From the NCBI GenBank assembly GCA_937860055.1, contig CALMBO010000014.1, forward strand, positions 25,132 to 89,131: a stretch of 64,000 nt of DNA. Reading direction: 5' to 3'. Source of the DNA: an uncultured Verrucomicrobiota bacterium (lineage in GTDB: Bacteria; Verrucomicrobiota; Kiritimatiellia; CAIQIC01; Lenti-01). Below the pieces are notes generated by a model. It ran no database searches. It was not told the DNA's origin and was given only the letters and a program-made list of their open reading frames with translations. How positions within the stretch are numbered: position 1 is the first letter of the stretch; each line of letters begins with the position of its first letter. The position numbers and the translations under genes are program-made. Positions 1 through 64,000 of the stretch are shown here, piece after piece.

Positions 1-1
1 G

Positions 2-364
2 GAGTTCATCGACAGTATGGCCGATATCTTTCGCACTTCCAGGCAGGCCGCCGCCATCCGTTTCATCCAGACCACAGCCGAACCCTGCGCCTTCGTCCTA
101 TTCAGACAAGGCAGATACGAGTGGTCCCTGAAGAGCGACAGTTTTGAATTCTTCATACGCGACGGGGTACCACACAGGTACACCGGCGTGTCGGAATTGC
201 TTCGGGGAAAATCCGGGATGACCGGACCCGCCCAAACGCCGGCTGGCGCTTGGCTGCAGGATCAGGATCCGGACGGGCGGGCTTCGCTCATGGAGGATGC
301 CCGAGTATTGCCGGAATATGGCGAGGCGTTTGCATTGCTGTGGATCAACGAGGAATTGGATTGA
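2..364 (+). CDS. hypothetical protein, 5'-truncated by window edge
   Basis: The reading frame is open from the first window codon with no upstream stop. Product is 115+ aa with no recognisable motif. Confidence 0.35.
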   Translation, partial: EFIDSMADIFRTSRQAAAIRFIQTTAEPCAFVLFRQGRYEWSLKSDSFEFFIRDGVPHRYTGVSELLRGKSGMTGPAQTPAGAWLQDQDPDGRASLMEDARVLPEYGEAFALLWINEELD

Positions 365-808
365 ACGGCGGCACCGCAGAGGGGGTAAGCATTTTGCGAC
401 GGCATCCGTCCCCGATTTGAACCATGTGATTCGTTTCTGGGGCAATTCTGACACTGGTGCCAAAATCGAGTTTGGGCGGCAGGCCGGTTTTCCGCGTGAC
501 GGACGAAGCCCCAATTCCCATCAGTTCACCCTTGGCATCTGGCGTAGTTCTTAGCTGAAAATCCAACGGTAAAGGGGGCGGGTACACTGAAACCGAAAAT
601 GGCCAGAGGGAAGGATGTCCATGGGGCTTTGCAGCGGCGGCTTTGTCGAGGGACTCCTGGGGCGCTTCTCGAAACCGACCGGGGTACAGTTCTCTTGGCG
701 GGGAACACTGTTTCAAATATGGACAATAGTAGGAAGTGTTGCTACTCCCCGCGACAATTTGAACCTCGCGGTTCAGATTGGACCAGATATGGCAGGCCTT
801 TTGTTGTG

Positions 809-1846
809 TTAAATGGAGAAGTGAGTATTAGGTTGCCATGACGGCACGGAAAGGGGGAACCCTTTCAATTGGTTGAAGGACATATTTAGAGGATCGACAT
901 TTGAGAGAAAGGCTTTCCTGAACAGGTTCTGATTCTGTTGCCCAAGAGAGTCGAACCAGTCCGGAGATAACGCAAGGTTTTCCGTTTGGCAGGCAACAAG
1001 CCATACAAGTGCGGAGGTGATGTCCGCTTGATTTATAAGGGATGCGACAAGGGTTGTTGGTGCCGAATTTGCCGTGTCAAGATGTGACAAAAGGGCAAAA
1101 CTGCCCGTGCTGGATGGGATAATCGTGATCATCAGGTGGCTGAGATCGACATCAACATTGTCGAAATCCTGGAGATCATTCCCGTTGAAATCGAAATCAG
1201 GCGCGTACAGAAAATTGCACACAAGCCCGGGTCTATCAGCAAACGGAATTATCGTAGTACAGAGGCGGCGCCAATCGTTTTGCTGGAATATCGAGTCCAT
1301 TTTAGCCTTCAGTCGCTCGATTTCCTCTGCGCCACGCAAAGATCCCGCTTGATGAAGAAGTGCGAAATCAGAGGGCTGCAGGTTCAATTCATCCGGCAAG
1401 TTGTGGATGGCCTTGATCGTTTCTGGCGAAGGCTGTGTTTCCGCCTGCTTGCGCTTCAGGTAGCATTCCTTAGCGACCGCTCTATAGGCGTGCAGGAAAC
1501 ATTGTTCGGGAGTACACATAAACGCTACGGTTTCAATTGGAGCAAATAGATCCCGATCATGTTTCGCGCAGAAACCATTGAACACGGAGGTGTCCCTAAT
1601 GCCTTTAAGGACAAGACGGGTTGCGCCATCTGCATTAGCGGTAAAAAGGTCCGTTTCCACGGCATAAACATGGCCGTCCCGTGCGATGGGCCGGAGCATA
1701 CTTTCGGCCGACAGAGTATGAGCGGATATTACAGGTCCCTGGCAGTCTTGCGTGGGGGCCATGCATTTCTTGGCACTAAATCGCTTCCGAAATGACCGGA
1801 TAAGGTCAGCTGCGGCCTTTGGATTTGGCAAATCACCAATGTTCAT
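809..1846 (-). CDS. hypothetical protein (345 aa)
   Basis: A 345-codon ORF is unlikely by chance at about 52% GC. It is the last gene of a long co-directional minus-strand gene string. No recognised domain; it contains a Cys/His segment (GFCAKHDRDLF). Confidence 0.55.
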   Translation of the reverse strand: MNIGDLPNPKAAADLIRSFRKRFSAKKCMAPTQDCQGPVISAHTLSAESMLRPIARDGHVYAVETDLFTANADGATRLVLKGIRDTSVFNGFCAKHDRDLFAPIETVAFMCTPEQCFLHAYRAVAKECYLKRKQAETQPSPETIKAIHNLPDELNLQPSDFALLHQAGSLRGAEEIERLKAKMDSIFQQNDWRRLCTTIIPFADRPGLVCNFLYAPDFDFNGNDLQDFDNVDVDLSHLMITIIPSSTGSFALLSHLDTANSAPTTLVASLINQADITSALVWLVACQTENLALSPDWFDSLGQQNQNLFRKAFLSNVDPLNMSFNQLKGFPLSVPSWQPNTHFSI

Positions 1847-2379
1847 ATATGAAACTAATCCAATGCCATTATTGGGCGAGGCTGATGGCCGGCATCGTCA
1901 GAAAAAGAAGTCCCCGTCCCTTTAGAGGCTGAGGGTTTCCTGATCCAGATGTCCGAGGACATCCTTTTCTACTCGTCTCTTTTTGGTTGCGCCGGCCTTT
2001 GCCTGTACATGTTGATCAAGCAGAGCCCTTGCCTTTCGATGCCGCGCTTTTCCGTTGCTTTGCTCGCCGACATTTACTCTGGGGCATGTTACAACATCTC
2101 GTTATCTGAAACCACAAAAAATCGCCAATTGTTTGCGGGAAAAATAGACGATTATAAGGTTGCTGGGCAGTGGCGGTGGCCGTGCGAACAAGGCAACTAT
2201 TATCAGTGAAAATGTGGCGAATGGGTGTCGGTTCAGACGTTCCGCCATGCGTTTGAGGGATTCGGATAGCCTTGTCAGCCCCTCGATGTCCCACAGCCCC
2301 CTCACGATGACCCGCGTGGCATCCGGGACGAGACGGACACCCATGGGGCCATCTCATACCCATGGTTCATCGCGGGCCG

Positions 2380-2919
2380 TTATGGGAACAGCGGTGGGGT
2401 GCCGTAGCTATCCTGCTGCCGGTTCAAACCGTAGCCATCATCGGCAGGCAAATCGGGCCGCTTGAGCAGTAGGGTAGAAAGTTCATCAGCCCGCTCGTTC
2501 TCTGGATGGCCTGCGTGACCCTTGACCCAGACAAATTCAACCTGGTGCTTGTCGCAGGCTGTCAGGAGCCGTTTCCATAGATCCGCGTTAAGCGCTTTCA
2601 CCTTCTTGGTCCGCCACCATCCCTTTCCCTCCCAACGGCGAACCCAACCCAATGACATCGCATCGACCAGATACTTGGAGTCGCTGTGGAGTCGGACGCG
2701 ACAGGGTACCTTCAGGGCCTCAAGCCCGGCGATGGCGGCAAACAGTTCCATCCGGTTGTTCGTCGTCAGGCGGAAGCCGCCATGCAGTTCCTTCCGAACA
2801 TCGCCGTGAATCAGGATGGCTCCATAGCCTCCAGCCCCCGGATTGGGTTCGCAGGCACCGTCGGTGTAGATCTCTACTGTTCCTGGAGCTTCATAACCTT
2901 TGGAATTATCGCGGTTCAT
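2380..2919 (-). CDS. rnhA: ribonuclease HI (RNase H type 1)
   Basis: Carries the conserved RNase HI blocks: EIYTDGAC..NPGx[25 protein letters not shown], and [21 protein letters not shown]. Start overlaps the upstream stop as ATGA. Confidence 0.85.
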
Positions 2920-3353
2920 AGAATTTCTTTCTTATCTTTCAGGTAATGTTCCAGTTTGTCATGGGAGAATACATCCGAGCCTCGGACTCCGCAGTTCAGA
3001 AACCTCAAATAGTAGTTTCGGGTATGCCGTTGATTTCTGGGAACGTTGTTCCAATTCCGCGTATGCAGATTGATTTCAACCGGCTGGACAACTATCTGGG
3101 AGTCATATTGAAATACCCGTCCGGAATAACTATTTGGCAGGCGGTGTCGTCGTTTATCGGCCTGAAGTCGTCGGTCACCCCGCGCTGAGCCGTCCCTTCC
3201 GGAATACGGCTTCCCGTCGATCATGCGCCGTCTATACTCGGCATTATGCGATGTGCTCGCAGGATCCTGGGATTTTCCGTTGATACCGCTCCATCGGATG
3301 CAGGTATAGTCCATGCTGGATGATGCATTATGGTCAGCTGTTTTCGTAGTCAT
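2916..3353 (-). CDS. hypothetical protein (145 aa, R/N/Q-rich)
   Basis: ORF is translationally coupled (ATGA) to the rnhA start. Composition is odd and there is no motif. An internal Met at 3314 would remove the overlap with the upstream gene. Confidence 0.3.
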
Positions 3354-3867
3354 GGTTGATTTCCTTTTCGCTATGGATGATTCGCAATGTGTCTTTAAAG
3401 GCTTCGGAATTCTCTAGCATCCACCACCCGAACACTCGCCTCCTTGGCCATCTACTTAAGTCATTCCGAGGATCGCGGATGTCGCATATTGAGCCGCCTA
3501 TAACCGCCACCCAATAATTGCTGAGGGTAACTATCAATCTGCCCATCGGTATGTCAGCCTCTTCCAAATACAATTTGCAAGCCCTTCCCCGTCGTCTAGG
3601 CGGATGCCAAACGAAACCCATGTTTTTCATGTAGTGGAGAAACTGGGCGTGGTTTGTGCATACCCCGTTCCTCGCTGTCTGCACTCCTGCGAGTCGGTGA
3701 TCAGGAAAGAATGTGCTGTAATAATTAGCATTCATTTCGGCACATTCTTTGTAGACCGCCTTGTATGGTCTTTTAGCTGCTATCGCGATTGCGCGGACTT
3801 CGCAGTCGCCGCAGTGACCTTTATAGCCTGCGGCCCTTCGCCCGCCATCTGTGAAAATTACCTCCAT
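3334..3867 (-). CDS. hypothetical protein (177 aa)
   Basis: Co-directional with the neighbouring minus-strand genes. No recognised domain. A competing plus-strand ORF at 3604-4095 looks like low-complexity antisense. Confidence 0.4.
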   Translation of the reverse strand: MEVIFTDGGRRAAGYKGHCGDCEVRAIAIAAKRPYKAVYKECAEMNANYYSTFFPDHRLAGVQTARNGVCTNHAQFLHYMKNMGFVWHPPRRRGRACKLYLEEADIPMGRLIVTLSNYWVAVIGGSICDIRDPRNDLSRWPRRRVFGWWMLENSEAFKDTLRIIHSEKEINHDYENS

Positions 3868-4109
3868 ATTGTCTCTCCTCTTGATGTCGTCATTTGTGGA
3901 TCTCGCAAATTGCCCATCATGCTGTCAGCCGTAACGATCATTTGCCCCGGCTCGTTCGCCGAATCGAACATCCCTCTGAGTCGGACGCCGATGCCTTTGC
4001 GAACAGGTCGAGGGCGGTGGGCGGGAGCATGTTTCCCGAGCAAACAACTTCCAGTTGAACTCTATCAGGGATTATTCCATATTTATGCCTCCTAGATGAT
4101 TCACCGCCC

Positions 4110-4724
4110 TCAGTAGATCCTAAATTCGCCCTTCGCCAACCAAGACGCAAAGGTTCGGAGAGCCTCGGCGCCCTCCAGGACGCGGGGATTCTGGTTCGTC
4201 TGGTCCTTGTCTTCCAGGCGATAGATGGAAGCGGCTACTTTGCAGGCCAATCCGGCCCGGTCCTCGGGTAATCCAATCGCGCCGCTCCTATCGAGTTCCG
4301 CGGCCGCCTGTTCGAGTGCGGCGGACATTCCCAGCGCATCTTCCGCCGCCACATATTGACCGTCGTTGCTCAAATACGACCCGCGCCAGTCGAGATTGCG
4401 GCGAGATGGGATGTCGATGGGATCGACGCCTCCCCATTGGGCGGAGTAAACCGCAAGCAGTTCCTCATAGGTCTGGCCGTTCCATCCGGTAGCGTGTTCG
4501 GCGAGTTCTTCCGGAGTCGTTCGATCATACAGCTCATCCATGTCCACGCTATAGACTGCGCCCTTCCCGGCGCCATATTGAAAACCAGCGGCATCCGGGG
4601 TTATGAAGTATTGGGTTCCCTTTGGAATCCATCCGAACCGCTCCATCGTACGCAATAACATAGACCATTGTCCCCCCATGTAGTAATCCTTCGCCTCTCC
4701 GTCCCTGCATAGTATGTAGCTCAT
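4110..4724 (-). CDS. hypothetical protein (204 aa)
   Basis: ORF with a 4-nt overlap to the upstream gene (operon-like). No recognised domain. Confidence 0.5.
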   Translation of the reverse strand: MSYILCRDGEAKDYYMGGQWSMLLRTMERFGWIPKGTQYFITPDAAGFQYGAGKGAVYSVDMDELYDRTTPEELAEHATGWNGQTYEELLAVYSAQWGGVDPIDIPSRRNLDWRGSYLSNDGQYVAAEDALGMSAALEQAAAELDRSGAIGLPEDRAGLACKVAASIYRLEDKDQTNQNPRVLEGAEALRTFASWLAKGEFRIY

Positions 4725-5491
4725 ATTGTTTCCTCCTTTGTTGCGGTTGCCTGATCTGAATGCAAATGGCCGTTATCCATCCCGCCATTGTTTTGCTCCG
4801 CATCTTTTGGAGAGAGCCTGATCTGTGCGCTGGATTCTGGAGCCGTTGGGTCCGACAACAGCGCCCCCATCTCCGCCGCCATGTCCACTTGGTCGTCGCC
4901 CTCCTTGGGAAGCGTCCATGTGATTTCGAACCCACCTTCTACACCTTTGACCCGGCATGAAGCGCTGGCCGCGCAGTCCCAGTCTAGTCTAAGGATGTCA
5001 GGGTCAAATGCGATGCGCGTAGGGCTCCAGTCGCCCATGTCCACATAGAGCCCGCCCTTGCCGAGTGCTTTCTGATCGTCAGCATCGTCGTCTTGAGTCC
5101 ACGGGATGTGCCTTTTGATTACCGCACCGCTCAGCAGGTAGATCACCCAATCCAAATCGAACGGCAGAAGCCTAACCATTCCAGTGAAACCGCCACCAAG
5201 GTGGCCTCTCGCTGACCACGGAGAGAAGTCCATTCCCGCTTTTTCCTCCTCTAGGTAATCCGCAAACGATTTCAAGGTGAAATGGGCGCGAATTAGGGAT
5301 TCACTCGACTCGGGGCTATCAAACGGGGGAGCGTCCTTGTCGAGGGCCCATAGGTACACCAGATTGACCCGGTCATAGAAGGGCTGGCCATTCGCATCGA
5401 CGAGAACTTCGCAGATGTCTTGGCATTCGAATGTGGCAATTGAGTAGTTGGAGTATCTTCGTAGTATTTCCAGTGCGGTTGTTTTTTTCAT
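4721..5491 (-). CDS. hypothetical protein (256 aa, acidic)
   Basis: ORF in the same operon. No recognised domain. Confidence 0.55.
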   Translation of the reverse strand: MKKTTALEILRRYSNYSIATFECQDICEVLVDANGQPFYDRVNLVYLWALDKDAPPFDSPESSESLIRAHFTLKSFADYLEEEKAGMDFSPWSARGHLGGGFTGMVRLLPFDLDWVIYLLSGAVIKRHIPWTQDDDADDQKALGKGGLYVDMGDWSPTRIAFDPDILRLDWDCAASASCRVKGVEGGFEITWTLPKEGDDQVDMAAEMGALLSDPTAPESSAQIRLSPKDAEQNNGGMDNGHLHSDQATATKEETI

Positions 5492-5494
5492 GGA

Positions 5495-6400
5495 TTAGTT
5501 CTCCTCTTGATTAAGACCCGTCTGCGGAACCTCGACGACGCTCGGCGGTTCTCCTGGCGTCCCGACATATTGCGCCTTGACGGAATCCCATTCGCCCATA
5601 CTGCGGTCGATACAGAGCCGACATTCCATACAGCGGATAGGCTTGCATTTGCCATTTCCCAGCGCGGGGCTCCCATTCTTGTTTTGCGCTATATAGATTT
5701 TGCTCTCATATGGACATACCAGAGCGCCGCCCAACCGTTCCAGAGTGCCGTTGTGAGGCATTCGTAGATTTCTGAAGACTAGATCAACGCCAGGGGGCGG
5801 AATGTCATCGTCAGTTTCGGCGAGGTAGGTGATCAGGCCGTTGCCAATTGGATTCGGCATCCCATATTTGGCCACCATGTCGCTGTCCGTCGAAAGGTTG
5901 ACCCTGACCATATTGTGTTTCCCAGCCAATTCCTCCAAGGTGGTTCGGAACGGCTCGTTCCGCCATGCTCGGGTGTAGATGAAGTAGTTGAGATTCGTCG
6001 TATCTTCGGTCGCCGAGACGATCTCTTCCCATTTGTTTAGGTATTCGACAGAGTAGAACTCTCCTTTTTCGTGCAAGGCCACGGACACCCGTTCGTCTGG
6101 ATGGTTCTCTGTGAACTGGACAATCTCGGTTGTGATTGTCTCGATGAATTCAGGCTTCGTTGTGAGGTCGTAATTCTCAGCGTATCGCTCATGGTGGAAA
6201 AGAAACTGCCCCGTCGAGGCATAGCAATATTGGCGGCATATTATCGAAGCAAACGGACACCTGTTGTTGGGCATCCCAATCGACCATGCCAGTACATTGC
6301 ATCCCTTCTTGCTTACGGTGTTGGATAGCCAACCTCTCCTGACCGTTCTCCTGACCGCTGGGCTTTCGCCCGCCATATTATCATTCGCTTGTATCTTCAT
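5495..6400 (-). CDS. hypothetical protein with Cys-rich C-terminus (301 aa)
   Basis: First gene of the minus-strand operon. Cys clusters CPFASIICRQYCYAS and CKPIRCMECRLC suggest metal binding. No family assignment. Confidence 0.55.
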   Translation of the reverse strand: MKIQANDNMAGESPAVRRTVRRGWLSNTVSKKGCNVLAWSIGMPNNRCPFASIICRQYCYASTGQFLFHHERYAENYDLTTKPEFIETITTEIVQFTENHPDERVSVALHEKGEFYSVEYLNKWEEIVSATEDTTNLNYFIYTRAWRNEPFRTTLEELAGKHNMVRVNLSTDSDMVAKYGMPNPIGNGLITYLAETDDDIPPPGVDLVFRNLRMPHNGTLERLGGALVCPYESKIYIAQNKNGSPALGNGKCKPIRCMECRLCIDRSMGEWDSVKAQYVGTPGEPPSVVEVPQTGLNQEEN

Positions 6401-6647
6401 TCTGATTCTCCTTTTGGATTATGAGAATCTTTATACATCGAAAAATGGCCGCCCTTAAAAAATGCGTAAAATAGTTATGCGGATGCGCGGGAAACAAAGA
6501 ATTCCCATGAAAACCCCAATAATTCTGCCGATCTGCCCCCTTCAGTATTTGTGAAATATCCCCCAAGAAATATTTTCGCTGGAAGGACAGGATAAATATT
6601 TGTGAGCACGGAATAACCAGTCATCCAACAAATAGGAGGACTGGAAA
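6401..6647. promoter_or_regulatory. AT-rich divergent intergenic region between the minus-strand cargo operon and the plus-strand RHH/primase operon
   Basis: A 247-bp non-coding AT-rich stretch lies between divergent first genes. An AGGAGG Shine-Dalgarno sequence sits just before the ATG at 6648. Confidence 0.4.
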
Positions 6648-6833
6648 ATGCGTACATCAGAAAGAATGAAGGGTAAAAGACCGGTGCAGGCTGTTGTCAG
6701 CGATGAACAATATCGGCGGTTGCGGATCAGAGCGGCCATGGAATTGACCAGCATCAGCGACTTGATTCGGATTCGACTGGCGGACATCATCGACCCCGAG
6801 GCGGACTTCGCGGCCATGACGGTTCCCCGCTAG
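6648..6833 (+). CDS. ribbon-helix-helix (CopG/MetJ-like) DNA-binding protein
   Basis: 61-aa protein with the pattern KRPVQAVVSDEQYRRLRIRAAMELTSISDLIRIRL, typical of an RHH beta-strand followed by two helices. It sits directly upstream of a primase gene. Confidence 0.6.
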   Translation: MRTSERMKGKRPVQAVVSDEQYRRLRIRAAMELTSISDLIRIRLADIIDPEADFAAMTVPR

Positions 6834-6950
6834 AAATAGAAAGGCCTCCCGCGCAAGAGAGGCCTGAATAGCAGAAACCAACCGGGAAACCGCCTTCGTA
6901 TAACTATTTCATCGTCAGAACATGGTTTCCCTTCTTCCCGGGGAAACAAA

Positions 6951-8684
6951 ATGGAACAAATATCAACCGACTACTCTGCCAAACTAAACGCGGACGCAAA
7001 TATGCTGAAGGAGTTCTTCAGCATGCTCTTTGACCCCGATGAATCCGTATTGATCGTCCCGGGGCTGAATACAGAGAGATTCAAGGCTCTCTGTGCAAAT
7101 CTCGAAGGCTGGCCAAAGGAGATTGGGGGAAGGGAAACCACCTACTTCAGCAAGAAACTAGGCCGCATCCAACCTCGCCGTTATCTCAATCCATTTTCCC
7201 GTTCCCCGACCTCCGCCTCGACCCGGAACCTCGTAGCCCTCCACGAAATAAACCGGCAGGGATACGACATCTATTTCGCCATCAATCCTATGTCCTGCCG
7301 CCGCAGATGTCAGAAGACGGTCACAATGGCGAAACACGTTCTAGTTGAATCGGACACCAGCGATATCGACGCCCAACTTCGCTTTCTGAAGGAATACGAA
7401 GCCAACATCATCTCGGCCGTCCAGTCCGGTGGCAAGTCCATCCACTGCCTTGTTCGCATAGAGCCTTCACGATTGCATCCAGGGGCTGTCGGATGGAGGG
7501 AGGCCTATAGACTTCCCAAAGGCGAGACCAAGGCTCCGTGGGCCGAATACAGGCAAATTGGGGACTACTGGATTGCTGAGGCTCATAAACATGGAATGGA
7601 AATCGACACCGCGGCGGCCCATGACCACTCAAGGGTATCGAGGGTTCCGGGGTTCCTGCATGGCAAAACAGGCCGGAGGGCTGAAGTTGTCAAAATGAAC
7701 CCTATGGCCTCCTGGGACTGGAGGGGATCTGTGAAATCTTCGATGCTTGTGAGGTCGTCGATATTGTCGATATCACCGAATCAAGATGATGATGATTCAT
7801 TTTCAATATTAAATCCGAAAACCGAGTCTTTTTGTGAACTATTGGGGACTTTTGGGGACTTGAAGGAGACTAGGGAGAATAGAGACCCCGCCACGACTAA
7901 TGTTGTGCGCATAATCGGCCCGTATAGCCAGTGCCAACATCATGGAACTAGTTTTCTGGATGTATTGGACGACTTCGGGCGCCTGCGAGAGAGCGGGCTG
8001 CCCGGCCGACATACAAGGCGAAGTATGCATCGAACGCTCTTCGAGGCGGCAAGGGTCTATCGGTGGTCGATTCTTCAGATGGCCAGAGAATGGAGGCGAA
8101 TAATCAAAAGAAATCCGAAAGCAACCGTTGAGTCCGTTAAAAGCGCGGGGAGAGACATGTTGCGGGCGTGGAAAGCAACAGATGGAGTTGGGATCTACCT
8201 GCCCGATGTGACCAAATTGCCAGATCTTGACGATGCTAAGCGGGCGGTGTTGCAGACCCGGCTGGTCGGAATGGGCTGCAATGAGCCAAGGAAAGCCGCC
8301 AGAATCATCGAGCGGGTCATCCTGCCTCTTATCAAGAGCCTGCCGCGCCAATGTCGACAGGGGACTGTAGGCATCAAATCCAGAGCGCTTCGAGAGGCCG
8401 CTCATATATGGGGCCATTCGAGGGATTACAGGCACTTGTGGGAATGGATGCAGAAGGTCGGAATTGTCACCTGCATGAACAGCGATTACGTGCCGGAGAG
8501 TAGAACCCGGCAGTATGGCGTTAACATTCTTCTGGTCATATGGCTCTGCGGCTTCCGCACGGAGGAACTGGTCTGGAACACGGTAGCCAGTAACATATGG
8601 CCAGAACTTGCCCGCATGCGCGTGATCAACGATGGTGCGGTGGACTTTGGGGCTACAGAGTCTGAATTGCATTCAACCGGTTAG
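6951..8684 (+). CDS. primase-polymerase (archaeo-eukaryotic primase superfamily, RepB'-like/PrimPol-like) with C-terminal extension; no helicase motifs
   Basis: N-terminal AEP motifs are present: YDIYFAINP, the acidic motif HVLVESDTSD, and SGGKSIHCLV (sGxG.H). There is no Walker A motif anywhere in the 577 aa. Confidence 0.65.
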   Translation: MEQISTDYSAKLNADANMLKEFFSMLFDPDESVLIVPGLNTERFKALCANLEGWPKEIGGRETTYFSKKLGRIQPRRYLNPFSRSPTSASTRNLVALHEINRQGYDIYFAINPMSCRRRCQKTVTMAKHVLVESDTSDIDAQLRFLKEYEANIISAVQSGGKSIHCLVRIEPSRLHPGAVGWREAYRLPKGETKAPWAEYRQIGDYWIAEAHKHGMEIDTAAAHDHSRVSRVPGFLHGKTGRRAEVVKMNPMASWDWRGSVKSSMLVRSSILSISPNQDDDDSFSILNPKTESFCELLGTFGDLKETRENRDPATTNVVRIIGPYSQCQHHGTSFLDVLDDFGRLRESGLPGRHTRRSMHRTLFEAARVYRWSILQMAREWRRIIKRNPKATVESVKSAGRDMLRAWKATDGVGIYLPDVTKLPDLDDAKRAVLQTRLVGMGCNEPRKAARIIERVILPLIKSLPRQCRQGTVGIKSRALREAAHIWGHSRDYRHLWEWMQKVGIVTCMNSDYVPESRTRQYGVNILLVIWLCGFRTEELVWNTVASNIWPELARMRVINDGAVDFGATESELHSTG

Positions 8685-8900
8685 GGAATCGCTTGATTTT
8701 TGTCCAAGTCCGCGCGCGAGTGGCAAGTTGATTGGGCAGGTGGGGGCGTCAGGGCGGAATGGCCTGAAGAGCGCGTCATGGGGCTTCGTGAGGCTGAAGG
8801 CTGTCAGATCCTAAACGCCCAGCCTTCTCCTGGCACCGAGAAACAGAACCTTCCAGATGTCTGGAAAGTTCGCCACAATGTCGGCATATTGTGGGATTAC

Positions 8901-9950
8901 CTATTCGAACTCGATCGAGTAGACATTCCCTTGCTTGATGGTGAAGAAGCCTTCCCTGCAAGACTTATTACGGGGTTTTCCTCGTTGTGCGGAAGCGATG
9001 ACCGCAAGGTCGAATCCGGCTTGAGCCTCAGTTTTGCTCGCGAAAATGCGATACATACTAAGAAGGGCTTGTTTGTGGATTCCGAGACGTTCCGAGGCGA
9101 TGATGTCCACCAATAAGCCGTAGCCAGACCCTGGGCGGAAGGGATTCTTTGGGTGACGGAGCAGGTTAGCCACAGGAGTTCCCTTGTATGAGCTTTCGGT
9201 GGGATTGCTTTTGGCTGGGATATTCTCGGCAACCGGCTTGGCCTTCTTGGCGGGAGCCATTCTCGCAGGCTTGGCGGGCGGGACCTTTTCCAAGTATTCC
9301 TGCACTGACGCTTTTATAGCGAACGATGCATTTGGATCAAAGATATCCCATCCGCATGCCGGAGGATGTCCATGTTTCTTCCAGTATTCCATGACGGAAA
9401 TCGGAATTTCGGTGGCAAGTCGATAATAGACATCCTTGCCGATGGCCATTTTCTCGACCACCGACCGCCAATTGTTGTCGGGATGCAAGGGGTTGGCCAC
9501 CACGCCAAAGGCCAGATAGAACATTGTAACATCTATTGTGCCGTTGGCACCCATAAGTGTCAGTTTATCAGATGTAAGATGACCATTATTAAGCAGTTCC
9601 CAAGTTCTGGCCGCCTCGGAATTTGGATGATCTAGGAAAGGGTTATTGGTGGCGAGGGGATGCGTTCCAGACTGTTTGGCTTTCACCGGAACTCTGGCTT
9701 TTTGTTTGTGCATATGTACAATCTCGAATGCACTCAATCCAATGTCAATCCTGAACGGAGCCCGCCTGTGATTTCTAAAACAAAACCTTCCCGTCATGAT
9801 TTGATGATAAGGGTGTATGCTGACATTCTTCGGGGCATCCACTATCGCCATGAGTTCGCCAGAAGGGATCCCGTCGTTAGAAATAAATGCGAGGGCATCA
9901 TTGACGCTCTGGGTTCTAATCATGAGTCCTTCTCGGCATTCGAGGCCCAA
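8901..9950 (-). CDS. hypothetical protein (up to 349 aa; true start may be an internal Met near 9797-9851)
   Basis: Long ORF with a Lys/Pro-rich central linker (KAKPV..PAKS). It overlaps plus-strand ORFs at both ends, so the strand assignment is uncertain. Confidence 0.4.
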   Translation of the reverse strand: MGLECREGLMIRTQSVNDALAFISNDGIPSGELMAIVDAPKNVSIHPYHQIMTGRFCFRNHRRAPFRIDIGLSAFEIVHMHKQKARVPVKAKQSGTHPLATNNPFLDHPNSEAARTWELLNNGHLTSDKLTLMGANGTIDVTMFYLAFGVVANPLHPDNNWRSVVEKMAIGKDVYYRLATEIPISVMEYWKKHGHPPACGWDIFDPNASFAIKASVQEYLEKVPPAKPARMAPAKKAKPVAENIPAKSNPTESSYKGTPVANLLRHPKNPFRPGSGYGLLVDIIASERLGIHKQALLSMYRIFASKTEAQAGFDLAVIASAQRGKPRNKSCREGFFTIKQGNVYSIEFE

Positions 9951-10670
9951 GACGGAAGCCTGTTGGTAGATATTCTGGCCAAGGCCTATCGAAAGGCCAA
10001 GAAGAATACGGACGGATCAAATATCCAAAAAGATCTCTCCGCATTTTTTATATCCTATGGAATATTGCCCATTGCACCATTGGGAAGGCCATTCTTAGGC
10101 GAGAACATTAGATTGAATCGGAAAACTGGAATACCGAGTCATAATTATGGAGAAAGCGACCATATTTGGCTGAAAATAGTTTGGAACAAGCTGTTGGCAT
10201 TTGAGATATTTGCTATGGCGGAATTCTCATTGCCTCATCCGATAATGATGCCGGTCCTGCCGCTATCATTGCCAACGACTAAAACAGGCAATAATGATCT
10301 TCGAGAGAATGTCGAGGTAACGCCAACCTCATTGCCTGTGTACATCAACATCCTACAGTCTCCCGAGGTGTTGGCGAACTACATTACTGCTTTTGCGGAG
10401 CAAGGAAGAGAGTCTCGCCTTTTGCAAATGCCAAAACAAGAGTCGGACTATAGAAGCGTTAAGACCGACGAGAGCAAATACGAGCGGTATCTTGATGCCC
10501 TTGATCTGGATTTGAAGTGCCAAGAAGGAGTACCATACGGCGATAAGTATGAATATTTTCAACGATACAACGACTTCCATAATCCAACTGGCGACGCCAT
10601 CATCACGTTTTACAAGGATTCAAGAAGATGTGCCCGGTTGTACCGTGATAAATACCGGCTAATTGTCTGA
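9660..10670 (+). CDS. hypothetical protein (up to 336 aa; alternative start at 9804)
   Basis: Long ORF co-directional with the plus-strand operon. It overlaps the 5' end of the minus-strand ORF at 8901-9950. No recognised domain. Confidence 0.35.
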   Translation: MRSRLFGFHRNSGFLFVHMYNLECTQSNVNPERSPPVISKTKPSRHDLMIRVYADILRGIHYRHEFARRDPVVRNKCEGIIDALGSNHESFSAFEAQDGSLLVDILAKAYRKAKKNTDGSNIQKDLSAFFISYGILPIAPLGRPFLGENIRLNRKTGIPSHNYGESDHIWLKIVWNKLLAFEIFAMAEFSLPHPIMMPVLPLSLPTTKTGNNDLRENVEVTPTSLPVYINILQSPEVLANYITAFAEQGRESRLLQMPKQESDYRSVKTDESKYERYLDALDLDLKCQEGVPYGDKYEYFQRYNDFHNPTGDAIITFYKDSRRCARLYRDKYRLIV

Positions 10671-10827
10671 TCGCCCGCATTTACTCCTGACTCTTTAAGT
10701 TTCCTGTTTCTCGCCTTGATTGTCCTCTCAGGGTGAAGCCAGACGTGTGCCCAATCTCCCCCTAGTGCCGGTCGCTTATGTAATATAGAGACATTAAATT
10801 AGCCACAGTTAACTAAAGGACTGTGGC

Positions 10828-11613
10828 ATGAAAAAGACATCCAAGACGGCGCCGGCAAAAATGGCCGGCAAGACATCTGAGCCCACCGGGCAGACGGCGA
10901 CCACGAAGCGCGCCCGCCAAGTAAAACCTTCTGGATGTCTGGAAGGTTCAGCCTCAAGCGGTCTGCCGAAGAAGAATGCCGACGACATCATCGCCATGCA
11001 TGGCGAAGAGGCCTACAAGTACTACTTCGACAGCGAGGACGGGAAGTATTCTATCGGAGCGGAAGCTGGCGGGGCTACAAAAGAATTGCGGGGGACCGAC
11101 GCGCGCGTACCCAATGAACTCTATGTCTGTCGGGCTCTCTCCCAGTACCTCCAGAAGAAAGGGATAAGGGATGTCTCGTCCTCGACGATCTATGACTGGA
11201 TGCGTTCCGATGAAACCCGCAAGGCGCTTGGCGGTAAAGGCAAGGCTCCCAAAATCTCTATCAGCTTCTATGTAGCCGTCAGCCGGGATGACATCCCAAT
11301 TGAGAAGCGGCGGGAACATCTCGAATATGCGATTAAACATTCACTGACAGTCGGGGGGCTCAAGGATCGTATCTTTGGGAGAGAGGGGGTAAGTGGGATC
11401 GGCGATGGCGATGCTGCAGGCGAGGGGGCCATATCGGACATCGCAACAGCCGAGCGGATTATCAGCGAATCCCGGTCGTTATTGTTGGGCCATTATGAAG
11501 AGTTTCGCTCAATCGATCCCGCGCAGAACAGTAGTTCCATCGCTCTGCTGGAAAACCTAGCAATCTATATCTGGCAACTGCGGGACGATATTGCCAACGG
11601 CGGACCTAAGTAG
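10828..11613 (+). CDS. hypothetical protein (261 aa)
   Basis: ORF preceded by an inverted repeat that embeds the RBS. No recognised domain. Confidence 0.55.
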   Translation: MKKTSKTAPAKMAGKTSEPTGQTATTKRARQVKPSGCLEGSASSGLPKKNADDIIAMHGEEAYKYYFDSEDGKYSIGAEAGGATKELRGTDARVPNELYVCRALSQYLQKKGIRDVSSSTIYDWMRSDETRKALGGKGKAPKISISFYVAVSRDDIPIEKRREHLEYAIKHSLTVGGLKDRIFGREGVSGIGDGDAAGEGAISDIATAERIISESRSLLLGHYEEFRSIDPAQNSSSIALLENLAIYIWQLRDDIANGGPK

Positions 11614-11624
11614 GGGGATGACGA

Positions 11625-12797
11625 ATGAAATCGCTGAAACACATTCCCGATGTATCGACGAAGAACATGGGCAACAAGGATAAGACCGGCGTCCAAGCCG
11701 ACGGCACCAAGAAATCTCTGCTGAAGGCCATTTCTGAAGCCATCGGCGATTGTCCCGAAGGAGTTATCGACCTGACCGCCGGGAGTCTTGCGGTATCCCT
11801 GCATCTGAATTCCATTTGCGGGAAGCGGGTAATCGCCAACGATTGTCGTAAGGCGTCATATTACACGGGGCTGGCCTTTTTCAACAGCGATGGGGTGGTT
11901 ATCGGGGCCAAAGATATCGAACTGCTCCAACATGGTGGTCTTGTCGCCGGTCCCGTAGTCAAACTGCTCGAGTCAGTCTTGGGCAAAAATAACGCAACGC
12001 AATTTGACCGGATCATCCGCAACCTGGGTTGTCTTGCCGGTGCCGGTGCCGAACAGAAGCGTATCATTGCGATAGCCGGCATCCTCCAGGCTATCTCCGG
12101 AGCCCTCAACGTCTACCATCTTCGGGGGGCCAACAGGGACTGCGGTGCCGCCGGGAACGAACATCTCAGGGATGCCGATCTTATCTCCGAATGGCGGGAA
12201 TGGGTCCTTGTCAAGCATCCGGAGATCGCCAAGGGGATTACCCTCGGTTGCGAAATCTACAACGAAGACGCCGTCTCGCTTATGCAGGATAAGAAGCCTT
12301 CAGCATCCTGCCTATATTTAGATCTTCCATACGGAATAGGAAATTATATTGCCGACCTTAAGGTCTTCGAGGACATCTGCAATCTTTGCGAGGGGAAACG
12401 GCCAGGCGACCCGGTATTCGGGCGCCCCGCTCAACCTAAACATCGGTTCGACAACCGCATCGACTACATTGGCAACCTGACGAAGCTGCTTCTGGGGTCC
12501 GACCATATCCCGCGCTGGGTGATTTCCATTAATACAAGTTCGCCCGTTAAGCCCGAAGAGATTGTCAGGATTGTCCGGTCTTTTGGCAGGAAATGCGAAA
12601 TCCGGCGTTACAAGGTCTCCCTGGCAACCAACCGCAAGAGGGCAACTCCCCTCGAAAATTATGAATGCTTGATCATATGTACGCCAGACGCCGAGCTTGA
12701 AAAACAAATTTCAGGCATTCGCAGTCGTTTCGAATCAATGGCCAGTTCCCGCCGTCTATTGTCTCCGAGTACGGGGAACAAACAGGAGCGCAAATGA
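11625..12797 (+). CDS. N6-adenine DNA methyltransferase, Dam-like (alpha-class) candidate
   Basis: An N-terminal AdoMet-binding-like block (VIDLTAGSLAVSLHLN) resembles Dam FxGxG. A downstream DPPY-type motif reads CLYLDLPYGIG. The motif order (FxGxG then DPPY) fits the D12/Dam class. Confidence 0.55.
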   Translation: MKSLKHIPDVSTKNMGNKDKTGVQADGTKKSLLKAISEAIGDCPEGVIDLTAGSLAVSLHLNSICGKRVIANDCRKASYYTGLAFFNSDGVVIGAKDIELLQHGGLVAGPVVKLLESVLGKNNATQFDRIIRNLGCLAGAGAEQKRIIAIAGILQAISGALNVYHLRGANRDCGAAGNEHLRDADLISEWREWVLVKHPEIAKGITLGCEIYNEDAVSLMQDKKPSASCLYLDLPYGIGNYIADLKVFEDICNLCEGKRPGDPVFGRPAQPKHRFDNRIDYIGNLTKLLLGSDHIPRWVISINTSSPVKPEEIVRIVRSFGRKCEIRRYKVSLATNRKRATPLENYECLIICTPDAELEKQISGIRSRFESMASSRRLLSPSTGNKQERK

Positions 12798-12906
12798 AAG
12801 GGTCGGGTCTGACAATCGATTTTCGCTTTGGCGAGTGTCCAAGAGCGATGGAAAGAAGAAACGCCCAATAGGGCATAGGCCGAATAACCAGAAGGACGAG
12901 GAAGAA

Positions 12907-13218
12907 ATGAAAAAGATACAAGACGGGCTCAAGTACGACACCGAAACGGCGACCCTTGTCGCAGAAGACTGCAACGGGCACGACCGTAGCAATTACAACT
13001 ACTGGACAGAGCAACTCTACCGCACACAGAACGGTCGGTGGTTCGTGTACAAGGCTGGCGGGGCCAACACCCAGTATATGGTCAAACTCTGCGATGGGCG
13101 AGGCTTCGGAGAGTCCATTGAAATCCTCGACGATGAGGCAGTCAAGGAGTGGCTCGAAGAGCACAACAAGGGCGAAGCATACGAGAAGTACTTCGGCAAC
13201 GAAATCAAGAATGCATAA
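12907..13218 (+). CDS. small hypothetical protein (103 aa)
   Basis: A good Shine-Dalgarno sequence (AGGACGAGGAAG) precedes the ATG at 12907. The longer 12697 start lacks an RBS. No motif. Confidence 0.4.
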   Translation: MKKIQDGLKYDTETATLVAEDCNGHDRSNYNYWTEQLYRTQNGRWFVYKAGGANTQYMVKLCDGRGFGESIEILDDEAVKEWLEEHNKGEAYEKYFGNEIKNA

Positions 13219-13281
13219 AGCAATAGGGGATACCTGCAGACAAGACTCCGCAGGGGTCTCCACTAAAACAAAGGCAATGAG

Positions 13282-14109
13282 ATGAAATCACATAATCAGA
13301 TCAAAGAATCGAAAGTACACCCCCGTCCCGCCAGCGGAACTGGCGAATGGGCAGAGGAAAACATCAACATTCAGACCGGCTGCAACCGGGACTGCAAATA
13401 TTGCTATGCCAAATGCATGGCGGTTCGGTTCCGCCGCGCGACACCAGAATCGTGGCCCGACCAGGTTGTTGATGAGGCCAAGGTAAAAAAGCATTACGGT
13501 AAGTCGAAAGGCCGGGTTATGTTTCCCTCGACCCACGACATCAGCCCCGAAAACATCCAAGACTGTCTGCAGGTCATGGATTGTTTGCTGAAGGCCGGTA
13601 ACGACATCCTCGTTGTCAGCAAGCCCGAACTAGCCTGCATCAAGAGCATCTGCGCCAGATTCATAAACAATAAGCGACAGATACTCTTCAGGTTCACCAT
13701 CGGTTCAGCGGACGATGCAATTCTCACAAAATGGGAGCCGAACGCATCCTCATTCGGCGAGAGGCTAAAATGTCTCAAGCACGCTTACGCATTAGGCTAC
13801 GGTACTTCAGTCTCCTGCGAACCGATGCTGGATGCCCAGGTTGGCAAAGTCATCAAAGCCGTATCGCCATTCGTCACCGACTCGATCTGGTTGGGTCGGA
13901 TCAATCGGCTCCGCCAGACAATCGCGATCAATTGTCCTGGCGACGAAAGCATCAAAGCGCTGGCGAACCAATTACTGGCAGAGCAGACCGACGACTGGAT
14001 TCTGGCTCTGTATAATAACTTCAAGAACAACCCAATTATTCGATTCAAGGACTCCATCAAGAAAGTGGTGGGTCTTATAAGGCCGACAATAAAAGGGTTG
14101 GACATATGA
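13282..14109 (+). CDS. radical SAM protein, SplB/COG1533-like (DNA repair photolyase-type)
   Basis: CxxxCxxC motif embedded as GCNRDCKYCYAKC, matching the GC...C.YCYA pattern of COG1533. Size is about 275 aa. Stop overlaps the next start. Confidence 0.6.
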   Translation: MKSHNQIKESKVHPRPASGTGEWAEENINIQTGCNRDCKYCYAKCMAVRFRRATPESWPDQVVDEAKVKKHYGKSKGRVMFPSTHDISPENIQDCLQVMDCLLKAGNDILVVSKPELACIKSICARFINNKRQILFRFTIGSADDAILTKWEPNASSFGERLKCLKHAYALGYGTSVSCEPMLDAQVGKVIKAVSPFVTDSIWLGRINRLRQTIAINCPGDESIKALANQLLAEQTDDWILALYNNFKNNPIIRFKDSIKKVVGLIRPTIKGLDI

Positions 14110-14957
14110 ATACTATGGACGGGAGAGATTCCCGGCAGGAGACAAGAAGCAAAACCTCTGACAACTCAGGGGATGACCAAAAGACAGAAAGAGAAGCCAT
14201 GAAAAAGAAAAATGCGAAAAAGATGAATAACTCAATGAACATCAAGAAACAGGAGGATGGTATGGGCAAGCAAGATGCGAATGGTGAACGCTTGGGTGAT
14301 TGGTTGAAGCGGGAAGAAGAATGTAAGCAGGCGTGGTATGCATTCATTGCAACCCACGAAATACCCGATGAAATTCCGACAAGACCAGACATGGTTTACG
14401 CCAACGAAGGATGGAAAGGCTGGCAAGATTGGCTGGTGTCGCCTGATTCGAAAGGAAATATGGCCAGAACGGTCAAGGAACCTAATCTGCCAACTCCCGA
14501 CGAGTGCTTCATCTCCGTAGTATTCGACGAATGGCTGAAGGACAGCCATTGCCTGGACTCCATGGAGGTGTGGGATGCCGACCCGAAAAGGCCGTTCCGT
14601 TTCAATGCAATCATAGAATTCACCACCCATCAGGGGCTTTCAAATGGCAGTGACCTTGGCTTTCTGATGGTTCAAGAGGCAATGAGTCGCATTATGGAAA
14701 TTGGCCATTCTGCCGGACTCTGTACCTGCTGCGTGGTTCAAGCGGTCGGACAGGTCAGTCTGAAGAAAAGCGACGGGAATGCCTTTGCGAAGGAACGCCT
14801 GGTTGACAACGGGATGGACGAGAAAGATGCCGAGGTGTTTCTCCGCAGCGTCTCGTTGTATCTCAATGTCATTAGCGACGAATGGCCGTTTAAGTATGTC
14901 GGCCCGAGCGAGACATCTGATGACAAGGCAATGGATTCTGATGGAGGCCATCCATGA
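14106..14957 (+). CDS. hypothetical protein, paralogue A of an unrecognised family (basic disordered N-terminus)
   Basis: Shares the blocks EWLKDSHCLD..WDADPKRPF.FN and EWPF.YVGPS..DD.A with the ORF at 15417-16127. Confidence 0.6.
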   Translation: MNTMDGRDSRQETRSKTSDNSGDDQKTEREAMKKKNAKKMNNSMNIKKQEDGMGKQDANGERLGDWLKREEECKQAWYAFIATHEIPDEIPTRPDMVYANEGWKGWQDWLVSPDSKGNMARTVKEPNLPTPDECFISVVFDEWLKDSHCLDSMEVWDADPKRPFRFNAIIEFTTHQGLSNGSDLGFLMVQEAMSRIMEIGHSAGLCTCCVVQAVGQVSLKKSDGNAFAKERLVDNGMDEKDAEVFLRSVSLYLNVISDEWPFKYVGPSETSDDKAMDSDGGHP

Positions 14958-15175
14958 GCGATAAGAAACTGATCTACAGGGCAACAAAGGCTTACTACCA
15001 GCATTGCCTCCGCAATGGACAAATATTCAGCCAGCCCGACAAGGGGCTCTCGGAGGTGGATGGCGACTATGTTGTTCTTCGCAACTGCGATGGAGTGCTG
15101 GCGTTGTATTGGATTACGGACAATGGACTTCATTTTGTCGAACACTCGGATTCGGAGGCTAAGGAATATGTTTGA
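14954..15175 (+). CDS. small hypothetical protein (73 aa)
   Basis: ATGA start/stop overlap with the upstream gene. Confidence 0.4.
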   Translation: MSDKKLIYRATKAYYQHCLRNGQIFSQPDKGLSEVDGDYVVLRNCDGVLALYWITDNGLHFVEHSDSEAKEYV

Positions 15176-15416
15176 GAAGGCAAGCAAGGTCTCCGAGGCC
15201 TTAAGCACCTCCAGCTCCCCATTGGGTCGTTGGCTCTGCAAAGATCTCGACTCAATGGGACCCCTAGGCCAACTGGCCTCTCCGCTGTTCAAGGCCGGCG
15301 CCTCTTCGCTGCCTATGCAAAGGACTTAGAAATCTATTAAGGCAGGAAAGCCAGCGAAAAGCCCAACAGCTCGCCCTCGGCACTCTGCATCGGTCTGCCA
15401 ATAGGTCAGAAAGAAA

Positions 15417-16127
15417 ATGAGGAGAAAAATGAAAAACAAAAAGAGCGCCAACATGGACTCGGGTGCAAAGACCGACATCAAAGCGATAAGAAAACCTAAA
15501 GACATTCATGCTGGAGTAGGAGAACTGGAAGAAAGACTTGAGCGTCTTCTTGGCTTGTTCCGGAATGTTCCAACGACATCTATTGGTTGCGGCGAAGAAA
15601 GCGCATTTCAAGCCGTCCAGAATGTGATTGATAGTCTAAAATATGCGCTTTCAACCTGTGAGGTTGTTGCAAATCAATGCTTCGTATCTGAGTTAATCAA
15701 CGAATGGCTGAAGGATAGCCATTGCCTCGATAACCAGGATGCGTGGGACGCTGATCCGAAAAGACCATTCCCATTCAATGAGGTTATGGCCTTCATTGAC
15801 AAACATGGGCCATTCGATAGCAAGGATCTCAGAACCTGGATGACCGGAGTGGCGCTCAGGCGCATGGTCGTCATTGGGCGCTCGGTGGATATCAGTAGAG
15901 CCCTTGGGCTGATTCGGGTGGTCGGACAAGTTAGTCATGGGAAAAGCCGGGAGATCTCCAAGGCGATGGATTATCTTGGCGAAGCTGGACTATGTGCCAG
16001 TGAGGCAGATGAGTACCTGCGTTGCGTTTCATTGTACCTCAAAGTCTGCCGTGGCGAGTGGCCGTTTGACTATGTCGGCCCGAGCCAGTCGGCAGACGAC
16101 GAGGCCAACTCAAGGTCTTCCCCATGA
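15417..16127 (+). CDS. hypothetical protein, paralogue B of the same unrecognised family
   Basis: Carries the same conserved blocks as 14106-14957 (EWLKDSHCLDNQDAWDADPKRPFPFN ... EWPFDYVGPSQSADDEA). It has a basic N-terminus. Confidence 0.6.
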   Translation: MRRKMKNKKSANMDSGAKTDIKAIRKPKDIHAGVGELEERLERLLGLFRNVPTTSIGCGEESAFQAVQNVIDSLKYALSTCEVVANQCFVSELINEWLKDSHCLDNQDAWDADPKRPFPFNEVMAFIDKHGPFDSKDLRTWMTGVALRRMVVIGRSVDISRALGLIRVVGQVSHGKSREISKAMDYLGEAGLCASEADEYLRCVSLYLKVCRGEWPFDYVGPSQSADDEANSRSSP

Positions 16128-16223
16128 ACCAACCCCTCCAGCCCAGCATTTCCCAGGCCATGTGCCGAGATATACAAAAATCTGTCGCTGTATAATGAGT
16201 CATCATCAAAAGGAGTAATTAAT

Positions 16224-16757
16224 ATGTCGAATGTATGTAGAAATCAAATACTAGTCGTAGGTCCTACCCCGGGCCTCGCCCGGTTCAAGCGGGAAGCCTG
16301 TAACTTCAAGTCCTACGACGATCCGCACGTCGATCTGCGCATGGACAAACTTATTCCACTGTCAGTCCTCTCAGCCAGAGAGCGCGAATGTTTTGGTTGC
16401 TACGGAGATGTCGGTGGTACCCGACTCAGGTTTAGAGATTCAAAGTCCGGCTTTGGCTGTCTGGACTTTAAATTCGACTCTTCGGATTGGGCACCAATTG
16501 AGTTCCTACAGAAGACATCTGAACTTTATCCAGATCTGGAATTTCATCTCATTCATACTGTAGGAGATTCTTGCCGTGCAGGAAAAGTCACATATTTGGC
16601 CGGGAAGCCAATAAATGAAGTCCGGGTGGCGTACATCGATCCCGATGACTGTCTCGATGAATACCTAGATCGACCCGGCCTGGTCCCATGGATGGAAGGC
16701 CTGTTCAAAAATCCAGATTCTCCTATGCCGAATCACAATGAGGGCGACCCTGAATGA
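16224..16757 (+). CDS. hypothetical protein, member 1 of a second paralogue pair
   Basis: Strong RBS (AAAGGAG). An upstream TGTATAAT extended -10 lies at 16189-16196. The N-terminal N.C.N.L.V.G block and the C-terminal YP.L.F.LI...G block are shared with 16920-17441. Confidence 0.55.
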   Translation: MSNVCRNQILVVGPTPGLARFKREACNFKSYDDPHVDLRMDKLIPLSVLSARERECFGCYGDVGGTRLRFRDSKSGFGCLDFKFDSSDWAPIEFLQKTSELYPDLEFHLIHTVGDSCRAGKVTYLAGKPINEVRVAYIDPDDCLDEYLDRPGLVPWMEGLFKNPDSPMPNHNEGDPE

Positions 16758-16816
16758 CCGTCCGCCTCCAGCATGATATGGCCATTGGGTTCGCCACCAG
16801 AAAGGCGTCCGCCTCG

Positions 16817-16850
16817 CGGCCACCTGACCCATACCCCCGCACCCTCCAGC
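16817..16850. repeat. about 33-bp intergenic motif GGCCACCTGACCCAT..CCGCACCCTCCAGCC (copy 1)
   Basis: Near-identical copy at 17448-17480. A shorter CCCCTCCAGCCC version occurs at about 16134-16145. Each copy lies just 3' of a cargo gene. Confidence 0.6.
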
Positions 16851-16919
16851 CAATCGGCCTCCAGAAGGCCCGAACCTATACGCGGTATAATCGAATAAGA
16901 AAACAAAAGGAGAAATATT

Positions 16920-17441
16920 ATGCCTAACTACTGCGAAAACCACTTAACCATCACAGGCCTTCGCAAGGACCTTGAAGTCTTTCGCGACAGCGCTGCTTTA
17001 CTAGAAGCGTCTTCCGAGGGTGATGAGGCTTCCCCCTTTTGCTTCAGCAAACTAGTGCCGGTCCCGGAACCCCTATTCGATATCAAGGATTATGAATACG
17101 ATTGGAAGGAGGAGCATTGGGGATGCCATCGGTCTGCAGAAGACGTCGATTGTTTCCTGTTCTGCGACGAAAATGGAAGAGGGCAGCTTGTCTATGAGTT
17201 CCTTACTCCCCGGTCGTGTCCTGTTAAGTTCATCGAGGGGATTTCGGCTAGATATCCGAACCTGACATTCTCCTTGATTGCCTTTATAGGGGAAGTCCAG
17301 TCTGCCGCGCTATATATCGCCCGTCGCGGCATCATATTTACCGAAATTGTGGGACATTACGAAGCGTCTCTGATGGATGATGCCTTTCAGGAAGGGCCGT
17401 ACACCTCATGGCGATTTATTCCGCCCCAGGAAGGCATCTAG
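16920..17441 (+). CDS. hypothetical protein, member 2 of the second paralogue pair
   Basis: RBS AAAGGAGAAA. An upstream GGTATAAT -10 lies at 16884-16891. Sequence blocks are shared with 16224-16757. Confidence 0.55.
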   Translation: MPNYCENHLTITGLRKDLEVFRDSAALLEASSEGDEASPFCFSKLVPVPEPLFDIKDYEYDWKEEHWGCHRSAEDVDCFLFCDENGRGQLVYEFLTPRSCPVKFIEGISARYPNLTFSLIAFIGEVQSAALYIARRGIIFTEIVGHYEASLMDDAFQEGPYTSWRFIPPQEGI

Positions 17442-17447
17442 CTGAAG

Positions 17448-17480
17448 GCCACCTGACCCATGCTCCGCACCCTCCAGCCC
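17448..17480. repeat. about 33-bp intergenic motif (copy 2)
   Basis: Matches 16817-16850 with a few mismatches and one indel. It starts 7 nt after the stop of the upstream gene. Confidence 0.6.
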
Positions 17481-17551
17481 CAAGCCCCCAGACGGACCTT
17501 TTCGAAAATCCACAACAGCGTTTAGGTGGTTCCGGAGGCTGAAAAAGGCCG

Positions 17552-19225
17552 TTGGCGACGGCTGCAGAAATGGACATGAAGAAAGGCAAAAAGAAGCGAG
17601 GCATTTGGCAGGACTTCCGCCCCTGTGACCCTGAGGGGAAGGCGTCGGCCGTCTACATTCGCATCTCCCGCGACGACGCCGGGGCGAAGAATCCCAAGGA
17701 GGCCAAGGAGTCCGCCCGGGTCCAGCAGTCGAAGTGCGAGGCCTACGCCAAGGAAAGGGGCTGGGCCGTCCGGCTCTATCAGGACATCAACCTTTCGGGC
17801 TTCGACGACGAGGGGCGTCCCGATTTCCAGCGGTTGCTTGCCGACATAAACGCAGGCCTCATCCACTCGGTCATCGTACTTGAGCCCAAGCGTCTAGCCC
17901 GCGACAACTCGATCATGGACGCGGTCGTCAAGGAATACCTCTATCCGAACGGGATCAAGCTCCATGGAGTAATGAGCCCGATCGACATCACGAACGATGA
18001 CGGGCTCTTCATGCTCGGCATCGAAATGGCCTTTTCCCGTAAGGCGATTTCGGAGCAGCGCAAGAAGTCCATGGCCTCCATCGACAGCCAACTGAAAGAA
18101 CACACCTTCATCCCCAGGCCATGCTACGGCTACCGGCGAGACGAGAAGGGGCGGATCCATGTGGTGGAGTCCGAAAAAGCGGTGATCCTGGAGATGTACC
18201 GGATGTGTCTCAAGGGCGACTCGATGAACGAGATCAGCGAATATTTCAACCGAGCCGGCGTCCCGGGCAAGCGGGGGGCTAGGTGGTGGACCCACCGGCA
18301 GATCAAGATCGTCCTGACCAACCCGGCCTACGTGGGCAAGATCCGCTACCGGGGCGTGCATGAGACCCGGTTGATCCCCAAGATGGTGACCAAGGAGACG
18401 CAGGACTCGGCGGCGGAGATGCTGGCCATCAGGTCCCACAAGCGGGCGCCATCCAAGCGGCACCTCTTGAGCGGGCTGGTGACCTGTTCATATTGCGCTG
18501 AAAAGGCGAGCAGGGGCGAACGGGCCTATCCGGCGATGGTCCTGAACATCCAGACGCAGGGCCCCAAGGGAGAGAAGAAGAAGTACGCCTATTTTTTCTG
18601 CCAGTCCCAGAACCGGGGTGTGTTCCATTGCGAGTCGCCCAGGGTTCCGGAAGCCGCCTTGGACGCCATTGTCGAAGGCACCATCGTCCCTTATGTCCTG
18701 GACAGGTATTCGAGGCAGATCGGCGCCGACTCGCACCAGGAGACCCTCAAGAGGCTGGAGGCGGCGAGGGGGCGGGTCCGTCTCGTCGAGTCACGCAACA
18801 AGGAGATCGAGGATTCGTTCGCCTCCGGGGAGATGGGGAAACTGGAATACCTTCGTCTGAGGGACAAGAACCAGGCGAAGTCGTCGGTTGCGAGAGAGGA
18901 GATATCCGTTTTGCTCCAGATGGCCGAGTCGGAAGACCCGAACAAGGTTCAAGAGGTCGTGGATGTCTTGCAAAGATGGCAGGAGATGCCCATGGAGAAA
19001 CGGCGGGACGCCATCCGCACCTTCATCGAGTCAATCGAGGTTTCCGCCGAGTGGGTGACCTTCCATATCAGGCCCGTCGGGGGCGACAAGTGGTCGTTCA
19101 ATGTCCGACTGGAAACCGTGCGGAGATACCAGGAGAAGCCCATAGGGGATCTGAAGAATCATATGGAATGGACGCTGGGGCAGGCGGGGTATGCTAACCA
19201 GGAACCTTGTCCCAATGTCGGTTGA
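17552..19225 (+). CDS. large serine recombinase (integrase)
   Basis: N-terminal resolvase-type catalytic region with the serine motif AVYIRISRDD, followed by a long recombinase domain and a C-terminal Cys-rich zinc ribbon (CSYCAEK...FFCQSQNRGVFHCESP). Length is 557 aa. It lies at the junction with host DNA. Alternative start at 17573. Confidence 0.85.
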   Translation: MATAAEMDMKKGKKKRGIWQDFRPCDPEGKASAVYIRISRDDAGAKNPKEAKESARVQQSKCEAYAKERGWAVRLYQDINLSGFDDEGRPDFQRLLADINAGLIHSVIVLEPKRLARDNSIMDAVVKEYLYPNGIKLHGVMSPIDITNDDGLFMLGIEMAFSRKAISEQRKKSMASIDSQLKEHTFIPRPCYGYRRDEKGRIHVVESEKAVILEMYRMCLKGDSMNEISEYFNRAGVPGKRGARWWTHRQIKIVLTNPAYVGKIRYRGVHETRLIPKMVTKETQDSAAEMLAIRSHKRAPSKRHLLSGLVTCSYCAEKASRGERAYPAMVLNIQTQGPKGEKKKYAYFFCQSQNRGVFHCESPRVPEAALDAIVEGTIVPYVLDRYSRQIGADSHQETLKRLEAARGRVRLVESRNKEIEDSFASGEMGKLEYLRLRDKNQAKSSVAREEISVLLQMAESEDPNKVQEVVDVLQRWQEMPMEKRRDAIRTFIESIEVSAEWVTFHIRPVGGDKWSFNVRLETVRRYQEKPIGDLKNHMEWTLGQAGYANQEPCPNVG

Positions 19226-19317
19226 CAGACCCCCTTCTGGGGCTTAATCTGCAATCACTCTATATAAGGTATAGACCACTCTAACCCCAATATGGCATCT
19301 AACACATAGAATTACCA

Positions 19318-20313
19318 ATGGGTTACAGTTTACACCACAGGGGATATTATTCCGACGTGAAGGGGCAGGAGTTCGCGCGTCGCGCGATCGAAGTGGCGGT
19401 GGCCGGTGGCCACAATATCCTCCTGGTGGGGCCGCCGGGCACGGGGAAATCCATGCTGGCCAAGCGGGTGCCGACGATCCTGCCGCCGCTGGGGCTGGAA
19501 GAGGCGCTGGAGACGACGAAGATCCACAGCATCGCGGGGGTGCTGCCGGCGCACCAGGCGGTGGTGGGGGGTCGGCCGTTCCGGTCGCCGCACCACACGA
19601 TTTCCGATGCGGGGCTGCTGGGCGGCGGCACGCATCCGCTGCCCGGCGAAGTCAGCCTGGCGCACAACGGGGTGCTGTTCCTTGACGAGCTGCCGGAGTT
19701 CCACCGCAACGTGCTGGAGGTGATGCGCCAGCCGCTGGAGGATGGCGTGGTGTCCATTGCGCGCGCGGCGGCTTCGGTGACGTTTCCGTGCCGGTTCATG
19801 CTGGTGGCGGCGATGAATCCGTGTCCGTGCGGGCATTTCGGGGATGCGAAGCGGGAATGCCGGTGCACGCCGGTCCAGATGCAGCGCTACCGAAACCGGA
19901 TTTCGGGGCCGCTGCTGGACCGCATCGACATCCACGTCGAGGTGCCGGCGATGGAATACCAGCAGCTGGCGTCGCTGGAGAAGGGGGAGTCCTCTTCGCA
20001 GATCCGGGAGCGGGTGGTGGCGTCGCGGGCGGTTCAGCGGGAGCGGTTCGCCAAGGGCCGGGGGGCGCATGCGATCCACTGCAACGCGGGGATGCGGGCC
20101 AAGGACGTGCACAAGCACTGCATGCTGGACGATGCGGCGCAAAGCCTGCTCAAGGCCGCGATGGCCGACCTGCACCTGAGCGCCCGCGCCTATGACCGGA
20201 TTTTGAAGGTAGCCCGGACGATCGCGGACCTGGCGGGGGAGGGCGACATTGCCGCCGACCATGTCGCCGAGGCCATCCAGTACCGCTCCCTGGACCGGCA
20301 ATACTGGACCTGA
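19318..20313 (+). pseudogene. comM: comM (Mg-chelatase-like AAA+ competence ATPase), 3' fragment; 5' part displaced by element insertion
   Basis: The 331-aa ORF aligns to the ComM/YifB C-terminal two-thirds only, beginning at [29 protein letters not shown] (Walker A). The N-terminal domain of about 170-190 aa is absent. The first codons are AT-rich junction DNA, and the GC switch occurs at about 19350. Confidence 0.75.
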
Positions 20314-20399
20314 GGCCGCACAGGCCGACAATCCTTGACAACAAGGGCCGCATTCGCTCCAATTCCGCGTTGGATATCCGATTACACAAGGAGGCCCCA

Positions 20400-21803
20400 A
20401 TGGCATTCAAGGTCAACATCGTCGGCATCGTGGCATGGGTTTTGGTGGTGGTTCTGGCCATCGCGGCGGGAGTGCTGGGATTTCTGGGCCAGCAACAGGC
20501 GGGCAAGGCGGCGGGATTGCGCGATGCGCTGGTGCAGGTGGCTGCGACGGCGGGGGTTCAGGAGTTGAAGCCGGCGGAAGCGGCGCCCGAAGCCGCTCCG
20601 GCGGAAGGAGAGGCGGCCGCCGCCCCGGCGGCGGCGCAGCCGCTGACGGCGGATGCGCTGAAGGACACGGCGGTGCTGGCAACCGCCGTGCAGCAATTGC
20701 AGACGGCCATCCAGGTGACGCAGCAGGAACTGGCGACCACGAAGGATTCCCTGACGGCTTCGCAGATGGAAGCTTCCAACGCCAAGACCGAATCGGCGGC
20801 CTTGTCCCAGAAAGTACAGAAACAGACGGCGGCGGCGGAGGCGGCAACCAAGGACCTGGCGGCGAAGGGCGAAGAAGTCGCGGCCGCCAAGGCGGCGGCG
20901 GAGAAGGCGGGCCAGGAATTGCAGGAAGCCAAGCAGTCCGCCGAAAAGCAGAAGGCTGAGATGGAAGCTTCCCTCGAGGACTTGAAGGCGCAGATGGCGG
21001 AGGAGACCGCCCGCCTCCAGGCGGAGCTGGAAGCGGCCCGGCAGGAGGCGCAAGCCACCACGGAACAGGCGGCGGCACCCGAAGCCGTCGAAGCCGCGGG
21101 AGAGGAAGGGGATGCCGTGGCCATGGAAGACGTGGTCATGGAAGAGGCCGTTGCCGCAGAGCCGGAGATGGCTGCCGAAGAGCCGGTGGCGGAGCCGGAA
21201 GCGGTAGAGGAAGAGAAGCCGGGCCGGGTGATCGGCCAGTCGCAGATGTTTTCGCTCATCCGTTATTCGGAGGAGGACCAGGGCTTGTTCCTCCGCTTGC
21301 TGGACGGGCAGACGTTGACCTATCGGGAGGTTCCTCGGGATGTCTATGACCAGCTGGTCGGCGCGGAGGACAAGCTGGACATGATCTACCGCTTCAAGAT
21401 CCAGGGCGCATTCAAGAGCCTGCCTCCGGACAGCACGGTGGTGCGCAAGTATTGGAAGGGACAGCGCTACAAGCCGGCGAAGAGCGATGTGCGCGTGATC
21501 GAGCCGGAGGCCCCGCTGGTCATCGTGGACGAGCAGCCTGCCGCCGAAGAGGCCGCTCCCGCCGAAGCCGTCGTGGCCGAGGCTCCCGCGGCGGAAGAAG
21601 CGGCTCCTGCCGCAGAGGCGGCCCCCGCAGAAGCTCCTGCCGAGACCCAGGCCCCCGTTGCGGAAGAGGCTGCTGCACCTGCTGCAGAGGAGGCTCCGGC
21701 GGCCGAGGCTCCTGTCGCAGAGGAGATCCCCGCCGAGACGTCTGCGCCGGAGGGGGAAGCCGCCCCGGCCCCTGCGGAGGAGGCGGTTCCGGCTTCGAAC
21801 TGA
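20400..21803 (+). CDS. membrane-anchored Ala/Glu-rich coiled-coil protein with KTSC-like domain
   Basis: AAGGAGG RBS before the ATG at 20400. N-terminal TM helix (IVGIVAWVLVVVLAIAAGVLGFL). Long A/E/K/Q-rich coiled-coil and PAEA repeats. A KTSC-like block reads FSLIRYSEEDQGLFLRLLDGQTLTYREVPRDVYDQL. Confidence 0.7.
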   Translation: MAFKVNIVGIVAWVLVVVLAIAAGVLGFLGQQQAGKAAGLRDALVQVAATAGVQELKPAEAAPEAAPAEGEAAAAPAAAQPLTADALKDTAVLATAVQQLQTAIQVTQQELATTKDSLTASQMEASNAKTESAALSQKVQKQTAAAEAATKDLAAKGEEVAAAKAAAEKAGQELQEAKQSAEKQKAEMEASLEDLKAQMAEETARLQAELEAARQEAQATTEQAAAPEAVEAAGEEGDAVAMEDVVMEEAVAAEPEMAAEEPVAEPEAVEEEKPGRVIGQSQMFSLIRYSEEDQGLFLRLLDGQTLTYREVPRDVYDQLVGAEDKLDMIYRFKIQGAFKSLPPDSTVVRKYWKGQRYKPAKSDVRVIEPEAPLVIVDEQPAAEEAAPAEAVVAEAPAAEEAAPAAEAAPAEAPAETQAPVAEEAAAPAAEEAPAAEAPVAEEIPAETSAPEGEAAPAPAEEAVPASN

Positions 21804-21928
21804 GAAGTCCTTGTTCCAGGACGCGGAAGGGCCGGGCATCGCCCGGCCCTTTTGGTTGGAGGTGGAAACGGATTGAACGGGGGAGCGGCTTCGGGTAAGA
21901 AAAGGGGGCTTTGCAAAGGAGTTGGGCG

Positions 21929-22237
21929 ATGAGCGACGAAAAACAGAATGGCGAGATGTTCCAGGGGCTTGTGATTTCGCTGGCCGCCGCCGTGATGCAG
22001 CATCTGGGCAAGACGCTGAATCCCGTCACGCACAAGATCGAGAAGAACCTGCCGGCGGCGCAGTCCGCGATCGACATGCTGGACATGCTGGAAGCCAAGA
22101 CGAAAGGCAACCTGAGCGATCCGGAGGCGAAGCTGCTCCGGGGAGTGCTGGCGGAGCTGAAACTGAACTATGTCGAGACGATGAACGAGAAGCCCTCCGA
22201 GCCTGCGCCCGAAAAGAAGCCGGAACAGGCCGGTTGA
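21929..22237 (+). CDS. DUF1844 family protein
   Basis: Pattern MSDE..FQGLVISLAAAVMQHLGKTLNPVT..IEKNLPAAQSAIDMLDMLEAKTKGNL is characteristic of DUF1844. Start taken at an internal Met. Confidence 0.6.
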   Translation: MSDEKQNGEMFQGLVISLAAAVMQHLGKTLNPVTHKIEKNLPAAQSAIDMLDMLEAKTKGNLSDPEAKLLRGVLAELKLNYVETMNEKPSEPAPEKKPEQAG

Positions 22238-22241
22238 GTCC

Positions 22242-23888
22242 ATGGGAGCGCGCTATCTCCGTCCCAAGCGGTTGCTGACGCTGGCCTTGCTGGCGGTTTC
22301 GGTGGCCGTGGCCATCTGGTGGGTGGGCTACATTCCGTACGATCCGCTGGCGATCTACCGGCCCATTCCGGCCTCGGCCACGCTGGTGGGGAGGCATCTG
22401 CAGCTGCCGGCGCGCTGGGGCGACCTGCTGGCGAATCCGCTGGCGCAGGCCCTGATGCGAACGGCTGGGATCGAGCCCGGGGATGCGGCGGAGCTGGCGA
22501 CGGACGCGGAATCGAGGAAATGGTTTGAGAAGCTGGCGGGCCGCGAGGGCACGCTGGCCTATCTTCCGGGGCGCATGGGGGGGCTGCCGGCTTGGATGGC
22601 GGTGAGCCATCTGGGCGGCGAAAGCCAGAAGCTGCGCTGGCAGCTCACGCTGTTCCGCGTGCCGGGATTCGAGCGGATGAAGGAATTCCCGGGCCGTTCG
22701 GTATGGCGAGTGGAATCCAGGGATCTGGAGCCCGGCCAGGTCCTGGCCATCGCCTTTGGAGAAGGCGTCATCATGGCCTGCCTGTCGGAGGATCCCCTGG
22801 CCATCGCGGAAGCCTTGGCCGCCTATGATGGCCGGGGCCGGCGCCTGCTGGAAGCGGAAGCATCGTTCGCCGAGATGGTTTCGGGCGACGACCGGAGCCT
22901 GCCGGACCGGCTGTGGATCCGCGACGAGAGCGCCTGGACGGTGACCGATTCGCCGGGAATCGTCGTGGATGTGCCGGTGCTTCGCGGCGACGCCATTTCG
23001 CTGTCGGCGACGAGCGAGGGGGTGCCGATGGTGCCGGCGGACCGTGCGGCGGCGTCGGACATCGGTCCGTTGGCGCGGTTGCTGGGAGATGCGCCGTGCG
23101 CGGCGGCGGCGGTGAAACGCGAGGCGCTGCTGCAGGTGCTCGTGCAGCCGGGCCTGCAGCGGGATGTCCGGCATGCGCTCCGGATGGCATTGGATGTGGC
23201 GACGTCCGACCGCGTGGTGGTGGCGGCCATGGACGGCGACCTGGGCGGGCGGCTGGCATGGGGCGCGATGGGATCCCTGGGATTGTCGGGGCTCCGGGTG
23301 CCGACACTGCTGGCGGCAGCGCCGGTAAAGGACGAGGCGGATGCCCGGGCGGCCATCCAGCGGGTGATGGATGCGAGCAATTCGCGCTACAAGGCGGCCT
23401 TCATCCTCCAACCGGTTTCCATGCCGCCTGCGACGATCTATGTGCTGGAAAGCGCCGGAGGCGACGAATGGGTGGATTCCCTGTCGGAATCCGACCGGCC
23501 GGCCTATGCGGTCCTGAACGGCTGGCTGCTGGCGTCGAGCAATCTCGACGCGCTGAAGAAGCTGGCGCAAAAGGCGGCTTCCGGAGAGGGGGCGGGGGGA
23601 ATGCCGGTCTGGGCGGCGCAGGTGGAGGGGTCGTCCGCCTTGTCGATCTGGCTGGATCTGGCGCGGAGCGGCAAGGTGGCGAAGGACGCCATCGCCACCT
23701 GGTCCATGGCGCAGATGTTCCTGAATGGCGGCAATTCCCAGGCCATTCGCGGACGGCTGAACGAGGCCAAGGCCTGGATCGACGCCCTGGCCCCGCTGGG
23801 GATGGCGCGGGCGCAGCTGGGGCGCCGGGGGGAGAAGACGACGGTGTCGGTGGATTTGGGGTTGTCCGGGGCTGTGCGGCCGGAGTAG
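22242..23888 (+). CDS. hypothetical membrane-anchored protein (548 aa)
   Basis: N-terminal TM segment (LLTLALLAVSVAVAIWWVGYI). Long ORF co-directional with its neighbours. The antisense 924-aa ORF is rejected as a GC artefact. Confidence 0.6.
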   Translation: MGARYLRPKRLLTLALLAVSVAVAIWWVGYIPYDPLAIYRPIPASATLVGRHLQLPARWGDLLANPLAQALMRTAGIEPGDAAELATDAESRKWFEKLAGREGTLAYLPGRMGGLPAWMAVSHLGGESQKLRWQLTLFRVPGFERMKEFPGRSVWRVESRDLEPGQVLAIAFGEGVIMACLSEDPLAIAEALAAYDGRGRRLLEAEASFAEMVSGDDRSLPDRLWIRDESAWTVTDSPGIVVDVPVLRGDAISLSATSEGVPMVPADRAAASDIGPLARLLGDAPCAAAAVKREALLQVLVQPGLQRDVRHALRMALDVATSDRVVVAAMDGDLGGRLAWGAMGSLGLSGLRVPTLLAAAPVKDEADARAAIQRVMDASNSRYKAAFILQPVSMPPATIYVLESAGGDEWVDSLSESDRPAYAVLNGWLLASSNLDALKKLAQKAASGEGAGGMPVWAAQVEGSSALSIWLDLARSGKVAKDAIATWSMAQMFLNGGNSQAIRGRLNEAKAWIDALAPLGMARAQLGRRGEKTTVSVDLGLSGAVRPE

Positions 23889-23900
23889 GATGATCCCACC

Positions 23901-24686
23901 ATGAGCGATACGCTGGTCATCATTCCGACGTACAACGAGAAAGAGAACGCGGCGGCCATCGCGAAGGCGGTTCTCGCGGCCTGTCCCGAGGCGGATATCC
24001 TGTTCGTGGACGACAACTCCCCCGATGGCACGGGGCAGCTGGCCGACCAGCTTTCCGCGGCGGAACCCCGCATCCATGTGATGCACCGGCAGCAGAAGCA
24101 AGGCCTGGGACGGGCCTATCTGGCGGGCTTCCGCTGGGCGCTGGAGCGGCCGGACTACCGGTTCATCATGGAAATGGACGCCGATTTCTCGCACGATCCG
24201 AAGGCGGTGCCGCAGCTTCGCGCGGCGGCGCAGCAGGCGGACCTGGTGCTGGGTTCGCGCTATGTGGGGGGGATCCGCGTCATCAACTGGCCGCTCAACC
24301 GGCTGATTCTGAGCACGGGCGCGGCGCTCTACGTGCGGTTGATCACGGGGATGCCGTTCAGCGACCCCACCGGGGGTTTCAAGTGCTTCCGTCGCGAGGT
24401 GCTGGCCTCGATGAACCTCGACGGGATCCATTCCAACGGCTATTCCTTCCAGATCGAGATGACGCACACGGCGTGGCATCTGGGCTTCCGGATCGTGGAG
24501 TCGCCGATCGTGTTCGAAGAGCGCCGCGAGGGACAGTCGAAGATGAGCGGGGGGATCATCAACGAGGCGCTGTGGATGGTGTGGAAGCTGCTGGCGCGCT
24601 GCGGATACCGCCGCCGTCCGCAAGCCGTGCATCCCCGGAGCGTGGCGGCTCCGAAGGCGCCGGAGGCGGGGGGAAGCGCCGGATGA
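23901..24686 (+). CDS. polyprenyl-phosphate glycosyltransferase (GT2; dolichol-phosphate mannose synthase-like)
   Basis: IIPTYNE..N, FVDDNSPDGT and EMDADFSH (DxD) motifs of GT2 Dpm1/GtrB-like enzymes. Stop overlaps the next start (ATGA). Confidence 0.8.
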   Translation: MSDTLVIIPTYNEKENAAAIAKAVLAACPEADILFVDDNSPDGTGQLADQLSAAEPRIHVMHRQQKQGLGRAYLAGFRWALERPDYRFIMEMDADFSHDPKAVPQLRAAAQQADLVLGSRYVGGIRVINWPLNRLILSTGAALYVRLITGMPFSDPTGGFKCFRREVLASMNLDGIHSNGYSFQIEMTHTAWHLGFRIVESPIVFEERREGQSKMSGGIINEALWMVWKLLARCGYRRRPQAVHPRSVAAPKAPEAGGSAG

Positions 24687-25567
24687 AGCAGCTCCGCACG
24701 CTGGTCCATCTGCTGCGGGTGAAGCAATGGACGAAGAACGCCGTCGTGTTCGCGGCCTTCGTCTTTGCGCTGGGAGACCAGAACCAGAACCTGGCCGCAT
24801 GGGAGCTGTGGAAGGTCTGCCTCGCCGCGCTGGCTTTTTCGTTCGTTTCGAGCGCCGTCTATATTTTCAACGATCTGCGGGATGCGCCGCAGGACCGGTT
24901 GCATCCCATCAAGCGCCACCGGCCCATTGCGTCGGGCGAAGCGAGTCCCCGGCTGGCCATCGGAGCGGGGGCGGTCCTGCTGGCGGCGGGACTCGGCGGC
25001 GCATGGAAATTGAGGGAGGAACTGCTGGCGGTCCTGGCGGGGTATCTGGCCTTGCAGGTGCTCTATACGCTTTGGCTGAAGCGGATTCCCCTTGTCGATG
25101 TGATCGTGATCTCCGTCGGGTTCGTGCTGCGCGCGCTGGCGGGGGCGGTGGTCATCCGCGTGCTGATCAGCCCGTGGCTGCTGCTGTGCGCGCTGCTGCT
25201 GGCGCTGTTCCTGGGGCTGTGCAAGCGGCGGCACGAGAAGGTGAACCTGGCGGGGATGGGCACCCGGGAAGCCCTGGATGGCTACGATGAACGCCTGCTC
25301 GACCTGCTGATCACGATGACGGGGGCCTCCGCGCTGGTTTGCTATTCGATCTACACGCTCTGGCCCGAAACGGTCGCCAAGTTCGGCACGGCCTGGCTGG
25401 GGGCGACCATCCCGTTCGTGGTATTCGGCCTGTTCCGCTACATGGACCTGGTCTACCGCCAGGACCAGGGCGACCGGCCCGAGCACATCCTGCTGACGGA
25501 CGGCCCGCTGATGGCCGATGTGGCCCTCTATGGCGCCAGCGTCCTGTGGATCCTCCTGGCCCGCTAA
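24683..25567 (+). CDS. UbiA-family prenyltransferase (decaprenyl-phosphate phosphoribosyltransferase-like)
   Basis: Polytopic membrane protein with VKQWTKN and NDLRD..D motifs typical of UbiA/DPPR synthase-like enzymes. Translationally coupled to the GT2 gene. Confidence 0.75.
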   Translation: MKQLRTLVHLLRVKQWTKNAVVFAAFVFALGDQNQNLAAWELWKVCLAALAFSFVSSAVYIFNDLRDAPQDRLHPIKRHRPIASGEASPRLAIGAGAVLLAAGLGGAWKLREELLAVLAGYLALQVLYTLWLKRIPLVDVIVISVGFVLRALAGAVVIRVLISPWLLLCALLLALFLGLCKRRHEKVNLAGMGTREALDGYDERLLDLLITMTGASALVCYSIYTLWPETVAKFGTAWLGATIPFVVFGLFRYMDLVYRQDQGDRPEHILLTDGPLMADVALYGASVLWILLAR

Positions 25568-25672
25568 AACGCTTTTCCTGGAGGGGGCCATTTGGTTTGA
25601 CGGAGAGGGGGCCTAAAGGCCAGACTTTCGGGCGTTTACGTACCCCTATTTTCCAAAAAGGAGCAGAGAAGC

Positions 25673-27151
25673 ATGAAAATCATTTCCAAAATCGACAAGA
25701 AGGTCCTCCAGCGGGCCGTCCAGCGCGCCAAGGAGCGCGGCGTCATCCTGCCGACCTTCGCCCAGCAGAAGGACCCCCGGAAGGTTCCGGCGAAGATCCA
25801 GGAGAAGCTCAAGAAGATCAAGCTGCAGGACGTCAATCCGCTGAACCTGTTCCGCATCACGTGGAAGAACGATCCCAAGACGGGCGGTTTCGGCGAGGGC
25901 AACTGGCTGGAGTTCCCGAAGGAGATCACGGGCGTGGACGCGCGGATCGTGGGCCTGATGGGGCGGTATTTCCCGACGGGCGCGCACAAGGTCGGCGCGG
26001 CCTACGGCTGCCTGGTGCCCCGCCTGGTGAGCGGCAACTTCGATCCGACGACGCAGAAGGCCGTTTGGCCCTCCACCGGCAACTACTGCCGCGGCGGCGC
26101 CTACGACTGCGCCCTGCTGGGCTGCCCGGCCATCGCCATCCTGCCGGAAGGCATGAGCCAGGAGCGCTTCCAGTGGCTCAAGAGCATCAAGACCGACGAG
26201 ATCATCGCGACGCCCGGCACCGAGTCGAACGTGAAGGAGATCTACGACATGTGCTGGAAGCTGCGCAAGGAGCGCGGCGACAAGATCGTGATCTTCAACC
26301 AGTTCGAGGAGTTCGGCAACTCGATCTGGCACTACAACATGACCGGCGGGATCATCGAGGAAATCTACGAGAACAACTTCAAGACCGCCAACAGCCGCCT
26401 GTCCGGCTACATCAGCGCAACGGGTTCCGCCGGCACGATCGCGGCGGGCGATTTCCTGCGCACGAAGCACCCGGGCATCCGCGTGGTGGCCACCGAGGCC
26501 CAGCAGTGCCCGACTCTCTACCAGTACGGTTTCGGCGCACACCGCATCGAAGGCATCGGCGACAAGCACATTCCGTGGATCCACAACGTGCGCAACACGG
26601 ATGCCGTCAGCGCCGTGGACGACGAGCAAGTCATGCAGCTCCTGCGCCTCTTCAACGAGAAGGCCGGCCAGGAATACCTGAAGAAGCAGGGCGTCAAGGC
26701 CGACGTGCTTTCGAAGCTGCCGGCGCTGGGCATCTCGGGCATCTGCAACCTCGTCAGCGCCATCTGGACGGCGCGCTACTTCGAGATGGACGGCCGGGAC
26801 GTGATCTTCCTGCCGATGACGGATTCGATGGACCTGTACGCCTCGCGCGTGGCCGAAATGGCCGAGCAGCACGGCCCCTACAACGCGGATCTGGCCTCCC
26901 GCCACTACGGCCGTTTCCTCGAGGGCTGCAACCCCACGACGTTCCGCGAACTGAACTACTTCGACCGGAAGGCGATCCACAACTTCAAGTATTTCACCTG
27001 GGTCGAGCAGCAGGGCAAGGACAGCGAAGAGCTGCGCCAGCTGTGGGACGAGGATTTCTGGAAGAGCGTCTTCGATCCCAAGCAGGTCGCCGAATGGGAT
27101 CAGCTCATCAACGAGTTCAACGCCGCCACCGGCCTGTTGAAATCCCTGTAA
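25673..27151 (+). CDS. PLP-dependent enzyme, tryptophan-synthase-beta/cysteine-synthase fold (492 aa, N-terminal extension)
   Basis: Fold-type II PLP enzyme features: a Lys-containing block (PTGAHKVGAAY) and a glycine-rich loop (SATGSAGTIAAG). Paired with a YgeY-type hydrolase. Confidence 0.65.
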   Translation: MKIISKIDKKVLQRAVQRAKERGVILPTFAQQKDPRKVPAKIQEKLKKIKLQDVNPLNLFRITWKNDPKTGGFGEGNWLEFPKEITGVDARIVGLMGRYFPTGAHKVGAAYGCLVPRLVSGNFDPTTQKAVWPSTGNYCRGGAYDCALLGCPAIAILPEGMSQERFQWLKSIKTDEIIATPGTESNVKEIYDMCWKLRKERGDKIVIFNQFEEFGNSIWHYNMTGGIIEEIYENNFKTANSRLSGYISATGSAGTIAAGDFLRTKHPGIRVVATEAQQCPTLYQYGFGAHRIEGIGDKHIPWIHNVRNTDAVSAVDDEQVMQLLRLFNEKAGQEYLKKQGVKADVLSKLPALGISGICNLVSAIWTARYFEMDGRDVIFLPMTDSMDLYASRVAEMAEQHGPYNADLASRHYGRFLEGCNPTTFRELNYFDRKAIHNFKYFTWVEQQGKDSEELRQLWDEDFWKSVFDPKQVAEWDQLINEFNAATGLLKSL

Positions 27152-27172
27152 CCAAGAAGGAGAAGAAGAAAA

Positions 27173-28390
27173 ATGAGTTCAAAACTGTACACCGAAGCCA
27201 AAAAGCGCGAAGGCGCGATCGCGAATTTCCTGAAGGACATCGTGAGCATTCCCTCCCTGAGCAGCCAGGAGGGCGACGTGGTCAAGTTCATGGCCGCCGC
27301 GATGAAGAAGCTGGGCTACGACGAGGTCGTCATCGACGGCATGGGCAATCTGCTCGGCCGCATCGGAAACGGGCCGCGCGTGATCGCCTTTGACGGCCAC
27401 TGCGACACGGTGGACATCGGCGACATCACCCTGTGGAACAAGGTCAAGCCCTATCCCGCCGTGATCCAGGACGGCAAGGTCTACGGCCGCGGCACCACGG
27501 ACCAGAAAGGCGGCATCGCCAGCTCCGTCTACGGCATCGCGATGCTGAAGGAACTGGGGATGGTGCCCAAGGATCTGACGATCTGGGTGGTCGCCAGCGT
27601 GCAGGAAGAGGACTGCGACGGACTGTGCTGGCAGTACATCGTCAAGGAAAGCAAGCTTCGCCCCGAGGTGGTCGTCTCGACGGAGCCGACGAGCCTGCAG
27701 ATCTACCACGGCCACCGCGGCCGAATGGAGATCGAGATCGAGACCAAGGGCGTCTCCTGCCACGGTTCGGCCCCCGAGCGCGGCGTGAACGCCGTCTACA
27801 AGATGGCCGACATCATCAAGGACATCGAGAAGCTCAACGAGCGCCTGCCGCCGACGAAGCCGTTGGGCAAGGGAACGGTGACCATCAGCCACATCCGTTC
27901 GACCTCGCCGAGCCTGTGCGCGGTGGCGGACAGCTGCACGATCCACCTCGACCGCCGCCTGACGACGGGCGAGAACGAGCAGACCAGCGTGGCCGAGCTC
28001 CAGGCGCTGCCGAGCGTGCAGAAGGCCGGCGCGACGGTCCGCGTGTTGGAGTATTCCGTTCCGAGCTGGACGGGCCTGGTGTATCCCACCAAGAAATACT
28101 ATCCCACCTGGCACATCGAGGAGGCGACTCCGCAGGTCACGAGCGCCGTCGCCGGCTACAAGGCCGCGCTGAACGAGGATCCGGTGGTGTCCTACTGGGT
28201 GTTCAGCACCAACGGCGTGTCCATCTGCGGCATGTACGGCATTCCGGTGATCGGCTTCGGGCCGGGCCACGAGAAGTTCGCCCACTTCCCGAACGAGGAA
28301 ATCGACATCGAGCACCTGACCCGCGCCGCCGCGTTCTACGCCGGTTTCGCGATCGAGTACGCGAAGACCCCCGTTCCCGCGAAGAAGTAA
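27173..28390 (+). CDS. M20-family metallohydrolase, YgeY-like
   Basis: M20 motifs are present: HCDTV, GRGTTDQKGG, and EEDCDG. Overall similarity to YgeY/ArgE/DapE-type hydrolases. Confidence 0.8.
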   Translation: MSSKLYTEAKKREGAIANFLKDIVSIPSLSSQEGDVVKFMAAAMKKLGYDEVVIDGMGNLLGRIGNGPRVIAFDGHCDTVDIGDITLWNKVKPYPAVIQDGKVYGRGTTDQKGGIASSVYGIAMLKELGMVPKDLTIWVVASVQEEDCDGLCWQYIVKESKLRPEVVVSTEPTSLQIYHGHRGRMEIEIETKGVSCHGSAPERGVNAVYKMADIIKDIEKLNERLPPTKPLGKGTVTISHIRSTSPSLCAVADSCTIHLDRRLTTGENEQTSVAELQALPSVQKAGATVRVLEYSVPSWTGLVYPTKKYYPTWHIEEATPQVTSAVAGYKAALNEDPVVSYWVFSTNGVSICGMYGIPVIGFGPGHEKFAHFPNEEIDIEHLTRAAAFYAGFAIEYAKTPVPAKK

Positions 28391-28468
28391 TCCGCGCCCC
28401 GCGGCGCGCCGCAACGCAAGGGAGCCTGCGCTCCCTTGCGTTTTTTTGCTGTCCGGGAGCCGACCGGC

Positions 28469-31090
28469 CTATGGCGCACCGAAGGATCCGCCGCGATCGA
28501 GGATGCCGATGAGGATCCAGTCACGGTTCCGGATGGGGGCGTAGGCCATCCAGTACGGTCCGGTTACGTGGCAGCGGCCGGGGCGGCACCGGCCATCCAG
28601 AATCCGGCGGACGAAGGTGGAGATTTCCGGGCCGGCTTTTTCGACGTCCACCATTTCCATGCGCGATTGCCAGTCTTCCGCGGAACGCCGGTAGAGGGTG
28701 TCCACCACGATGCGGTGGACGATCCGGGCCTTCCCCGTCCCGGCATCCGTTTCCTCGAAGGGCCGGATCAGGAGGGCCCGCCGCTTGCCCCCGATGGATT
28801 GGGAGAATTCCAGCAGCATCTTTTGCAGGGAGGCCAGCGTGACCTCCAGGCCGACGACGCCGACGTTGCGTCCGCCCGCGTGGATGCGGCACATGCAACT
28901 CATCAGGATCAGGCGGGTGGTGGCGTCGGCATAGGGGTTCCCCCAGACGGGCCGGTCATCGCCGGCTTGGATCGCCGCCAGGTACCAGGTGCGTTTTGTG
29001 GCGTCGTAGTCCGGCTTTTCCCGGTAGCGGCCGAAGCCGGGGAAGCCGACGAGGAGGCCCGCTTCCGAACCGGCGATGGACCATTGGATGTCGTCCCGGA
29101 GCCGGTGGAAATAGGAGAAAAGGGTGTTCAAGCGCCCGAGGCGGGCGGCCGCCTCTTCCACGGCGGGCCGGTGTTCCTCATCCCGCGCCCAGGGCGATCG
29201 GACGACGGTCGGATAGTCCATGGACAGCGGCGCATTGTAACGGGGTTTCTTTTCCAGAACGGCGGGACGGGTCTCGGGGGCGTAGAAGTCCTCGTCGAAA
29301 TAGTAACCATCCCGCCCGGCCGGAGTGGGATCGCGGAAGGGGAGGCGTTCGGCGGGGGCGGACATCAATTCGACCGCCGACAGCCGGTAGAGGGAGGCGA
29401 TCTGCTCGATTCCGGCCAGGAATTGCTCCAGCATCTGGGCCCGTCCGGCGACGGAGGCGGCGAACATGGTTTGTTCGCCTTGGACGGCGAGCGCGCGCTG
29501 GCGGGCGCTCATGGCCACGATGCCTGCGAGTCCGGCCAGGAAAAGCAGGAAGAGGGTGCCGGCGGCGGCCTTCCAGCCGCGTGCATGCCGGGCGGCGCGG
29601 TCGAGCTGGAGCTGCCGGTTGCCGATCTGCGCCGCGAGCTCCTGGCTCTGCGCTTCCACCTGCGCCGCCAGCCGCGAGTCGGCGCAGTCCGCCTTCATCT
29701 CCGCCAGCAGGCGGTGCTGCGCCCGGGCGAGCATCAGGTCGTCCTGCCGGATGGCCAGCTTGATTTGCAGCACGAAAGCGTCCAGCAGGCCGCGGCGGGC
29801 CTCCTGGTTTCCGGGCCACAGGCCGATGGCCTGGCGGAAACTGCCGATGCATTCCGAAAGTTTTCCGTAGCGGATGGCGGCAGCTTCCTTGTCCACCTCC
29901 TTCAAGGTGGCCGAGGCGCGGCCGCCGGCCAGGAGCTCCTGCCGGAGGGAGTCGAGCAGCTCGGAGGCGCGCCGGCACACGGCCATCGATTCGGAGTTGG
30001 CCAGGATCCCGCGAAGGTCCTGCTGGAACTCCGCCACGGTCGGGTAGCGGTCCGCCATGAGGGGCGCCAGGGCTTTTTGCACGATGCGGGAAAGGGCGGG
30101 AGTGATGTGAGGGGAACGGCTGATCTTCTCCGGAGGAGGCACGCCGCCCGTCGAGGCCTTCTTGAGCATCTCCATGACGGTGGCCCCGTCGTGGGGCGGC
30201 CGCCCGGTCAGGATTTCGTACAGGATGCCGCCCAGCAGGTAGATGTCGGTGGCGGGGCCCAACGCGGTCATTTCGCCGCGCACCATCTCCGGGGCCATGT
30301 AGTAGGGCGTTCCGGCCAGCTGGGGTTTCAATCCGGGGAAGCGCTTGTATTCGTTGCGCTCGTCAAAATACAGTGCCAGGCCCCAGTCCATGACATAGAC
30401 TTCGCCGTACTCCCCGAGCATGACGTTCTCCGGCTTGAGGTCGCGGTGGAGGATGGCCTTGCTGTGGGCGTAGGCCACGGCGTCGCAGACCTTCAGCAGG
30501 ATTTCGAGATGGTCCTTCCAGCCCATCTGGCGCGCCCGCGCCTCGACGGTCTCGCGGCGGGCCGGATCCTGGACCGCCTCGGGATGGAGCAGGTCCTTCC
30601 AGCTCGTGCCGGAAACCTTCTTCATGGCGAAGAACGGGCGGCCGTCCGCATCCTTGGCGAGGGCGTAGATGGGCACGACGCCGGGATGGTCCAGCCGAGC
30701 CGTCATGTAGGCCTCGTTGGTGAACTCGCCTGCCTCCTGCGTAGGGGCGGCGCTCGGCTGCAGCTCGACGCGGCAAATCTTCAGCGCCACCTCGCGCTTC
30801 AGTGTCTTTTCCTGGACGTTGTACACGATCCCCATCCCGCCCTCGCTGATCTTTCCGATCACTTCGTAGTGCGAGCGGTCTTCGGGCTGGATTTCGCGGA
30901 GGGAGCCGGTGGAGTCGATGAGGATGCGGTGCCCGCCGTGCGTAATGGTTTCCGTCGGGATCTGGCTGGGGTCGATGTCGTAGACGAGAAACCCCGGCGC
31001 CTGGCTTCGGATGGTCTGGTGGGGTTGGAGGCGGCGGTCGTCTGGAATCCAGTCTCCCGTCCGTGTCCCGCTGGCTGGTTTCGGCTCCAT
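28469..31090 (-). CDS. Ser/Thr protein kinase with TM segment and C-terminal extracytoplasmic Cache-like sensor domain
   Basis: Hanks kinase motifs HRDLKPENVML, DWGLA and GTPYYMAPE. A TM helix (LFLLFLAGLAGIVAMSA) is followed by about 350 aa of C-terminal sensor domain. Confidence 0.8.
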   Translation of the reverse strand: MEPKPASGTRTGDWIPDDRRLQPHQTIRSQAPGFLVYDIDPSQIPTETITHGGHRILIDSTGSLREIQPEDRSHYEVIGKISEGGMGIVYNVQEKTLKREVALKICRVELQPSAAPTQEAGEFTNEAYMTARLDHPGVVPIYALAKDADGRPFFAMKKVSGTSWKDLLHPEAVQDPARRETVEARARQMGWKDHLEILLKVCDAVAYAHSKAILHRDLKPENVMLGEYGEVYVMDWGLALYFDERNEYKRFPGLKPQLAGTPYYMAPEMVRGEMTALGPATDIYLLGGILYEILTGRPPHDGATVMEMLKKASTGGVPPPEKISRSPHITPALSRIVQKALAPLMADRYPTVAEFQQDLRGILANSESMAVCRRASELLDSLRQELLAGGRASATLKEVDKEAAAIRYGKLSECIGSFRQAIGLWPGNQEARRGLLDAFVLQIKLAIRQDDLMLARAQHRLLAEMKADCADSRLAAQVEAQSQELAAQIGNRQLQLDRAARHARGWKAAAGTLFLLFLAGLAGIVAMSARQRALAVQGEQTMFAASVAGRAQMLEQFLAGIEQIASLYRLSAVELMSAPAERLPFRDPTPAGRDGYYFDEDFYAPETRPAVLEKKPRYNAPLSMDYPTVVRSPWARDEEHRPAVEEAAARLGRLNTLFSYFHRLRDDIQWSIAGSEAGLLVGFPGFGRYREKPDYDATKRTWYLAAIQAGDDRPVWGNPYADATTRLILMSCMCRIHAGGRNVGVVGLEVTLASLQKMLLEFSQSIGGKRRALLIRPFEETDAGTGKARIVHRIVVDTLYRRSAEDWQSRMEMVDVEKAGPEISTFVRRILDGRCRPGRCHVTGPYWMAYAPIRNRDWILIGILDRGGSFGAP

Positions 31091-31261
31091 CGGATCCCTC
31101 TAGATACCGGAAGCCTAGCGGCATCCCCGCCGGAAAGGAAGGGGAAAACAGCGTGGACATAATCATCCGGAGGGCGCTTGGAGCGTTGACGGGGGCGGGG
31201 GCGCCCCCTACACTTCGGAGTGGAGAAACACGGTGCGCATCCGGCGGCAAGGAGATAGAAC

Positions 31262-31708
31262 ATGAGCACAACGGTCGGCGATCTGTTGCGGATCAAGGGC
31301 GCGAAGGTGGAGACCATCACGGCGGCGGAGCCGCTGCTGGAGGCGATCCGGCGCATGAGCGAGAAGCACATTGGATGCCTCGCGGTGGTGACCCAGGCGG
31401 GCAAGCTGTCGGGGATCCTGTCCGAGCGCGATGTCCTGTGGAAGGTGGTCGCCGCCGGGGGATCGCCCAAGACGCACCGGGTCAAGGATGCCATGACGCC
31501 GCTGAAGCAGATGCATACGGTGTCGCCCTCGCAGACGGTGGAGGAATGCATGGGGCTGATCACCGCCGGCCGGCACCGCCACCTGCCCGTCCTGGCGGAC
31601 GGGAAGCTGGCCGGGCTGATTTCCATCGGTGACGTGGTGAAATTCATGCTGGATGCCCAGCAGTCGACGATCGACAGCCTGGAAAAATACATCACGGGGA
31701 CCTTCTGA
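31262..31708 (+). CDS. CBS-pair domain protein (copy 1)
   Basis: 148 aa with two CBS motifs. About 88-90% identical to 39356-39802. Directly upstream of hoxF. Confidence 0.8.
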   Translation: MSTTVGDLLRIKGAKVETITAAEPLLEAIRRMSEKHIGCLAVVTQAGKLSGILSERDVLWKVVAAGGSPKTHRVKDAMTPLKQMHTVSPSQTVEECMGLITAGRHRHLPVLADGKLAGLISIGDVVKFMLDAQQSTIDSLEKYITGTF

Positions 31709-31736
31709 GGGAAGGGGAGCCGGCGGAGAGCCTTCC

Positions 31737-33539
31737 ATGTCCTCCAGCATTGCGCAAACGGTGAAGACGGTCGTCTCCCGGTACGGCGGAGATGCAACGA
31801 GGCTGATGGACGTTTTGATCGACGTCCAGGATGAACTGGGCTGCCTGAGCCACGTGACGACGGCGCGGATCGCCCACACGCTGGGCGTGCCGCAGGTGGA
31901 CGTGGAACAGACGGTTTCGTTCTACCATTTCTTCGCGCGCGAGCCGCGCGGGAAATTCGCGGTCTATCTCAACGACAGCGTAGTGGCGGAATTCTGCGGC
32001 CGCGGGGAAGTCGCGCGGGCCTTCGAGGAGGCCGCGGGGTGCCGGTTCGGGGAAGTGACGGCCGACGGCGTCGTCGGGCTGTTCCATACGGCGTGCATCG
32101 GAATGAGCGACCAGGAGCCGGCGGCGCTGGTCAACGGGCAGGTGTTTCCGGCGCTGACGCCGGACAAGGCCCGCGAACTGGTCGCGGGCATGCGCGCCGG
32201 GAAAACGGTCGAGGAGCTCAAGGGCGGCCGGACCGGCGATGGCCAGAACGCCCATCCCCTGGTCCGGGCGCTCGTGCATAACCACATCCGGCGCCGGGGG
32301 GTGATGGTGTTCGACCACTACCAGCCCGGCGAGGCGCTGCGGAAAGTGGTGGCGATGAGTTCCGGCGAGGTGATCGGCGTGGTCAAGGCCGCGAGCGTGC
32401 GGGGGCGGGGCGGCGCCGGATTCCCGACGGGCATGAAGTGGGATTTCGCCCGCCGGGCGGCCGGCGACGTGAAATATGTTTTTTGCAACGCGGACGAAGG
32501 CGAGCCGGGGACCTTCAAGGACCGCGTCATCCTGACGGAGCGGCCGCAGATGGTGATCGAAGGCATGGCGATTGCGGCCTATGCCGTCGGCGCGCAGCGG
32601 GGGATCCTGTACGTGCGGAACGAATACCGCTATCTGCGGTCCTATCTGGAGCACGTGCTGGAGGACATGCGCGCGCAGGGACTGCTGGGCGCCGCGATCT
32701 GCGGCCAGTCCGGATTCGATTTCGACGTCAGCCTGCAGTTCGGCGCGGGCGCCTACGTGTGCGGAGAGGAGTCGGCGCTGATCGAGTCCGCCGAGGGCAA
32801 GCGCGGCGAGCCCCGGGACCGGCCGCCCTTCCCGGTGGAGAAGGGCTATTTGCAGAAGCCGACGGTGGTCAACAACGTCGAAACGCTGTGTTCGGCGGTG
32901 CAGGTGATGCTGAAGGGGGCGGAGTGGTACAACCGGCTCGGCACCGAGAAATCCAAGGGTACCAAGGTGCTGTGCGTGTCGGGCGACTGCGACCGGCCGG
33001 GCATCTACGAGGTGGAATGGGGCTTTTCGGTCAACGACATCCTGCAGGAAGCCGGCGCGCGGGACGTGCAGGCGGTGCAGGTCGGTGGGCCGTCCGGTTC
33101 GTGCATCGGGCCCGGCGAATTCGGCCGCGTGCTGGCCTACGAGGATCTGGCGACGGGGGGATCGTTCATCATCATCGGCCAGCCGCGCGACCTGCTGAAA
33201 GACGTGGTGCTGAATTTCGCCCGGTTTTTCCGCGAGGAGTCGTGCGGGTCGTGCGTGCCGTGCCGGGCGCTGACGGGGATGGCGCAGGTCGTGCTGGAGA
33301 GGGTCATCGCGGGCCGGGGCACGGCGGAAGACGTGGAGCGGCTGCAATCCTGGCAGAAGATCATGAGGAACAACCGCTGCGGCCTGGGCCAGACCGCGCT
33401 GAACCCGGTTGTCAGCACGATCCGGAACTTCCGGCCGCTGTATGACGCGCGGCTGGCGCCGGGCGATCCGCGGTTCGTGCCGGGGTTCGACCTGTCGGCG
33501 GCGGTGAAGGACTACGAGGCGGCGGTCTCGAAAGGATAG
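31737..33539 (+). CDS. hoxF: NAD-reducing [NiFe] hydrogenase diaphorase subunit HoxF (NuoE-like N-terminal domain fused to NuoF-like FMN/NAD/[4Fe-4S] module)
   Basis: GRGGAGFPTGMKW and NADEGEPGTFKDR (NuoF FMN/NAD motifs) and ESCGSCVPCR ([4Fe-4S]). The N-terminal thioredoxin-like domain retains only 2 of the 4 NuoE cysteines. Confidence 0.85.
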   Translation: MSSSIAQTVKTVVSRYGGDATRLMDVLIDVQDELGCLSHVTTARIAHTLGVPQVDVEQTVSFYHFFAREPRGKFAVYLNDSVVAEFCGRGEVARAFEEAAGCRFGEVTADGVVGLFHTACIGMSDQEPAALVNGQVFPALTPDKARELVAGMRAGKTVEELKGGRTGDGQNAHPLVRALVHNHIRRRGVMVFDHYQPGEALRKVVAMSSGEVIGVVKAASVRGRGGAGFPTGMKWDFARRAAGDVKYVFCNADEGEPGTFKDRVILTERPQMVIEGMAIAAYAVGAQRGILYVRNEYRYLRSYLEHVLEDMRAQGLLGAAICGQSGFDFDVSLQFGAGAYVCGEESALIESAEGKRGEPRDRPPFPVEKGYLQKPTVVNNVETLCSAVQVMLKGAEWYNRLGTEKSKGTKVLCVSGDCDRPGIYEVEWGFSVNDILQEAGARDVQAVQVGGPSGSCIGPGEFGRVLAYEDLATGGSFIIIGQPRDLLKDVVLNFARFFREESCGSCVPCRALTGMAQVVLERVIAGRGTAEDVERLQSWQKIMRNNRCGLGQTALNPVVSTIRNFRPLYDARLAPGDPRFVPGFDLSAAVKDYEAAVSKG

Positions 33540-33552
33540 GGAGGAGCGAGCC

Positions 33553-34248
33553 ATGGCCAGCTTTGTCCGGTACACGCTTGACGGCAAGACCTGCCTGGCG
33601 GAGGAGGGCACGCAGCTGGTCGCGGCGGCGCGGGACTCGGGGGTGTACATTCCGACGCTGTGCAACCATCCCGGAATCCCTCCCAAGGGTTCGTGCCGCA
33701 TCTGCACGGTGCTGGTCAACGGGATTCCCCAGACCGCCTGCACGACGAAGGTGGTCGAAGACATGAACGTGACGACGGGCACGCCGGAGCTGGAGGCGTT
33801 CCGCAAGGCGGTTGTCGAGATCCTGTTCGCGGAGGGAAACCATCTGTGCCCGTCGTGCGAGCGCAGCGGCAACTGCGAGCTGCAGGCGCTGGCGTACCGC
33901 TACCGCGTGACGGTTCCGCACTTCCCCTATTTGTTTCCGAAGCGCGACGTGGAGGCGTGGCATCCGAAGCTCGTCAAGGACCACAACCGGTGCATCCAGT
34001 GCAAGCGCTGCATCCGCGGCATCCACAACGCGGAAGGCAAGGCCCTCTTCGCTTTTGGAAAGCGCGGCGACAAGGTGGTCATCAACATCGACCCGGACAC
34101 CTCGCGCGACATCGGCGACGAGCTGGCGCAGCAGGCGATGGACATCTGCCCCGTCGGGGCGATCCTGCGGAAGGGCAAGGGCTTCGACGTGCCCATTGGC
34201 CGGCGCCGGTACGACCGGGAGCCCATCGGGAGCGAGGTGAAGCCATGA
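33553..34248 (+). CDS. hoxU: hydrogenase diaphorase subunit HoxU ([2Fe-2S] plus [4Fe-4S] ferredoxin; NuoG N-terminal-like)
   Basis: CNHPGIPPKGSCRIC and CPSCERSGNCELQ, CIQCKRCIRG, and CPVGAI cluster motifs. Confidence 0.85.
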   Translation: MASFVRYTLDGKTCLAEEGTQLVAAARDSGVYIPTLCNHPGIPPKGSCRICTVLVNGIPQTACTTKVVEDMNVTTGTPELEAFRKAVVEILFAEGNHLCPSCERSGNCELQALAYRYRVTVPHFPYLFPKRDVEAWHPKLVKDHNRCIQCKRCIRGIHNAEGKALFAFGKRGDKVVINIDPDTSRDIGDELAQQAMDICPVGAILRKGKGFDVPIGRRRYDREPIGSEVKP

Positions 34249-34814
34249 CCGCGAAGGCGCCCCGGGCCAGGAAGATCGTCGCGACGACCTCGCTGGCCGG
34301 CTGCTTTGGCTGCCACATGTCGCTGCTCGACATCGACGAGCGGATCCTCGACCTGATCGAGCTGGTGGAATTCAACAAGTCGCCGATCGACGACATCAAG
34401 ACGTTCACCAAGGAATGCGACATCGGGCTGATCGAGGGGGGGTGCTGCAATGACGAGAACGTGCACGTGCTGACGGAATTCCGCCGGCACTGCAAGACGC
34501 TGGTGGCGTTCGGGGAGTGCGCGTTGATGGGCGGGCTGCCGGCGCTGCGCAACTTCCTTCCGCTGAAGGAATGCCTGGAGGAGGCGTACTTGAACGGGCC
34601 GACGGTGGCCGGCGAAAACCCGGGGAGGATCATCCCGCACGATCCCGACATCCCGAAGATCCTGAACCGCGTCTATCCCTGCCACGAGGTGGTGAAGATC
34701 GACTACTTCCTGCCCGGTTGCCCGCCGAGCGCGGACCTCATCTGGGACGCGCTGGTCGCCCTGGTGACCGGCAAGGAGCTGGAACCGCAATACCGGACCT
34801 TCAAATTCGACTGA
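34245..34814 (+). CDS. hoxY: [NiFe] hydrogenase small subunit HoxY
   Basis: ATGA overlap with hoxU. Small-subunit proximal-cluster cysteines present (GCFGCHMS, GGCCND, GECA..GG, and PGCPP). Confidence 0.85.
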   Translation: MTAKAPRARKIVATTSLAGCFGCHMSLLDIDERILDLIELVEFNKSPIDDIKTFTKECDIGLIEGGCCNDENVHVLTEFRRHCKTLVAFGECALMGGLPALRNFLPLKECLEEAYLNGPTVAGENPGRIIPHDPDIPKILNRVYPCHEVVKIDYFLPGCPPSADLIWDALVALVTGKELEPQYRTFKFD

Positions 34815-34822
34815 GAGCCGCC

Positions 34823-36277
34823 ATGACCCGCAAAATCGTCATCGAACCCGTCACGCGCGTCGAAGGCCATGGCAAGGTCACGATCCACCTCGACGACGAA
34901 GGGAATGTCGCGCAGAGCCGGTTCCACATCGTGGAATTCCGCGGCTTCGAGCGGTTCGTGCAGGGGCGGCCGTACTGGGAGGCGCCGGTGCTGGTGCAGC
35001 GCCTGTGCGGCATTTGTCCGGTCAGCCACCATCTGGCCGGGGCGAAGGCCATGGACGTCGTGGTCGGCGCGGGGACGGGGGAGGGGCTGACGCCCACCGC
35101 CGAGAAGATCCGCCGCCTCATGCACTACGGACAGATCTTCCAGTCCCACTCGCTGCATTTCTTCCACCTGGCCTCGCCCGATCTCCTGTTCGGCTACGAC
35201 TCCCCGCCCGAGACGCGCAACGTGATCGGCATCGCCATGGCGAACCGCGAACTGGCGACGCAGGCGGTCCTGATGCGCAAATACGGGCAGGAGGTCATTG
35301 CCGCCACCGCCGGCAAGAAGATCCATGGCACGGGCGCGGTTCCCGGCGGCGTGAACAAGAGCCTGACCGCCGAGGAGCGCGACCGCCTGCTCAAGGGGGA
35401 CGGCGGGCCGCTCAACGCCGGCCAGATGGTCGCCTGGGCGCAAGGCGCGCTGGAGCTCTTCAAGGATTACTACCGGAAGCACAAGGACTTCATCGACCGA
35501 TTCTCCTCCTTTCCCTCGAACCACCTGAGTCTGGTGCGCAAGGACGGCGCGCTCGACCTCTACCACGGCGTCCTGCGCGCCGTGGACGCGAACGGAAAGC
35601 GGATCCTGAACGACGTGGACTACCAGGAATACCTCCAGCATCTGCGCGAGGAGGTGAAGTCCTGGAGCTACATGAAGTTCCCGTTCCTGAAGGCGCTGGG
35701 GAGGGAGAACGGCTGGTACCGCGTGGGTCCGCTTGCGCGGCTCAACACGGCCGACTTCATCCCGACCCCGCTGGCGCAGAAGGAATTCGAGGGCTACAAG
35801 GCTGCCACGGGCGGCAAGCCCAACAACATGTGCATGCACACGCACTGGGCCCGGCTGATCGAGATCCTCCATGCCGCCGAAAAGATGCGCGAGCTGCTGC
35901 AGGATCCGGACATCCTGGGCGGCGACCTTGTCGTGAAGGGCCGGCGGCAGCCCGAGGGTGTTGGCATCATCGAGGCTCCGCGCGGCACGCTGATCCACCA
36001 CTTCAGGGTCGGCGAGGACGACCTGATCCAGATGGCGAACCTGATCGTCTCCACCACGCACAACAACGAGCCGATGAACCGCGCCGTGAACGGCGTCGCC
36101 CGCTCGATGCTGACGAAGGCCAGGGAAATCACCGAAGGCATGCTCAACGCCGTCGAAGTGGCGATCCGGGCCTACGATCCGTGCCTGAGCTGCGCCACCC
36201 ATGCCTACGGACGGATGCCGCTGGAGGTTTTGCTCTATGACGACCGGGGCCAGCTCCTCGCGCGCCGGCGGAAATAG
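34823..36277 (+). CDS. hoxH: [NiFe] hydrogenase large subunit HoxH
   Basis: N-terminal RVEGHG and RLCGICPVSH (RxCGxC), and C-terminal DPCLSCATH (DPCxxCxxH) Ni-Fe ligands. Confidence 0.9.
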   Translation: MTRKIVIEPVTRVEGHGKVTIHLDDEGNVAQSRFHIVEFRGFERFVQGRPYWEAPVLVQRLCGICPVSHHLAGAKAMDVVVGAGTGEGLTPTAEKIRRLMHYGQIFQSHSLHFFHLASPDLLFGYDSPPETRNVIGIAMANRELATQAVLMRKYGQEVIAATAGKKIHGTGAVPGGVNKSLTAEERDRLLKGDGGPLNAGQMVAWAQGALELFKDYYRKHKDFIDRFSSFPSNHLSLVRKDGALDLYHGVLRAVDANGKRILNDVDYQEYLQHLREEVKSWSYMKFPFLKALGRENGWYRVGPLARLNTADFIPTPLAQKEFEGYKAATGGKPNNMCMHTHWARLIEILHAAEKMRELLQDPDILGGDLVVKGRRQPEGVGIIEAPRGTLIHHFRVGEDDLIQMANLIVSTTHNNEPMNRAVNGVARSMLTKAREITEGMLNAVEVAIRAYDPCLSCATHAYGRMPLEVLLYDDRGQLLARRRK

Positions 36278-36728
36278 CGCGCGTCCGGTCCTGGTCTACG
36301 GCTACGGGAATCCGGGCCGGCAGGACGACGGGCTGGGCATCGCCCTCGTCGACCGCCTCGAAAGCTGGGCGGCGGCGGAGAAGATCGGCGGCCTTGTTTT
36401 CGATTCCAACTACCAGCTCAACGCCGAGGACGCCCTTGCCGTCGCGGAGAGCCGGGCCGTCGTATTCGTGGATGCCACGGGGGAAGGGGAGGGGCCGTTT
36501 GAATTCCGCCGTCTGGCGCCGCAGGCCGCGATCGCCTTTTCCACCCATGCCATGGCGCCGGAAGGAGTGCTGGCGTTCGCGGCCGAGCTCTACGGGGCGA
36601 GGACGCCGGCGTGGATGATGGCCATCCGCGGGCATGCGTGGGAACCGAACGAGCCGCCGACCGCCGCCGCCCTTCTGAACCTGGCGGCCGCGCAGGAATT
36701 CCTCCAATCCTGGCTGCGCGGAAGGTGA
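36237..36728 (+). CDS. hoxW: hydrogenase maturation endopeptidase (HoxW/HycI family)
   Basis: VLVYGYGNPGRQDDGLGIALVDRL motif of hydrogenase C-terminal proteases. The start is uncertain and overlaps the 3' end of hoxH. Confidence 0.7.
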   Translation: MTTGASSSRAGGNSARPVLVYGYGNPGRQDDGLGIALVDRLESWAAAEKIGGLVFDSNYQLNAEDALAVAESRAVVFVDATGEGEGPFEFRRLAPQAAIAFSTHAMAPEGVLAFAAELYGARTPAWMMAIRGHAWEPNEPPTAAALLNLAAAQEFLQSWLRGR

Positions 36729-36734
36729 GTGGAA

Positions 36735-39152
36735 TCAGGTGTCGAGGATCTGCCTCACCTTGGTGGACAATTCCAGCATGGTGAAGGGCTTCTGGATGAA
36801 GTTCACCCCGTCGTCGAGAACGCCATGGCGGGCGATGATGTCGGCGGTATAGCCGGAGATGAAGATGCACTTGAGATGGGGGTGGGTGGCGAGGACGTGT
36901 TCGGCGAGTTCGCGGCCATTCATCTCGGGCATGATCACATCGACCATCAGCAGGTGGATGGCTTCGGAGTGCTTCTGGGCCAGCTGGATGGCTTCGCCCG
37001 GAGTGGCGGCATCGAGGACCCGGTAGCCGAGCTTTTCCAGCATGCTCTTGCCGAGGGCGAGGATGGCGGGTTCGTCTTCCACCAGCAGGATGGTTTCCCG
37101 GCCCTCGGCCCGCCGGCCGGCCAGGCCATTGGGTTTCGGAGCTTCGGCTTCGACCGCATGCCGGGGCAGATAGATCCGGAAGGTGGAGCCATGGCCGGGT
37201 TCGCTGTCCACGTCGATATAGCCGTTGTTCTGCTTGACGATGCCGTAGACGGTGGCGAGGCCCAGGCCGGTTCCCTTGCCCATGGCCTTGGTGGTGAAGA
37301 AGGGTTCGAACAGCTTCCCGAGGGTGGTCTTGTCCATGCCTTCGCCGGTGTCGCAGACCGAGAGCATGACGTAGTCGCCCGGTTGGGAGCCGTGATGCGC
37401 GGCGCAGAAAGCTTCGTCGAAGCTGATGTTGGCCGTTTCGATGGTGATTTTCCCGACGCCGTGGATGGCATCGCGGGCATTGACGCACAGGTTGGTGAGG
37501 ATCTGGTCGATCTGGGAGGGGTCCGCCTTCACCGGGTCGAGATCCAGTCCCGGCCGCCAGACGAGATCGATGTTCTCCCCGATGAGGCGGCGGAGCATGT
37601 GGAGCATGCCGTCCACGGTGGTGTTCAAGTCGAGCACACGGGCGAGGATGGTCTGCTTGCGGGCGAACGCCAGCAACTGGCGGGTCAGGTCCGCGGAGCG
37701 TTCGGCGGCCTTGCGGATTTCCTTGAGTTCGGCGTGGTGGGGCTGGCCCAGGCCGGTATCCTCCAGCAGCAGCTCCGTGTAGCCGAGGATGGCGCCCAGC
37801 ATGTTGTTGAAGTCGTGGGCGACTCCGCCTGCCAGCCGGCCGACCAGTTCCATCTTCTGGGCCTGCGCCAGCTGGGCCTGGAGGCGGTCCTGCTCCTCCT
37901 CGGCCCGCTTGAGGCTGGTGATGTCGGTGTGCAGGCCGACCAGCCCCAGGATGCGGCCTTCGGGATTCTGGATGGCGTAGGCCCTCAGGAGGATGTCCAG
38001 GATGGTCTTGTCCTTCTTGAACATTTTGACTTCGCCCTGCCAGTTTCTTCCCGCCTTGATCGCGGCGAAGACCTGGTGTCCGACTTCGGGGTCCACATAG
38101 GCGGTTTCGCAAGGGTTTTCGCCGACGTCGCCGAACAGGTTGCCGAAGGCCCGGTTCTGGTAGAAGTGCTTTCCGGCGGGTGTGGCCATCCCGATGGCGT
38201 CGGAGGAGTCCTCCACCAGTGCCTTGAACAGGTGCAGTTCCTCGTTCCGCGCCTTGAGCTCGCGCGTTCGGAGGGCCACCTGGCGTTTCAGCAGGAGGCT
38301 GCCGAGGAGGCTCAGCAGCAGGAGGGCGGCGAGCAGGGGGCCGGCAACCTTGAGCCAGGCGGGGAAAATGAATTCCAGCTCTTCGGAGGTCCATCGCTGC
38401 AGGGAAAGATAGTACACGGAAGACCGGTCGCGCTTCATCTCCGCCAGGTGCTGGTCGAGGGCGTTGAGGAGGAAGCGGCGGCCCGTCTTGGGCGTTGCGA
38501 AGTACAGGCGCGTAGGGCTGAAGATGATCGCGGTGTCCTCCAGCGGGCCGCCCCGGGGCTGGATGGCGCCATAGAAGCGGTTGGCGACCACCGCGTCCAC
38601 CTCGCCCTTGGTTACGGCGGCAAAGGCGGACGGATAGTCCGGCATCGGCACGACGACGACGTTCAGCTCGAAGCCGCTGGCCATGTTTTCGAAGACGGAC
38701 TGCTGGATCGAGCCTTCGAGCACGGCCAGCCGCTTGCCGTCCAGGTCCACCAGGGACCGGATGCCGCACCCGCGCCGCGCATAGATCTGGAACCAGTCCG
38801 ACAGCACCGGTTCGTGATGGAAGGCATAGCGGGTTTCGCGTTCGACCGTGAACGCGACATCGGGCATGAGATCGATTTCACCCTTGGCCAGCCGATCCAG
38901 GCATTCGACCCAGGTTCCCGGCACGTATTCGATCGCCCAGCTCTCCTTCGCCGCGATGTCCTCGATCAGGTCGACAAAGATGCCGAGAGGGCGCCCGGAT
39001 TCGGACCAGGCCACCTTGGGGATGTTCTGGTAGAGGCCCACGCGGATGGGGGTCTTGACGTTCTGGGCGTAGACGGAGAAACATGCCAACCCGGCCAGGA
39101 GGCTGAATCCGCCAATCGAAGCCCATGCGAACTTCTTCAAACGAGTGCCCAT
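36735..39152 (-). CDS. hybrid sensor histidine kinase: periplasmic solute-binding-protein-like domain, TM, PAS, HisKA, HATPase_c, C-terminal REC
   Basis: H-box [15 protein letters not shown] boxes ([15 protein letters not shown]). A receiver block (ILLVEDEP...[11 protein letters not shown]...K). The N-terminal SBP_bac_3-like region lies between a signal/TM segment and a second TM. Confidence 0.85.
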
Positions 39153-39355
39153 TTCATGGAAGAGGTTATCGCAAACCGATGGAGGAAACAAGTCGGGAGA
39201 AGACCTTGTTGCATTTTATCCGGAGGCCCTCCGCCGGGTGCTCTTTCCTCCCTTCTGGGGCGGGAAATGGGGCGTTGACGGAAACAGGGGGAGGGGAATA
39301 AAGTTCCCCACGGCGAATTATCATCTGCGAATCCCAACCGGAGGAAGAAGCGATC

Positions 39356-39802
39356 ATGAGCACGACAGTCGGCGATCTGTTGCGGATCAAGGGTGCGAAG
39401 GTGGAGACCATCTCGGCGTCGGAGACGATCCTGGAGGCGATCCGGCGCATGAGCGAGAAGCACATCGGCTGCCTTGCGGTGGTGACCCGGGCGGGCAAGC
39501 TGTCGGGGATCCTGTCCGAGCGCGATGTCCTGTGGAAGGTGATCGCCGCGGCGAAGTCGCCGAAGACGAACCGGGTGAAGGACGCGATGACGCCGCTGAA
39601 GCAGATGAAGACGGTATCCCCGTCCCAGACGGTGGAGGAGTGCATGGCGCTGATGACGGGGCGGCGGCATCGCCACCTGCCGGTGCTGGCGGACGGGAAG
39701 CTGGCGGGGCTGATTTCCATCGGCGATGTGGTGAAATTCATGCTGGATGCCCAGCAAGCGACGATCCAGAGCCTGGAAAAGTACATCACAGGGACGTTCT
39801 AG
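39356..39802 (+). CDS. CBS-pair domain protein (copy 2)
   Basis: About 88-90% amino-acid identity and about 90% nucleotide identity to 31262-31708. Directly upstream of the [FeFe] hydrogenase genes. Confidence 0.8.
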   Translation: MSTTVGDLLRIKGAKVETISASETILEAIRRMSEKHIGCLAVVTRAGKLSGILSERDVLWKVIAAAKSPKTNRVKDAMTPLKQMKTVSPSQTVEECMALMTGRRHRHLPVLADGKLAGLISIGDVVKFMLDAQQATIQSLEKYITGTF

Positions 39803-39805
39803 GCG

Positions 39806-40384
39806 ATGTCGGCGGCGGGGGGAAGCGGGGAAACGGGAGACGGAGCGATGACGAAGACCTGCACGTGCGCCTGCGCGGAAGCCGCGCCGGACGAAAAAGA
39901 GCTGATGGGACGGCTGGAGGAAGTTCTGGCCGAGCAGAAAGACAAGCCGGGCGGATTGATTCCGGCGCTGCAGACGGCGCAGGCCATTTTTGGATATCTG
40001 CCGGAAAATGCGCTGCGGCGGGTGGCGCAGGCCTTCGACAAGTCGCACAGCGAGGTGGCGGGGGTGGTCTCGTTCTACTCGTTCTTCTCGACGGTGCCGC
40101 GCGGCAAGTACCTCGTCCGCGTCTGTCTGGGCACGGCATGCTATGTGCGCGGCGGCAACGAAGTGCTGCGGGCGATGAAGGACAAGCTGGGGATCGACGT
40201 GGGCGGGACGACGCCGGACCGCCAGTTTTCGCTGGAAGTGGGCCGTTGCTTCGGCGCCTGCGGCATGGCGCCGGTGCTGATGGTCAACGACGACCTGCAC
40301 CAGCGCGTCAAGCCGGCGAAGCTGGGCGAATTGCTGGAGAAATACCGCGCGCAGGCGGTGCCGGCGCAGGAGGCCAAGCCGTGA
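39806..40384 (+). CDS. hydC: NuoE-like thioredoxin-fold [2Fe-2S] subunit of [FeFe] hydrogenase (HydC/HndA-like)
   Basis: All four NuoE cysteines are present (CLGTACYVRG ... CFGACGMAP). The alternative start at 39848 has a better RBS. Confidence 0.8.
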   Translation: MSAAGGSGETGDGAMTKTCTCACAEAAPDEKELMGRLEEVLAEQKDKPGGLIPALQTAQAIFGYLPENALRRVAQAFDKSHSEVAGVVSFYSFFSTVPRGKYLVRVCLGTACYVRGGNEVLRAMKDKLGIDVGGTTPDRQFSLEVGRCFGACGMAPVLMVNDDLHQRVKPAKLGELLEKYRAQAVPAQEAKP

Positions 40385-43300
40385 CCAGGCATCTGAAGAA
40401 GATCGAATCGGGCGAAGCGCTGGCGGCCTGGCGGGACCAGCTGCGCAAGGCGGAAAAAACCGCGCAGGAAGTGCGGATCTGCATGGGCGGCAGCTGCCTG
40501 GCGTCGGGCGCGCCGGAGATTGCGGCGGCGTTCCGGAAGGAGCTGGCGGCGGCCGGGCTGGCGGAAACGGTCGCGGTGCGCGCGGCCGGCTGCATGGGGC
40601 CCTGCGTGCGCGGGCCGGTGCTGCGGCTCGGCGATGGAACCTTCTACCAGGGCGTGAAGCCCGAAGACGCGGCGGAAATCGTCCGCGAGCATCTGGCCGG
40701 CGGTCGCGTCGTGGACCGGCTGATCGCCCATGACGAGGCCGGCGGCAAGCCGCAGGCGACCGACGGCGAGATTCCCTTTTTCACGAAGCAGACGCAGATC
40801 GTGCTGCGCAACTGCGGGCACATCGATCCGGAACGGATCGAGGAGTACGTCGCGCGCGACGGCTACGCGGCGCTGGCGAAGGTGCTGGGCGGGCTGAAGC
40901 CCGAACAGGTGGTCGAGGAGATGAAGGGCTCCGGCCTGCGGGGGCGCGGCGGCGCCGGTTTCCCGACCTTCATGAAGTGGGAGTTCACCCGGCGGGCGCC
41001 GGGCGAGACGAAATACGTGCTGTGCAACGCCGATGAAGGCGATCCGGGCGCCTACATGGACCGCAGCGTGCTGGAGGGCGATCCGCACAGCGTGATCGAA
41101 GGCATGGCGATCGCGGCTTTCACCATCGGAGCGGTGCAGGGCTATGTCTACGTGCGCGCGGAGTATCCGCTGGCCGTGGCGCGGCTGAAGAAGGCGATCG
41201 AGCAGGCCCGCGCGTGCGGGTTCCTGGGCAAGCACGTGCTGGGAACGGATTTCCATTTCGATCTCGACATCCGGATGGGCTCCGGCGCGTTTGTCTGCGG
41301 CGAGGAGACGGCGCTGATCGCGTCCATCGAGGGATTGCGGGGCGAGCCGCGGCCGCGGCCGCCGTTTCCGGCGCAGAAGGGGCTGTGGGGCAAGCCGACG
41401 GTGCTCAACAACGTGGAAACCTACGCCAACGTGCCGGCGATCCTGCTGAACGGCGCGGCCTGGTATGCGAAGTGGGGAACCCCCAAGAGCAAGGGGACGA
41501 AAGTCTTCGCGCTGGCCGGCTGCGTGAAGAACACGGGGCTGGTGGAGGTGCCGGTGGGAACCTCGCTGGGCGAACTGATTTACGACATCGGCGGCGGCAT
41601 CCGGGGCGACAAGGCCTACAAGGCGGCGCAGATCGGCGGGCCGTCGGGCGGCTGCATTCCGAAGCAGAACCTGAACGTGCCGCTGGACTACGAAAGCCTG
41701 CAGGAGCTGGGCGCGATCATGGGTTCGGGCGGCCTGATCGTGATGGACGAAGACACCTGCATGGTGGACGTGGCGCGGTTCTTCATCGAGTTCGTGCAGG
41801 AGGAATCCTGCGGCAAGTGCGTGCCGTGCCGGGTGGGCACGAAGCGCATGGGCGAGATCCTGCAGCGCATCTGCGACGGCGACGGGGAGATGGCGGACAT
41901 CGAGCGCCTCGAGAAGCTGGGGGCGTTCATCAAGGAGTCGTCGCTGTGCGGGCTGGGGCAGACGGCGCCGAACCCGGTGCTGTCGACGATCCGGCATTTC
42001 CGCGAGGAATACGTGCAGCACATCCGCGACAAGCATTGCGCGGCGGGCGTGTGTCCGGCGCTGGTGCTGGCGCCGTGCCTGAGCGCATGCCCGGCGGGAG
42101 TGCAGGTGCCGGGATTCGTCTCGCTGGTGGGGGAGGGCCGCTACGCGGAGGCGCTGAAGCTGCACCGCGAGCGCAATCCGTTCGCGGCCATCTGCGCGCG
42201 GGTGTGCTTCCACACCTGCGAAGACCACTGCCGGCGCAGCTCGCTGGACGCGCCGGTCGCGATCCGCGGCATCAAGCGCTTCATGGTGGACCAGGAAGTG
42301 ACGATCGTGAAGCCCGCGGTGCTCGAGAACGCGGCCAACGCGGCGCGCAAGGTGGCGATCGTCGGCGCGGGTCCGGCGGGGCTGACCTGCGCGTATTTCC
42401 TGGCGCGGCTGGGATACAAGCCGGTCGTCTACGAGGCCGAGCCGCGGCCGGGCGGCATGCTGGTGCAGGCCATTCCGGCCTACCGGCTGCCCCGCGAGAC
42501 GCTGGCGCGCGAGATCCGCATGATCGAATCGCTGGGCGTCGAGATCAAGACCCTCCAGCGGCTCGGCAAGGATTTCACGCTGCCGAAGCTGCGGGAGGAC
42601 GGTTGCGAGGCCGTTTTCCTGGCGGTGGGCGCGCCCGAGGGGCTGGGACTGGAGCTGCCGGGCAGCGATGCCAAGGGCGTGGTGGATTCGATGGATTTCC
42701 TGCGGCAGTACAACATCCGCGGTTCGGCGCCGGTGGGCAAGGACGTCGTGGTGATCGGCGGCGGCAACGCGGCGATCGACGCGGCGCGGACGGCGCTGCG
42801 GCTGGGGGCGGAGCGCGTCACGGTGGTCTATCGCCGCACGCGCGAGCAGATGCCGGCCTATGCCGAGGAAATCGAGGAGGCGCAGCAGGAAGGCGTGCAC
42901 CTGCGGACGCTGTGCGCCCCCGAGAAATTCGAGGTTGAAGGCGGGAAGATCACCGGGCTGGTTTGCCGGCGGATGACGCTGGGCGATTTCGACCGCAGCG
43001 GGCGGCGCAAGGCGCAGGCCGGGGACGATTCGGCGATGGAGACGATCCCCTGCGACCAGGCGATCCTGGCGATCGGGCAGCGGCTCGACGCGAAGGCGGT
43101 GCTGGGCAAGGTCGAGGCGGCGGTGGCCGGCGGCTGGATCCAGGCCGATCCGACGACGGGCCGGACGGCGGTGCCGTGGCTGTTCGCGGGCGGCGACGCG
43201 GTCACGGGGCCGTCGTCGGTGGTGGAAGCCATCGCCGCGGGCGAACGCGCGGCGGTCGGCATCGATGCGATGCTGACGGGCGCGGAGCATGCCTTCTGGC

Positions 43301-43515
43301 GCGGCTATCCCGACGTGCCGACGGACTACGATCCGGAGGCGGATCCGGTGCCGTATCCGCGCGAGGATCCCAACCTGATCGAACTGGAGCGGCGGAAGAA
43401 CAACTTCGACGAGGTCGAGCAGCCGTGGAACGAAGCCACGGCGCGGCGGCAGGCGCGGCGGTGCCTGCGGTGCGACTACGGCAAGACCGGCAAGGTGAGG
43501 GGAGCGGCGACATGA
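40381..43515 (+). CDS. hydB: NuoF-like flavoprotein subunit (HydB) fused to a C-terminal GltD/NfnB-like FAD-NAD(P)H oxidoreductase domain
   Basis: GTG start overlaps the hydC stop. N-terminal thioredoxin-like domain. NuoF motifs GRGGAGFPTFMKW, NADEGDPGAYMDR and ESCGKCVPCR. Two extra [4Fe-4S] sites (CPALVLAPCLSACP, CARVCFHTCEDHC). Two Rossmann sites (VAIVGAGPAGL, VVVIGGGNAAID). Length about 1044 aa. Confidence 0.85.
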   Translation: MTRHLKKIESGEALAAWRDQLRKAEKTAQEVRICMGGSCLASGAPEIAAAFRKELAAAGLAETVAVRAAGCMGPCVRGPVLRLGDGTFYQGVKPEDAAEIVREHLAGGRVVDRLIAHDEAGGKPQATDGEIPFFTKQTQIVLRNCGHIDPERIEEYVARDGYAALAKVLGGLKPEQVVEEMKGSGLRGRGGAGFPTFMKWEFTRRAPGETKYVLCNADEGDPGAYMDRSVLEGDPHSVIEGMAIAAFTIGAVQGYVYVRAEYPLAVARLKKAIEQARACGFLGKHVLGTDFHFDLDIRMGSGAFVCGEETALIASIEGLRGEPRPRPPFPAQKGLWGKPTVLNNVETYANVPAILLNGAAWYAKWGTPKSKGTKVFALAGCVKNTGLVEVPVGTSLGELIYDIGGGIRGDKAYKAAQIGGPSGGCIPKQNLNVPLDYESLQELGAIMGSGGLIVMDEDTCMVDVARFFIEFVQEESCGKCVPCRVGTKRMGEILQRICDGDGEMADIERLEKLGAFIKESSLCGLGQTAPNPVLSTIRHFREEYVQHIRDKHCAAGVCPALVLAPCLSACPAGVQVPGFVSLVGEGRYAEALKLHRERNPFAAICARVCFHTCEDHCRRSSLDAPVAIRGIKRFMVDQEVTIVKPAVLENAANAARKVAIVGAGPAGLTCAYFLARLGYKPVVYEAEPRPGGMLVQAIPAYRLPRETLAREIRMIESLGVEIKTLQRLGKDFTLPKLREDGCEAVFLAVGAPEGLGLELPGSDAKGVVDSMDFLRQYNIRGSAPVGKDVVVIGGGNAAIDAARTALRLGAERVTVVYRRTREQMPAYAEEIEEAQQEGVHLRTLCAPEKFEVEGGKITGLVCRRMTLGDFDRSGRRKAQAGDDSAMETIPCDQAILAIGQRLDAKAVLGKVEAAVAGGWIQADPTTGRTAVPWLFAGGDAVTGPSSVVEAIAAGERAAVGIDAMLTGAEHAFWRGYPDVPTDYDPEADPVPYPREDPNLIELERRKNNFDEVEQPWNEATARRQARRCLRCDYGKTGKVRGAAT

Positions 43516-45287
43516 TCCACGTCACGATCAACGGCAAGGCGATCGAGGTTGCCGAAGGGTCCACGATCCTGCAGGCGGCGAAATCGGCGGGCATCCAGAT
43601 CCCGACGCTGTGCTTCCTGGAGAAGCGCGAACCCGTCGGCGCGTGCCGGGTGTGCCTGGTGGAGGTGGAGGGGGCGCGGACGCTGGTGGCGTCGTGCTCG
43701 ACGCCCTGCACGGAAGGCCAGGTGGTGCATGTCAACAGCCCCAAGGCGCGCGCGGCGCGCAAGCAGGTGGTCGAGCTGCTGCTGTCCGAGCACGACGGCG
43801 ACTGCCAGACCTGCGAGCGCAACGAGGACTGCGAGCTGCGGAAGCTGGCCAGCGACATGGGGATCCGGACGGTGACCTACGGCGGGAAGCGCGCGGCGGC
43901 GCATCTGGACGAGAGCACGCCGGGGCTGGTGCGCGACAATTCCAAGTGCATCAAATGCCGCCGGTGCGTAACGGTCTGCAACCAGGTGCAGGGCGTCGGC
44001 GCGCTGTTTCCTCAGGGCCGCGGCTTTTCCACGGTGATCGGGCCCGCGTTCGCGGCCGACCTGGCGGGCGTGACCTGCGTGCAGTGCGGCCAGTGCGCGG
44101 CGATCTGCCCGGTGGGGGCGATCACCGAGCGCAGCGCCATCGACGCCGTGTGGGCGGCGCTGGACGATCCGTCCAAGACGGTGGTGGTCCAGACCGCGCC
44201 GGCGATCCGCGCGGCGCTGGGCGAGGAATTCGGCTATCCGCCCGGCACGCGCGTGACGGGCAAGATGACGACGGCCCTGCGCCAGATGGGGTTCGACGCG
44301 GTGTTCGACACGAATTTCGCGGCCGACCTGACCATCATGGAGGAAGGCACGGAGCTGCTGACCCGCCTGAAACGGGCCCTGGTGGACAAGGACAAGACGG
44401 CGGCGCTGCCGATGTTCACGAGCTGCTCGCCGGGGTGGATCCAGTTTGCGGAGTACTACTATCCGAACTTCCTCGACCATCTGTCCACCTGCAAGTCGCC
44501 GCAGCAGATGTTCGGCGCGGTGGCCAAGACGTTCTACGCGCAGAAGATCGGCAAGAAGCCGGAAGACCTCGTGGTGGTGTCGGTGATGCCGTGCACGGCG
44601 AAGAAGTTCGAGGCGCAGCGGCCCGAGATGAACGCCAGCGGCGCACGCGACGTCGATCATGTCCTCACCACGCGCGAGCTGGCGCGGATGATCCGGCAGG
44701 CGAACCTGGCATTCACGGAGCTGCCGGACGGCGAGATGGACGCGCCGCTGGGTCTCTCCACGGGCGCGGCGGACATCTTCGCGAACACGGGCGGGGTGAT
44801 GGAAGCGGCGTTGCGCACGGCCTACGAGATCGTGACGGGGCGGGAGCTGCCGGTCGAGAACCTGCATGTGAAGCCCATCGAGGGGCTCGACGGCATCAAG
44901 GAGGCGTCGCTCAAGATCGAGCGGACGCAGCCGGCGTGGTCGTTCCTGGAAGGAGTCGAGCTGAAGGTGGCGGTGTCGCACGGGCTGGGCAACACGCGGA
45001 AACTGCTGGAAAAAATCCGGTCCGGCGATGCGAGCTACCATTTCATCGAAGTGATGACGTGTCCCGGCGGCTGCATCGGCGGCGGCGGTCAGCCGCGGTT
45101 CACGGACGACAGCGTCCGCCTGAAGCGCATCTCGGCGATTTATGCGGAGGACGAGTCCAAGAAGCTGCGCAAGTCGCACGACAATCCGGCGGTGCAGGAG
45201 CTCTACAGGGAATTCCTCGGCAAGCCGCTGGGGCACCGGTCGCACGAACTGCTGCACACGGGCTACCGCGCGAAAGAGCGCCGCTGA
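43512..45287 (+). CDS. hydA: [FeFe] hydrogenase catalytic subunit HydA (M3-type: [2Fe-2S], His-ligated [4Fe-4S], 2x[4Fe-4S] ferredoxin, H-domain)
   Basis: H-cluster motifs L2 MPCTAKKFE and L3 EVMTCPGGCIGGGGQP are canonical. L1 reads TSCSPGW instead of TSCCPxW. N-terminal ferredoxin clusters present. ATGA overlap with hydB. Confidence 0.9.
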   Translation: MIHVTINGKAIEVAEGSTILQAAKSAGIQIPTLCFLEKREPVGACRVCLVEVEGARTLVASCSTPCTEGQVVHVNSPKARAARKQVVELLLSEHDGDCQTCERNEDCELRKLASDMGIRTVTYGGKRAAAHLDESTPGLVRDNSKCIKCRRCVTVCNQVQGVGALFPQGRGFSTVIGPAFAADLAGVTCVQCGQCAAICPVGAITERSAIDAVWAALDDPSKTVVVQTAPAIRAALGEEFGYPPGTRVTGKMTTALRQMGFDAVFDTNFAADLTIMEEGTELLTRLKRALVDKDKTAALPMFTSCSPGWIQFAEYYYPNFLDHLSTCKSPQQMFGAVAKTFYAQKIGKKPEDLVVVSVMPCTAKKFEAQRPEMNASGARDVDHVLTTRELARMIRQANLAFTELPDGEMDAPLGLSTGAADIFANTGGVMEAALRTAYEIVTGRELPVENLHVKPIEGLDGIKEASLKIERTQPAWSFLEGVELKVAVSHGLGNTRKLLEKIRSGDASYHFIEVMTCPGGCIGGGGQPRFTDDSVRLKRISAIYAEDESKKLRKSHDNPAVQELYREFLGKPLGHRSHELLHTGYRAKERR

Positions 45288-45322
45288 TCATTTCCGGCGC
45301 AGAGCCGGCGGCGGGAATCCGT

Positions 45323-45715
45323 TCAGGCGGGGGGAAGCTTCCCGATCCGGCGCAGCACGGTTTCGATCCGGTTCTTCAGCTCCAGGATATCCACCGGCTT
45401 CTCGATGTATTCCTCGCCATACTGGTAGTTGCACTCCTTCTTGGTGGATTCGTCCAGCAGGGCGGAGAGCATGACCACGGGAATGTCGGAGAGGGGATAC
45501 TTCCCCTTCAGGGCGCGGAGGACCTCGATGCCGTCCATCTTGGGCATCCGGATGTCCAGCAGGATGAGGTCCGGCTCCCAGCGCCTGGCCATCTGGATGC
45601 CCTCCTTGCCGGAAGTCGAAAACGCCACCTCGAAGTCGCCGACGATTTCCAATCCCTGCTTCACGGCCTGGCAGAGCCGTTCCTCGTCGTCGATCAACAG
45701 TATCTTGAATTTCAT
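45323..45715 (-). CDS. single-domain response regulator (CheY-like receiver)
   Basis: ILLIDDEE..D...LILLDIRMP..DG...K blocks of a REC domain. Start overlaps the stop of the upstream kinase. Confidence 0.75.
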   Translation of the reverse strand: MKFKILLIDDEERLCQAVKQGLEIVGDFEVAFSTSGKEGIQMARRWEPDLILLDIRMPKMDGIEVLRALKGKYPLSDIPVVMLSALLDESTKKECNYQYGEEYIEKPVDILELKNRIETVLRRIGKLPPA

Positions 45716-48621
45716 GTTCCATCTCCTGTCGGGGTTTTGGGATGGCCGCTCCGGGCCATGGGGAGCCAAAGCGTGAAGGTGGTTCCGGCACGGGGTTTGC
45801 TTTCAAAGCCGATTTCGCCTTCGTGGGCCTTGAGGATGGCGTAGCAGACGGGCAGTCCGAGCCCGGATCCGTCCTCCTTGGTGGTGAAGAACGGATCAAA
45901 GATCGATTTCTGGGCCTCTTCCGAGATGCCGATGCCGGTATCCCGGAAGTCCAATCTCAACCGTCCATTCACCAGGGCGGTGGAGACGGAAAGGGTGCCG
46001 CCGTCCGGCATGGCCTCTCTCGCGTTATTGATCAGGTTCATGAACACTTCCTGCATCTGCGGTTCATCGATGGAGACGGGGGGGAGGTGTTCCGCATAGG
46101 CCCGCTGGATCTCGACATGGCTCCACTTCAGCTGCGGTTCCATCATGCCCACGACCATCTCGAGGCTGGCATTGATGTCGACTTCCCGTGTCTGGCCTTT
46201 GCTGGGCGCGGAGAAGCGCAGCAGCCGCTTCAGGATCGCCTTGGCCCGCTGGCATTCGTCGCCGATGATGCGGAGCTTGTCGCCGGCTTCCCTCGCCCCG
46301 ATCTCCGGCATCAAGGCCAGCTGGGCGTTGCAGGAGATGATCATCAGCGGATTGCTGATTTCGTGGGCCACCTCCGAGATGAGTTTGCCCAGGGAGGCCA
46401 GCTTCTCGGAGCGCATGAGGGCGGTCTGGGCGCGTTTCAGTTCCGCGATATGCTGTTCCAGCTCCTGCCGGATCTGGTTGTTCTCGGCCAGCAGATGGGC
46501 GAGGGCCTCGCGGGATTCCAGCGTTTCCCGCAGGCGGGCCTTCAGGTTTTCCGACTGTTCGGCCAGCTGGCGGCCGGTTTCCTTGCGCATGCGGATGTTC
46601 ACCAGCAGTTCGGCGAAGACCTTCAGCAGGTTCTGGTCCTGTTCGGAATAGCCGCGGCGCTGGCGGACGGAATCGAAACCGACAAAGCCGATGCAGCGAT
46701 TCGCCTCCATGAGCGGGACGGCGACGAGGCTTTGGATCGACTGCCGTTCGAGCTCCTCCCGCTGCGGGCCGGGGGGCAGGGCCTGGACATCCGGCACATG
46801 GACGGGCCGGCCGGCTCGATGGGCCTCCAGCCAGTCCGGCATGAGCGACAGGGGGATTTCCTGCAGGCGGTCGATATGGGGTTCGATGCCGGGGGCGCAC
46901 CATTCGTGGATGTTGGTGCAGATCTGCCGCGGAAAATCGTAGACGAACACGTAGGCCCGGTCCGCTTCGCTGAATTCCGCCAGGTTCCGGAGGGAATCCG
47001 AGACGGCCTCGTCGACGGTTTCGAGGGGACGGTTGACGAAGGACGAGGAAATCTGGATGAGCAGCTGCTGGGCGCGGGACTGCCGGCCCAGCTCCTGGCG
47101 GGCGTGTTTTTCGTCCTCGAGGATGCCCAGGAGCGCCTGCCGGGCCCGGTTGCTCTCCTCCAGCAGGGCATGCACCCGGTCCTCGGCACGCTTCCGCCCG
47201 GTGATGTCGGTGGAAATGGTGGCGAACCGGCCGCCTCCCAGGGCGACGGCCGAGATGAAGAAATACCTGCCCATGGGGGCGTAGAAGGTCTCGAAATGGC
47301 AGGGGGTTCCGGAAACCGCCGTCTGGGCATATACATCAAGATAGGGTGCGCTGGCGGTGCCATACACCTCGGTGGCGCATTTGCCGAGGAGATCTTCCTT
47401 TTTTTTTCCAATCAGGCGGGCAAACGCGGCGTTGCATTCGATCAGCCGGTAGTCGACCGCCTTCCTTTTCCCGTCGAAGACCAGTTCGTGGATCACGGCG
47501 ATCTCGCCCATGGAATCGAAGAGGGCGCCCAGCTTCGCCTCGCTCGCTCGCCGGGCGTCTTCGGCCTGTTTGCGCTTGGTGATGTCGGTGCTGGTTCCCC
47601 GGTACCCGCAGAGGGAGCCGTCGCGGTTCTGCTGGGGGATGGCGTTGGTGGAGAGCCAGACCATGCGGCCATCCCGGGTCTGCGCCTGGCTTTCGAAATC
47701 CACGAACGGCTCCTGACTTCCGAACGCACGGAGGATGTCCTGCCGGAACGCCTCGCGTTCCGCCGCGGGGTGCAGATCATGGAGGTGCATCTGTCCCACG
47801 AGTTCATCGGGGCGGTAGCCGAGGACGGTTTCGGAGACGGGGCTGGCAAGGGTGAAGAGGCCCTGGGCATCCACTTCCCAGACGAAGGTCCGGCTTTGGG
47901 CGGCGAGCTGGGCGAAGCGCCCCTCGCTTTCCTCCAGTTCCGCCTGCCGCATGCGGATGTCGCGGCGGTTCTGGAGGAGGAAGAAGGCGAGCAGGCCCAG
48001 CAGGACGGCAATGGCCGCCAGGGCCGACGGGAGGGAGGCGAGGAAGGCGACCGTTTGTTTCCAGTCCCGGGCGTCGATATCCATGCCCAGGAGGACGGGG
48101 TGGCCTCCCTCCTCCGGCCTGAACAGGGGCACCAGGGCGCTGATCCATGTGCCCCAGCGGTCCTGCTGCGGCCCCTCCACGATTTCCTGTCCTGTTTCAA
48201 GCGCGGCGAGCAGCAGATCCGTTGCTTCGCCATACACCTGGCCGGGAGGGGAATAGTCTTCGGAGGATTCCGGCTCGCTGTCCACGAGAAACACCGCGGA
48301 GCCGTCGGGTTTCCGGGTTATGAGATAGACGAAACGGCATTGGGGATTGGCCGACCGGATGGCGATGAGGCGGTCCTTGAGCCTCCGGTAGGCGGGACGG
48401 TCGAGGTCGGTTCCGGAGGCGGAAAGCATGGAGGCTTCTTCTCTGCCGAGCGCCTGCGCGACCATGCGCACCTGCCGGAGAAAATCGGCGCGGTGCTGGC
48501 GGTCGGCGTAGCGGCCGGCGTAGACCGTGGCGGCGGCGATCAGCGCCAGGGAAGCCAGAACAGGCAGGAGGCGGAGGGCGGCGGACGCCTGGCGGATTCC
48601 GCTGGCGGGGGGGAGAGTCAT
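45712..48621 (-). CDS. sensor histidine kinase with N-terminal periplasmic sensor, TM, multiple PAS and GAF domains, HisKA and HATPase_c
   Basis: H-box EVAHEISNPL. N/G boxes NLINNAREAM and GSGLGL. PAS repeats. 969 aa. Translationally coupled to the upstream PAS protein and the downstream REC. Confidence 0.8.
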   Translation of the reverse strand: MTLPPASGIRQASAALRLLPVLASLALIAAATVYAGRYADRQHRADFLRQVRMVAQALGREEASMLSASGTDLDRPAYRRLKDRLIAIRSANPQCRFVYLITRKPDGSAVFLVDSEPESSEDYSPPGQVYGEATDLLLAALETGQEIVEGPQQDRWGTWISALVPLFRPEEGGHPVLLGMDIDARDWKQTVAFLASLPSALAAIAVLLGLLAFFLLQNRRDIRMRQAELEESEGRFAQLAAQSRTFVWEVDAQGLFTLASPVSETVLGYRPDELVGQMHLHDLHPAAEREAFRQDILRAFGSQEPFVDFESQAQTRDGRMVWLSTNAIPQQNRDGSLCGYRGTSTDITKRKQAEDARRASEAKLGALFDSMGEIAVIHELVFDGKRKAVDYRLIECNAAFARLIGKKKEDLLGKCATEVYGTASAPYLDVYAQTAVSGTPCHFETFYAPMGRYFFISAVALGGGRFATISTDITGRKRAEDRVHALLEESNRARQALLGILEDEKHARQELGRQSRAQQLLIQISSSFVNRPLETVDEAVSDSLRNLAEFSEADRAYVFVYDFPRQICTNIHEWCAPGIEPHIDRLQEIPLSLMPDWLEAHRAGRPVHVPDVQALPPGPQREELERQSIQSLVAVPLMEANRCIGFVGFDSVRQRRGYSEQDQNLLKVFAELLVNIRMRKETGRQLAEQSENLKARLRETLESREALAHLLAENNQIRQELEQHIAELKRAQTALMRSEKLASLGKLISEVAHEISNPLMIISCNAQLALMPEIGAREAGDKLRIIGDECQRAKAILKRLLRFSAPSKGQTREVDINASLEMVVGMMEPQLKWSHVEIQRAYAEHLPPVSIDEPQMQEVFMNLINNAREAMPDGGTLSVSTALVNGRLRLDFRDTGIGISEEAQKSIFDPFFTTKEDGSGLGLPVCYAILKAHEGEIGFESKPRAGTTFTLWLPMARSGHPKTPTGDGT

Positions 48622-50849
48622 CAGGCCTTCTCCCGGTCGCCGGTGTTTTCCACCGCGACATAGGGCGGGGGTTGGCCGAGGCGGATTGCCAGGGCATTGA
48701 CCTCGCGCTTCAATTCCGCGATCCGGTCTTCGCGGCCAAGGGTCACGGAGTGCCAGCGGCGGAGCTCATCCATCTGCCGGGCCATTTCCTCCTCGGTCTG
48801 CCTGCGTTCGGTGACGTCGCGGACGCTGACGATGACCCCTTTCACGGCGGGTTCCGCGAGGAAGCTCTGCCCGACGATTTCCACGGGCACCCATCCCCGG
48901 GTCTTGTGGATGTGGCGGCATTGGACGCGATGGGTCTTTTCCGGATGGGCGATGGTTTCGCGGAAGGCGAGGAGGGTCCGTTCCATGTCCTCGGGGTGGA
49001 TGATTTCGCCGATGGATTTGCCGGTCAGTTCCGCGGATGAGAACCCGCTGACGGATTCCTCGGCGGGGCTGACGTATTTGACGATCCCGTCGACGTCGAT
49101 GACGGCGATGATGTCGGAGGAATTCTTGACCAGCAGGCGGAAGCGCTCCTCGCTTTCGCGCCGGGATTCCTCGGCGCGCTTCTGCTCGGAGATGTCGAGC
49201 AGGACGCCGTTCCAGAGGATGCGGCCATCCGGGAGGCGCCGGGGGTTGGCGGAGCCGCGCAGCCATTTGGTCTTGCCGTCCGGCGTGGCGATGCGGAATT
49301 CGAGGCTCCAGCGCTCCATCTGGTTGGCGGCGGCATCGATGGAGTGCTCGAACAGGGCGCGGTCGCCGAAATGCATGTGGTTGAAAAGGAGTCCGGCGAA
49401 GTCCAGGTTGGCGACGGGGCGTTCGAAGAGGGCTTCGCAGCCGGAGCTCATGTAGGGGACTTCGAGCGAGCCGGTGCGGCCGGTCCGGAGCTGGTAGATG
49501 ACGCCGGGGATGTTGGAGGCGACGTCGCGGAACTGCTCGGTGCTGGCGCGCAGCTTTTCCTCGGCCTGCTTGCGTTCGGTGATGTCGCCGAGGCTGGAGA
49601 GGATGCAGGTTTCGGAGCCGAGCTGGATCAGCTGGGCGGAGAAGAGACCGGTGAGGATCCGGCCGTTCCTGGCCCGGAACCTCAATTCCATGCCGGCCAC
49701 GGGCCGCCCTTCGTTGAGGGTTCCGACCACCTGCTGCCGGTCCTCCTCGCGGAGCCACAGGCCGAGGCCGAGGGTCGTGTTGGCGAGGGCCTCCTGCCGG
49801 GAGAACCCCGTGATGGAGGTGAATGCGTCGTTGACATCGATGAAGCGGCCGTCCGCCGCCCGGGTGATGAGGATGGCGTAGGGGGAGGTTTGGAAGGCCT
49901 TTTCGAATTTCTCCTCGCTGCGGCGCAGCGCCTCTTCGGCCTGCCGGCGGTCGGAGATGTCGATGGTGTAGCCGGCCAGGAGGGTTGTTCCCTGCCGGAC
50001 GATCGGGAACTTGATCGTGACGTAGTAGTGGCCATCCAGTTCCTCGTCCTGCTTCAGCACCTCGCCCTTGGACACGACGGCCCAGTCGTCGGCGGAGATC
50101 TTGGCGGCGAATTCGGGGGGGAACAGCTCCTCCATGGTCTTGCCCCGCATTTCCGATCCGGGGATGCCGACCATGTCCTTGAAATTGTCGCTGGCCATCA
50201 GGACCCGGCTTTCCGTGGCCGAGACTTCCTTGATGAAGGTATAGATGGGGGAATGGTGCATGAACAGGGAGAACAGGGCATGGCTTTCCTTCAAGGCCTG
50301 TTCAATCTGCTTGCGCCGGGTGACATCGCGGACATAGCCGCCCACGCCCGTGCGTCCGCCGGGGAGGGGGACGGGGAACTTGAGGGTCTGGTAGATTTTT
50401 CCGCCGACGGCCTCTTCGGTGGAGAGGCCTGTTCCCTGGCGAAGGACTTCCTGGTCGCTGTCCCGGCAACGCGCAGCATTTTCCTGCGGCATGAGGTCGA
50501 AATCCGTGCGGCCGATCACGTCCGCCTCGGGCCGGCCCAGGAAGGCGTTGTTGGCGCGGTTGCTGATGAGGTAGCGGAAGGATTCGTCCTTCAGGAACAC
50601 CAGGTCGGTGGAGGCGTCGATGAAGGTCCTGTAGCGCATCTCGCTTGCGCGGAGGTCGGTGTTGGTCTGGACCAATTCCTCGGAGCTCAGTTCCAGGGAG
50701 CGTTCCAGGAGGTTGCGGTCCTTGTCGAATTCGCGATAGGCGTTGTCGACGGCCTGCAGGAAAGGCATCCAGTCGGCCGGCAGGTCCTCGGGGCCTTTCC
50801 GGAAGCGCTTCAACTGCCGGACAAGCATGCTATGCAGGGATTCCGGCAT
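48621..50849 (-). CDS. multi-PAS-domain protein without recognisable output domain
   Basis: At least four PAS/PAC-like repeats separated by RKQAEE-type linkers. No kinase or GGDEF/EAL motifs. Shares one nucleotide with the start of the downstream kinase. Confidence 0.7.
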   Translation of the reverse strand: MPESLHSMLVRQLKRFRKGPEDLPADWMPFLQAVDNAYREFDKDRNLLERSLELSSEELVQTNTDLRASEMRYRTFIDASTDLVFLKDESFRYLISNRANNAFLGRPEADVIGRTDFDLMPQENAARCRDSDQEVLRQGTGLSTEEAVGGKIYQTLKFPVPLPGGRTGVGGYVRDVTRRKQIEQALKESHALFSLFMHHSPIYTFIKEVSATESRVLMASDNFKDMVGIPGSEMRGKTMEELFPPEFAAKISADDWAVVSKGEVLKQDEELDGHYYVTIKFPIVRQGTTLLAGYTIDISDRRQAEEALRRSEEKFEKAFQTSPYAILITRAADGRFIDVNDAFTSITGFSRQEALANTTLGLGLWLREEDRQQVVGTLNEGRPVAGMELRFRARNGRILTGLFSAQLIQLGSETCILSSLGDITERKQAEEKLRASTEQFRDVASNIPGVIYQLRTGRTGSLEVPYMSSGCEALFERPVANLDFAGLLFNHMHFGDRALFEHSIDAAANQMERWSLEFRIATPDGKTKWLRGSANPRRLPDGRILWNGVLLDISEQKRAEESRRESEERFRLLVKNSSDIIAVIDVDGIVKYVSPAEESVSGFSSAELTGKSIGEIIHPEDMERTLLAFRETIAHPEKTHRVQCRHIHKTRGWVPVEIVGQSFLAEPAVKGVIVSVRDVTERRQTEEEMARQMDELRRWHSVTLGREDRIAELKREVNALAIRLGQPPPYVAVENTGDREKA

Positions 50850-50852
50850 GGA

Positions 50853-51995
50853 TCAGGTTTCCCGGAAGGTGGTGATGGTCATGGTCTGGTTGTGCAGTTC
50901 GCACTGGTTCGTCGGAGCGAAGGGGCCGATCTCGCCGTAGGAATAGAAGCCGGCCAGGAGGGTGGCGGGTCCCAGCGCTTCCGCCACGCCTTCGATTTCC
51001 TCTTCGACCCGCTGGCCCAGCACCATTTTGCGGCCGATGCAGCTGATCAGCACGGCCAGGTCGGGCGCGGGGGCGCCCTCGCCGGTCCGGCAACTTTGGG
51101 CGGCGCCCACCGCCCCGTCGATCAGCCGGTCGAAGTTGGCCTTCATGAAGCGGGCATAGGCGCCTTCCGGGACGTCGCCGGCAAACGTCATGCTCTGCTC
51201 CTCCTCGCTGACGGCCAGGATGGTGCGGGTCAAGCCGGGCTTGCCTTCCTTCGACCGCAGTTCCAAGGGGAAGAGCAGACCCGTCGCGGGCAGGCCGGCC
51301 GCGTATTCCCCCAGGTATTTCTTGTACAGGGACAGGGCGGATTTCCCGTCCAGTTCATAGAGCACGTTCCCCTTGGAGCGGGTGATCAGGCGTTCGCTGC
51401 CGAACGGATCCCAGCCGCCCATGGAGCCGTGGCCGATCCGGATCCGGTTCCCGTAGAAGCCGACGGCGGCGATCATGCCGGATTCCATCTGCCGATCCCA
51501 CAGCACCAGCGTTTTTCCAAAGGCCGCGCCGTCGCCCGCCATGCCGCCGGTGAGGGAGACATGGGGCGGGAGGGCGCCGGTCAGGCCCTTGACCAGGGCG
51601 CTGCCGTTGACCGCCAGTCCGTCGGAAAGCACGAAGACATGGGCCAGATCCTTGGCTTCGAGATCCTTCGCCAGTTGTTGTCCGGCCTGGAAGCTGTCTG
51701 GAACGTCGCGCATCCGGACGGCCGCGCCCGCCACGGTGGAGTGTTCCAGGTGGATGGCGGTGGCCACCAGCGTATCGTCCCTGACCGTTTTCCCGCGGAT
51801 TTCCCCGGCCGTGGAGCAGCCCAGGAAACGGGCATGGGGGTAGGCCCGTCTCAATTCCTCCAGGGGGGTTCCCTGTTCCAAGAGGGCCCGGTTCCCGAAC
51901 AGGAGGACCAGCTGGGCGGATCCGGCCAGCCGTCCAGGGGGAGGCGCATCCCAGGTTCGGGTACTTCCGGTCCACGTGATCTGTTCGCTTTTCAT
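50853..51995 (-). CDS. FIST-domain sensor protein
   Basis: FIST N and C domain architecture (380 aa). First gene of the FIST / PAS / kinase / REC string. Confidence 0.7.
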   Translation of the reverse strand: MKSEQITWTGSTRTWDAPPPGRLAGSAQLVLLFGNRALLEQGTPLEELRRAYPHARFLGCSTAGEIRGKTVRDDTLVATAIHLEHSTVAGAAVRMRDVPDSFQAGQQLAKDLEAKDLAHVFVLSDGLAVNGSALVKGLTGALPPHVSLTGGMAGDGAAFGKTLVLWDRQMESGMIAAVGFYGNRIRIGHGSMGGWDPFGSERLITRSKGNVLYELDGKSALSLYKKYLGEYAAGLPATGLLFPLELRSKEGKPGLTRTILAVSEEEQSMTFAGDVPEGAYARFMKANFDRLIDGAVGAAQSCRTGEGAPAPDLAVLISCIGRKMVLGQRVEEEIEGVAEALGPATLLAGFYSYGEIGPFAPTNQCELHNQTMTITTFRET

Positions 51996-52123
51996 GTCCT
52001 TGTCCTATGGCACGGCGCAGACGTTTATTCAGATCCGATTGGGCCCCCATTGGGCCCCAAGGTCAATGGAAAAAATCCTTTTCAATCAAATAACAGGGGC
52101 GGCGGGCCGCAGGGGGGGCGGAA

Positions 52124-54475
52124 CTAGTTGGCGGAGCCGAGCAGGTGGTAGAGGAGATTGTTGGCGACGGCCTGGGGCAGGAGCAGGATGGAGCGGAAAA
52201 GCGGCGTTCCGTCGGGGCCTTCGGTGAAGTCGGCGGCTTCGGAATCGATGCGGAGGGTTCCCTCGCCCTTGAAGGTGCGGTGGGAGACGCGCACATCCCC
52301 CTTTTCGGGAATGGCGCGGCCGGTGACGAAGTCCATGACCTGGTTGACGGGGGAGAAGGACATCGGGGAGGCCTGGAGGGGGGGCGCGGGTTTTTCGTCG
52401 ATGAGCTGGACGGCGACGAGCTGATCCTCGCAATCGGTGATGAGGCGCAGGGTGGGATAGGGAGGCTGGCCGGGGCCGATGGCGCCGAGGCGTCCGGCAT
52501 GGAAGGTGTGCAGGAAGAAACCGCCATAGGGGAAGGGGGCGCCTTCGATGGGGATGCGGGGTTCCGCGGGTTTGACGCCCAGGGCGCGGCAGGCGTCGGC
52601 GAGGGGCATGAGCCAGGTGAGGGGGCCGTGGATGTACAGGCCGGCTTGTGCGCGGGTGTCGGGGCTGGATTCGGCGATGGCGGAGAGGAGGAAGATGAAT
52701 TCGGAGGTTTCGGGGCGGTCGACGGGGGCGGGGAGGGTGTCCCAGGCATAGCCGAATTGCATGTGGCGCGGGGCGAAGCTGTCGGCGGGATCGAAGGCCG
52801 GCGTGGGATAGGGGGCGAGGGTGGGATGGCGTTTCTTGGGGGCGAGGGCGAAGAGGTTCTTCTTGTCCTTGAGCGTCAGGCGGGCGCGGCGGGCATCGTT
52901 GGCGAGCTGGTAGCATTGGTTGGCGTAGAGGGCGATGGGGACGTTGCGGGGGGCCTGGGGGCGGATGGTTTCGAAGAGGAGCGCGGCGTATTGGGCGTCG
53001 GAAACGATGGCGACAAGGCCGGGATCCTGCGGGTCGGGGGTCTTGAGATGGGACTGGTAGGCGGCCAAGGTCTGGTTGAAAAGGTTGGCGGCCTGGATGA
53101 AGCCCGGATGGTTCCATGCGCCGGGCGTGACGGTGTTGGCGCTGGCGGAGAGCGGTTCGGGCTCGGGCGGGAGCCCGGGTTCGGCGGCGGTGGCGGATGC
53201 CGGAGTGGTTGCGGCGGCGGCCGTGGCCGTGGAGGAAGCCGCGGTGGTTTCTCCCGCCTCGTGGACGGTGCCGCCAATGATGGGTGCGGGGACCTGGCGA
53301 CCCGGCCGGACCGGCTTGCCGGAGAAGGCGGCCTTGATCTGGGCGACGCGCTCGGGATGGCTCCTGAAGGCGAAGAACCACAGGGCGGCAAGCACGCCGG
53401 CCAGGAACAGAAGGAAGAACAGGAAATGCAGGAAACCCCCGCCGCCGGACGAGGCGGCGGCCGAGGCGGAGGGCCGCTTGGTCTTGCCGATGAGGGCTTC
53501 CGAACCGGAGAGGGTGATGGCCTTTTTGGCGGCGGCGGAGAGGTTGAGGGTGTTGGCGCGGGCGCCGGGCCGATGGCGGGGGTTGAGGAGGATCGTGCTC
53601 TCGTCATCGGCGGGATAGGGCGGAAGGGGGGATTTGCCGGACTGGATCTGGTGGATGTCCTTGAGGACGTCCGTCCAGGAGACGGGACGCTTGGCGGGAT
53701 CCTTGGCGGTCATCTTGGCGAGGAGCCAGCCATAGGAGACGGGCAGGTGGGGGAGGATTTCGCAGGGGTCGGGGAGGTAGTCGGTCTGCTGGGCGTCGAG
53801 GATGGCGTCGAGCGAGCGGCCCTCGAAGGGGGGCGTTCCGGTGAGGAGATGGTAGATGGTGAGACCGAGGGAATAGATGTCGGTCCGGCAATCGGGTTCG
53901 CGGCCTTCGATCTGCTCGGGGGCGATGTAGGTGGGAGTGCCTTCGATGCTTTCGGAGGGTTCGCGGGTGGCGGCGGAACCGGCGATGCGGGCGAGGCCCA
54001 GGTCGGTCAGCTTGACGGCGCCGTCGGCGCCGAGAAGGATGTTTCCGGGCTTGATGTCGCAGTGGATCAGCGAGGTTTCGCGCCAGACGGTGTCGAGGGC
54101 GCCGGCGATGATGCCGGCCAGCTTGAGGACCTGCCCATGGGCCATGCGCTGGTTCCGGGCGAGCCAGTCGGCGAGATTGGTGCCGTCGACGTATTCCATG
54201 ACGTAGTAGAGCGTGCCCTCGTGCTCGCCGAAGTCGAGGATGCCGACGATGGCGGGGTGGGAGAGGCGGGCCGCGGCGCGGGCCTCCTTCTGGAACTGGA
54301 CGCGCGCCGCCTCGTCGGCAAGAAGGGTGTGCGAAAGGATCTTGATGGCGACGACGCGGTCGAGGGAGATCTGCCGGGCGAGCCAGACGGTGGAGGTGCC
54401 GCCGGCGCCGAGGGGGCGCAGGATTTCGTAGCCGGGCAAGGCGGGGGGCGCCGATGGACGGATCGCTTTTTCCAT
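52124..54475 (-). CDS. Ser/Thr protein kinase with TM segment and large C-terminal domain of unknown function
   Basis: HCDIKPGNILL, DLGLA and GTPTYIAPE Hanks motifs. TM helix (FLHFLFFLLFLAGVLAALWFFAF). Start at an internal Met; the longer ORF to 54781 has a low-complexity N-terminus. Confidence 0.8.
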   Translation of the reverse strand: MEKAIRPSAPPALPGYEILRPLGAGGTSTVWLARQISLDRVVAIKILSHTLLADEAARVQFQKEARAAARLSHPAIVGILDFGEHEGTLYYVMEYVDGTNLADWLARNQRMAHGQVLKLAGIIAGALDTVWRETSLIHCDIKPGNILLGADGAVKLTDLGLARIAGSAATREPSESIEGTPTYIAPEQIEGREPDCRTDIYSLGLTIYHLLTGTPPFEGRSLDAILDAQQTDYLPDPCEILPHLPVSYGWLLAKMTAKDPAKRPVSWTDVLKDIHQIQSGKSPLPPYPADDESTILLNPRHRPGARANTLNLSAAAKKAITLSGSEALIGKTKRPSASAAASSGGGGFLHFLFFLLFLAGVLAALWFFAFRSHPERVAQIKAAFSGKPVRPGRQVPAPIIGGTVHEAGETTAASSTATAAAATTPASATAAEPGLPPEPEPLSASANTVTPGAWNHPGFIQAANLFNQTLAAYQSHLKTPDPQDPGLVAIVSDAQYAALLFETIRPQAPRNVPIALYANQCYQLANDARRARLTLKDKKNLFALAPKKRHPTLAPYPTPAFDPADSFAPRHMQFGYAWDTLPAPVDRPETSEFIFLLSAIAESSPDTRAQAGLYIHGPLTWLMPLADACRALGVKPAEPRIPIEGAPFPYGGFFLHTFHAGRLGAIGPGQPPYPTLRLITDCEDQLVAVQLIDEKPAPPLQASPMSFSPVNQVMDFVTGRAIPEKGDVRVSHRTFKGEGTLRIDSEAADFTEGPDGTPLFRSILLLPQAVANNLLYHLLGSAN

Positions 54476-54566
54476 AGAAATCCATTTTGGACGAAATGCG
54501 CCGGAAAGGAAACTGCTAAATTGAGCGCTTGCCAAGGGGGGCGGTTTTCGGTGTGGTAGGCGGGCG

Positions 54567-55010
54567 ATGGACCGGATCACACGACAGGTCGAGACGAATT
54601 CGGCGGCGGAGACGCAGGCGCTGGCGGCGGAACTGGCGGCGGAAATGCCGCCGGGGACGGTGCTGTGCCTGCATGGCGACCTGGGCGCGGGGAAGACGTG
54701 CTTCGTGCAGGGGCTTGCGCGGGCGCTGGGGGTCCGGCGCCCGGTGGGGAGCCCGACGTTCACGCTGATCAACGAGTACAAGGGAAAGAAGCCGCTGGCG
54801 CATATCGACCTCTACCGCGTCCGGGGCGCCGGCGATGCGTTCGGGCTGGGGCTGGAGGACTACCTCTTCCATTTCGACGGCGTGGTGGCCATCGAATGGG
54901 CGGAGCGGGTGGCGGAGCTGCTGCCCGAAGAGTGCTGGCATGTGCGGCTGGAAGCGGGGACGGGCGAGGAGTCGCGGAGGGTAACGGTGGACCGCCCGGC
55001 GGCGGGATGA
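54567..55010 (+). CDS. tsaE: tRNA threonylcarbamoyladenosine biosynthesis ATPase TsaE (YjeE)
   Basis: LHGDLGAGKT Walker A and TFTLINEY blocks typical of TsaE. Length 147 aa. Confidence 0.8.
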   Translation: MDRITRQVETNSAAETQALAAELAAEMPPGTVLCLHGDLGAGKTCFVQGLARALGVRRPVGSPTFTLINEYKGKKPLAHIDLYRVRGAGDAFGLGLEDYLFHFDGVVAIEWAERVAELLPEECWHVRLEAGTGEESRRVTVDRPAAG

Positions 55011-55029
55011 GACACGGCAGGGGCCGGGA

Positions 55030-55419
55030 CTAGTCCTGGCCGGCGGCGGAATCCAGCCACTTCAGGGCTTCGGCGACGGAGCGGAAGACGGCGTGCTCGA
55101 CGGGATGGTCCTTGCCTTCGGCCATGGCCTCGTACATGCGTCCGAGCCCGAAGCCGACATCGCCGGGGAGGACGAGGGCGGATCTGCCGCCTTTGCGGAG
55201 ATGGGCGTAGCTTCTCGCGACGACAAGAATGGAGGAGAGCTGCTCCATGCGGGCGGCGGAAAGATCGCAGTCGGAAAAATTCCAGATGGTGTTGAGAGTG
55301 GGGGAGGCGCCGTAGAATTCCTTCAGGGCGCCGATGACTTCTTCGGGCGCGACCTTCCCGGAAAAGACCAGCGTGGTGAGGTCCCGGTCGGAGTCGATGA
55401 TTTTCTTGATTTGAGCCAT
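55030..55419 (-). CDS. hypothetical protein (129 aa)
   Basis: ORF with plausible globular composition. No confident family. Confidence 0.45.
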   Translation of the reverse strand: MAQIKKIIDSDRDLTTLVFSGKVAPEEVIGALKEFYGASPTLNTIWNFSDCDLSAARMEQLSSILVVARSYAHLRKGGRSALVLPGDVGFGLGRMYEAMAEGKDHPVEHAVFRSVAEALKWLDSAAGQD

Positions 55420-55666
55420 GGTCCCAATGCGAGGTTGAAATCAGGGAACCCAACGCTACGCCGGAGGAAAGCGGGAAGTCAAGGCCGCGGTGGCGGTTTT
55501 TCCGCGGGAGGGAGGCTTTAGGGCATTTTCGCTTTTATTGCCGCCGCAGGATCCCGATGCAGGCCGGGTGCCCTCACCCGGCGAAATCCCGCCCGGTCAG
55601 GGGACCGGGCCTACAACCCGGAATTCAATCGATATGCTGAACGGCTGCAGAACATCCGAATCCGAT

Positions 55667-56656
55667 CTAGGCCCAGGGGTTTTTCCGGGCGGCGAGGCGG
55701 GCCGCCCAATCGAGGGCGGCGCGGGTGCTGGAGGGATCGGCGACGCCTTTCCCGGCGATATCGAAGGCGGTGCCGTGGTCGGGGGAGGTGCGGATGATGG
55801 GAAGGCCGAGCGTGAGATTCACGCCGCTTTCGAAGGAGAGCATCTTCATGGGGCCGAGGCCCTGGTCGTGGTACATGGCGACGACGGCGTCGTACATTCC
55901 GGCGAGGTGCTGGTGGAAGATGGCGTCGGCGGGAATGGGGCCGGCGACGTTCCAGCCGCGGCGGCGGCAGCGGGCGATGGCGGGGGCGATGACGGTCTGC
56001 TCCTCGGTGCCGAGGGCGCCGCCGTCGCCGGCGTGGGGATTGAGCCCGCAGATGCCGATGCGTGCGCGCCGGAAGCCCATCCAGGGCAGGGCGAGGGCGA
56101 GCATTTCGACGGCTTCGACGATGGAATCGACAGTGAGGGCGTCGGGAACCTTGCGCAGGGGCAGGTGGCGCGTGGCGAGGACGACGCGGATCCGGTTGCC
56201 GAAGAGCATCATGGCGTAGCGGCGGGTGCCCGTGAGGCGGGCGAGGAGCTCGGTGTGGCCCGGCTCGCGGATGCCGGCGAGATGGAAGGCCTCCTTGCTG
56301 ATGGGGGCGGTGACGATGGCGTCCAGGCGGCGGTTCTGCGCGGCGGCGGCGGCGGAGAGGATGTAGGCGTAGGCGGCGCGTGCGGCATCGGCGCGGACGT
56401 GGCCCGGACGGTAAAGGGGCGGCGGGGCCATGTCGGGATCCCAGGTGCAGCGGCGCGGAAGCGGGGGCTCGAGGGTCGGCACCTCGGGAGGAAGGGCGCG
56501 GCCGATCTGCCGGGCGGCGCGCTCCCAGACGGCGCGATGGCCGATGAGGACGATCCGGCGGCAGGCGGGCTGCGGTTGCAACGCGGCCCGGAGGGCGACT
56601 TCAGGGCCGATGCCGTTGGGGTCGCCGGCGGTGAGTCCGATGGCGAGGGTCTTCAT
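55667..56656 (-). CDS. pdxA: 4-hydroxythreonine-4-phosphate dehydrogenase PdxA
   Basis: LAIGLTAGDPNGIGPE N-terminus, HTELL and GLNPHAGDGG blocks of PdxA. Start at an internal Met of a longer artefactual ORF. Confidence 0.85.
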   Translation of the reverse strand: MKTLAIGLTAGDPNGIGPEVALRAALQPQPACRRIVLIGHRAVWERAARQIGRALPPEVPTLEPPLPRRCTWDPDMAPPPLYRPGHVRADAARAAYAYILSAAAAAQNRRLDAIVTAPISKEAFHLAGIREPGHTELLARLTGTRRYAMMLFGNRIRVVLATRHLPLRKVPDALTVDSIVEAVEMLALALPWMGFRRARIGICGLNPHAGDGGALGTEEQTVIAPAIARCRRRGWNVAGPIPADAIFHQHLAGMYDAVVAMYHDQGLGPMKMLSFESGVNLTLGLPIIRTSPDHGTAFDIAGKGVADPSSTRAALDWAARLAARKNPWA

Positions 56657-56664
56657 GCGCAGGC

Positions 56665-57642
56665 TCAGCTGAACAGATTGTGGGCGAAGACCTGGATGTA
56701 GTACTTGGAACGGAGGGAATCGATCCAGACCTTGTTGAGGCGCTCGAATTCGGCCTTGCGGATTTCCTTTTCGATCTGGGGGGCGACCTCGTTGAAGGGG
56801 CGCACGCGGGCCTCCTGGCGTTCGACGAGCTGGACGAGGTAGAGGTGGTCGCCGATCTCGACGGGCCCGGAAATGTCCCCCGGGGCGAGGCCCGCGATGG
56901 CGGCGCGAAGGGTCTCGTTGAGGCTGGCGGAGTCGATGAACTCGAGGTCGTCCTGGAGGGCGGCGCCCTCGGGGGCGGAGGTCTCGAAGGCCCCTTCGCC
57001 GGCCAGGAGGCGGCCGCGGTGGGCTTCTGCCTTTTCGCGGATGTCCTGGCGTTCCTTCTTCGTGTCGCCGCGGCCGAAATCGAGGGTGCGGAGGCGGACG
57101 CGCTCGGGGAGGGAATAGGCGTCGCGCCGGGCATCGTAGGCCTTCTGCATGTCGAGGGGGGTGATGAGGATCTTGGAGGAGACCTCCTTCTGCCGCATGA
57201 TCTGGACGATGAGCTGGTCCTTCATCTGCTTGCGCCATTCGGCGAAGGTGAGGCGCTCGGCGGCGAGGGCCTTGAGAAAGGCGGTGCGGTCGTTCTGGAA
57301 CTTGTCGTGGATGACGGAATTGACGTGGTCCTCGACCGCGCGGTCGGGGAGGGTGCCGCCCTGCATCTCGAAATCGAGGAGGATGAGCTCGGATTCGATG
57401 AGGTTGTCGCGGACGACATCGTACTCCTCGAGGATCTTCTGCTCGAGCTCGTTGCCGTCGTACTGGGTGGCGAGGCGTTCCTGGACGGGCTGGAGCACGG
57501 CCAGGACGTCGCCGACGGTGATGACCTTCCCGTTGACGATGGCGGCATAGCTGTCGAGGAGGATGCCGGAGGCCGGAAGGGCCTGCGCCAAGGACGTCGA
57601 GGCCGAGAGAATCAAGATCAACGGAAGGATGAACCGGTTCAT
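56665..57642 (-). CDS. surA: SurA-like periplasmic chaperone (SurA N-terminal domain family)
   Basis: Signal peptide (MNRFILPLILILSASTSLAQA) and a SurA N-domain-like sequence. Lies immediately upstream of pdxA, as in the surA-pdxA arrangement of other bacteria. Confidence 0.65.
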   Translation of the reverse strand: MNRFILPLILILSASTSLAQALPASGILLDSYAAIVNGKVITVGDVLAVLQPVQERLATQYDGNELEQKILEEYDVVRDNLIESELILLDFEMQGGTLPDRAVEDHVNSVIHDKFQNDRTAFLKALAAERLTFAEWRKQMKDQLIVQIMRQKEVSSKILITPLDMQKAYDARRDAYSLPERVRLRTLDFGRGDTKKERQDIREKAEAHRGRLLAGEGAFETSAPEGAALQDDLEFIDSASLNETLRAAIAGLAPGDISGPVEIGDHLYLVQLVERQEARVRPFNEVAPQIEKEIRKAEFERLNKVWIDSLRSKYYIQVFAHNLFS

Positions 57643-57743
57643 GCGGGGCATGATAGGACAAGGGGCCGCGCGGATGCAAGGATGCGGATTGAAAAGCGGC
57701 GGGGGATGCCGTAGGGTCGCGGTCGATGAGGACATGCGAGGTC

Positions 57744-58877
57744 ATGCGGGCGGCGTGGATCGGCCTGCTCGGGTGGGCGATGTGCGCACCGGGGCGGGAA
57801 ATCCCCGTCTATCGCGAGTACACCTTGCCCATTTCCTTCTACGACGAGGAGGGGATGCCGACGGCCGCGCCGGACCGGGAAGCGGTCCAATCGCTGCGGG
57901 ATTCGAAGGCGCAGGAAGCGTTAATGGGCAAGGAGGCGGTGCTGACGCTGACCCTGACGGGGGGGAGTTCCGTATTTGGGACGCCTGCGCCCGTGACCGG
58001 CAAGATGACGCCGATGACGGCCGGCGGAGAGGACAACCGCCGCCGCCAGAAGGGCGAATCGGGCCGGAACTGGCTGGCCAAGAGCCTGTCCCTGCCCAGC
58101 CTGGGGCAGACGTCGAGCAATGCGGCGGCCTCGGCGATTTCCGCCGGATCCTCGGAATCCAGCTGGGGCTGGCTGGCCGACGAGGTGGCGGAAGGAGGGG
58201 ACCGCCTGCTGGAGGAGGAAATCGATCCATTGGCCGCCCAGGAGGCCATGATTTCGGGAGGTGTTTCTCCGTATGAAACGGCGCGCGCCGCCGACCGGCC
58301 GGAGGGAGATCCGGTCCGCTCCTCCGCCATGCCTTCGGATCGGGACGGCCGGGAGCAGAAATCGTCGGATTCCCTCCTTGCCCGGAACGATTCCGCCGCC
58401 CGGGATCTGGTGGGCGAAGACCGGGCCGTGGCCGCCGGGAAGAGCTATCGAACGGCGCCGGCCATGGCGGAAATGAGCCAGACCCGCCAGATGATTTCCG
58501 AATGGTCCGCCGGCGCCCGTCCGGATCTTTCCTCCTGGAAGGAGGCCCTTGGGGGTGCGTCTGCGGAATCCGGCGGGGCCATGGCGGTTCCGGGCGGTTC
58601 GTCGGGATTGGATTTGTCTTCCCTTGCAGGTAAAACTTCCGACCGGGGCATGCTTGGCAACCGGTCTTCCGGCGATTGGGGATCAATGGCCGCGCCGGCG
58701 GTTTCCTCGTGGCAGGGGAATTGGAACGCATCGGCCGCGGCCAACGGAGAGGGAGGGCTCTCCTCGCGCTTCGCGGCCCCTTCCGATCCCGTTCCTCTGC
58801 CGGTGGTTCCGGCCTCCTCCCGCGAGGGGGGGCGGCCCCCGTTCTCCAGCGGGGGGTACAAGCCTGCCTGGTACTAG
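57744..58877 (+). CDS. hypothetical secreted Ser/Ala/Gly-rich low-complexity protein
   Basis: Signal-peptide-like N-terminus (MRAAWIGLLGWAMCAPG). Rest of the sequence is low complexity. May be spurious in GC-rich DNA. Confidence 0.3.
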   Translation: MRAAWIGLLGWAMCAPGREIPVYREYTLPISFYDEEGMPTAAPDREAVQSLRDSKAQEALMGKEAVLTLTLTGGSSVFGTPAPVTGKMTPMTAGGEDNRRRQKGESGRNWLAKSLSLPSLGQTSSNAAASAISAGSSESSWGWLADEVAEGGDRLLEEEIDPLAAQEAMISGGVSPYETARAADRPEGDPVRSSAMPSDRDGREQKSSDSLLARNDSAARDLVGEDRAVAAGKSYRTAPAMAEMSQTRQMISEWSAGARPDLSSWKEALGGASAESGGAMAVPGGSSGLDLSSLAGKTSDRGMLGNRSSGDWGSMAAPAVSSWQGNWNASAAANGEGGLSSRFAAPSDPVPLPVVPASSREGGRPPFSSGGYKPAWY

Positions 58878-59031
58878 GATTGCGGCGCCGAAAACCCGGT
58901 TTTTCGCAAAAATCCTCCATTTCCGGCCATCCGGGGCTTGACGGCCCTCCTTTTCCCGCTCACACTTCAAAGGTGGAAACCGATGCGCAAAATGGTTTTG
59001 GCGCCGCGGGTTCCGACCTGAGGAACGATGG

Positions 59032-59716
59032 CATGAAACAAACAGCCTGGGGATTGGTGATGGCCGCGGGGAAGGCCGAGCAGATCTCGTCGGAGATCGA
59101 GACGGCTTTTTTGTATCTGAACGACCGGCCCGTCCTGGCCTATTCCCTGGCGGCGTTCATGCAGTGCCCGGACATCGACGGCATCGTCGTGGTGGTCAGC
59201 CGCGAGCGGGCGGAGAGCGTGCTGGGAATGGTGCAGATGTTCGGATTTTCGAAGGTCCGGAAGATCGTGGTGGGCGGCGCGCGGCGGGCGGCCTCGATGG
59301 CCGCCGGCCTCGAGCACATCGCCGACGACGTCGAATGGATATGCGTGCACGATGCGTCGCGCCCGATGGTGAAGCCCGACCTGATCTCGGAAACGGTGAA
59401 GAGCGCGCGTCGCCATGGATCGGGCGTGGCCGCGATGGAGATTCCGGACGCGGTGGTGTCCGCGAAGAAGGGCGTGCTGGATTCGCGGCTGGACGCGGAA
59501 GGGCGGCTGTGGACGGTGGTTTCGCCGCAGACGTGGCCGCGCGCGGCACTGGCGAAGGCCTATCCGAAGGCAGCGAAGAGCCGGAAGAACTACGAGGACG
59601 ACCTGGAAGCCATGCTGGATGCGAAAATCGTTCCGCGGCTGGTGCCGACCTCCGCGATTTCGCTGCGCATCCGTTCGGCGGACGACCTCGCGCCGGTACT
59701 TGCGCTGATGAAGTGA
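59032..59716 (+). CDS. ispD: 2-C-methyl-D-erythritol 4-phosphate cytidylyltransferase IspD
   Basis: The GLVMAAGKAEQIS nucleotide-binding block aligns with the IspD AAG.G.R motif. Size (228 aa) and overall similarity fit IspD. Confidence 0.75.
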
Positions 59717-59865
59717 ACGCGCCCGCGGCGCGAATATTTTTCCGCAAAAAACAGTGGAATAGTATTGCATTTCCACGCCGTTTGACGCATAAACACGAAC
59801 CAGATTGGGAATCTGAACGGAAAAACCCATCTCGAAAAGAAACAGAAGAACAAGGAGTACTGGTT

Positions 59866-60153
59866 ATGGCGAAGGCGATGACGAAGAGTCAGATTGTGGC
59901 CGCGGTTGCGGAAAAGTCCGAGATCACGAAGAAGCAGGCTGGCATTGCGTTGGAAGCCCTCTCGGCTTTGGCGTACAAGAATGCGAAGAACGGTTTCACC
60001 GTTCCCGGCCTGGGCAAGCTCGTCCTGGTGAACCGCAAGGCTCGCATGGGCCGCAATCCCGCGACCGGCGAAGTGATCCAGATCAAGGCCAAGAAGGTCG
60101 TCAAGTTCCGCGTGGCCAAGGCTGCGAAGGACGCGATCCTCGGCGCCAAGTAA
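59866..60153 (+). CDS. hup: HU-family DNA-binding protein
   Basis: 95 aa. MTKSQIVAAVAEKSEITKKQA...GFTVPGLGKL...RMGRNPATGE..I.A. is the canonical HU/IHF fold sequence. Confidence 0.9.
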   Translation: MAKAMTKSQIVAAVAEKSEITKKQAGIALEALSALAYKNAKNGFTVPGLGKLVLVNRKARMGRNPATGEVIQIKAKKVVKFRVAKAAKDAILGAK

Positions 60154-60176
60154 TTCATCCATTCGGATGATCCCCC

Positions 60177-60212
60177 AAGCCGCGGCAAATTTGCCGCGGC
60201 TTTTTTTTGTTT
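60177..60212 (+). terminator. rho-independent terminator after the HU gene
   Basis: GCCGCGGCA aattt TGCCGCGGC perfect 9-bp stem followed by TTTTTTTTGTTTT. Confidence 0.75.
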
Positions 60213-60453
60213 TAGGCGGGAGAATGAGGGGATTCGGCTAGATCCTCCTCCGACAAAGGGGCAAGAGGCGCAACATGAAGCCGCAATGGGGGTTCTGCGC
60301 AATTTCCGAAAATTCTGGTCAATATGCCTTCCAGCGCCTTAATACCAATATAACATGATCGGAATTTTCTTTTAACTGTATATAGTTTGATGATAAGGGG
60401 ATAGGCGGATAGCATGGGACTCTCAGGAAAGAAGCGTTTTTCTTTCCATAATT

Positions 60454-63400
60454 ATGGAGAGTCGACAAGCCAGCCGAAATGGGTTTTCCCGCCTAGCCTT
60501 GCTCTGTATTTACACAGGCTGGGCGGCGGCAGGGTTGCCGTCCGCCTTTGCGCAGGCTTCGTTGCGGATCGAGGTCATTGCCGCATACAACCTGGTGGTG
60601 GATTCGAACGTGGAGTCGCCCTCGACCTACGCGCCGCGCGCGGCGTATCTGGGCGCGACCTACCACAACGACGGGACGAATCCGTTGACGGACGTGTGGG
60701 CGTACATCGGGGATTACACGGCCGGCACGCCGGGAACCTATCCAAGCCGGGCGCATCCGCCACTGGACGGCCCGCTGCCGGGCGATGAATTCGCGCTGAC
60801 GCACGAGGGCGGGGCGCTGGGGACGGCGGACGCGACGCGGTATCTGGGGACGATTGACCCCGGCGAAAGCGTGACGGTCTACTGGCTGGTGAGCTATCCG
60901 AACGTCGACGACAACGGCGACGCGGTGTGGGGGCCGAGCGTGAAGCCGGACGACGACCTGTGGCTGGAATACGACGTGTGGGGCACCGCGCGGGACGGGG
61001 CGGCGCCGCTGGAGGCGGTTGAATCGCGCACGGTGACGATGCGCAACGAGATTTCGGCGATGGCCAACAAGATCTTCCCGAACGGCGCCAACAAGGTGCC
61101 GGACGAGTACAAGGCGCTGCTGGAAATCTACACGCCGTCCTGGACGAACACGGCGGAGGACGGCACGCCGGGCACGCTGATCTCGACCGAAGGCATCTGG
61201 TACGATCTTGGCAACGTGGGGGCGGGGTTCGACAACAACGGCGACCTGATTCCCGACCGCAACGCGTGGCTGCAGCCGGTGGGCGACGCGGACCTGTTCG
61301 ACCCGTCCTGCTTCCGCCTGGTCCACACCTATGCGCTGGTGATCGTGAAGCTCAACGACGGGACGGAACGGATCTACAACGTGGAGGACCAGCTCTACTT
61401 CGAGAACATTCCCGAAAACAACAACGGGGCCGTCGGGTACGTCCGCTACGAGTTCCTGAGCCTGCGCGGAGGCTGCTCCAGCACGCTGACCCCGTACCAG
61501 GAAGTGGCGTCGGGCGACGACAACGAGAAATTCAACGGCGACTACGGGGCGACGCTGGGGCAGGGGCTGTCGAGCGGCACGACGGCGGTGCAGATCGCCA
61601 AGTCGGCGAGTCCCGCCTCGACGGTGGCCGGAGGCACGGTCAATTATGCGATCGGTTTCACCAACGCCGGGACAGTGGCGGTGGGGCATCCGGAGATCTT
61701 CCTTCCGCTGGTGGTGCAGGATTCCATCCCGACGGGAACGGTCTACGTGGCAGGCAGCGCCACCAACGCCAACGTCCTGCCGGCGGGCGTGACGAACTAC
61801 ACCGTGTACTATTCGACGAACCACGGCGGAAGCTGGACGACGACGGAACCGGCGGCGGCAGCGAATGTGACCGACCTGCAGTGGTGGCTGAGCGGCTCCT
61901 TCGAGCCGGGAACGACCGGTCTGGTGGGCTTTGCGGTCGCGGTGGATTCGCCCTACACGAACGCCAGTCCCGTCGTGCCGAACGTGGCGGGGCTGAGCCT
62001 GGGCGGCGCGATCCCGTTCCTGACCGACGAAGCCAGCACGCTGGTGCAGGGCGTCAACGCGCTGGGCGACACGGTCTGGCGCGACGATGGCACGGGAGGC
62101 GGATGGCTGGGCAACCAGGCGCAGGATGGGTCCGAGGCGGGCCTCGCGGGCGTCGCCGTGCGGCTCTACTACGACCTCGACACCAACGGCGTGGTCGACG
62201 GGGCCGACTTCCTCCTGGCCTTGACCAACACGGATGCGGCCGGCACCTACGTTTTCACCAACCTGCCGGACGGCCAGTATGTCGTGCAGGTGGAGGCTTT
62301 GGACGCGGATATCCCCTTCGGCTTCACGCCCACCACGCCCACGAACTGCTCCCTCGCGCTCGATGCGGCCCGGACGAACGCCAATGCCGTGACGAATCTG
62401 ACGGCGGACTTCGGCTTCGCGCCGGCCCTGACGCTGACCAAGGCGCTGGCGAGCACCAACGCCTTCCGCGAGGGACAGTACGCGACCTATACCCTGACCG
62501 TTTCCAACAGCCTCCCCGGCGATGGCAGCGGGAACGGTTCGCCGGCCAGCTACTACGCCTGGGCCACCAGCGGCGTGGCCGGCGCGACGGAATGGATCAA
62601 CTACCCTGCGGTGTATACGCCGCCGGGGCCCGACGGCATCCACGCCTCCAACAAGTTTTCCGCCGCCTCGAAGACCTTCGTCCTGTCGAACTTCCCCGTC
62701 GGCGTGCAGGTGGGCGGAATATCCAACGTGTCGCTGCTGCTGCCCATCGTGACGTCGCCGAACCTCACGCCCTCCGGCACGCTGCAGGTCGATGTCCAGC
62801 GCCGTTCGCCGGCGGCGACGATGTATTCGTCGGTCTACAGCATCACCAGCCTGGTCAGCGGCACGTGGACGATCCCGATGACGGGTACGTTCGCCTGGAC
62901 GTGGGCGGATTTCGCCACGAACTACACGGTGACGCTGACGGCGAACAAGGGCGGCGGCGCGGCCGGAACCGGCTATCTGCAGCTGGACGCCGTCGGGTTC
63001 AAGATCCTGGGCACCGAACTGACGGGCGAAGCGAGCGGCACCACGACGCTGGACCCGGTGCCGCTGACGGATCAATACGATGCGGATCTGATGCAGTATG
63101 TCGGCGCGGTGCCGGCCCCCGCCTCCGCGACCACCAACGGGACGGCCCCCGATTCGGTGGGAAGCCTTTACTGGGGCGACATCGGGCCCATCTATCCCGG
63201 CGGCACCTCGACGGTGGCGGTGACCTTCAAGCTGCTGGAGCCGCCGAACAGCGCCGAAACGGAGTCGGCGAACACGGTCTGGACGACGAACGCCCAGATC
63301 CAGGCCGGATTGCCCGTCAACGCGGCGACGAGCACCGCCACGGAGATCCTGCTTCCGGCGGCCACGCTGGGCAACTACGTGTGGCGCGACCTGAACGGCG

Positions 63401-64000
63401 ATGGAGTCCAGAACGAAACCAACATGGGCATCGCCAGCGTGGCGGTGTCCCTCACGCCGCCGGCGGGCATCGACCTCGGTTCCGGCGCGGGAGTGCCGGT
63501 CACGAATTGGACGGATGCGGCGGGCTACTACCTGTTCGAGTCGATTCCCGCGACGGGCGTCTACACGGTGCGGGTGGTGGCGGCGACGCTGCCGGGCGGC
63601 GCGGGCGCCAGCACCTACGACGAATCCGGCGCCTACGACGGCGTCGCGGCCGTCTATCTGGATCCCGCCGCCGCGCCGGGCCACACCAACAACGTGCACC
63701 TGACGGCGGACTTCGGCTACCAGACGCAGACGACCATCGAAGGCACGATCTGGCACGACTGGGACCGGGGCGCCGAGACCAACCGCGAATCCGGCGAGGA
63801 TTGGCTGACGAACGTGGTCGTCTATCTGTGCGCAAGCCCGTCGCCATGCGGTCCGGGGGCATCCCTCGCCACGAACGCGACGGCGACCAACGGCAGTTTC
63901 CGCTTCGTGGGTAGCTACACGGGCGCCTACACCATCCTGGTGGCGACCAACACGGGCATGATGACCAACCGCGCCTGGAACCTGTCGTGGGACACCGACG
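60454..64000 (+). CDS. giant secreted adhesin-like protein (signal peptide, DUF11 conserved-repeat domain, multiple SdrD-B / Cna-B-type repeats), 3'-truncated by window edge
   Basis: Reading frame +1 is open from the ATG at 60454 to the window end. The six-frame track does not list it because no stop lies inside the window. Signal peptide (LALLCIYTGWAAAGLPSAFAQA). DUF11 block (QIAKSASPASTVAGGTVNYAIGFTNAG). Repeats of GDTVWRDDGTGGG...YVF.NLP.G.Y.V.V. Confidence 0.75.
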   Translation, partial: MESRQASRNGFSRLALLCIYTGWAAAGLPSAFAQASLRIEVIAAYNLVVDSNVESPSTYAPRAAYLGATYHNDGTNPLTDVWAYIGDYTAGTPGTYPSRAHPPLDGPLPGDEFALTHEGGALGTADATRYLGTIDPGESVTVYWLVSYPNVDDNGDAVWGPSVKPDDDLWLEYDVWGTARDGAAPLEAVESRTVTMRNEISAMANKIFPNGANKVPDEYKALLEIYTPSWTNTAEDGTPGTLISTEGIWYDLGNVGAGFDNNGDLIPDRNAWLQPVGDADLFDPSCFRLVHTYALVIVKLNDGTERIYNVEDQLYFENIPENNNGAVGYVRYEFLSLRGGCSSTLTPYQEVASGDDNEKFNGDYGATLGQGLSSGTTAVQIAKSASPASTVAGGTVNYAIGFTNAGTVAVGHPEIFLPLVVQDSIPTGTVYVAGSATNANVLPAGVTNYTVYYSTNHGGSWTTTEPAAAANVTDLQWWLSGSFEPGTTGLVGFAVAVDSPYTNASPVVPNVAGLSLGGAIPFLTDEASTLVQGVNALGDTVWRDDGTGGGWLGNQAQDGSEAGLAGVAVRLYYDLDTNGVVDGADFLLALTNTDAAGTYVFTNLPDGQYVVQVEALDADIPFGFTPTTPTNCSLALDAARTNANAVTNLTADFGFAPALTLTKALASTNAFREGQYATYTLTVSNSLPGDGSGNGSPASYYAWATSGVAGATEWINYPAVYTPPGPDGIHASNKFSAASKTFVLSNFPVGVQVGGISNVSLLLPIVTSPNLTPSGTLQVDVQRRSPAATMYSSVYSITSLVSGTWTIPMTGTFAWTWADFATNYTVTLTANKGGGAAGTGYLQLDAVGFKILGTELTGEASGTTTLDPVPLTDQYDADLMQYVGAVPAPASATTNGTAPDSVGSLYWGDIGPIYPGGTSTVAVTFKLLEPPNSAETESANTVWTTNAQIQAGLPVNAATSTATEILLPAATLGNYVWRDLNGDGVQNETNMGIASVAVSLTPPAGIDLGSGAGVPVTNWTDAAGYYLFESIPATGVYTVRVVAATLPGGAGASTYDESGAYDGVAAVYLDPAAAPGHTNNVHLTADFGYQTQTTIEGTIWHDWDRGAETNRESGEDWLTNVVVYLCASPSPCGPGASLATNATATNGSFRFVGSYTGAYTILVATNTGMMTNRAWNLSWDTD

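Follow-up and report, generated by a model that had tools for sequence, protein, structure and literature searches.

An orphan family of small acidic proteins, present in two divergent copies in an integrative element of a Kiritimatiellia-like bacterium, with a possible anti-defence role

INTRODUCTION

Among described systems, the anti-restriction proteins ArdA, Ocr and ArdB/KlcA are among the closest to the locus reported here, which lies in a window of 64,000 nt (the whole stretch of DNA that was analyzed). Like these proteins, the present family is small, acidic and apparently non-enzymatic, and its genes are mobile-element genes located beside those of orphan DNA methyltransferases, with which they are presumably expressed. 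However, neither sequence nor fold similarity connects the family with ArdA, ArdB/KlcA, Ocr or any Acr. In contrast to ArdA and Ocr, ORF1, ORF2 and 41 aligned members matched no Pfam or PADLOC profile, and the family fold does not resemble the solved ArdA or Ocr structures. ArdA and Ocr have a strongly acidic, DNA-mimic surface; for the family, acidity was assessed over the core sequence (pI 4.1–5.3, net charge −5 to −19).

The acr-aca arrangement offers another parallel. In short-form elements, a conserved HTH_17 gene is preceded at 8–15 nt, or overlapped, by a highly variable gene for a small acidic protein, and family alleles have been swapped while the HTH gene stays 92–95% identical. Unlike in acr-aca loci, an integrase gene overlaps the end of the family-linked HTH gene, which looks like a classical Xis/AlpA gene, and the window copies have no HTH gene downstream. 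The variable genes also form one family with an almost invariant N terminus of ~45 residues, whereas Acr families are unrelated.

As with the moron/ea-type genes and recombination directionality factors (RDFs) of temperate phages and islands, the family gene is the last before xis-int at the element end. It differs from Xis/RDF genes in having neither HTH_17 nor a known RDF domain, HTH_17 being encoded by a separate downstream gene, and in not being co-inherited with the recombinase.

Orphan methyltransferases cluster with anti-defence genes on mobile elements (PMC11541004). The anti-defence islands of plasmid leading regions described there resemble our elements in combining orphan methyltransferases with uncharacterized small genes on one strand. 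In contrast, the elements studied here are small and integrative, have no detected conjugation genes and no definable oriT or leading region, and contain no known anti-defence family.

RESULTS

The ORF1/ORF2 pair belongs to a mobile element that has inserted into the genome of an uncultured Kiritimatiellia-like bacterium, and is flanked by a DNA methyltransferase gene and the gene of the element's integration enzyme. Both ORFs exist as initially annotated, and the features of the region are as follows.

11625–12797, + strand: D12-class-like DNA methyltransferase, 390 aa (PF02086, E 5e-5; phrog_27806; PADLOC MTase_II)
12907–13218, + strand: 103-aa ORF, first gene of the inserted block, function unassigned
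13282–14109, + strand: radical SAM protein, 275 aa, directly upstream of ORF1 (PF04055, E 6.6e-9)
14106–14957, + strand: ORF1, family member with N-terminal extension; maximal frame 283 aa, or 252 aa from the probable start at 14199
14481–14915, + strand: conserved acidic all-alpha core of ORF1, residues ~126–270 (motifs DEWLKDSHCLD, WDADPKRPF and WPF.Y; pI 4.45)
14954–15175, + strand: 73-aa ORF without family match, overlapping the ORF1 stop codon by 4 nt
15168–15329, + strand: 53-aa ORF without family match, with gene calls in identical and related contigs
15417–16127, + strand: ORF2, second family member; maximal frame 236 aa, or 232 aa from the probable start at 15429
~15672–16106, + strand: ORF2 core
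16224–16757, + strand: 177-aa protein that opens a second pair of paralogues, distantly DUF1281_C/Api92-like
16920–17441, + strand: 173-aa protein, second of the DUF1281_C/Api92-like pair
17552–19225, + strand: large serine recombinase, located at the element's right end (PF00239, PF07508, PF13408; phrog_95, E 4e-77)
19318–20313, + strand: host comM/yifB-like gene without N-terminal domain, probable insertion target

No restriction partner of the methyltransferase was detected nearby, and the radical SAM protein weakly matched rSAM mobile pair B. The 173-aa protein is 74% identical to a 174-aa protein of element L005; in related elements, homologues of the 177-aa protein are encoded between the family gene and xis. 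At the comM/yifB-like gene, the probable insertion target of the element, G+C rises from 50–53% to 61–68%. A tandem-repeat scan and an Rfam scan of the region returned nothing, and predicted promoters and terminators were no more numerous than in shuffled sequence.

The blocks EWLKDSHCLD, WDADPKRPF and EWPF.YVGPS were seen in both ORFs, within a common C-terminal domain of ~150 aa. BLASTP with compositional adjustment aligned residues 132–275 of ORF1 with residues 86–230 of ORF2, with 65 of 145 positions identical (45%) and an E value of 2e-41, and thus showed that the two are true homologues. At the DNA level, the main shared block is only ~73% identical with many synonymous differences, which indicates that the motif is maintained by protein-level selection rather than by recent gene conversion. 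The adjusted E value and the synonymous differences, together with the lack of tandem repeats, rule out low-complexity, compositional or chance similarity as the source of the shared blocks.

The translation start of ORF1 is probably M32 (nt 14199), since in element L099 the long frame of an allele 93% identical to ORF1 is interrupted by a stop at codon 29, and, of 12 changes between the two in codons 1–31, 10 are non-synonymous. The resulting length of 252 aa is also that of homologues and of other gene calls. For ORF2, the probable start is nt 15429, which closely follows an AGGAG. At these revised starts, both N termini are Lys-rich (MKKKNAKK... and MKNKKSAN...), as initially described, but an overall basic character holds for the ORF2 extension alone (~80 aa, pI 9.7); residues 1–125 of ORF1 have a pI of 5.95. 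The N termini had also been called disordered, and here AF2 predicted low-confidence helices in the extension, which give no clear verdict on disorder. The N-terminal tail is missing from most family members, Lys-rich extensions being limited to window-type proteins. This distribution and the acidity of the conserved domain lend no support to the initial suggestion that basic tails bind nucleic acid. As a search query, the ORF1 extension matched a single near-identical fragment. Assignment of this extension to the INT_rpt module (PF14882) was rejected, as no match was obtained even at E ≤ 10. The sole PF14882 match (E 0.073) fell in a 110-aa protein of element L009, which shares the short motif RPD.VYA.E..GW.

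The 73-aa ORF, which is 100% conserved in L099/L100, had been described as translationally coupled between the two ORFs. It does overlap the ORF1 stop by 4 nt (ATGA; 14954 versus 14957) but is coupled to ORF1 only, because the 53-aa ORF and non-coding DNA separate it from ORF2.

The family is a genuine orphan, real and rare. A set of 5.8 billion proteins yielded ~50 family clusters and one of 1.84 billion yielded 16 representatives, and, consistent with the initial description of the family as unrecognized, no library or structure search that we ran returned a relative. Family members occur in wastewater and digester metagenomes. Profiles from Pfam, PHROGs, NCBIfam and PADLOC matched neither ORF1 and ORF2 nor any of the 41 aligned members; a sequence-profile search of the PDB found no relative, a Foldseek search of the full-length model against the PDB found no fold match, and no viral fold matched the family model. 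Nor was a relative obtained by tblastn against annotated phages and plasmids, or when GTDB species representatives, IMG/VR and JGI metagenome contigs were scanned by pattern. When the most distant members were used to build a profile, it retrieved just 4 proteins, none of them new.

AF2 modeled the ORF1 core as seven helices (pLDDT 83, pTM 0.77). Core pI is 4.45 for ORF1 and 5.05 for ORF2, and all 33 core-only proteins have a pI of 4.1–5.3 and a net charge of −5 to −19; moderate acidity is common in cytoplasmic proteins. The N-terminal ~45 residues are almost invariant. Strictly invariant residues across the family are W156, W260 and P261 only, with C149 nearly so, and no catalytic-type residue is invariant. 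In distant members H148 gives way to E, K, R or A, and in L099 to P. A C-x-C-C motif found in the main clade is missing from ORF2 and from the divergent P0035–P0043 clade. With few invariant residues, a replaceable H148 and no family-wide C-x-C-C, the family has the look of a binding protein and not of an enzyme. Its omega values (0.29–0.64, against 0.07–0.27 for neighboring genes) indicate a gene that is coding and less constrained than its neighbors. Pairwise omega never exceeded 1 on meaningful change counts; for ORF1 versus the L099 allele, the count is just 9 non-synonymous to 1 synonymous.

The pair had initially been read as a tandem duplication followed by divergence. This does not hold: ORF1 and ORF2 fall in separate deep clades, and this placement, together with the ~73% DNA identity, rules out a recent tandem duplication or gene conversion. 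The ORF1 core is 61–64%, and up to 80%, identical to single-copy proteins of 155–162 aa from other elements, whereas its identity to ORF2 is lower, at 45%. The related element L097 carries the ORF2 type alone, directly after the methyltransferase, which indicates that the block from the 103-aa ORF through the radical SAM gene and ORF1 to the 73- and 53-aa ORFs is an insertion. A radical SAM gene also precedes the ORF1-type gene in L099. Since ORF1 arrived within the inserted block, the pair did not arise by duplication in situ.

The family is exchanged between elements as whole alleles, uncoupled from the recombinase. In elements L010, L012 and L101, xis-int is 92–97% identical (dS 0.18–0.36), whereas the family proteins are just 41–46% identical, with dS saturated from codon ~49 onward. 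Conversely, L005 and L010 have family proteins that are 81% identical and integrases that are unrelated (22%). A sharp recombination joint was visible in the DNA at the 3′ end of the family gene. Fast evolution in situ was rejected as the source of the allele divergence, since saturated dS points to allele replacement.

The position of the family gene was constant across 12 element variants, and one gene position was found throughout the ~50 clusters. It is co-oriented and tightly packed with a string of genes that contains methyltransferases, and is the last or next-to-last gene of that string before the recombination module. DNA methyltransferase genes were found upstream on the same strand, within 6 genes, in 8 of the 10 informative variants, a neighborhood that the initial annotation had proposed to look for; L099 and the P0034 contig have none within ~4 kb upstream. 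Radical SAM neighbors, also named there, occur only in the window lineage (the window and L099). Among the neighbors, no restriction-enzyme domain was identified. In 10 of the 12 variants, genes for HTH_17 (Xis-like) and a tyrosine integrase lie just downstream, directly or after one gene, and the spacing between the family gene and HTH_17 is a gap of 8–15 nt or, in the most distant members L094 and L095, an overlap of 41 nt. In the window, the serine recombinase, ~1.4 kb downstream of the family and probably inserted in comM, replaces HTH_17 and the tyrosine integrase, and the family gene is retained.

The proposal that the family is mobile-element cargo is borne out: in Kiritimatiellia-like PVC bacteria, a lineage of small integrative elements carries it as a standard accessory gene. 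Besides the family protein, the elements of this lineage encode a Rep protein or primase, RNase H, DNA methyltransferases (two or three) and either Xis-Int or a serine recombinase. The lineage did not turn up in the phage, plasmid and IMG/VR collections that were searched and appears to be undescribed so far. Since all known family members belong to this one related lineage, the methyltransferase neighborhood may be due to common descent and not to a functional connection.

DISCUSSION

Our best guess, a tentative one, is that the family is a protein-binding anti-defence or establishment factor. ORF1 and ORF2 would be two anciently diverged alleles or paralogues of a small, acidic, all-alpha cytoplasmic orphan family that may act by binding another protein and not as an enzyme. 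Most probably, such binding would neutralize a variable host defence (restriction or another nuclease-based system) during establishment of the element, and could thereby complement protective methylation by the neighboring orphan methyltransferases. The N-terminal helix-loop (DEWLKDSHCLD...WDADPKRPF) and the C-terminal WPF.Y would provide the structural frame, with the variable helices 3–6 as the target-specific surface. Two divergent copies might widen the target range, and the Lys-rich N-terminal extensions could tether window-type proteins to DNA. The population genetics agree with the initial suggestion of a specificity or anti-defence locus, in that deeply diverged alleles have been swapped between near-identical backbones. 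The acidic core, the methyltransferase neighborhood, the retention of the gene where a serine recombinase has replaced HTH_17 and the tyrosine integrase, and the acr-aca-like arrangement of short-form elements also speak for this reading. Against an anti-defence role, the fixed position in every element is more like that of a backbone gene than of a typical, patchily distributed anti-defence gene, and the very high conservation of the N-terminal 45 residues is unusual among known anti-defence proteins. The two variants lacking a nearby upstream methyltransferase, the commonness of moderate acidity and the pairwise omega values also count against it.

The family may, again tentatively, represent a new fold class of mobile-element inhibitor, in which an almost invariant N-terminal module of ~45 residues is joined to a C-terminal body exchanged as a cassette. 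Several ancient allelic lineages would be maintained and swapped by recombination at a fixed site beside the recombination module, the site would serve as an anti-defence or inter-element specificity locus, and the window element would stack two specificities. If the protein is an inhibitor or specificity determinant, it would be a structurally new family from Kiritimatiellota/PVC bacteria, whose mobile-element biology is almost unexplored; the fixed hot spot between orphan methyltransferases and xis-int could then be mined for further accessory genes. At present, the family is well-characterized dark matter: it is real and has a clear evolutionary pattern, and its function is a guess.

The shuffling of ancient alleles among near-identical backbones is also the classic pattern of an immunity region. 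The family could accordingly be an element-specific regulatory or immunity determinant (an anti-repressor, an anti-sigma-like protein, or an incompatibility or exclusion factor) that binds a regulator of its own or a competing element, with specificity set by the variable helices. We consider this unlikely. The gene position fixed in every element would fit, as would a weak match to the KilAC/ANT antirepressor domain (E 0.0036) in the usual upstream partner, a protein of 303–329 aa in L005, L009 and L012. However, structural and Pfam matches were all below significance, no repressor gene was identified in the elements, and the acidic pI speaks against direct DNA binding. The upstream partner, moreover, is not conserved, being a radical SAM protein or a protein of 173, 65 or 105 aa in other variants, and does not co-vary with the family allele. 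Homology of the L005-type 303-aa partner to the radical SAM protein of the window was rejected on comparison.

A role in excision or integration, in which the protein would be co-translated with xis-int and assist or modulate the directionality factor or the recombinase, seems improbable to us. It would account for the HTH_17 (Xis/AlpA-like) and tyrosine integrase genes that come next, or after one intervening gene, in 10 of 12 variants, for the tight spacing (8–15-nt gaps; 41-nt overlaps in L094 and L095), and for the location of the window family 1.4 kb ahead of a serine recombinase gene, the directionality factors of serine recombinases being unrelated orphan proteins. However, co-adapted partners would be expected to travel together, whereas alleles are uncoupled from xis-int (41–46% versus 92–97% identity and, conversely, 81% versus 22%) and the gene has a sharp recombination joint at its 3′ end. 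In addition, one family serves both tyrosine- and serine-recombinase elements, and Pfam detected no HTH or known RDF signature in it.

The conserved H-C dyad and the C-x-C-C motif of the main clade raise the prospect that the protein binds a metal or cofactor and serves a DNA-modification pathway as an accessory subunit or enzyme, acting with the radical SAM protein or the methyltransferases through S-H-C and CxCC; this we regard as very doubtful. Methyltransferases are usually found upstream, the radical SAM-ORF1 pairing recurs in L099, and the maximal ORF1 frame overlaps the radical SAM stop codon by 4 nt. That coupling is doubtful because the likely ORF1 start lies 90 nt past the radical SAM stop. 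The radical SAM gene is, furthermore, limited to the lineage of the window and L099, distant members have other residues in place of H148, ORF2 and the P0035–P0043 clade lack CxCC, and no enzyme-like fold was matched.

That the ORFs are non-functional remnants, or similar in composition merely, is already refuted: in the maximal ORF1 frame, a non-coding look is limited to codons 1–31, whereas the family has an E value of 2e-41 despite compositional adjustment, at least 40 homologous clusters with conserved motifs, a confident AF2 fold, omega below 1 and synonymous differences within the conserved block.

The ORF1 and ORF2 locus

The proteins that share the C-terminal domain (the core) of ORF1 and ORF2 form a family that is unrecorded, in a locus of familiar kind, and both the family and the cassette-like exchange of its alleles are real and new. 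Orphan accessory genes are common on mobile elements. The two genes lie in an element of lower G+C content (50–53%, against 61–68% beyond) that reaches to ~19.2 kb and whose left end is beyond the window start; genes for capsid, tail or conjugation were not detected in its left arm. The recombinase at its right end is followed by a comM/yifB-like gene that lacks the N-terminal domain, which indicates that the element is inserted in comM. The host is an uncultured bacterium of Kiritimatiellia/Verrucomicrobiota type, whose NuoF-like protein shares 88–89% identity with proteins from MAGs of that kind. From the primase-like gene to the recombinase, the plus-strand genes form one string.

Features of the window element and its right junction (window positions)
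2380–2919, minus strand, RNase H (left arm)
5495–6400, minus strand, mycobacteriophage GP88-family protein (left arm)
6951–8684, plus strand, primase-like 577-aa protein (left arm)
then, plus strand, 336-aa protein, 261-aa protein, D12-like methyltransferase, 103-aa protein
13282–14109, plus strand, radical SAM protein
14106–14957, plus strand, ORF1 (283-aa maximal frame)
then, plus strand, 73-aa ORF and 53-aa ORF
15417–16127, plus strand, ORF2 (236-aa maximal frame)
16224–16757, plus strand, 177-aa protein
then, plus strand, 57-aa protein
16920–17441, plus strand, 173-aa protein
17552–19225, plus strand, large serine recombinase
ending at 20313, comM/yifB-like gene, starting at the AAA+ domain

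Several proteins of the left arm (809–8684) have no family match. The radical SAM protein is weakly similar to “radical SAM mobile pair protein B” and also to DUF5131 (phage Gp37/Gp68) and the PADLOC candidates PDC-M41B and PDC-M30B.

The blocks that the initial annotation had quoted are present in both ORFs, and residues 132–275 of ORF1 align with 86–230 of ORF2 at 45% identity (BLASTP with compositional adjustment, E = 2e-41). Because the main block is only ~73% identical at the DNA level, with numerous synonymous differences, and a scan of the region found no tandem repeats, the similarity reflects true, old homology under protein-level selection rather than composition. The same DNA divergence rules out recent gene conversion.

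The most likely start of ORF1 is nt 14199: homologues and other gene calls are 252 aa long, in the 93% identical allele on contig L099 a stop at codon 29 interrupts the long frame, and 10 of 12 differences from L099 in codons 1–31 are non-synonymous. For ORF2 the most likely start is nt 15429, with AGGAG just upstream. After this revision both N-termini are still Lys-rich, as first described, but an overall basic character (pI 9.7) is confined to the ORF2 extension; the shared domains are acidic (pI 4.45 and 5.05 for ORF1 and ORF2). The 73-aa ORF, described initially as coupled between the pair, does overlap the ORF1 stop by 4 nt, but the 53-aa ORF and a gap separate it from ORF2.

A very small family without named relatives

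A two-sequence profile matched 42 clusters in an indexed search of 5.8 billion proteins, mostly of 155–162 aa, the length of the shared domain alone, and none carried a name or Pfam domain. When a 44-sequence profile was run exhaustively (HMM) against 1.84 billion representatives, just 16 proteins reached E ≤ 1e-3, which makes this a very small family. Pfam, PHROGs, NCBIfam and PADLOC, against which all 41 aligned members were also scanned, yielded no relative, and neither did PDB sequences, annotated phages and plasmids, GTDB species representatives, IMG/VR or the JGI contigs. The impression that the family was unrecognised was thus borne out.

Conservation is bipartite. An N-terminal segment, PTPDECFISVLLDEWLKDSHCLDS.EAWDA.PKRPF, covering helix 1, a loop and short helix 2, and a C-terminal segment, R..SL.LNV..G.WPF.Y, are strongly conserved, and helices 3–6 are variable. 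Family-wide, invariance is limited to two Trp and one Pro, the His of the S-H-C motif is substituted in distant members, and ORF2 lacks the main-clade CxCC motif, which together speak against enzymatic activity. Core pI values are acidic across the family (4.1–5.3). The L099 allele (5065–5916) has Pro for the S-H-C His, at a contig coverage (1.5x) low enough for sequencing error to be possible.

Gene neighborhood and origin of the pair

Twelve distinct element variants with family members were recovered. In 10 of them an HTH_17 (Xis/AlpA-like) gene and a tyrosine integrase (together xis-int) come immediately downstream of the family gene or are separated from it by one DUF1281-like gene. The next gene lies 8–15 nt away, or overlaps by 41 nt in the most distant members. 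Of the 10 variants with enough upstream sequence, 8 encode between one and three co-oriented DNA methyltransferases, no more than six genes upstream. The suspected proximity to methyltransferases therefore holds, but that to radical SAM genes is restricted to the window and the L099 lineage. These elements are ~10–12 kb long and carry a RepO-like or primase-type gene, and no structural or conjugation genes were detected in them.

Several tyrosine-integrase elements adjoin host ruvB and a short (211–219 aa) Phage_integrase-family gene (L005 1–1263, L009 1164–2782, L097 1–585), which suggests a common insertion site, unlike the comM site of the window. In L010, a gene for a 1274-aa PKD-domain protein is flanked by two related elements in inverted orientation (1387–11952 and 16983–20471). 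Both encode an integrase as well as C5 and D12 methyltransferases; within the contig part seen, only the first carries a family gene.

The initial annotation had proposed tandem duplication followed by divergence, which does not agree with the tree: ORF1 and ORF2 fall in separate deep clades (neighbor-joining). The ORF1 core is 61–64% identical to the single-copy short proteins (core alone) of L005, L009 and L010 and up to 80% identical to the family protein P0009, against just 45% to ORF2. L097 is syntenic with the window (primase 60%, ORF2 68%, 177-aa protein 72% identical) and has the ORF2 type by itself, directly 3′ of a D12-like methyltransferase, so that the block from the 103-aa gene through the radical SAM gene, ORF1 and the 73- and 53-aa ORFs represents an insertion. 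The pair was built up by module accretion, not local duplication.

The 73- and 53-aa ORFs, for which no family match was found, are 100% identical between the window (14954–15329), L099 (5913–6288) and L100; around them identity drops to 93% (ORF1), 83% (ORF2) and 66% (173-aa protein), a sharply mosaic pattern. Directly 3′ of ORF2, the 177- and 173-aa proteins form a second paralogue pair (23% identity, E = 2e-8) with a sub-threshold DUF1281_C/Api92-like match. L005 and L097 each have a single homologue (74% and 72% identical), placed between the family gene and HTH_17, so this gene too is doubled in the window element.

Exchange of alleles

Among L010, L012, L101 and L102, Xis and integrase are 92–97% identical, and the family proteins are 41–46% identical (except L010 versus L102, 79%). 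The reverse case is L005 and L010, with 81% identity between their family proteins but unrelated integrases (22%). Along the DNA of the elements with near-identical xis-int, identity is 85–100% over most of that module, drops to 25–55% precisely where the family gene ends (3′), returns to 72–93% in the first ~125 nt of the gene and is low again upstream. Synonymous divergence between L010 and L012 is 0.24–0.36 in xis-int, 0.55 in family codons 1–48 and saturated from codon 49, which indicates replacement by an anciently diverged allele and rules out rapid local evolution.

Omega was 0.29–0.32 for close family alleles and 0.60–0.64 for ORF2, compared with 0.07–0.27 for neighboring genes and ~0.46 for DUF1281-like genes; the 9 non-synonymous and 1 synonymous changes between ORF1 and L099 are too few to read. 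The conserved 5′ island (L010 10001–10125, L012 4112–4236, L101 822–946) has third codon positions 60–93% identical between otherwise unrelated flanks, and may mark a recombination joint or act in cis, as DNA or RNA.

Possible functions

Members are small and acidic, look non-enzymatic and are co-oriented with orphan methyltransferases, and several ancient allelic lineages are shuffled among backbones independently of recombinase type. A protein-binding factor under frequency-dependent selection therefore fits best. The leading, tentative reading of its role is an anti-defence or establishment factor. Orphan methyltransferases cluster with anti-defence genes on mobile elements (PMC11541004). 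As every member of the family comes from a single element lineage, the neighborhood may be inherited, and a fixed position and near-invariant N-terminal module are atypical of known anti-defence genes. In manner of working, the family would be most similar to the small acidic inhibitors of mobile elements (ArdA, Ocr and Acr types); it resembles none of these in sequence or fold, and it falls outside Xis/RDF and INT_rpt as well.

An element-specific regulatory or immunity determinant is a less likely role. A helper of excision or integration is improbable, since the family gene is uncoupled from xis-int and outlived a recombinase swap. Slightly more doubtful again is a DNA-modification accessory that would partner the radical SAM protein or the methyltransferases, as His and Cys residues are not conserved and the upstream partner varies. 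Non-functional ORFs are excluded.

The ORF1 C-terminus (14922–14957) carries a tail motif, D-S-(E/D)-G-G-(Q/H/P)-(P/Q/S), shared with the family proteins P0009, P0011, P0035, P0044 and P0045. Absent from the 155–156-aa forms, it recurs in distant clades and may be a docking or degradation motif.

Follow-up and report, generated by a model that had tools for sequence, protein, structure and literature searches.

Promoter-gene-motif cassettes beside the integration module of a phage-like element in a Kiritimatiellia-like bacterium

The element and its cassette genes

The window, by which I mean the whole stretch of 64,000 nucleotides analysed here, carries from position 1 to about 19300 the right part of a phage-like integrative element, as judged from the GC profile and gene content. 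At about 19.3 kb the GC content jumps from about 0.50 in the element to 0.66 in the host, and at this border a serine recombinase gene and a comM fragment adjoin. Genes of phage type in the element include those for GP88, a primase-like protein, RNase H, a D12 methylase and a radical SAM protein. The best named matches of a host enzyme come from Kiritimatiellia and Spartobacteria MAGs (82-85% identity), and comM of an uncultured Kiritimatiellia-like (PVC) bacterium is probably the gene into which the large serine recombinase inserted the element. The element's 19 kb within the window show no phage structural genes, so that this 'prophage' could be a satellite or a different integrative element instead. 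An array of small genes, each with its own flanking signals, lies just upstream of the recombinase gene, at the integrase-proximal end of the element:

15417..16127, + strand: upstream cassette gene, 236 aa, no family match; its stop codon overlaps the short motif copy
16121..16144, + strand: boundary motif in a short, degenerate form, CCCATGAACCAACCCCTCCAGCCC, that overlaps the stop of the preceding gene; 79% identical to 17457-17480
16185..16196, + strand: promoter-like 12-mer of cassette A, TCGCTGTATAAT; extended -10, TGnTATAAT
16210..16215, + strand: Shine-Dalgarno sequence of ORF A, AAGGAG, 8 nt 5' of the ATG
16224..16757, + strand: ORF A, 177 aa, A-type YubB/Api92-like protein (DUF1281_C superfamily)
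16758..16817, + strand: non-coding tail conserved in A-type cassettes, opening with a degenerate motif-like CCGTCCGCCTCCAGC
16818..16870, + strand: boundary motif copy 1, GGCCACCTGACCCATACCCCCGCACCCTCCAGCC, with a second CCAG block in a small hairpin (GGCCT-N5-AGGCC)
16880..16891, + strand: promoter-like 12-mer of cassette B, ACGCGGTATAAT; mutated form of the TCGCTGTATAAT that precedes the B genes of relatives
16907..16913, + strand: Shine-Dalgarno sequence of ORF B, AAGGAGA
16920..17441, + strand: ORF B, 173 aa, B-type YubB/Api92-like protein
17447..17495, + strand: boundary motif copy 2, GGCCACCTGACCCATGCTCCGCACCCTCCAGCC, with a CCCCAGA block, between cassette B and the integrase module
17552..19225, + strand: large serine recombinase, the integration module at the element's right end, with the ATG at 17570 or 17576 as a possible start
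19318..20313, + strand: 3' part of the host comM/Mg-chelatase-like gene, the right border of an element of about 50% GC within a host of 66% GC

The cassette unit would consist of a near-consensus extended -10 (TCGCTGTATAAT), a leader of about 20 nt with AAGGAGA, a single gene and a 3' boundary motif, and ORF A and ORF B would be two such self-contained expression cassettes. The product of the gene upstream of them (15417-16127) is a paralogue of the 283-aa product of 14106-14957, with 44% identity over about 145 residues. After CCGTCCGCCTCCAGC, the tail of cassette A consists of what was once the 3' end of a B-type gene, now a fossil with a broken frame, to which motif copy 1 is fused.

A previous reading made from the sequence alone had located the ORFs, -10 boxes and motif copies correctly to within 1 nt and had taken the two ORFs for paralogues. 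Their products share 23% identity over 147 residues (BLASTP E 2e-8) and are, as far as such sequence divergence tells, old, anciently diverged paralogues. Both belong to the YubB/Api92 (DUF1281_C) ferredoxin-fold superfamily. ORF B scores only 13.4 bits against DUF1281_C (PF18406), for which the cut-off is 22.8, and ORF A goes unmatched, but an A-type homologue with 55% identity to ORF A, P0014, passes the cut-off with 30.9 bits. A joint profile of A and B matched 7175 cluster representatives, many of them with PF18406, and eight of ten sampled matches passed the cut-off of that family. AF2 models of the two ORFs (pLDDT 81.6 and 76.3) agree with this placement: Api92 (2ijr) is the top and sole significant match of the ORF B model in the PDB (E 3.3e-4, probability 1.0, TMq 0.59), YubB-domain proteins match it in BFVD (E 1.5e-12, TMq 0.72), and the ORF A model matches the same viral proteins with a 'YubB ferredoxin-like domain' (E 1.5e-9). 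Thus the earlier guess at a ferredoxin-like fold of the kind found in plasmid leading regions was right at the level of the family. Direct sequence searches with ORF A and ORF B gave nothing useful in PDB sequences, NCBIfam, PADLOC or PHROGs, protein-pattern scans of IMG/VR returned no relatives, and tblastn of a DUF1281_C representative against plasmids returned hypothetical proteins only.

Fold and profile-level sequence relationship therefore tie both ORFs to YubB/Api92 (DUF1281, DUF1281_C, PDB 2ijr), whose members, likewise small at about 130-260 aa, are found in phages, giant viruses, plasmids and genomic islands. The two ORFs differ from it in falling under the Pfam threshold and in forming a rare subfamily of their own, with about a dozen close homologues. 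A literature search for DUF1281, Api92 and YubB found no functional data for any superfamily member.

Promoter block and boundary motif in related elements

Each ORF has its own conserved, consensus-like predicted promoter and a strong RBS, as had been proposed. The extended -10 boxes lie at 16189-16196 (TGTATAAT) and 16884-16891 (GGTATAAT) and end 27-28 nt 5' of the ATG, with the RBS between box and start codon; the sequence-only reading had mistakenly measured about 28 nt from box to RBS. GTATAAT occurs three times in the 64 kb (0.82 expected), at 14010, 16190 and 16885, always on the + strand and upstream of a gene start, and the exact 12-mer TCGCTGTATAAT stands 5' of about 20 cassette genes of relatives, at 10 loci. 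A recognisable -35 is absent, so that the promoter is an extended -10, judged here against the general sigma-70 consensus, which may not be that of Kiritimatiellia. A search of IMG/VR for the promoter-plus-RBS pattern found only unrelated phages with ordinary sigma-70 promoters.

The boundary motif has the consensus ...GGCCAACTGACC CATGCCCCGCACCCTCCAGCC..CCCCAGA with the invariant core TCCAGC. Copy 2 spans 17447-17479, with 0 matches expected by chance, and copy 1, at 16818-16851, differs from it by three substitutions and a 1-nt insertion; the likeness of the two extends 5' over 48 nt at 73% (16790-16837 against 17419-17466). The same motif of about 33 bp does then follow each ORF, as had been seen, and a scan of both strands of the window allowing up to four errors revealed no copies beyond these and the short one. 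At one place both window copies depart from the GGCCAACTGA of other elements and share the derived GGCCACCTGA, a sign of concerted evolution.

Nearly all array genes in nine related metagenomic elements have TCGCTGTATAAT and AAGGAGA on their 5' side and a copy of CATGCCCCGCACCCTCCAGCC on their 3' side. Altogether, 14 copies of the motif were found in nine elements, all on the coding strand and directly 3' of, or overlapping, stop codons, and the same 28-nt junction trails unrelated genes in the relatives L104 and L012. On this distribution the motif is evidently family-wide punctuation, not the relic of one local duplication. The proposal of duplicated cassettes is borne out as far as paralogy goes; a motif that is simply the tail of a local duplication does not fit the unrelated genes that the motif also follows. 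The arrangement itself is conserved: L100, L101 and two contigs carrying P0008 have the tandem order of A-type gene, motif, promoter and B-type gene. Other relatives have cassette A only (L010) or cassette B only (L006, L007, L012 and L102), and the cassette content of relatives also includes three YubB-like genes.

Compared across the element family, the promoter block and the motif are far better conserved than the genes between them, and they mark, in the alignments, where homology between elements starts and stops. Most relatives are short metagenomic contigs, and the breakpoints, taken from the ends of local blastn alignments, are approximate. Homology blocks between the window and its relatives begin at the promoters, at 16177-16188 or 16864-16881 (the latter for L006, L102, L012 and L007), and end at the motifs, at 16831-16870 or 17484-17497; the individual ends are 16870 for L010, 16831 and 16835 for L104 and L105, 17491 for L102, and 17484 for L007. 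Identity is also discordant between genes and the tail that follows the A gene: against L104 the tail is 97% identical and the genes about 80%, and against L105 the tail is 83% identical and the genes about 95%. I infer that promoter and motif would act as patches of homology, and that recombination between patches would insert, delete and exchange cassettes.

Possible roles of the boundary motif

The motif is strand-specific, unstructured, C-rich and G-poor, absent from the host DNA of the window and independent of the type of recombinase, and it is thus not a REP element, a hairpin terminator, a structured RNA or a serine-recombinase site. Of the roles once suggested for it, a regulatory one or a junction for homologous recombination is favoured. 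A structural RNA is ruled out by fold z-scores of 0.04 and 0.65, no more structured than shuffled sequence, and by an Rfam search of 12-20 kb, which gave no match up to E 1. A recombinase site is contradicted by the lack of any inverted repeat or dyad symmetry and by relatives with other integrases: L010, L012 and L102 keep the motif and have an HTH_17 gene in place of the serine recombinase, followed in L010 and L012 by a tyrosine-integrase-like gene. A terminator scan found no hairpin and T-run 3' of either gene, which dismisses an intrinsic terminator; the GGCCT/AGGCC hairpin (16855-16869) has 5 bp and accompanies one motif copy only.

Going by its composition and position, the motif is most plausibly, if tentatively, a signal for Rho-type termination or for insulation. 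Its primary job would be to end or insulate the transcription unit by factor-dependent termination on the ribosome-free, C-rich RNA just after the stop codon, so that transcription from the strong cassette promoters would not continue into the next cassette or the integrase module. When 78-nt windows on the + strand between 12 and 19.3 kb are ranked by C/G ratio, the first three places go exactly to the three motif regions (C/G 2.6-2.7), whereas 5% of random anchors reach a C/G of at least 2.4 and other + strand gene ends of the element have 0.6-1.9. Among the gene ends of relatives' cassettes, 18 of 19 are at or above the 95th percentile of their own locus and 16 of 19 at or above the 97th. 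All three motif regions agree with published rut criteria (about 78 nt, C/G above 1, unstructured, ribosome-free; PMC6407284), which may not be those of Kiritimatiellia and which are permissive enough to predict about 24,000 sites across the E. coli genome (PMC6407284). Small GC-rich hairpins downstream, at 16855-16869 and 17548-17562, add to the likeness with Rho-dependent terminators. A rut site is defined by its composition; here a specific sequence of 20-33 nt is conserved. Why this sequence (TCCAGC, CATG) should be kept is left unexplained by rut composition.

An unlikely alternative, yet one with several points in its favour, is that the motif is or was coding, either as the start of a downstream gene (M-P-R-T-L-Q-P...) or as a small upstream ORF coupled to the stop codon (TGAcccATG); the window copies would then go back to an excisionase-like HTH_17 gene, as fossils of its 5' end that were duplicated with each cassette insertion before the integration module. 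The ATG is retained in about 11 of 14 aligned copies, the HTH_17 gene is called from this ATG in L012 and L102 and has it in frame in L010, several differences between copies fall on third positions (CCC/CCT, CGC/CGT, ACC/ACT, CAG/CAA), about 50 nt 3' of copy 2 are homologous to the leader or N-terminal region of HTH_17 in L012 and L010, and the further a copy lies from the integrase, the more degenerate it is (in the order 17447, 16818, 16121). However, 1-nt indels break the frame in several copies (at least window copy 1 and those of L006 and L104), and the ATG has no Shine-Dalgarno sequence. The N-terminal extension of HTH_17 is poorly conserved, with large indels, and conservation begins at ...ELRRNPP, a place with an internal Met that could serve as the start. 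ORFs opened by the motif ATG in the window have 21-23 codons with no conservation downstream, and the frame of a 57-aa ORF (16754-16927) has one synonymous and six non-synonymous changes relative to L010. A site for a sequence-specific DNA- or RNA-binding regulator, encoded by element or host and serving coordinate control of the cassettes or a dedicated, integron-like capture of cassettes beside the integrase, is a little more doubtful again. It would account for a sequence specificity beyond the needs of a rut site, for the strict orientation, for the invariant TCCAGC and the further CCAG block that about 6 of 14 copies have some 15 nt 3' of it, and for insertions in relatives at most about 20 nt 3' of the motif (such as a small gene with a resolvase domain in L007 and the B cassette by comparison with L010). 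Against it, no candidate binding protein was identified, dyad symmetry and hairpin are both lacking, the motif is indifferent to the recombinase type of the element, and the spacing from motif to next -10 varies from 34 to 47 nt, which makes a phased activator site impossible. More improbable still is that the TCCAGC motif is a dedicated, sequence-specific boundary site at which a factor of the element or the host captures new promoter-gene cassettes, in a 'growth zone' before the integration module; this may amount to integron-like acquisition in a temperate phage-like element, with neither a hairpin attC nor a fixed integrase type. Motif copies that decay away from the integrase, and insertions in relatives no further than about 20 nt from a motif, are compatible with such growth and do not demonstrate it.

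I regard it as very unlikely that the motif is a functionless, neutral leftover of tandem duplication or recent gene conversion. The repeat in the window does run into the fossil 3' end of a B-type gene, and the window copies resemble each other more than their positional orthologues, but the flanks are about 90% identical although A and B share only 23%, and a duplication that old cannot leave a neutral flank so similar. Moreover, the motif is kept in nine elements whose genes are 45-75% identical, and after unrelated genes, and the identity of the tail (83-97%) clearly exceeds that of third codon positions (74-92%) in two of three comparisons. The exception is the window against L105, where the tail is 83% and third positions are 92% identical. 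Marginally less likely still, by my estimate, is an anti-Shine-Dalgarno insulator, in which CCUCC would pair with the GGAG of the next cassette in read-through RNA and only transcripts from a cassette's own promoter would be translated. Pairing of CUCC with GGAG does appear in the minimum-free-energy and centroid structures of four of six read-through intergenic RNAs, but the helices have just 4-6 bp around loops of about 60 nt, and their z-scores (-0.57 to +2.2) indicate stability no better than that of shuffles. In G-poor RNA the Shine-Dalgarno sequence is nearly the sole pairing partner, so such pairing is expected from composition alone; in addition, the AGC of the core is superfluous for it, and no cassette RBS follows copy 2. 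It is scarcely credible that the motif is a generic host repeat of REP type, a Chi-like hotspot or an att-type site at which the serine recombinase acts. The motif lies near the recombinase gene, and GCTGGAGG, the reverse complement of its core, is one base off the E. coli Chi sequence, GCTGGTGG, a resemblance that speaks for Chi. But ubiquity in the host, which had been named as the sign of a REP-like element, is not borne out by the DNA covered: the window's 45 kb of host DNA hold no copy, and a degenerate scan of 185,579 species genomes gave 86 matches at chance level, single per stretch and mostly in unrelated high-GC genomes, none of them next to an A or B gene. The sole match in a viral contig, L013, lies inside a high-GC coding region. 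In the host part a Markov model predicts 12.1 occurrences of GCTGGAGG, and the count is 12 on the + strand and 8 on the - strand, so that this sequence is neither enriched nor skewed; an att-type site is contradicted by the motif's presence in relatives that have no serine recombinase.

Relation to known systems

A close parallel to the punctuation at this locus is seen in T4-type phages with their promoter-early stem-loops (PeSLs; Arbiol et al., 2010, PMC2839356; Comeau et al., 2014, PMC4122927). In both cases a short composite signal, with a unit-end signal beside a strong sigma-70-like promoter, is repeated between small genes of mostly unknown function in a plastic region, and breakpoints of indels and replacements between related genomes fall at the repeats, here with the added discordance of tail and gene identity. 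The two differ in that the promoter here is an extended -10 with no recognisable -35 and the end signal an unstructured C-rich motif in place of a stem-loop terminator, and in that the carrier is a temperate, integrase-bearing element of a PVC bacterium and not a lytic T4-like myovirus.

The cassettes also resemble phage morons (review: Cumby et al., 2012, PMC3594210), which are independent units with their own promoter and end signal in a phage-type genome, present in some relatives and absent from others; here the units adjoin the integrase, at the end of the prophage. For the cassettes, presence and absence among relatives is observed, and the promoter of their own is predicted at the level of sequence. 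They lack an intrinsic terminator, having a rut-like C-rich stretch only, and unlike classical morons they do not deviate in GC (0.51 at 16-17 kb; the adjacent kilobases of the element have 0.48-0.56). A further difference is the tandem array with common conserved punctuation that is found here. Integrons resemble the locus in their one-orientation arrays of single-gene cassettes beside a recombinase gene, with a repeat at each 3' end. However, in integrons this repeat, attC, is an imperfect inverted one with a hairpin fold and is the substrate of a tyrosine integron integrase, whereas the motif here is asymmetric, unfolded and tied to no type of recombinase, so that attC was rejected; integron cassettes, too, usually lack promoters, whereas every cassette here has its own.

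Taken together, the analysis favours, with somewhat better than even confidence, moron-like cassettes whose conserved promoter and boundary would serve as patches for modular shuffling, functionally like PeSLs. Shuffled cassettes of this kind are a variant of known gene-shuffling arrangements of phages and no new type of system. If this is true, shuffling at promoter and end-signal punctuation reaches beyond lytic T4-type phages to temperate elements of Kiritimatiellota (PVC), a barely studied phylum, and an unstructured C-rich boundary substitutes there for the stem-loop. The 12-mer promoter and the boundary motif could tag further cassettes in metagenomes. Finally, the arrangement singles out, within the very large superfamily YubB/Api92 (DUF1281), a rare subfamily. 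Its genes sit where prophages usually hold lysogenic-conversion or anti-defence genes and, to judge from their signals, are individually promoted and apparently strongly translated accessories, which offers a start for a functional test.

The element and its border with the host

From the first base of the window to roughly 19.3 kb the GC content is near 0.50; beyond that point it is 0.62-0.71. Given this step, the recombinase and comM genes at the border, the phage-type genes of the low-GC part and a host enzyme (25673-27151) with 82-85% identity to proteins source-named Kiritimatiellia or Spartobacteria MAGs, the cassettes are placed near the integrase, at one end of a phage-like integrative element carried by an uncultured bacterium of the PVC group.

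Phage-type genes of the low-GC part and genes at the GC border
2380-2919, minus strand: RNase H, phage-type
5495-6400, minus strand: GP88, phage-type
6951-8684: primase-like protein, phage-type
11625-12797: D12-class methyltransferase, phage-type
13282-14109: radical-SAM/DUF5131-like protein, phage-type (DUF5131 match weak)
17552-19225: large serine recombinase, 557 aa, with Resolvase, Recombinase and Zn_ribbon_recom domains, at the border
19318-20313: comM/Mg-chelatase gene, 3' part, at the border

The left end of the element and the att sites fall beyond the window. The right junction with the host comM (Mg-chelatase-like) gene lies at 19226-19330, and the remaining comM frame opens right there, at ATG 19318; L007, one of the related metagenomic contigs (L-numbers), has the same comM insertion, with 82% DNA identity that carries on across the junction. 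Directly downstream of comM lies a 477-aa host ORF (20370-21803), extremely Ala/Glu/Pro-rich and of low complexity with coiled-coil-like repeats, and then a DUF1844 gene, an order shared by L001 and L007. GC skew is strongly positive all through the host part, as would fit a single replication arm, and no tRNA or tmRNA gene was found across window positions 1-64000. Within the element, the radical-SAM protein weakly resembles two candidate defence models of PADLOC, PDC-M41B and PDC-M30B, as well as models of prokaryotic viperins, a similarity confined to its N-terminal CxxxCxxC region; L006 holds an 88% identical copy.

Two cassettes with divergent YubB/Api92 genes

ORF A (16224-16757) and ORF B (16920-17441) share 23% identity across 147 residues (E 2e-8), and all that the sequence-only reading listed here, the paralogy, the promoters and the recurring 3' motif, was confirmed with positions accurate to within 1 nt. 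GTATAAT occurs three times in 64 kb (0.82 expected), always on the plus strand and upstream of a gene (14010, 16190, 16885), and 27-28 nt separate the end of the -10 boxes from the ATGs, with AAGGAG(A) in between. Copy 2 of the C-rich motif is 33 nt long (17447-17479; no chance expectation), and copy 1 (16818-16851) differs from it by three substitutions and one inserted base. A short copy (16121-16144) overlaps the stop codon of the preceding gene, and a scan allowing up to 4 errors found no further copies on either strand of the window. The similarity of the long copies reaches 5' into the last codons of ORF B (16790-16837 versus 17419-17466, 73%).

A 57-aa ORF (16754-16927) overlaps ORF A at its stop codon (ATGA) and ORF B at its start, spanning motif copy 1 and the B promoter; gene prediction called it or a counterpart in a number of contigs (L002, L005, L104 and one encoding the homologue P0008). 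A count of 1 synonymous versus 6 non-synonymous changes (window versus L010) and a length varying from 20 to 58 codons argue against its being a real gene. Upstream lies the first paralogue pair, 14106-14957 (283 aa) and 15417-16127 (236 aa), 44% identical over the C-terminal ~145 residues and without a match in Pfam, PHROGs, NCBIfam or PADLOC; the short motif copy follows only the second of the two. In L010, L102 and L104 the YubB-like cassettes are likewise preceded by related genes.

Searches of Pfam, PHROGs, NCBIfam, PADLOC and PDB sequences with ORFs A and B were essentially empty, the sole direct lead being a match of ORF B to DUF1281_C at 13.4 bits, below cut-off. Among 5.8 billion sequences B has only 10 close homologues and A only 4; an A-type homologue passes PF18406. 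A search with a profile built from A, B and the homologues reached 7175 cluster representatives, and PF18406 is present in most of the ones sampled. The AlphaFold model of B (pLDDT 81.6) has Api92 (PDB 2ijr) as its only significant PDB match. A shared set of "YubB ferredoxin-like domain" proteins, from tailed phages and giant viruses, is matched both by this model (E 1.5e-12) and by that of A (pLDDT 76.3; E 1.5e-9). Because of the PF18406-passing homologue, the profile matches and the model matches, both proteins are placed in a known superfamily as new, divergent YubB/Api92 members, and the earlier, low-confidence guess of a ferredoxin-like fold proved correct. I found no function for this superfamily in the literature.

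Conserved boundaries and exchange among relatives

Contigs encoding A or B homologues were retrieved and the flanks of all array genes compared. L001-L005 are the same element as the window. An A-type followed by a B-type gene, as in the window, recurs in L100, L101 and two P0008 contigs; L103 has three YubB-like genes in a row, L010 an A-type gene only, and L012 and L102 a B-type gene only. The B-type gene lies directly upstream of a serine recombinase (80% identical) in L006 and L007; L007 has an additional ORF of 164 aa, with a resolvase domain, inserted immediately behind the motif. The next gene in L010, L012 and L102 is HTH_17 (excisionase-like), after which L010 and L012 encode a protein of 391-406 aa whose phage-integrase SAM-like matches are weak; the L102 contig stops before the following gene can be assessed. 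Elements that are otherwise related have thus exchanged integration modules: a serine recombinase in the window, L006 and L007, an HTH_17-type module in L010, L012 and L102.

Swapped integration-module loci
L007, 10593-11087
L010, 10664-12172
L012, 10526-12157
L102, 3417-3716

Nearly all array genes are preceded by (ca)TTCGCTGTATAAT, about 20 nt, AAGGAGAA and then ATG, and nearly all are followed by a copy of the motif. The exact 12-mer, the extended -10 promoter-like box, was found about 20 times. Across 14 aligned copies from 9 elements the motif reads CT(G/A)A.GGCCAACTGACC CATG CCCCGCA CCCTCCAGCCC...GCCCCCAGA, with TCCAGC invariant; every copy is on the coding strand, overlapping or directly after the stop codon, and in the B-type genes of L006 and L007 the TGA within GGCCAACTGACC is the stop codon itself. 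Two further boxes lie at 6430-6441 on the minus strand (TCGATGTATAAA plus AAAAGGAGAA, upstream of the leftward GP88 gene) and at 14005-16 (GCTCTGTATAAT, within the 3'-terminal part of the radical-SAM gene, ~90 nt ahead of the gene for the 283-aa protein). Judging from these copies, the box seems to serve as the element's general early promoter.

That the motif and promoter block are conserved punctuation at which elements exchange cassettes is largely shown in silico. When window positions 13.0-19.4 kb were compared with each relative by blastn, the ends of homology blocks coincided with these two conserved sequences. L105 (93% identity) matches 16185-16835 and L104 matches 16188-16831, spans that open on the 12-mer and close midway through motif copy 1; the L010 block (15397-16870) stops just after that copy. 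Other blocks start at the B promoter (L006 at 16878, L012 at 16872, L102 at 16864, L007 at 16881) or end just after motif copy 2 (L102 at 17491, L007 at 17484). Junctions and genes differ in history, as their identities are discordant: comparing the window with L104, the A-type tail of 60 nt has 97% identity and the genes ~80%, and with L105 the figures are 83% and ~95%. In L104 and L012 one and the same 28-nt junction, GGCCAGTTAAGGACGGATTGACCTTATG, stands behind unrelated genes. The two window copies have GGCCACCTGA in common where the other elements carry GGCCAACTGA, a pattern suggestive of gene conversion inside the element. The tail after every A-type gene (16758-16817 in the window) is a fossil carried along with the junction, since it resembles the last B-type codons (W-R-F-x-P-x-Q-x-G...) with frame breaks. 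Exchange at repeated punctuation has been described for the promoter-early stem-loops (PeSLs) of T4-type phages (PMC2839356, PMC4122927).

Possible roles of the motif

What, then, might the motif do? All functional readings of promoter and motif draw on sequence alone. The motif may end or insulate each transcription unit, and this role would account for the predicted strong cassette promoters lying directly upstream of the integrase gene. A published Rho utilisation (rut) site is ~78 nt of RNA that is C-rich, G-poor, unstructured and ribosome-free (PMC6407284). On the plus strand from 12 to 19.3 kb, the top three 78-nt windows by C/G are exactly the three motif regions (2.73, 2.69 and 2.60; 99th percentile 2.2); a ratio of at least 2.4 occurs at only 5% of random anchors, and other plus-strand gene ends of the element have 0.6-1.9. 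In relatives, the C>G region is at or above the 95th percentile of its own locus at 18 of 19 cassette gene ends, most of them at least at the 97th. Small GC-rich hairpins downstream of the motifs (16855-16869; 17548-17562) could act as pause sites. What chiefly weakens the termination reading is the conservation of a specific sequence, as rut sites are compositional; a sequence-specific factor may therefore recognise the motif. Possibly, too, the motif merely hitch-hikes as a recombination-homogenised junction. Of 6 predicted read-through structures, 4 show anti-Shine-Dalgarno pairing between the CUCC of the motif and the following GGAG, a result no better than that of shuffled controls.

The motif is probably not coding. 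Gene callers do take its ATG as the HTH_17 start in L012 and L102, and a few substitutions appear synonymous. Against this, one-base indels put several copies out of frame, the HTH_17 N-terminal extension shows little conservation and large indels, and an internal Met lies ahead of the conserved core. In L010 (10538-10664) an open frame runs in phase from the A-type TGA stop through the motif ATG (10616) into the HTH_17 gene, probably by coincidence.

Of the roles offered by the sequence-only reading, that of an RNA structure and that of a site for the recombinase did not hold. As an intrinsic terminator or structured RNA the motif shows no hairpin with a T-run, fold z-scores of 0.04 and 0.65, and no Rfam match; as a serine-recombinase site it lacks dyad symmetry and is kept where the integration module differs. 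A ubiquitous REP-like host repeat was rejected, with 0 copies in the window's 45 kb of host DNA, as was a Chi-like site judged on 45 kb (GCTGGAGG 12 times on the plus and 8 on the minus strand, versus 12.1 expected). A degenerate scan of 185,579 species genomes gave 86 matches, each single in its stretch, mostly in unrelated high-GC genomes and none near an A or B gene; the single IMG/VR match falls inside a coding region.

Like morons, the independent transcription units of phages, the cassettes are promoter-gene-end units that vary among relatives (PMC3594210), and the array works much as the PeSL-punctuated hyperplastic region does. Since the defining stem-loop or intrinsic terminator and the GC deviation are missing here and the phage type differs, the array is filed as a variant, not a member, of the moron or PeSL class, and nothing in it is categorically new. 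As an example of modular cassette shuffling it is clean and conserved, and it comes from a temperate element in a little-known phylum; its boundary motif is unusual in being unstructured, and the array may offer an experimental route into a large protein family of unknown function.

Follow-up and report, generated by a model that had tools for sequence, protein, structure and literature searches.

We found that comM is split in the 64,000-nucleotide stretch of uncultured Kiritimatiellia DNA analysed here (the window), very probably by an element of at least 28.5 kb that inserted itself into the gene through site-specific recombination by its own large serine recombinase (LSR). The LSR would join the attP of the element to an attB within comM, at codons 195-196 (GCC GAC), with strand exchange inside CCGA (19352-19355) and probably at its GA dinucleotide. 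The window would then hold the right junction (attR), with the LSR as the last gene of the element, 126 bp before the crossover; beyond attR would come the remaining two-thirds (3') of comM and then the usual downstream host genes, and the left junction, outside the sequence seen, would be expected to carry the 5' third of comM next to rmlA-rmlC. The features on which this reading is built are:

1..19351 (no strand): right-hand part of the integrated element, a low-GC block that continues past the left window edge
17552..19225 (+): LSR (integrase), 557 aa from a TTG, recognised by Pfam and PHROG
19226..19351 (+): right-junction arm contributed by the element (attR P arm), without match to intact comM, GC 0.38-0.47
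19352..19355 (+): CCGA, candidate crossover interval, the only bases common to the attB, attR and attL types
19348..20313 (+): comM 3' fragment, codons 194-514, with AAA+ and C-terminal domains and without frameshift
20370..23888 (+): host flank, gene order as downstream of intact comM in relatives
20370-21803 (+): KTSC-domain protein, host flank
21911-22237 (+): DUF1844 protein, host flank
22242-23888 (+): 548-aa protein, host flank

The original prediction had noticed an ORF matching only the C-terminal part of ComM/YifB, and tblastn bears this out: window positions 19348-20307 correspond to residues 194-513 of a full-length ComM relative (94% identity), the homology begins at Y-S-DVKGQ and residues 1-193 are missing. 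As listed, the ORF (331 aa, 19318-20313, + strand) starts at an element-encoded ATG at 19318, 92 bp after the LSR stop. Its product matches Mg_chelatase (PF01078, 8.4e-97) and Mg_chelatase_C (PF13335, 4.6e-33), and the ChlI/Lon-like N-domain (PF13541) is absent by Pfam. Because PF13541 is missing, while the ComM/YifB proteins of close relatives are all 514 aa long and have all three domains, the ORF is, judged from its sequence, a fragment of a ComM/YifB family member and not a complete one. One full-length relative matches the solved ComM structure 8rxd from end to end (E 2.9e-126). In relatives, intact comM occupies the same neighbourhood, in the order rmlA-rmlC-comM-KTSC protein-DUF1844 (blastn synteny), which by this match is the empty site; it was found with conserved synteny in three contigs (L010, L011 and L015). 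The expectations that comM is truly truncated and that related genomes keep it uninterrupted at this locus were therefore both upheld, the 94%-identity relatives being 514 aa long with the same downstream order and with rmlA-rmlC upstream. A contig scan with the ComM N-terminus recovered intact relatives at 99%, 94% and 83% identity, with no contig of the window's own genome among the matches, and no full-length ComM above 94.4% identity occurred among the proteins compared (cluster representatives and some members). The window contains neither a comM 5' fragment (tblastn) nor any tRNA gene.

The low-GC block ends exactly where comM resumes. In 1-kb windows, GC is 0.47-0.60 over positions 1-19000 and 0.60-0.71 over 20001-64000; in 100-bp windows it is 0.38 at 19250-19349 and 0.69 at 19350-19449, so that the step from about 0.4-0.5 to about 0.7, between 19300 and 19400, falls at the comM junction, in agreement with the jump first noted at about 19300-19360. 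The block is 100% identical to the overlapping contigs L005 and L001, and L005 adds 9,192 bp to the left of the window, still at 0.49-0.64 GC. The initial estimate of at least 19.3 kb, with the left end outside the window, can thus be raised: with overlapping contigs reaching 9.2 kb past the left edge, the window's own element measures 28.5 kb or more. The window's own left junction with the comM 5' fragment was not reached within these 9.2 kb. In a mosaic relative, L100, which was reached through a 94% relative of a leftward protein (P0264) and is not the window's own sequence, GC remains low for a further ~10 kb leftward without arriving at host DNA.

Truncated ORFs alone are not proof of insertion: the split-looking comM of a relative (P0091, locus L102) is explained by a frameshift within nine consecutive G, without any insert, and was discarded as a second attR. 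It is nonetheless scarcely conceivable that the junction described here is an assembly chimera, or that its short ComM ORF is natural or frameshifted without insertion. The junction is 100% identical in four contigs (L001, L002, L003 and L004) assembled independently from different samples with different assemblers, so it is not a chimera and the joining of the LSR region to comM is real. The sequence upstream of the fragment is unrelated to comM and not a frameshifted version of it, and a naturally short gene is contradicted by the uniform 514-aa length of all close relatives. Contig identity and junction comparison together effectively refute these explanations.

The integrase had been described as an LSR ending at 19225, with a serine catalytic motif and a zinc ribbon, a description that Pfam, PHROG and alignment confirm. 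All three domains are present in the 17552-19225 product: Resolvase (PF00239, 2.6e-18, residues 33-175), Recombinase (PF07508, 4.6e-14, residues 207-291) and Zn_ribbon_recom (PF13408, 5e-07, residues 305-376); its PHROG match is phrog_95, integrase (3.6e-77). The catalytic motif YIRISRDD, read from the translation, occupies residues 35-42, and in an alignment with five relatives S39 and R37 are invariant, as are C312, C315 and C350 of the zinc ribbon. Public gene calls start the gene at the ATG at 17570, giving 551 aa, and this is likely the true start. The best PDB match is SPbeta YokA/SprA, and the best matches among deposited phage integrases are only ~25% identical. By analogy with its class, the enzyme is predicted to integrate by attP x attB recombination and to excise with the help of a directionality factor.

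The nature of the crossover emerges from comparison with four related genomes, in which comM 5' fragments are each followed by foreign DNA of 45-55% GC. These are mirror-image left (attL-type) junctions, at the same codon and nucleotide (..DDDYA|EV..), so that the complementary 5' fragments foreseen by the prediction do exist at the same codon in relatives, the window's own not having been seen. The attL sites used here are those of these other genomes, whose left-end cargo is unrelated to the window element and whose recombinases lie outside the seen sequence. As anticipated, aligning the junctions, with attL types taken from relatives, yields a short core, and on this comparison strand exchange is confined to CCGA (19352-19355). 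CCGA occurs once per junction type, and the junction comparison revealed no target-site duplication. In all four chimeric attP reconstructions, whose P' arms come from the other genomes, the best dyad centre falls between the G and the A of CCGA, and we propose GA (19354-19355) as the central dinucleotide. Farther out, the motif TTTACAC of the P arm (19329-19335) and its counterpart GTGTAAA in the attL arms of the related genomes form an outer inverted motif that is perfect over 7 bp. Exact-pattern scans with the P arm and the P' arm recovered no native attP, nor was a recognisable one present at L103, which was inspected. A 4-bp core shared by attP and attB fits a serine recombinase; the overlap of a typical tyrosine integrase is longer. 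The attB lies in the conserved D-[F/Y]-x-[D/E]-V-K-G-Q motif of ComM, the meeting point of the N-terminal Lon/ChlI-like domain and the AAA+ motor.

As long as the element stays in place, the split locus would yield no full-length ComM and ComM function would be lost. The host may accordingly be 'comM-deficient', as originally suggested, unless a second comM copy lies elsewhere in its genome. We treat the in-frame ATG at 19318 ahead of the fragment as a chance occurrence; no ribosome-binding site is evident before it on inspection of the sequence. An outward promoter for the truncated ORF was considered and dropped, the region having one weak consensus site, no more than shuffled sequence. Excision by the LSR with a putative directionality factor would recreate GAT TAC GCC GAC GTG and restore an intact comM, since the exchange is conservative. 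No excised circle, directionality factor or same-species empty-site allele turned up among the sequences compared.

We infer that the insertion was the work of the LSR and not of some other recombinase; competing readings were weighed against this one. A Phage_integrase-family gene is present (L005:18234-18893, a tyrosine recombinase ~6.4-7 kb left of the window), beside a RuvB-like ATPase and conserved in L100, and close relatives of the LSR adjoin other host sequences. Such an enzyme, or a transposase in the unseen part, might have inserted the element, leaving the LSR as a passenger or as a function for resolution, inversion or an internal cargo module. We consider this improbable: the LSR is terminal and adjoins the junction, the usual arrangement for serine integrases, the shared core spans no more than 4 bp with the dyad axis centred on it, and a transposase is at odds with the absence of target-site duplication and the single CCGA per junction type. 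Moreover, the 79%-identity relative also has its LSR as the last gene, exactly at the GC step, which argues that the LSR lineage defines the ends of such elements. Somewhat easier to entertain, if still unlikely, is that the low-GC block is a tandem or nested array built at a comM hotspot, with the LSR unit only its right-most member. Composite islands are known to accumulate at comM hotspots (AbaR), the block contains two recombinase genes of different families, and cargo is mosaic between relatives (CBASS in the window element, DUF6119 in L100). However, the module of AAA, RuvB-like, tyrosine recombinase and Ymh genes is found at the corresponding place in L100 and hence appears backbone-like and not a separate insertion, and no internal att-like repeat was found. 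We thus retain insertion of one element by its terminal LSR as the preferred reading.

The genes carried by the element within the window, the LSR aside, include:

1..364 (+): 3' end of a capP-like M78 peptidase gene (PADLOC capP, 2.9e-52; L005:11483-12265 corresponds to window positions -418..364)
2380..2919 (-): RNase H gene (Pfam RNase_H, 1.6e-39; phrog_531, 7.3e-51)
5495..6400 (-): GP88-family gene (Pfam PF17338, 9.5e-23; phrog_1392)
6951..8684 (+): gene for a 577-aa protein with a short primase-like stretch (phrog_2597 'DNA primase', 2.1e-14, residues 107-172 only)
11625..12797 (+): DNA methyltransferase (Pfam MethyltransfD12, 5.2e-05; phrog_27806; PADLOC MTase_II)
13282..14109 (+): radical SAM protein (Pfam Radical_SAM, 6.6e-09)

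The capP-like gene at the left edge is the regulator of a CBASS operon situated immediately beyond that edge, on L005 (PADLOC: NucC effector 3.9e-87, cyclase 1.2e-83, E2 1.4e-40, capP 2.9e-52); by these matches the operon belongs to the CBASS class and would be defence cargo of the element, carried outside the window. The RNase H gene is suggested to be cargo or to serve replication. The order methyltransferase, radical SAM, LSR is kept in the 79%-identity relative L104. Neither Pfam nor PHROGs detected capsid, portal, terminase or tail genes among the element genes of the window, and there was no phage structural match on L005 (Pfam) or in the left part of L100, the far-left end of the element being beyond range. 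Scans with the LSR sequence and with the LSR alignment found no relatives in IMG/VR. The term 'integrative element' was thus the right level of claim, and a prophage gains no support from gene content, since structural genes are absent from the genes seen. Membership in the AbaR/Tn7-like transposons was likewise rejected: there is no target-site duplication, and the element genes seen (window and L005) have no transposase domains, whether of the TnsABC/TniABC type or of any other.

Several known systems resemble this one in part. One is phage WO of Wolbachia, whose sr1WO prophages integrate by an LSR into a magnesium chelatase gene (PMC9203015). In both cases an LSR element splits a gene of the Mg-chelatase/YifB-ComM family, gene fragments flank the element and attB can be rebuilt from an uninterrupted relative (PMC9203015). 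However, the hosts belong to Alphaproteobacteria (WO) and to PVC/Kiritimatiellia (window), and WO forms a complete phage equipped with structural modules, none of which are seen in the window element. Insertions of mobile elements in comM are also documented in Gram-negative bacteria, namely Acinetobacter baumannii, Aggregatibacter, Mannheimia, Francisella, Pseudomonas syringae and Vibrio cholerae (PMC4774983, PMC12378983, PMC11441513). As with AbaR/Tn6022-type and other comM islands, the same gene is hit recurrently at orthologous positions, and the expected outcome is shared: natural transformation loses its branch-migration helicase. Being Tn7-like transposons, AbaR islands produce target-site duplications, whereas the window insertion would be conservative, the work of an LSR acting on a shared core of 4 bp. 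Their cargo is antibiotic resistance, in contrast to anti-phage defence (CBASS) here, and the window host, an uncultured PVC bacterium of anaerobic digesters or wastewater, has no known competence. As in Listeria A118/phi10403S in comK and Bacillus SPbeta (SprA) in spsM, the LSR is at the end of the element and the insertion is inside a coding sequence. Precise gene restoration on excision occurs in those systems, in which regulated excision ('active lysogeny' or developmental excision) has been demonstrated, and would by analogy be expected of the window element. In contrast to them, the latter lacks demonstrable phage character, and it showed no sign of excision or of a directionality factor. 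The A118 integrase is described as a serine recombinase (PMC3556126).

Target choice appears to vary within this group of recombinases. The closest LSR relatives, at 79% identity (L104-L108) and 72% (L103), are not beside comM, so target choice cannot be transferred by homology. The notion that comM specificity extends to the entire LSR clade was rejected, since the 79% relative P0272 ends its element beside giant Exo_endo_phos/BACON-like genes. The LSR alignment scan of JGI metagenome contigs returned only L103, and single-sequence scans of IMG/VR and JGI data gave no match. Sister genomes have comM interrupted by another, unrelated LSR element, whose cut lies at the Walker A motif, 28 codons further downstream; its LSR has 702 aa and is only 21% identical to that of the window. 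It is tempting, if rather doubtful, to speculate that comM in this Kiritimatiellia clade is a shared landing pad on which unrelated LSRs converge with swappable anti-phage cargo. The cargo of comM elements comprises CBASS, Qat-like, SIR2-like and DUF6119 genes. Separately, the comM junctions of the clade possibly include a third arm type.

The split comM is a well-supported and fairly ordinary new case of a known habit of mobile elements. It does not overturn current understanding: comM is a textbook hotspot for mobile elements, and an LSR in a Mg-chelatase-family gene is already documented for phage WO. What it adds is a clean, nucleotide-resolved example, from the PVC superphylum, of a mobile element disrupting comM, together with a divergent LSR (~25% identity to known phage integrases) whose attB can be reconstructed and which might serve as an integrase tool. 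Two unrelated LSRs at adjacent conserved motifs of comM, with near relatives elsewhere, also form a small natural data set on the evolution of serine-integrase target choice. Should the convergence on comM reflect selection to disable ComM, the element would be protected from removal by transformation; should it reflect reversible excision, ComM expression would become conditional. Either way, if true, the intragenomic-conflict model of competence would reach a phylum in which transformation has never been studied.

It is highly probable that, as the original prediction held, an element with a large serine recombinase (LSR) at its end has inserted into comM, the gene of a Mg-chelatase-like AAA+ helicase of DNA uptake. 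Two genes frame the right junction:

17552-19225, + strand: LSR, 557 aa, with Resolvase (2.6e-18), Recombinase (4.6e-14) and recombinase zinc ribbon (5e-07) domains
19318-20313, + strand: comM fragment, 331 aa, with Mg_chelatase AAA+ (8.4e-97) and Mg_chelatase_C (4.6e-33) domains

Both were recovered as predicted: the LSR with its three domains stops at 19225 (in public gene calls it begins at the ATG at 17570 and is 551 aa long), the 331-aa ORF holds the C-terminal part of ComM only, and the gap put at about 100 bp measures 92 bases from the LSR stop codon to the start of the fragment ORF. The comM gene of the window is truly truncated: (i), a domain search of the fragment ORF found no N-terminal ChlI/Lon-like domain; (ii), after 10 initial residues unrelated to ComM, the fragment aligns gap-free to ComM residues 194-513; (iii), its closest homologues (93-94% identity), named YifB/Mg-chelatase-like ATPases by their sources and found in Kiritimatiellia and Verrucomicrobiota MAGs, are 514 aa long with the N-terminal domain, and a full-length relative aligns end to end with the solved structure of ComM, 8rxd (E 2.9e-126); and (iv), no second ComM-like sequence was found within the window. 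As residues 1-193 are missing at this locus, ComM function has presumably been lost. The predicted jump in base composition near 19300-19360 is sharp, from 0.38 GC at 19250-19349 to 0.69 at 19350-19449; in 1-kb windows GC is 0.47-0.60 up to 19000 versus 0.60-0.71 from 20001 to the window end.

A ComM naturally beginning at this position is not what the relatives show. The uninterrupted gene sought at the same locus is present in three of them (L010, L011 and L015), where intact comM lies between rmlA-rmlC and the genes of a KTSC-domain protein, a DUF1844 protein and a ~545-aa protein. The same three genes follow the comM fragment in the window, which is ~82% identical to L010 at the nucleotide level on either side of the variable repeat region of the KTSC gene. 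This gene (20370-21803, + strand), within which the blastn alignment to relatives is interrupted, encodes an Ala/Glu/Pro-rich protein of strongly variable length (477 aa as listed in the window or 467 aa by public gene calls, against 408 aa in L010 and 343 aa in L013). The junction is not an artefact; an ENA assembly (L001) and three Logan assemblies from different runs (L002, L003 and L004) match the window across it at 100% identity. One further "split comM", at L102:1270-1290 in another relative, was rejected as an insertion scar: its two overlapping ORFs arise from nine consecutive G ~35 nt before the att core, probably through a frameshift introduced in assembly or sequencing, so that ORF length by itself is weak evidence of insertion.

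Mirror junctions were sought with the N-terminal 194 residues of ComM as query. The short proteins obtained end in ..DDDYA followed by unrelated tails (EVNSRQMCKASS.., EVYDSQMCKVAS, EVYSHKMCKVAS and EVYDHKMRKVIA). Their contigs carry rmlC directly upstream (rmlA-rmlC in L095), then the comM 5' fragment, past which GC falls below that of the host flank (45-55% in L095) and the cargo varies. Together with the truncation and the empty site, these 5' fragments from relatives bear out the predicted splitting of comM. The uninterrupted site (attB) reads GAT TAC GCC GA|C GTG AAG GG, the window junction (attR) ..ATATTATT CCGA C GTGAAGGG, and the attL-type sites of relatives GA(T/C)TA(C/T)G CCGA G GTGTAC... 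The sole stretch common to all three is CCGA (19352-19355), which locates strand exchange there and supplies, through the attL types of relatives, the expected crossover core. Four putative attP sites were reconstructed by joining the element arm of the window to that of each relative; each of the four has its best centre of dyad symmetry at the G/A step of CCGA, and the outer inverted motif, TTTACAC (19329-19335)/GTGTAAA, is perfect. Serine-integrase sites are expected to be built in this way, and GA would here be the central dinucleotide, a reading we keep as inference since other genomes supplied the P' arms. Conservative exchange at CCGA is proposed; excision would regenerate GCC GAC (Ala-Asp), and hence intact comM.

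The element, first put at 19.3 kb or more with its left end beyond the window, is at least 28.5 kb long, since an overlapping assembly (L005), 100% identical over the window's first 11,846 bases, continues 9,192 bp leftward at 0.49-0.64 GC. This extension contains:

L005:11483-16053, directly left of the window: complete CBASS operon with regulators, including NucC effector (3.9e-87) and CD-NTase (1.2e-83)

The operon also includes an E2-only accessory protein (1.4e-40), the M78 peptidase CapP (2.9e-52), the 3' end of whose gene is window 1-364, and probably the CapH regulator; two genes, one of 148 aa and one of 233 aa that is sigma-70-region-2-like, separate capP from the rest. Further genes of the extension encode a Ymh-family protein, a tyrosine recombinase, a RuvB-like ATPase and a ClpX-like AAA protein. 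A mosaic relative (L100) retains this AAA-RuvB-like-tyrosine recombinase-Ymh backbone with a DUF6119 gene in place of CBASS, and its GC stays near 50% for 10 kb more leftward. At its far left (L100:1927-2826) a MotA/ExbB-like gene that weakly matches ZorA (E 3.4e-4) lies beside PrsW-protease and TM2-domain genes, a region that may be a further defence module. Products of the element's genes inside the window include RNase H, a member of the GP88 family, a DNA methyltransferase, a radical SAM protein and a protein of which one stretch is primase-like; many others are unknowns. Genes for capsid, portal, terminase or tail proteins were not found in the part seen, nor were any for a relaxase or type IV secretion, and a search of IMG/VR gave no relative; on this basis we class it as an integrative element bearing defence cargo rather than as a prophage, a classification that the part farther left could alter. 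Three left ends of comM-inserted elements carry wholly different attL-proximal cargo: a histidine kinase and response regulator (L095), a UvrD-like helicase region (L096) and a KAP NTPase-QatB-TatD (Qat-like) cluster (L097), none matching the window's element at the protein level. The left end thus behaves as a variable cargo bay.

comM is also cut at a second site, in two sister genomes:

L013/L014:7872-10070: second, unrelated LSR, 702 aa, divergent from the comM fragment, comM being cut at the Walker A codons

This LSR, 21% identical to that of the window, abuts a fragment starting at the Walker A motif (..NLV|PPGTGKS), 28 codons downstream of the window's site; a corresponding 5' fragment (P0122) ends ..LLVGPP|QLPENKYC. 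Another fragment (P0083), with an element-derived leader different again, suggests a third junction type at this motif. In a comparison of 79 genomes from many phyla, the two sites lie within near-invariant motifs, D193-[F/Y]-x-[D/E]-V-K-G-Q200 and G221-P-P-G-x-G-K227.

The window LSR matches PHROG integrase family phrog_95 (3.6e-77), its nearest solved structures being the SPbeta integrase YokA/SprA, TnpX and the TP901-1 integrase. A search of 1.84 billion representative proteins yielded only 30 clusters at <1e-30, the nearest outside its own being 30-36% identical; identity to deposited phage integrases is about 25%. The representative of its own cluster (P0272, 79% identity) is again the terminal gene of an element in synteny (methyltransferase, radical SAM, ..., LSR), flanked in its host contigs (L104-L108, e.g. 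L104:10001-11930) not by comM but by two giant Exo_endo_phos/BACON-like genes (1729 and 1499 aa), with a GC step ~70 bp past the LSR stop. Beyond the LSR of a 72%-identical relative (L103) lies low-GC DNA that includes a DUF4917/SIR2-like gene; no att site could be recognised there. As neither relative adjoins comM, comM specificity is a property of a narrow LSR sub-lineage. Just 5' of the window LSR lie two distantly paralogous genes (16224-16757 and 16920-17441, + strand; 23% identity, E 2e-08), both beginning M-x-N-x-C-x-N and one with a sub-threshold Api92-like/DUF1281 ferredoxin-like match (E 0.073); because they adjoin the integrase gene, they are candidate directionality or anti-restriction factors.

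comM is an established mobile-element hotspot in Aggregatibacter, Acinetobacter, Mannheimia, Francisella, Pseudomonas and Vibrio, insertion there being read as elements sabotaging transformation-mediated curing (PMC4774983; PMC12378983; PMC11441513), and sr1WO of Wolbachia phage WO integrates by an LSR into a Mg-chelatase-family gene (PMC9203015). The element of the window follows the same pattern, which is also that of the serine-integrase elements in Listeria comK and Bacillus spsM; new are the host lineage, the recombinase lineage and the precisely mapped site. It is another instance of known comM and LSR insertion habits, and the window LSR and its 79% relative form a natural pair to study shifted LSR target specificity.
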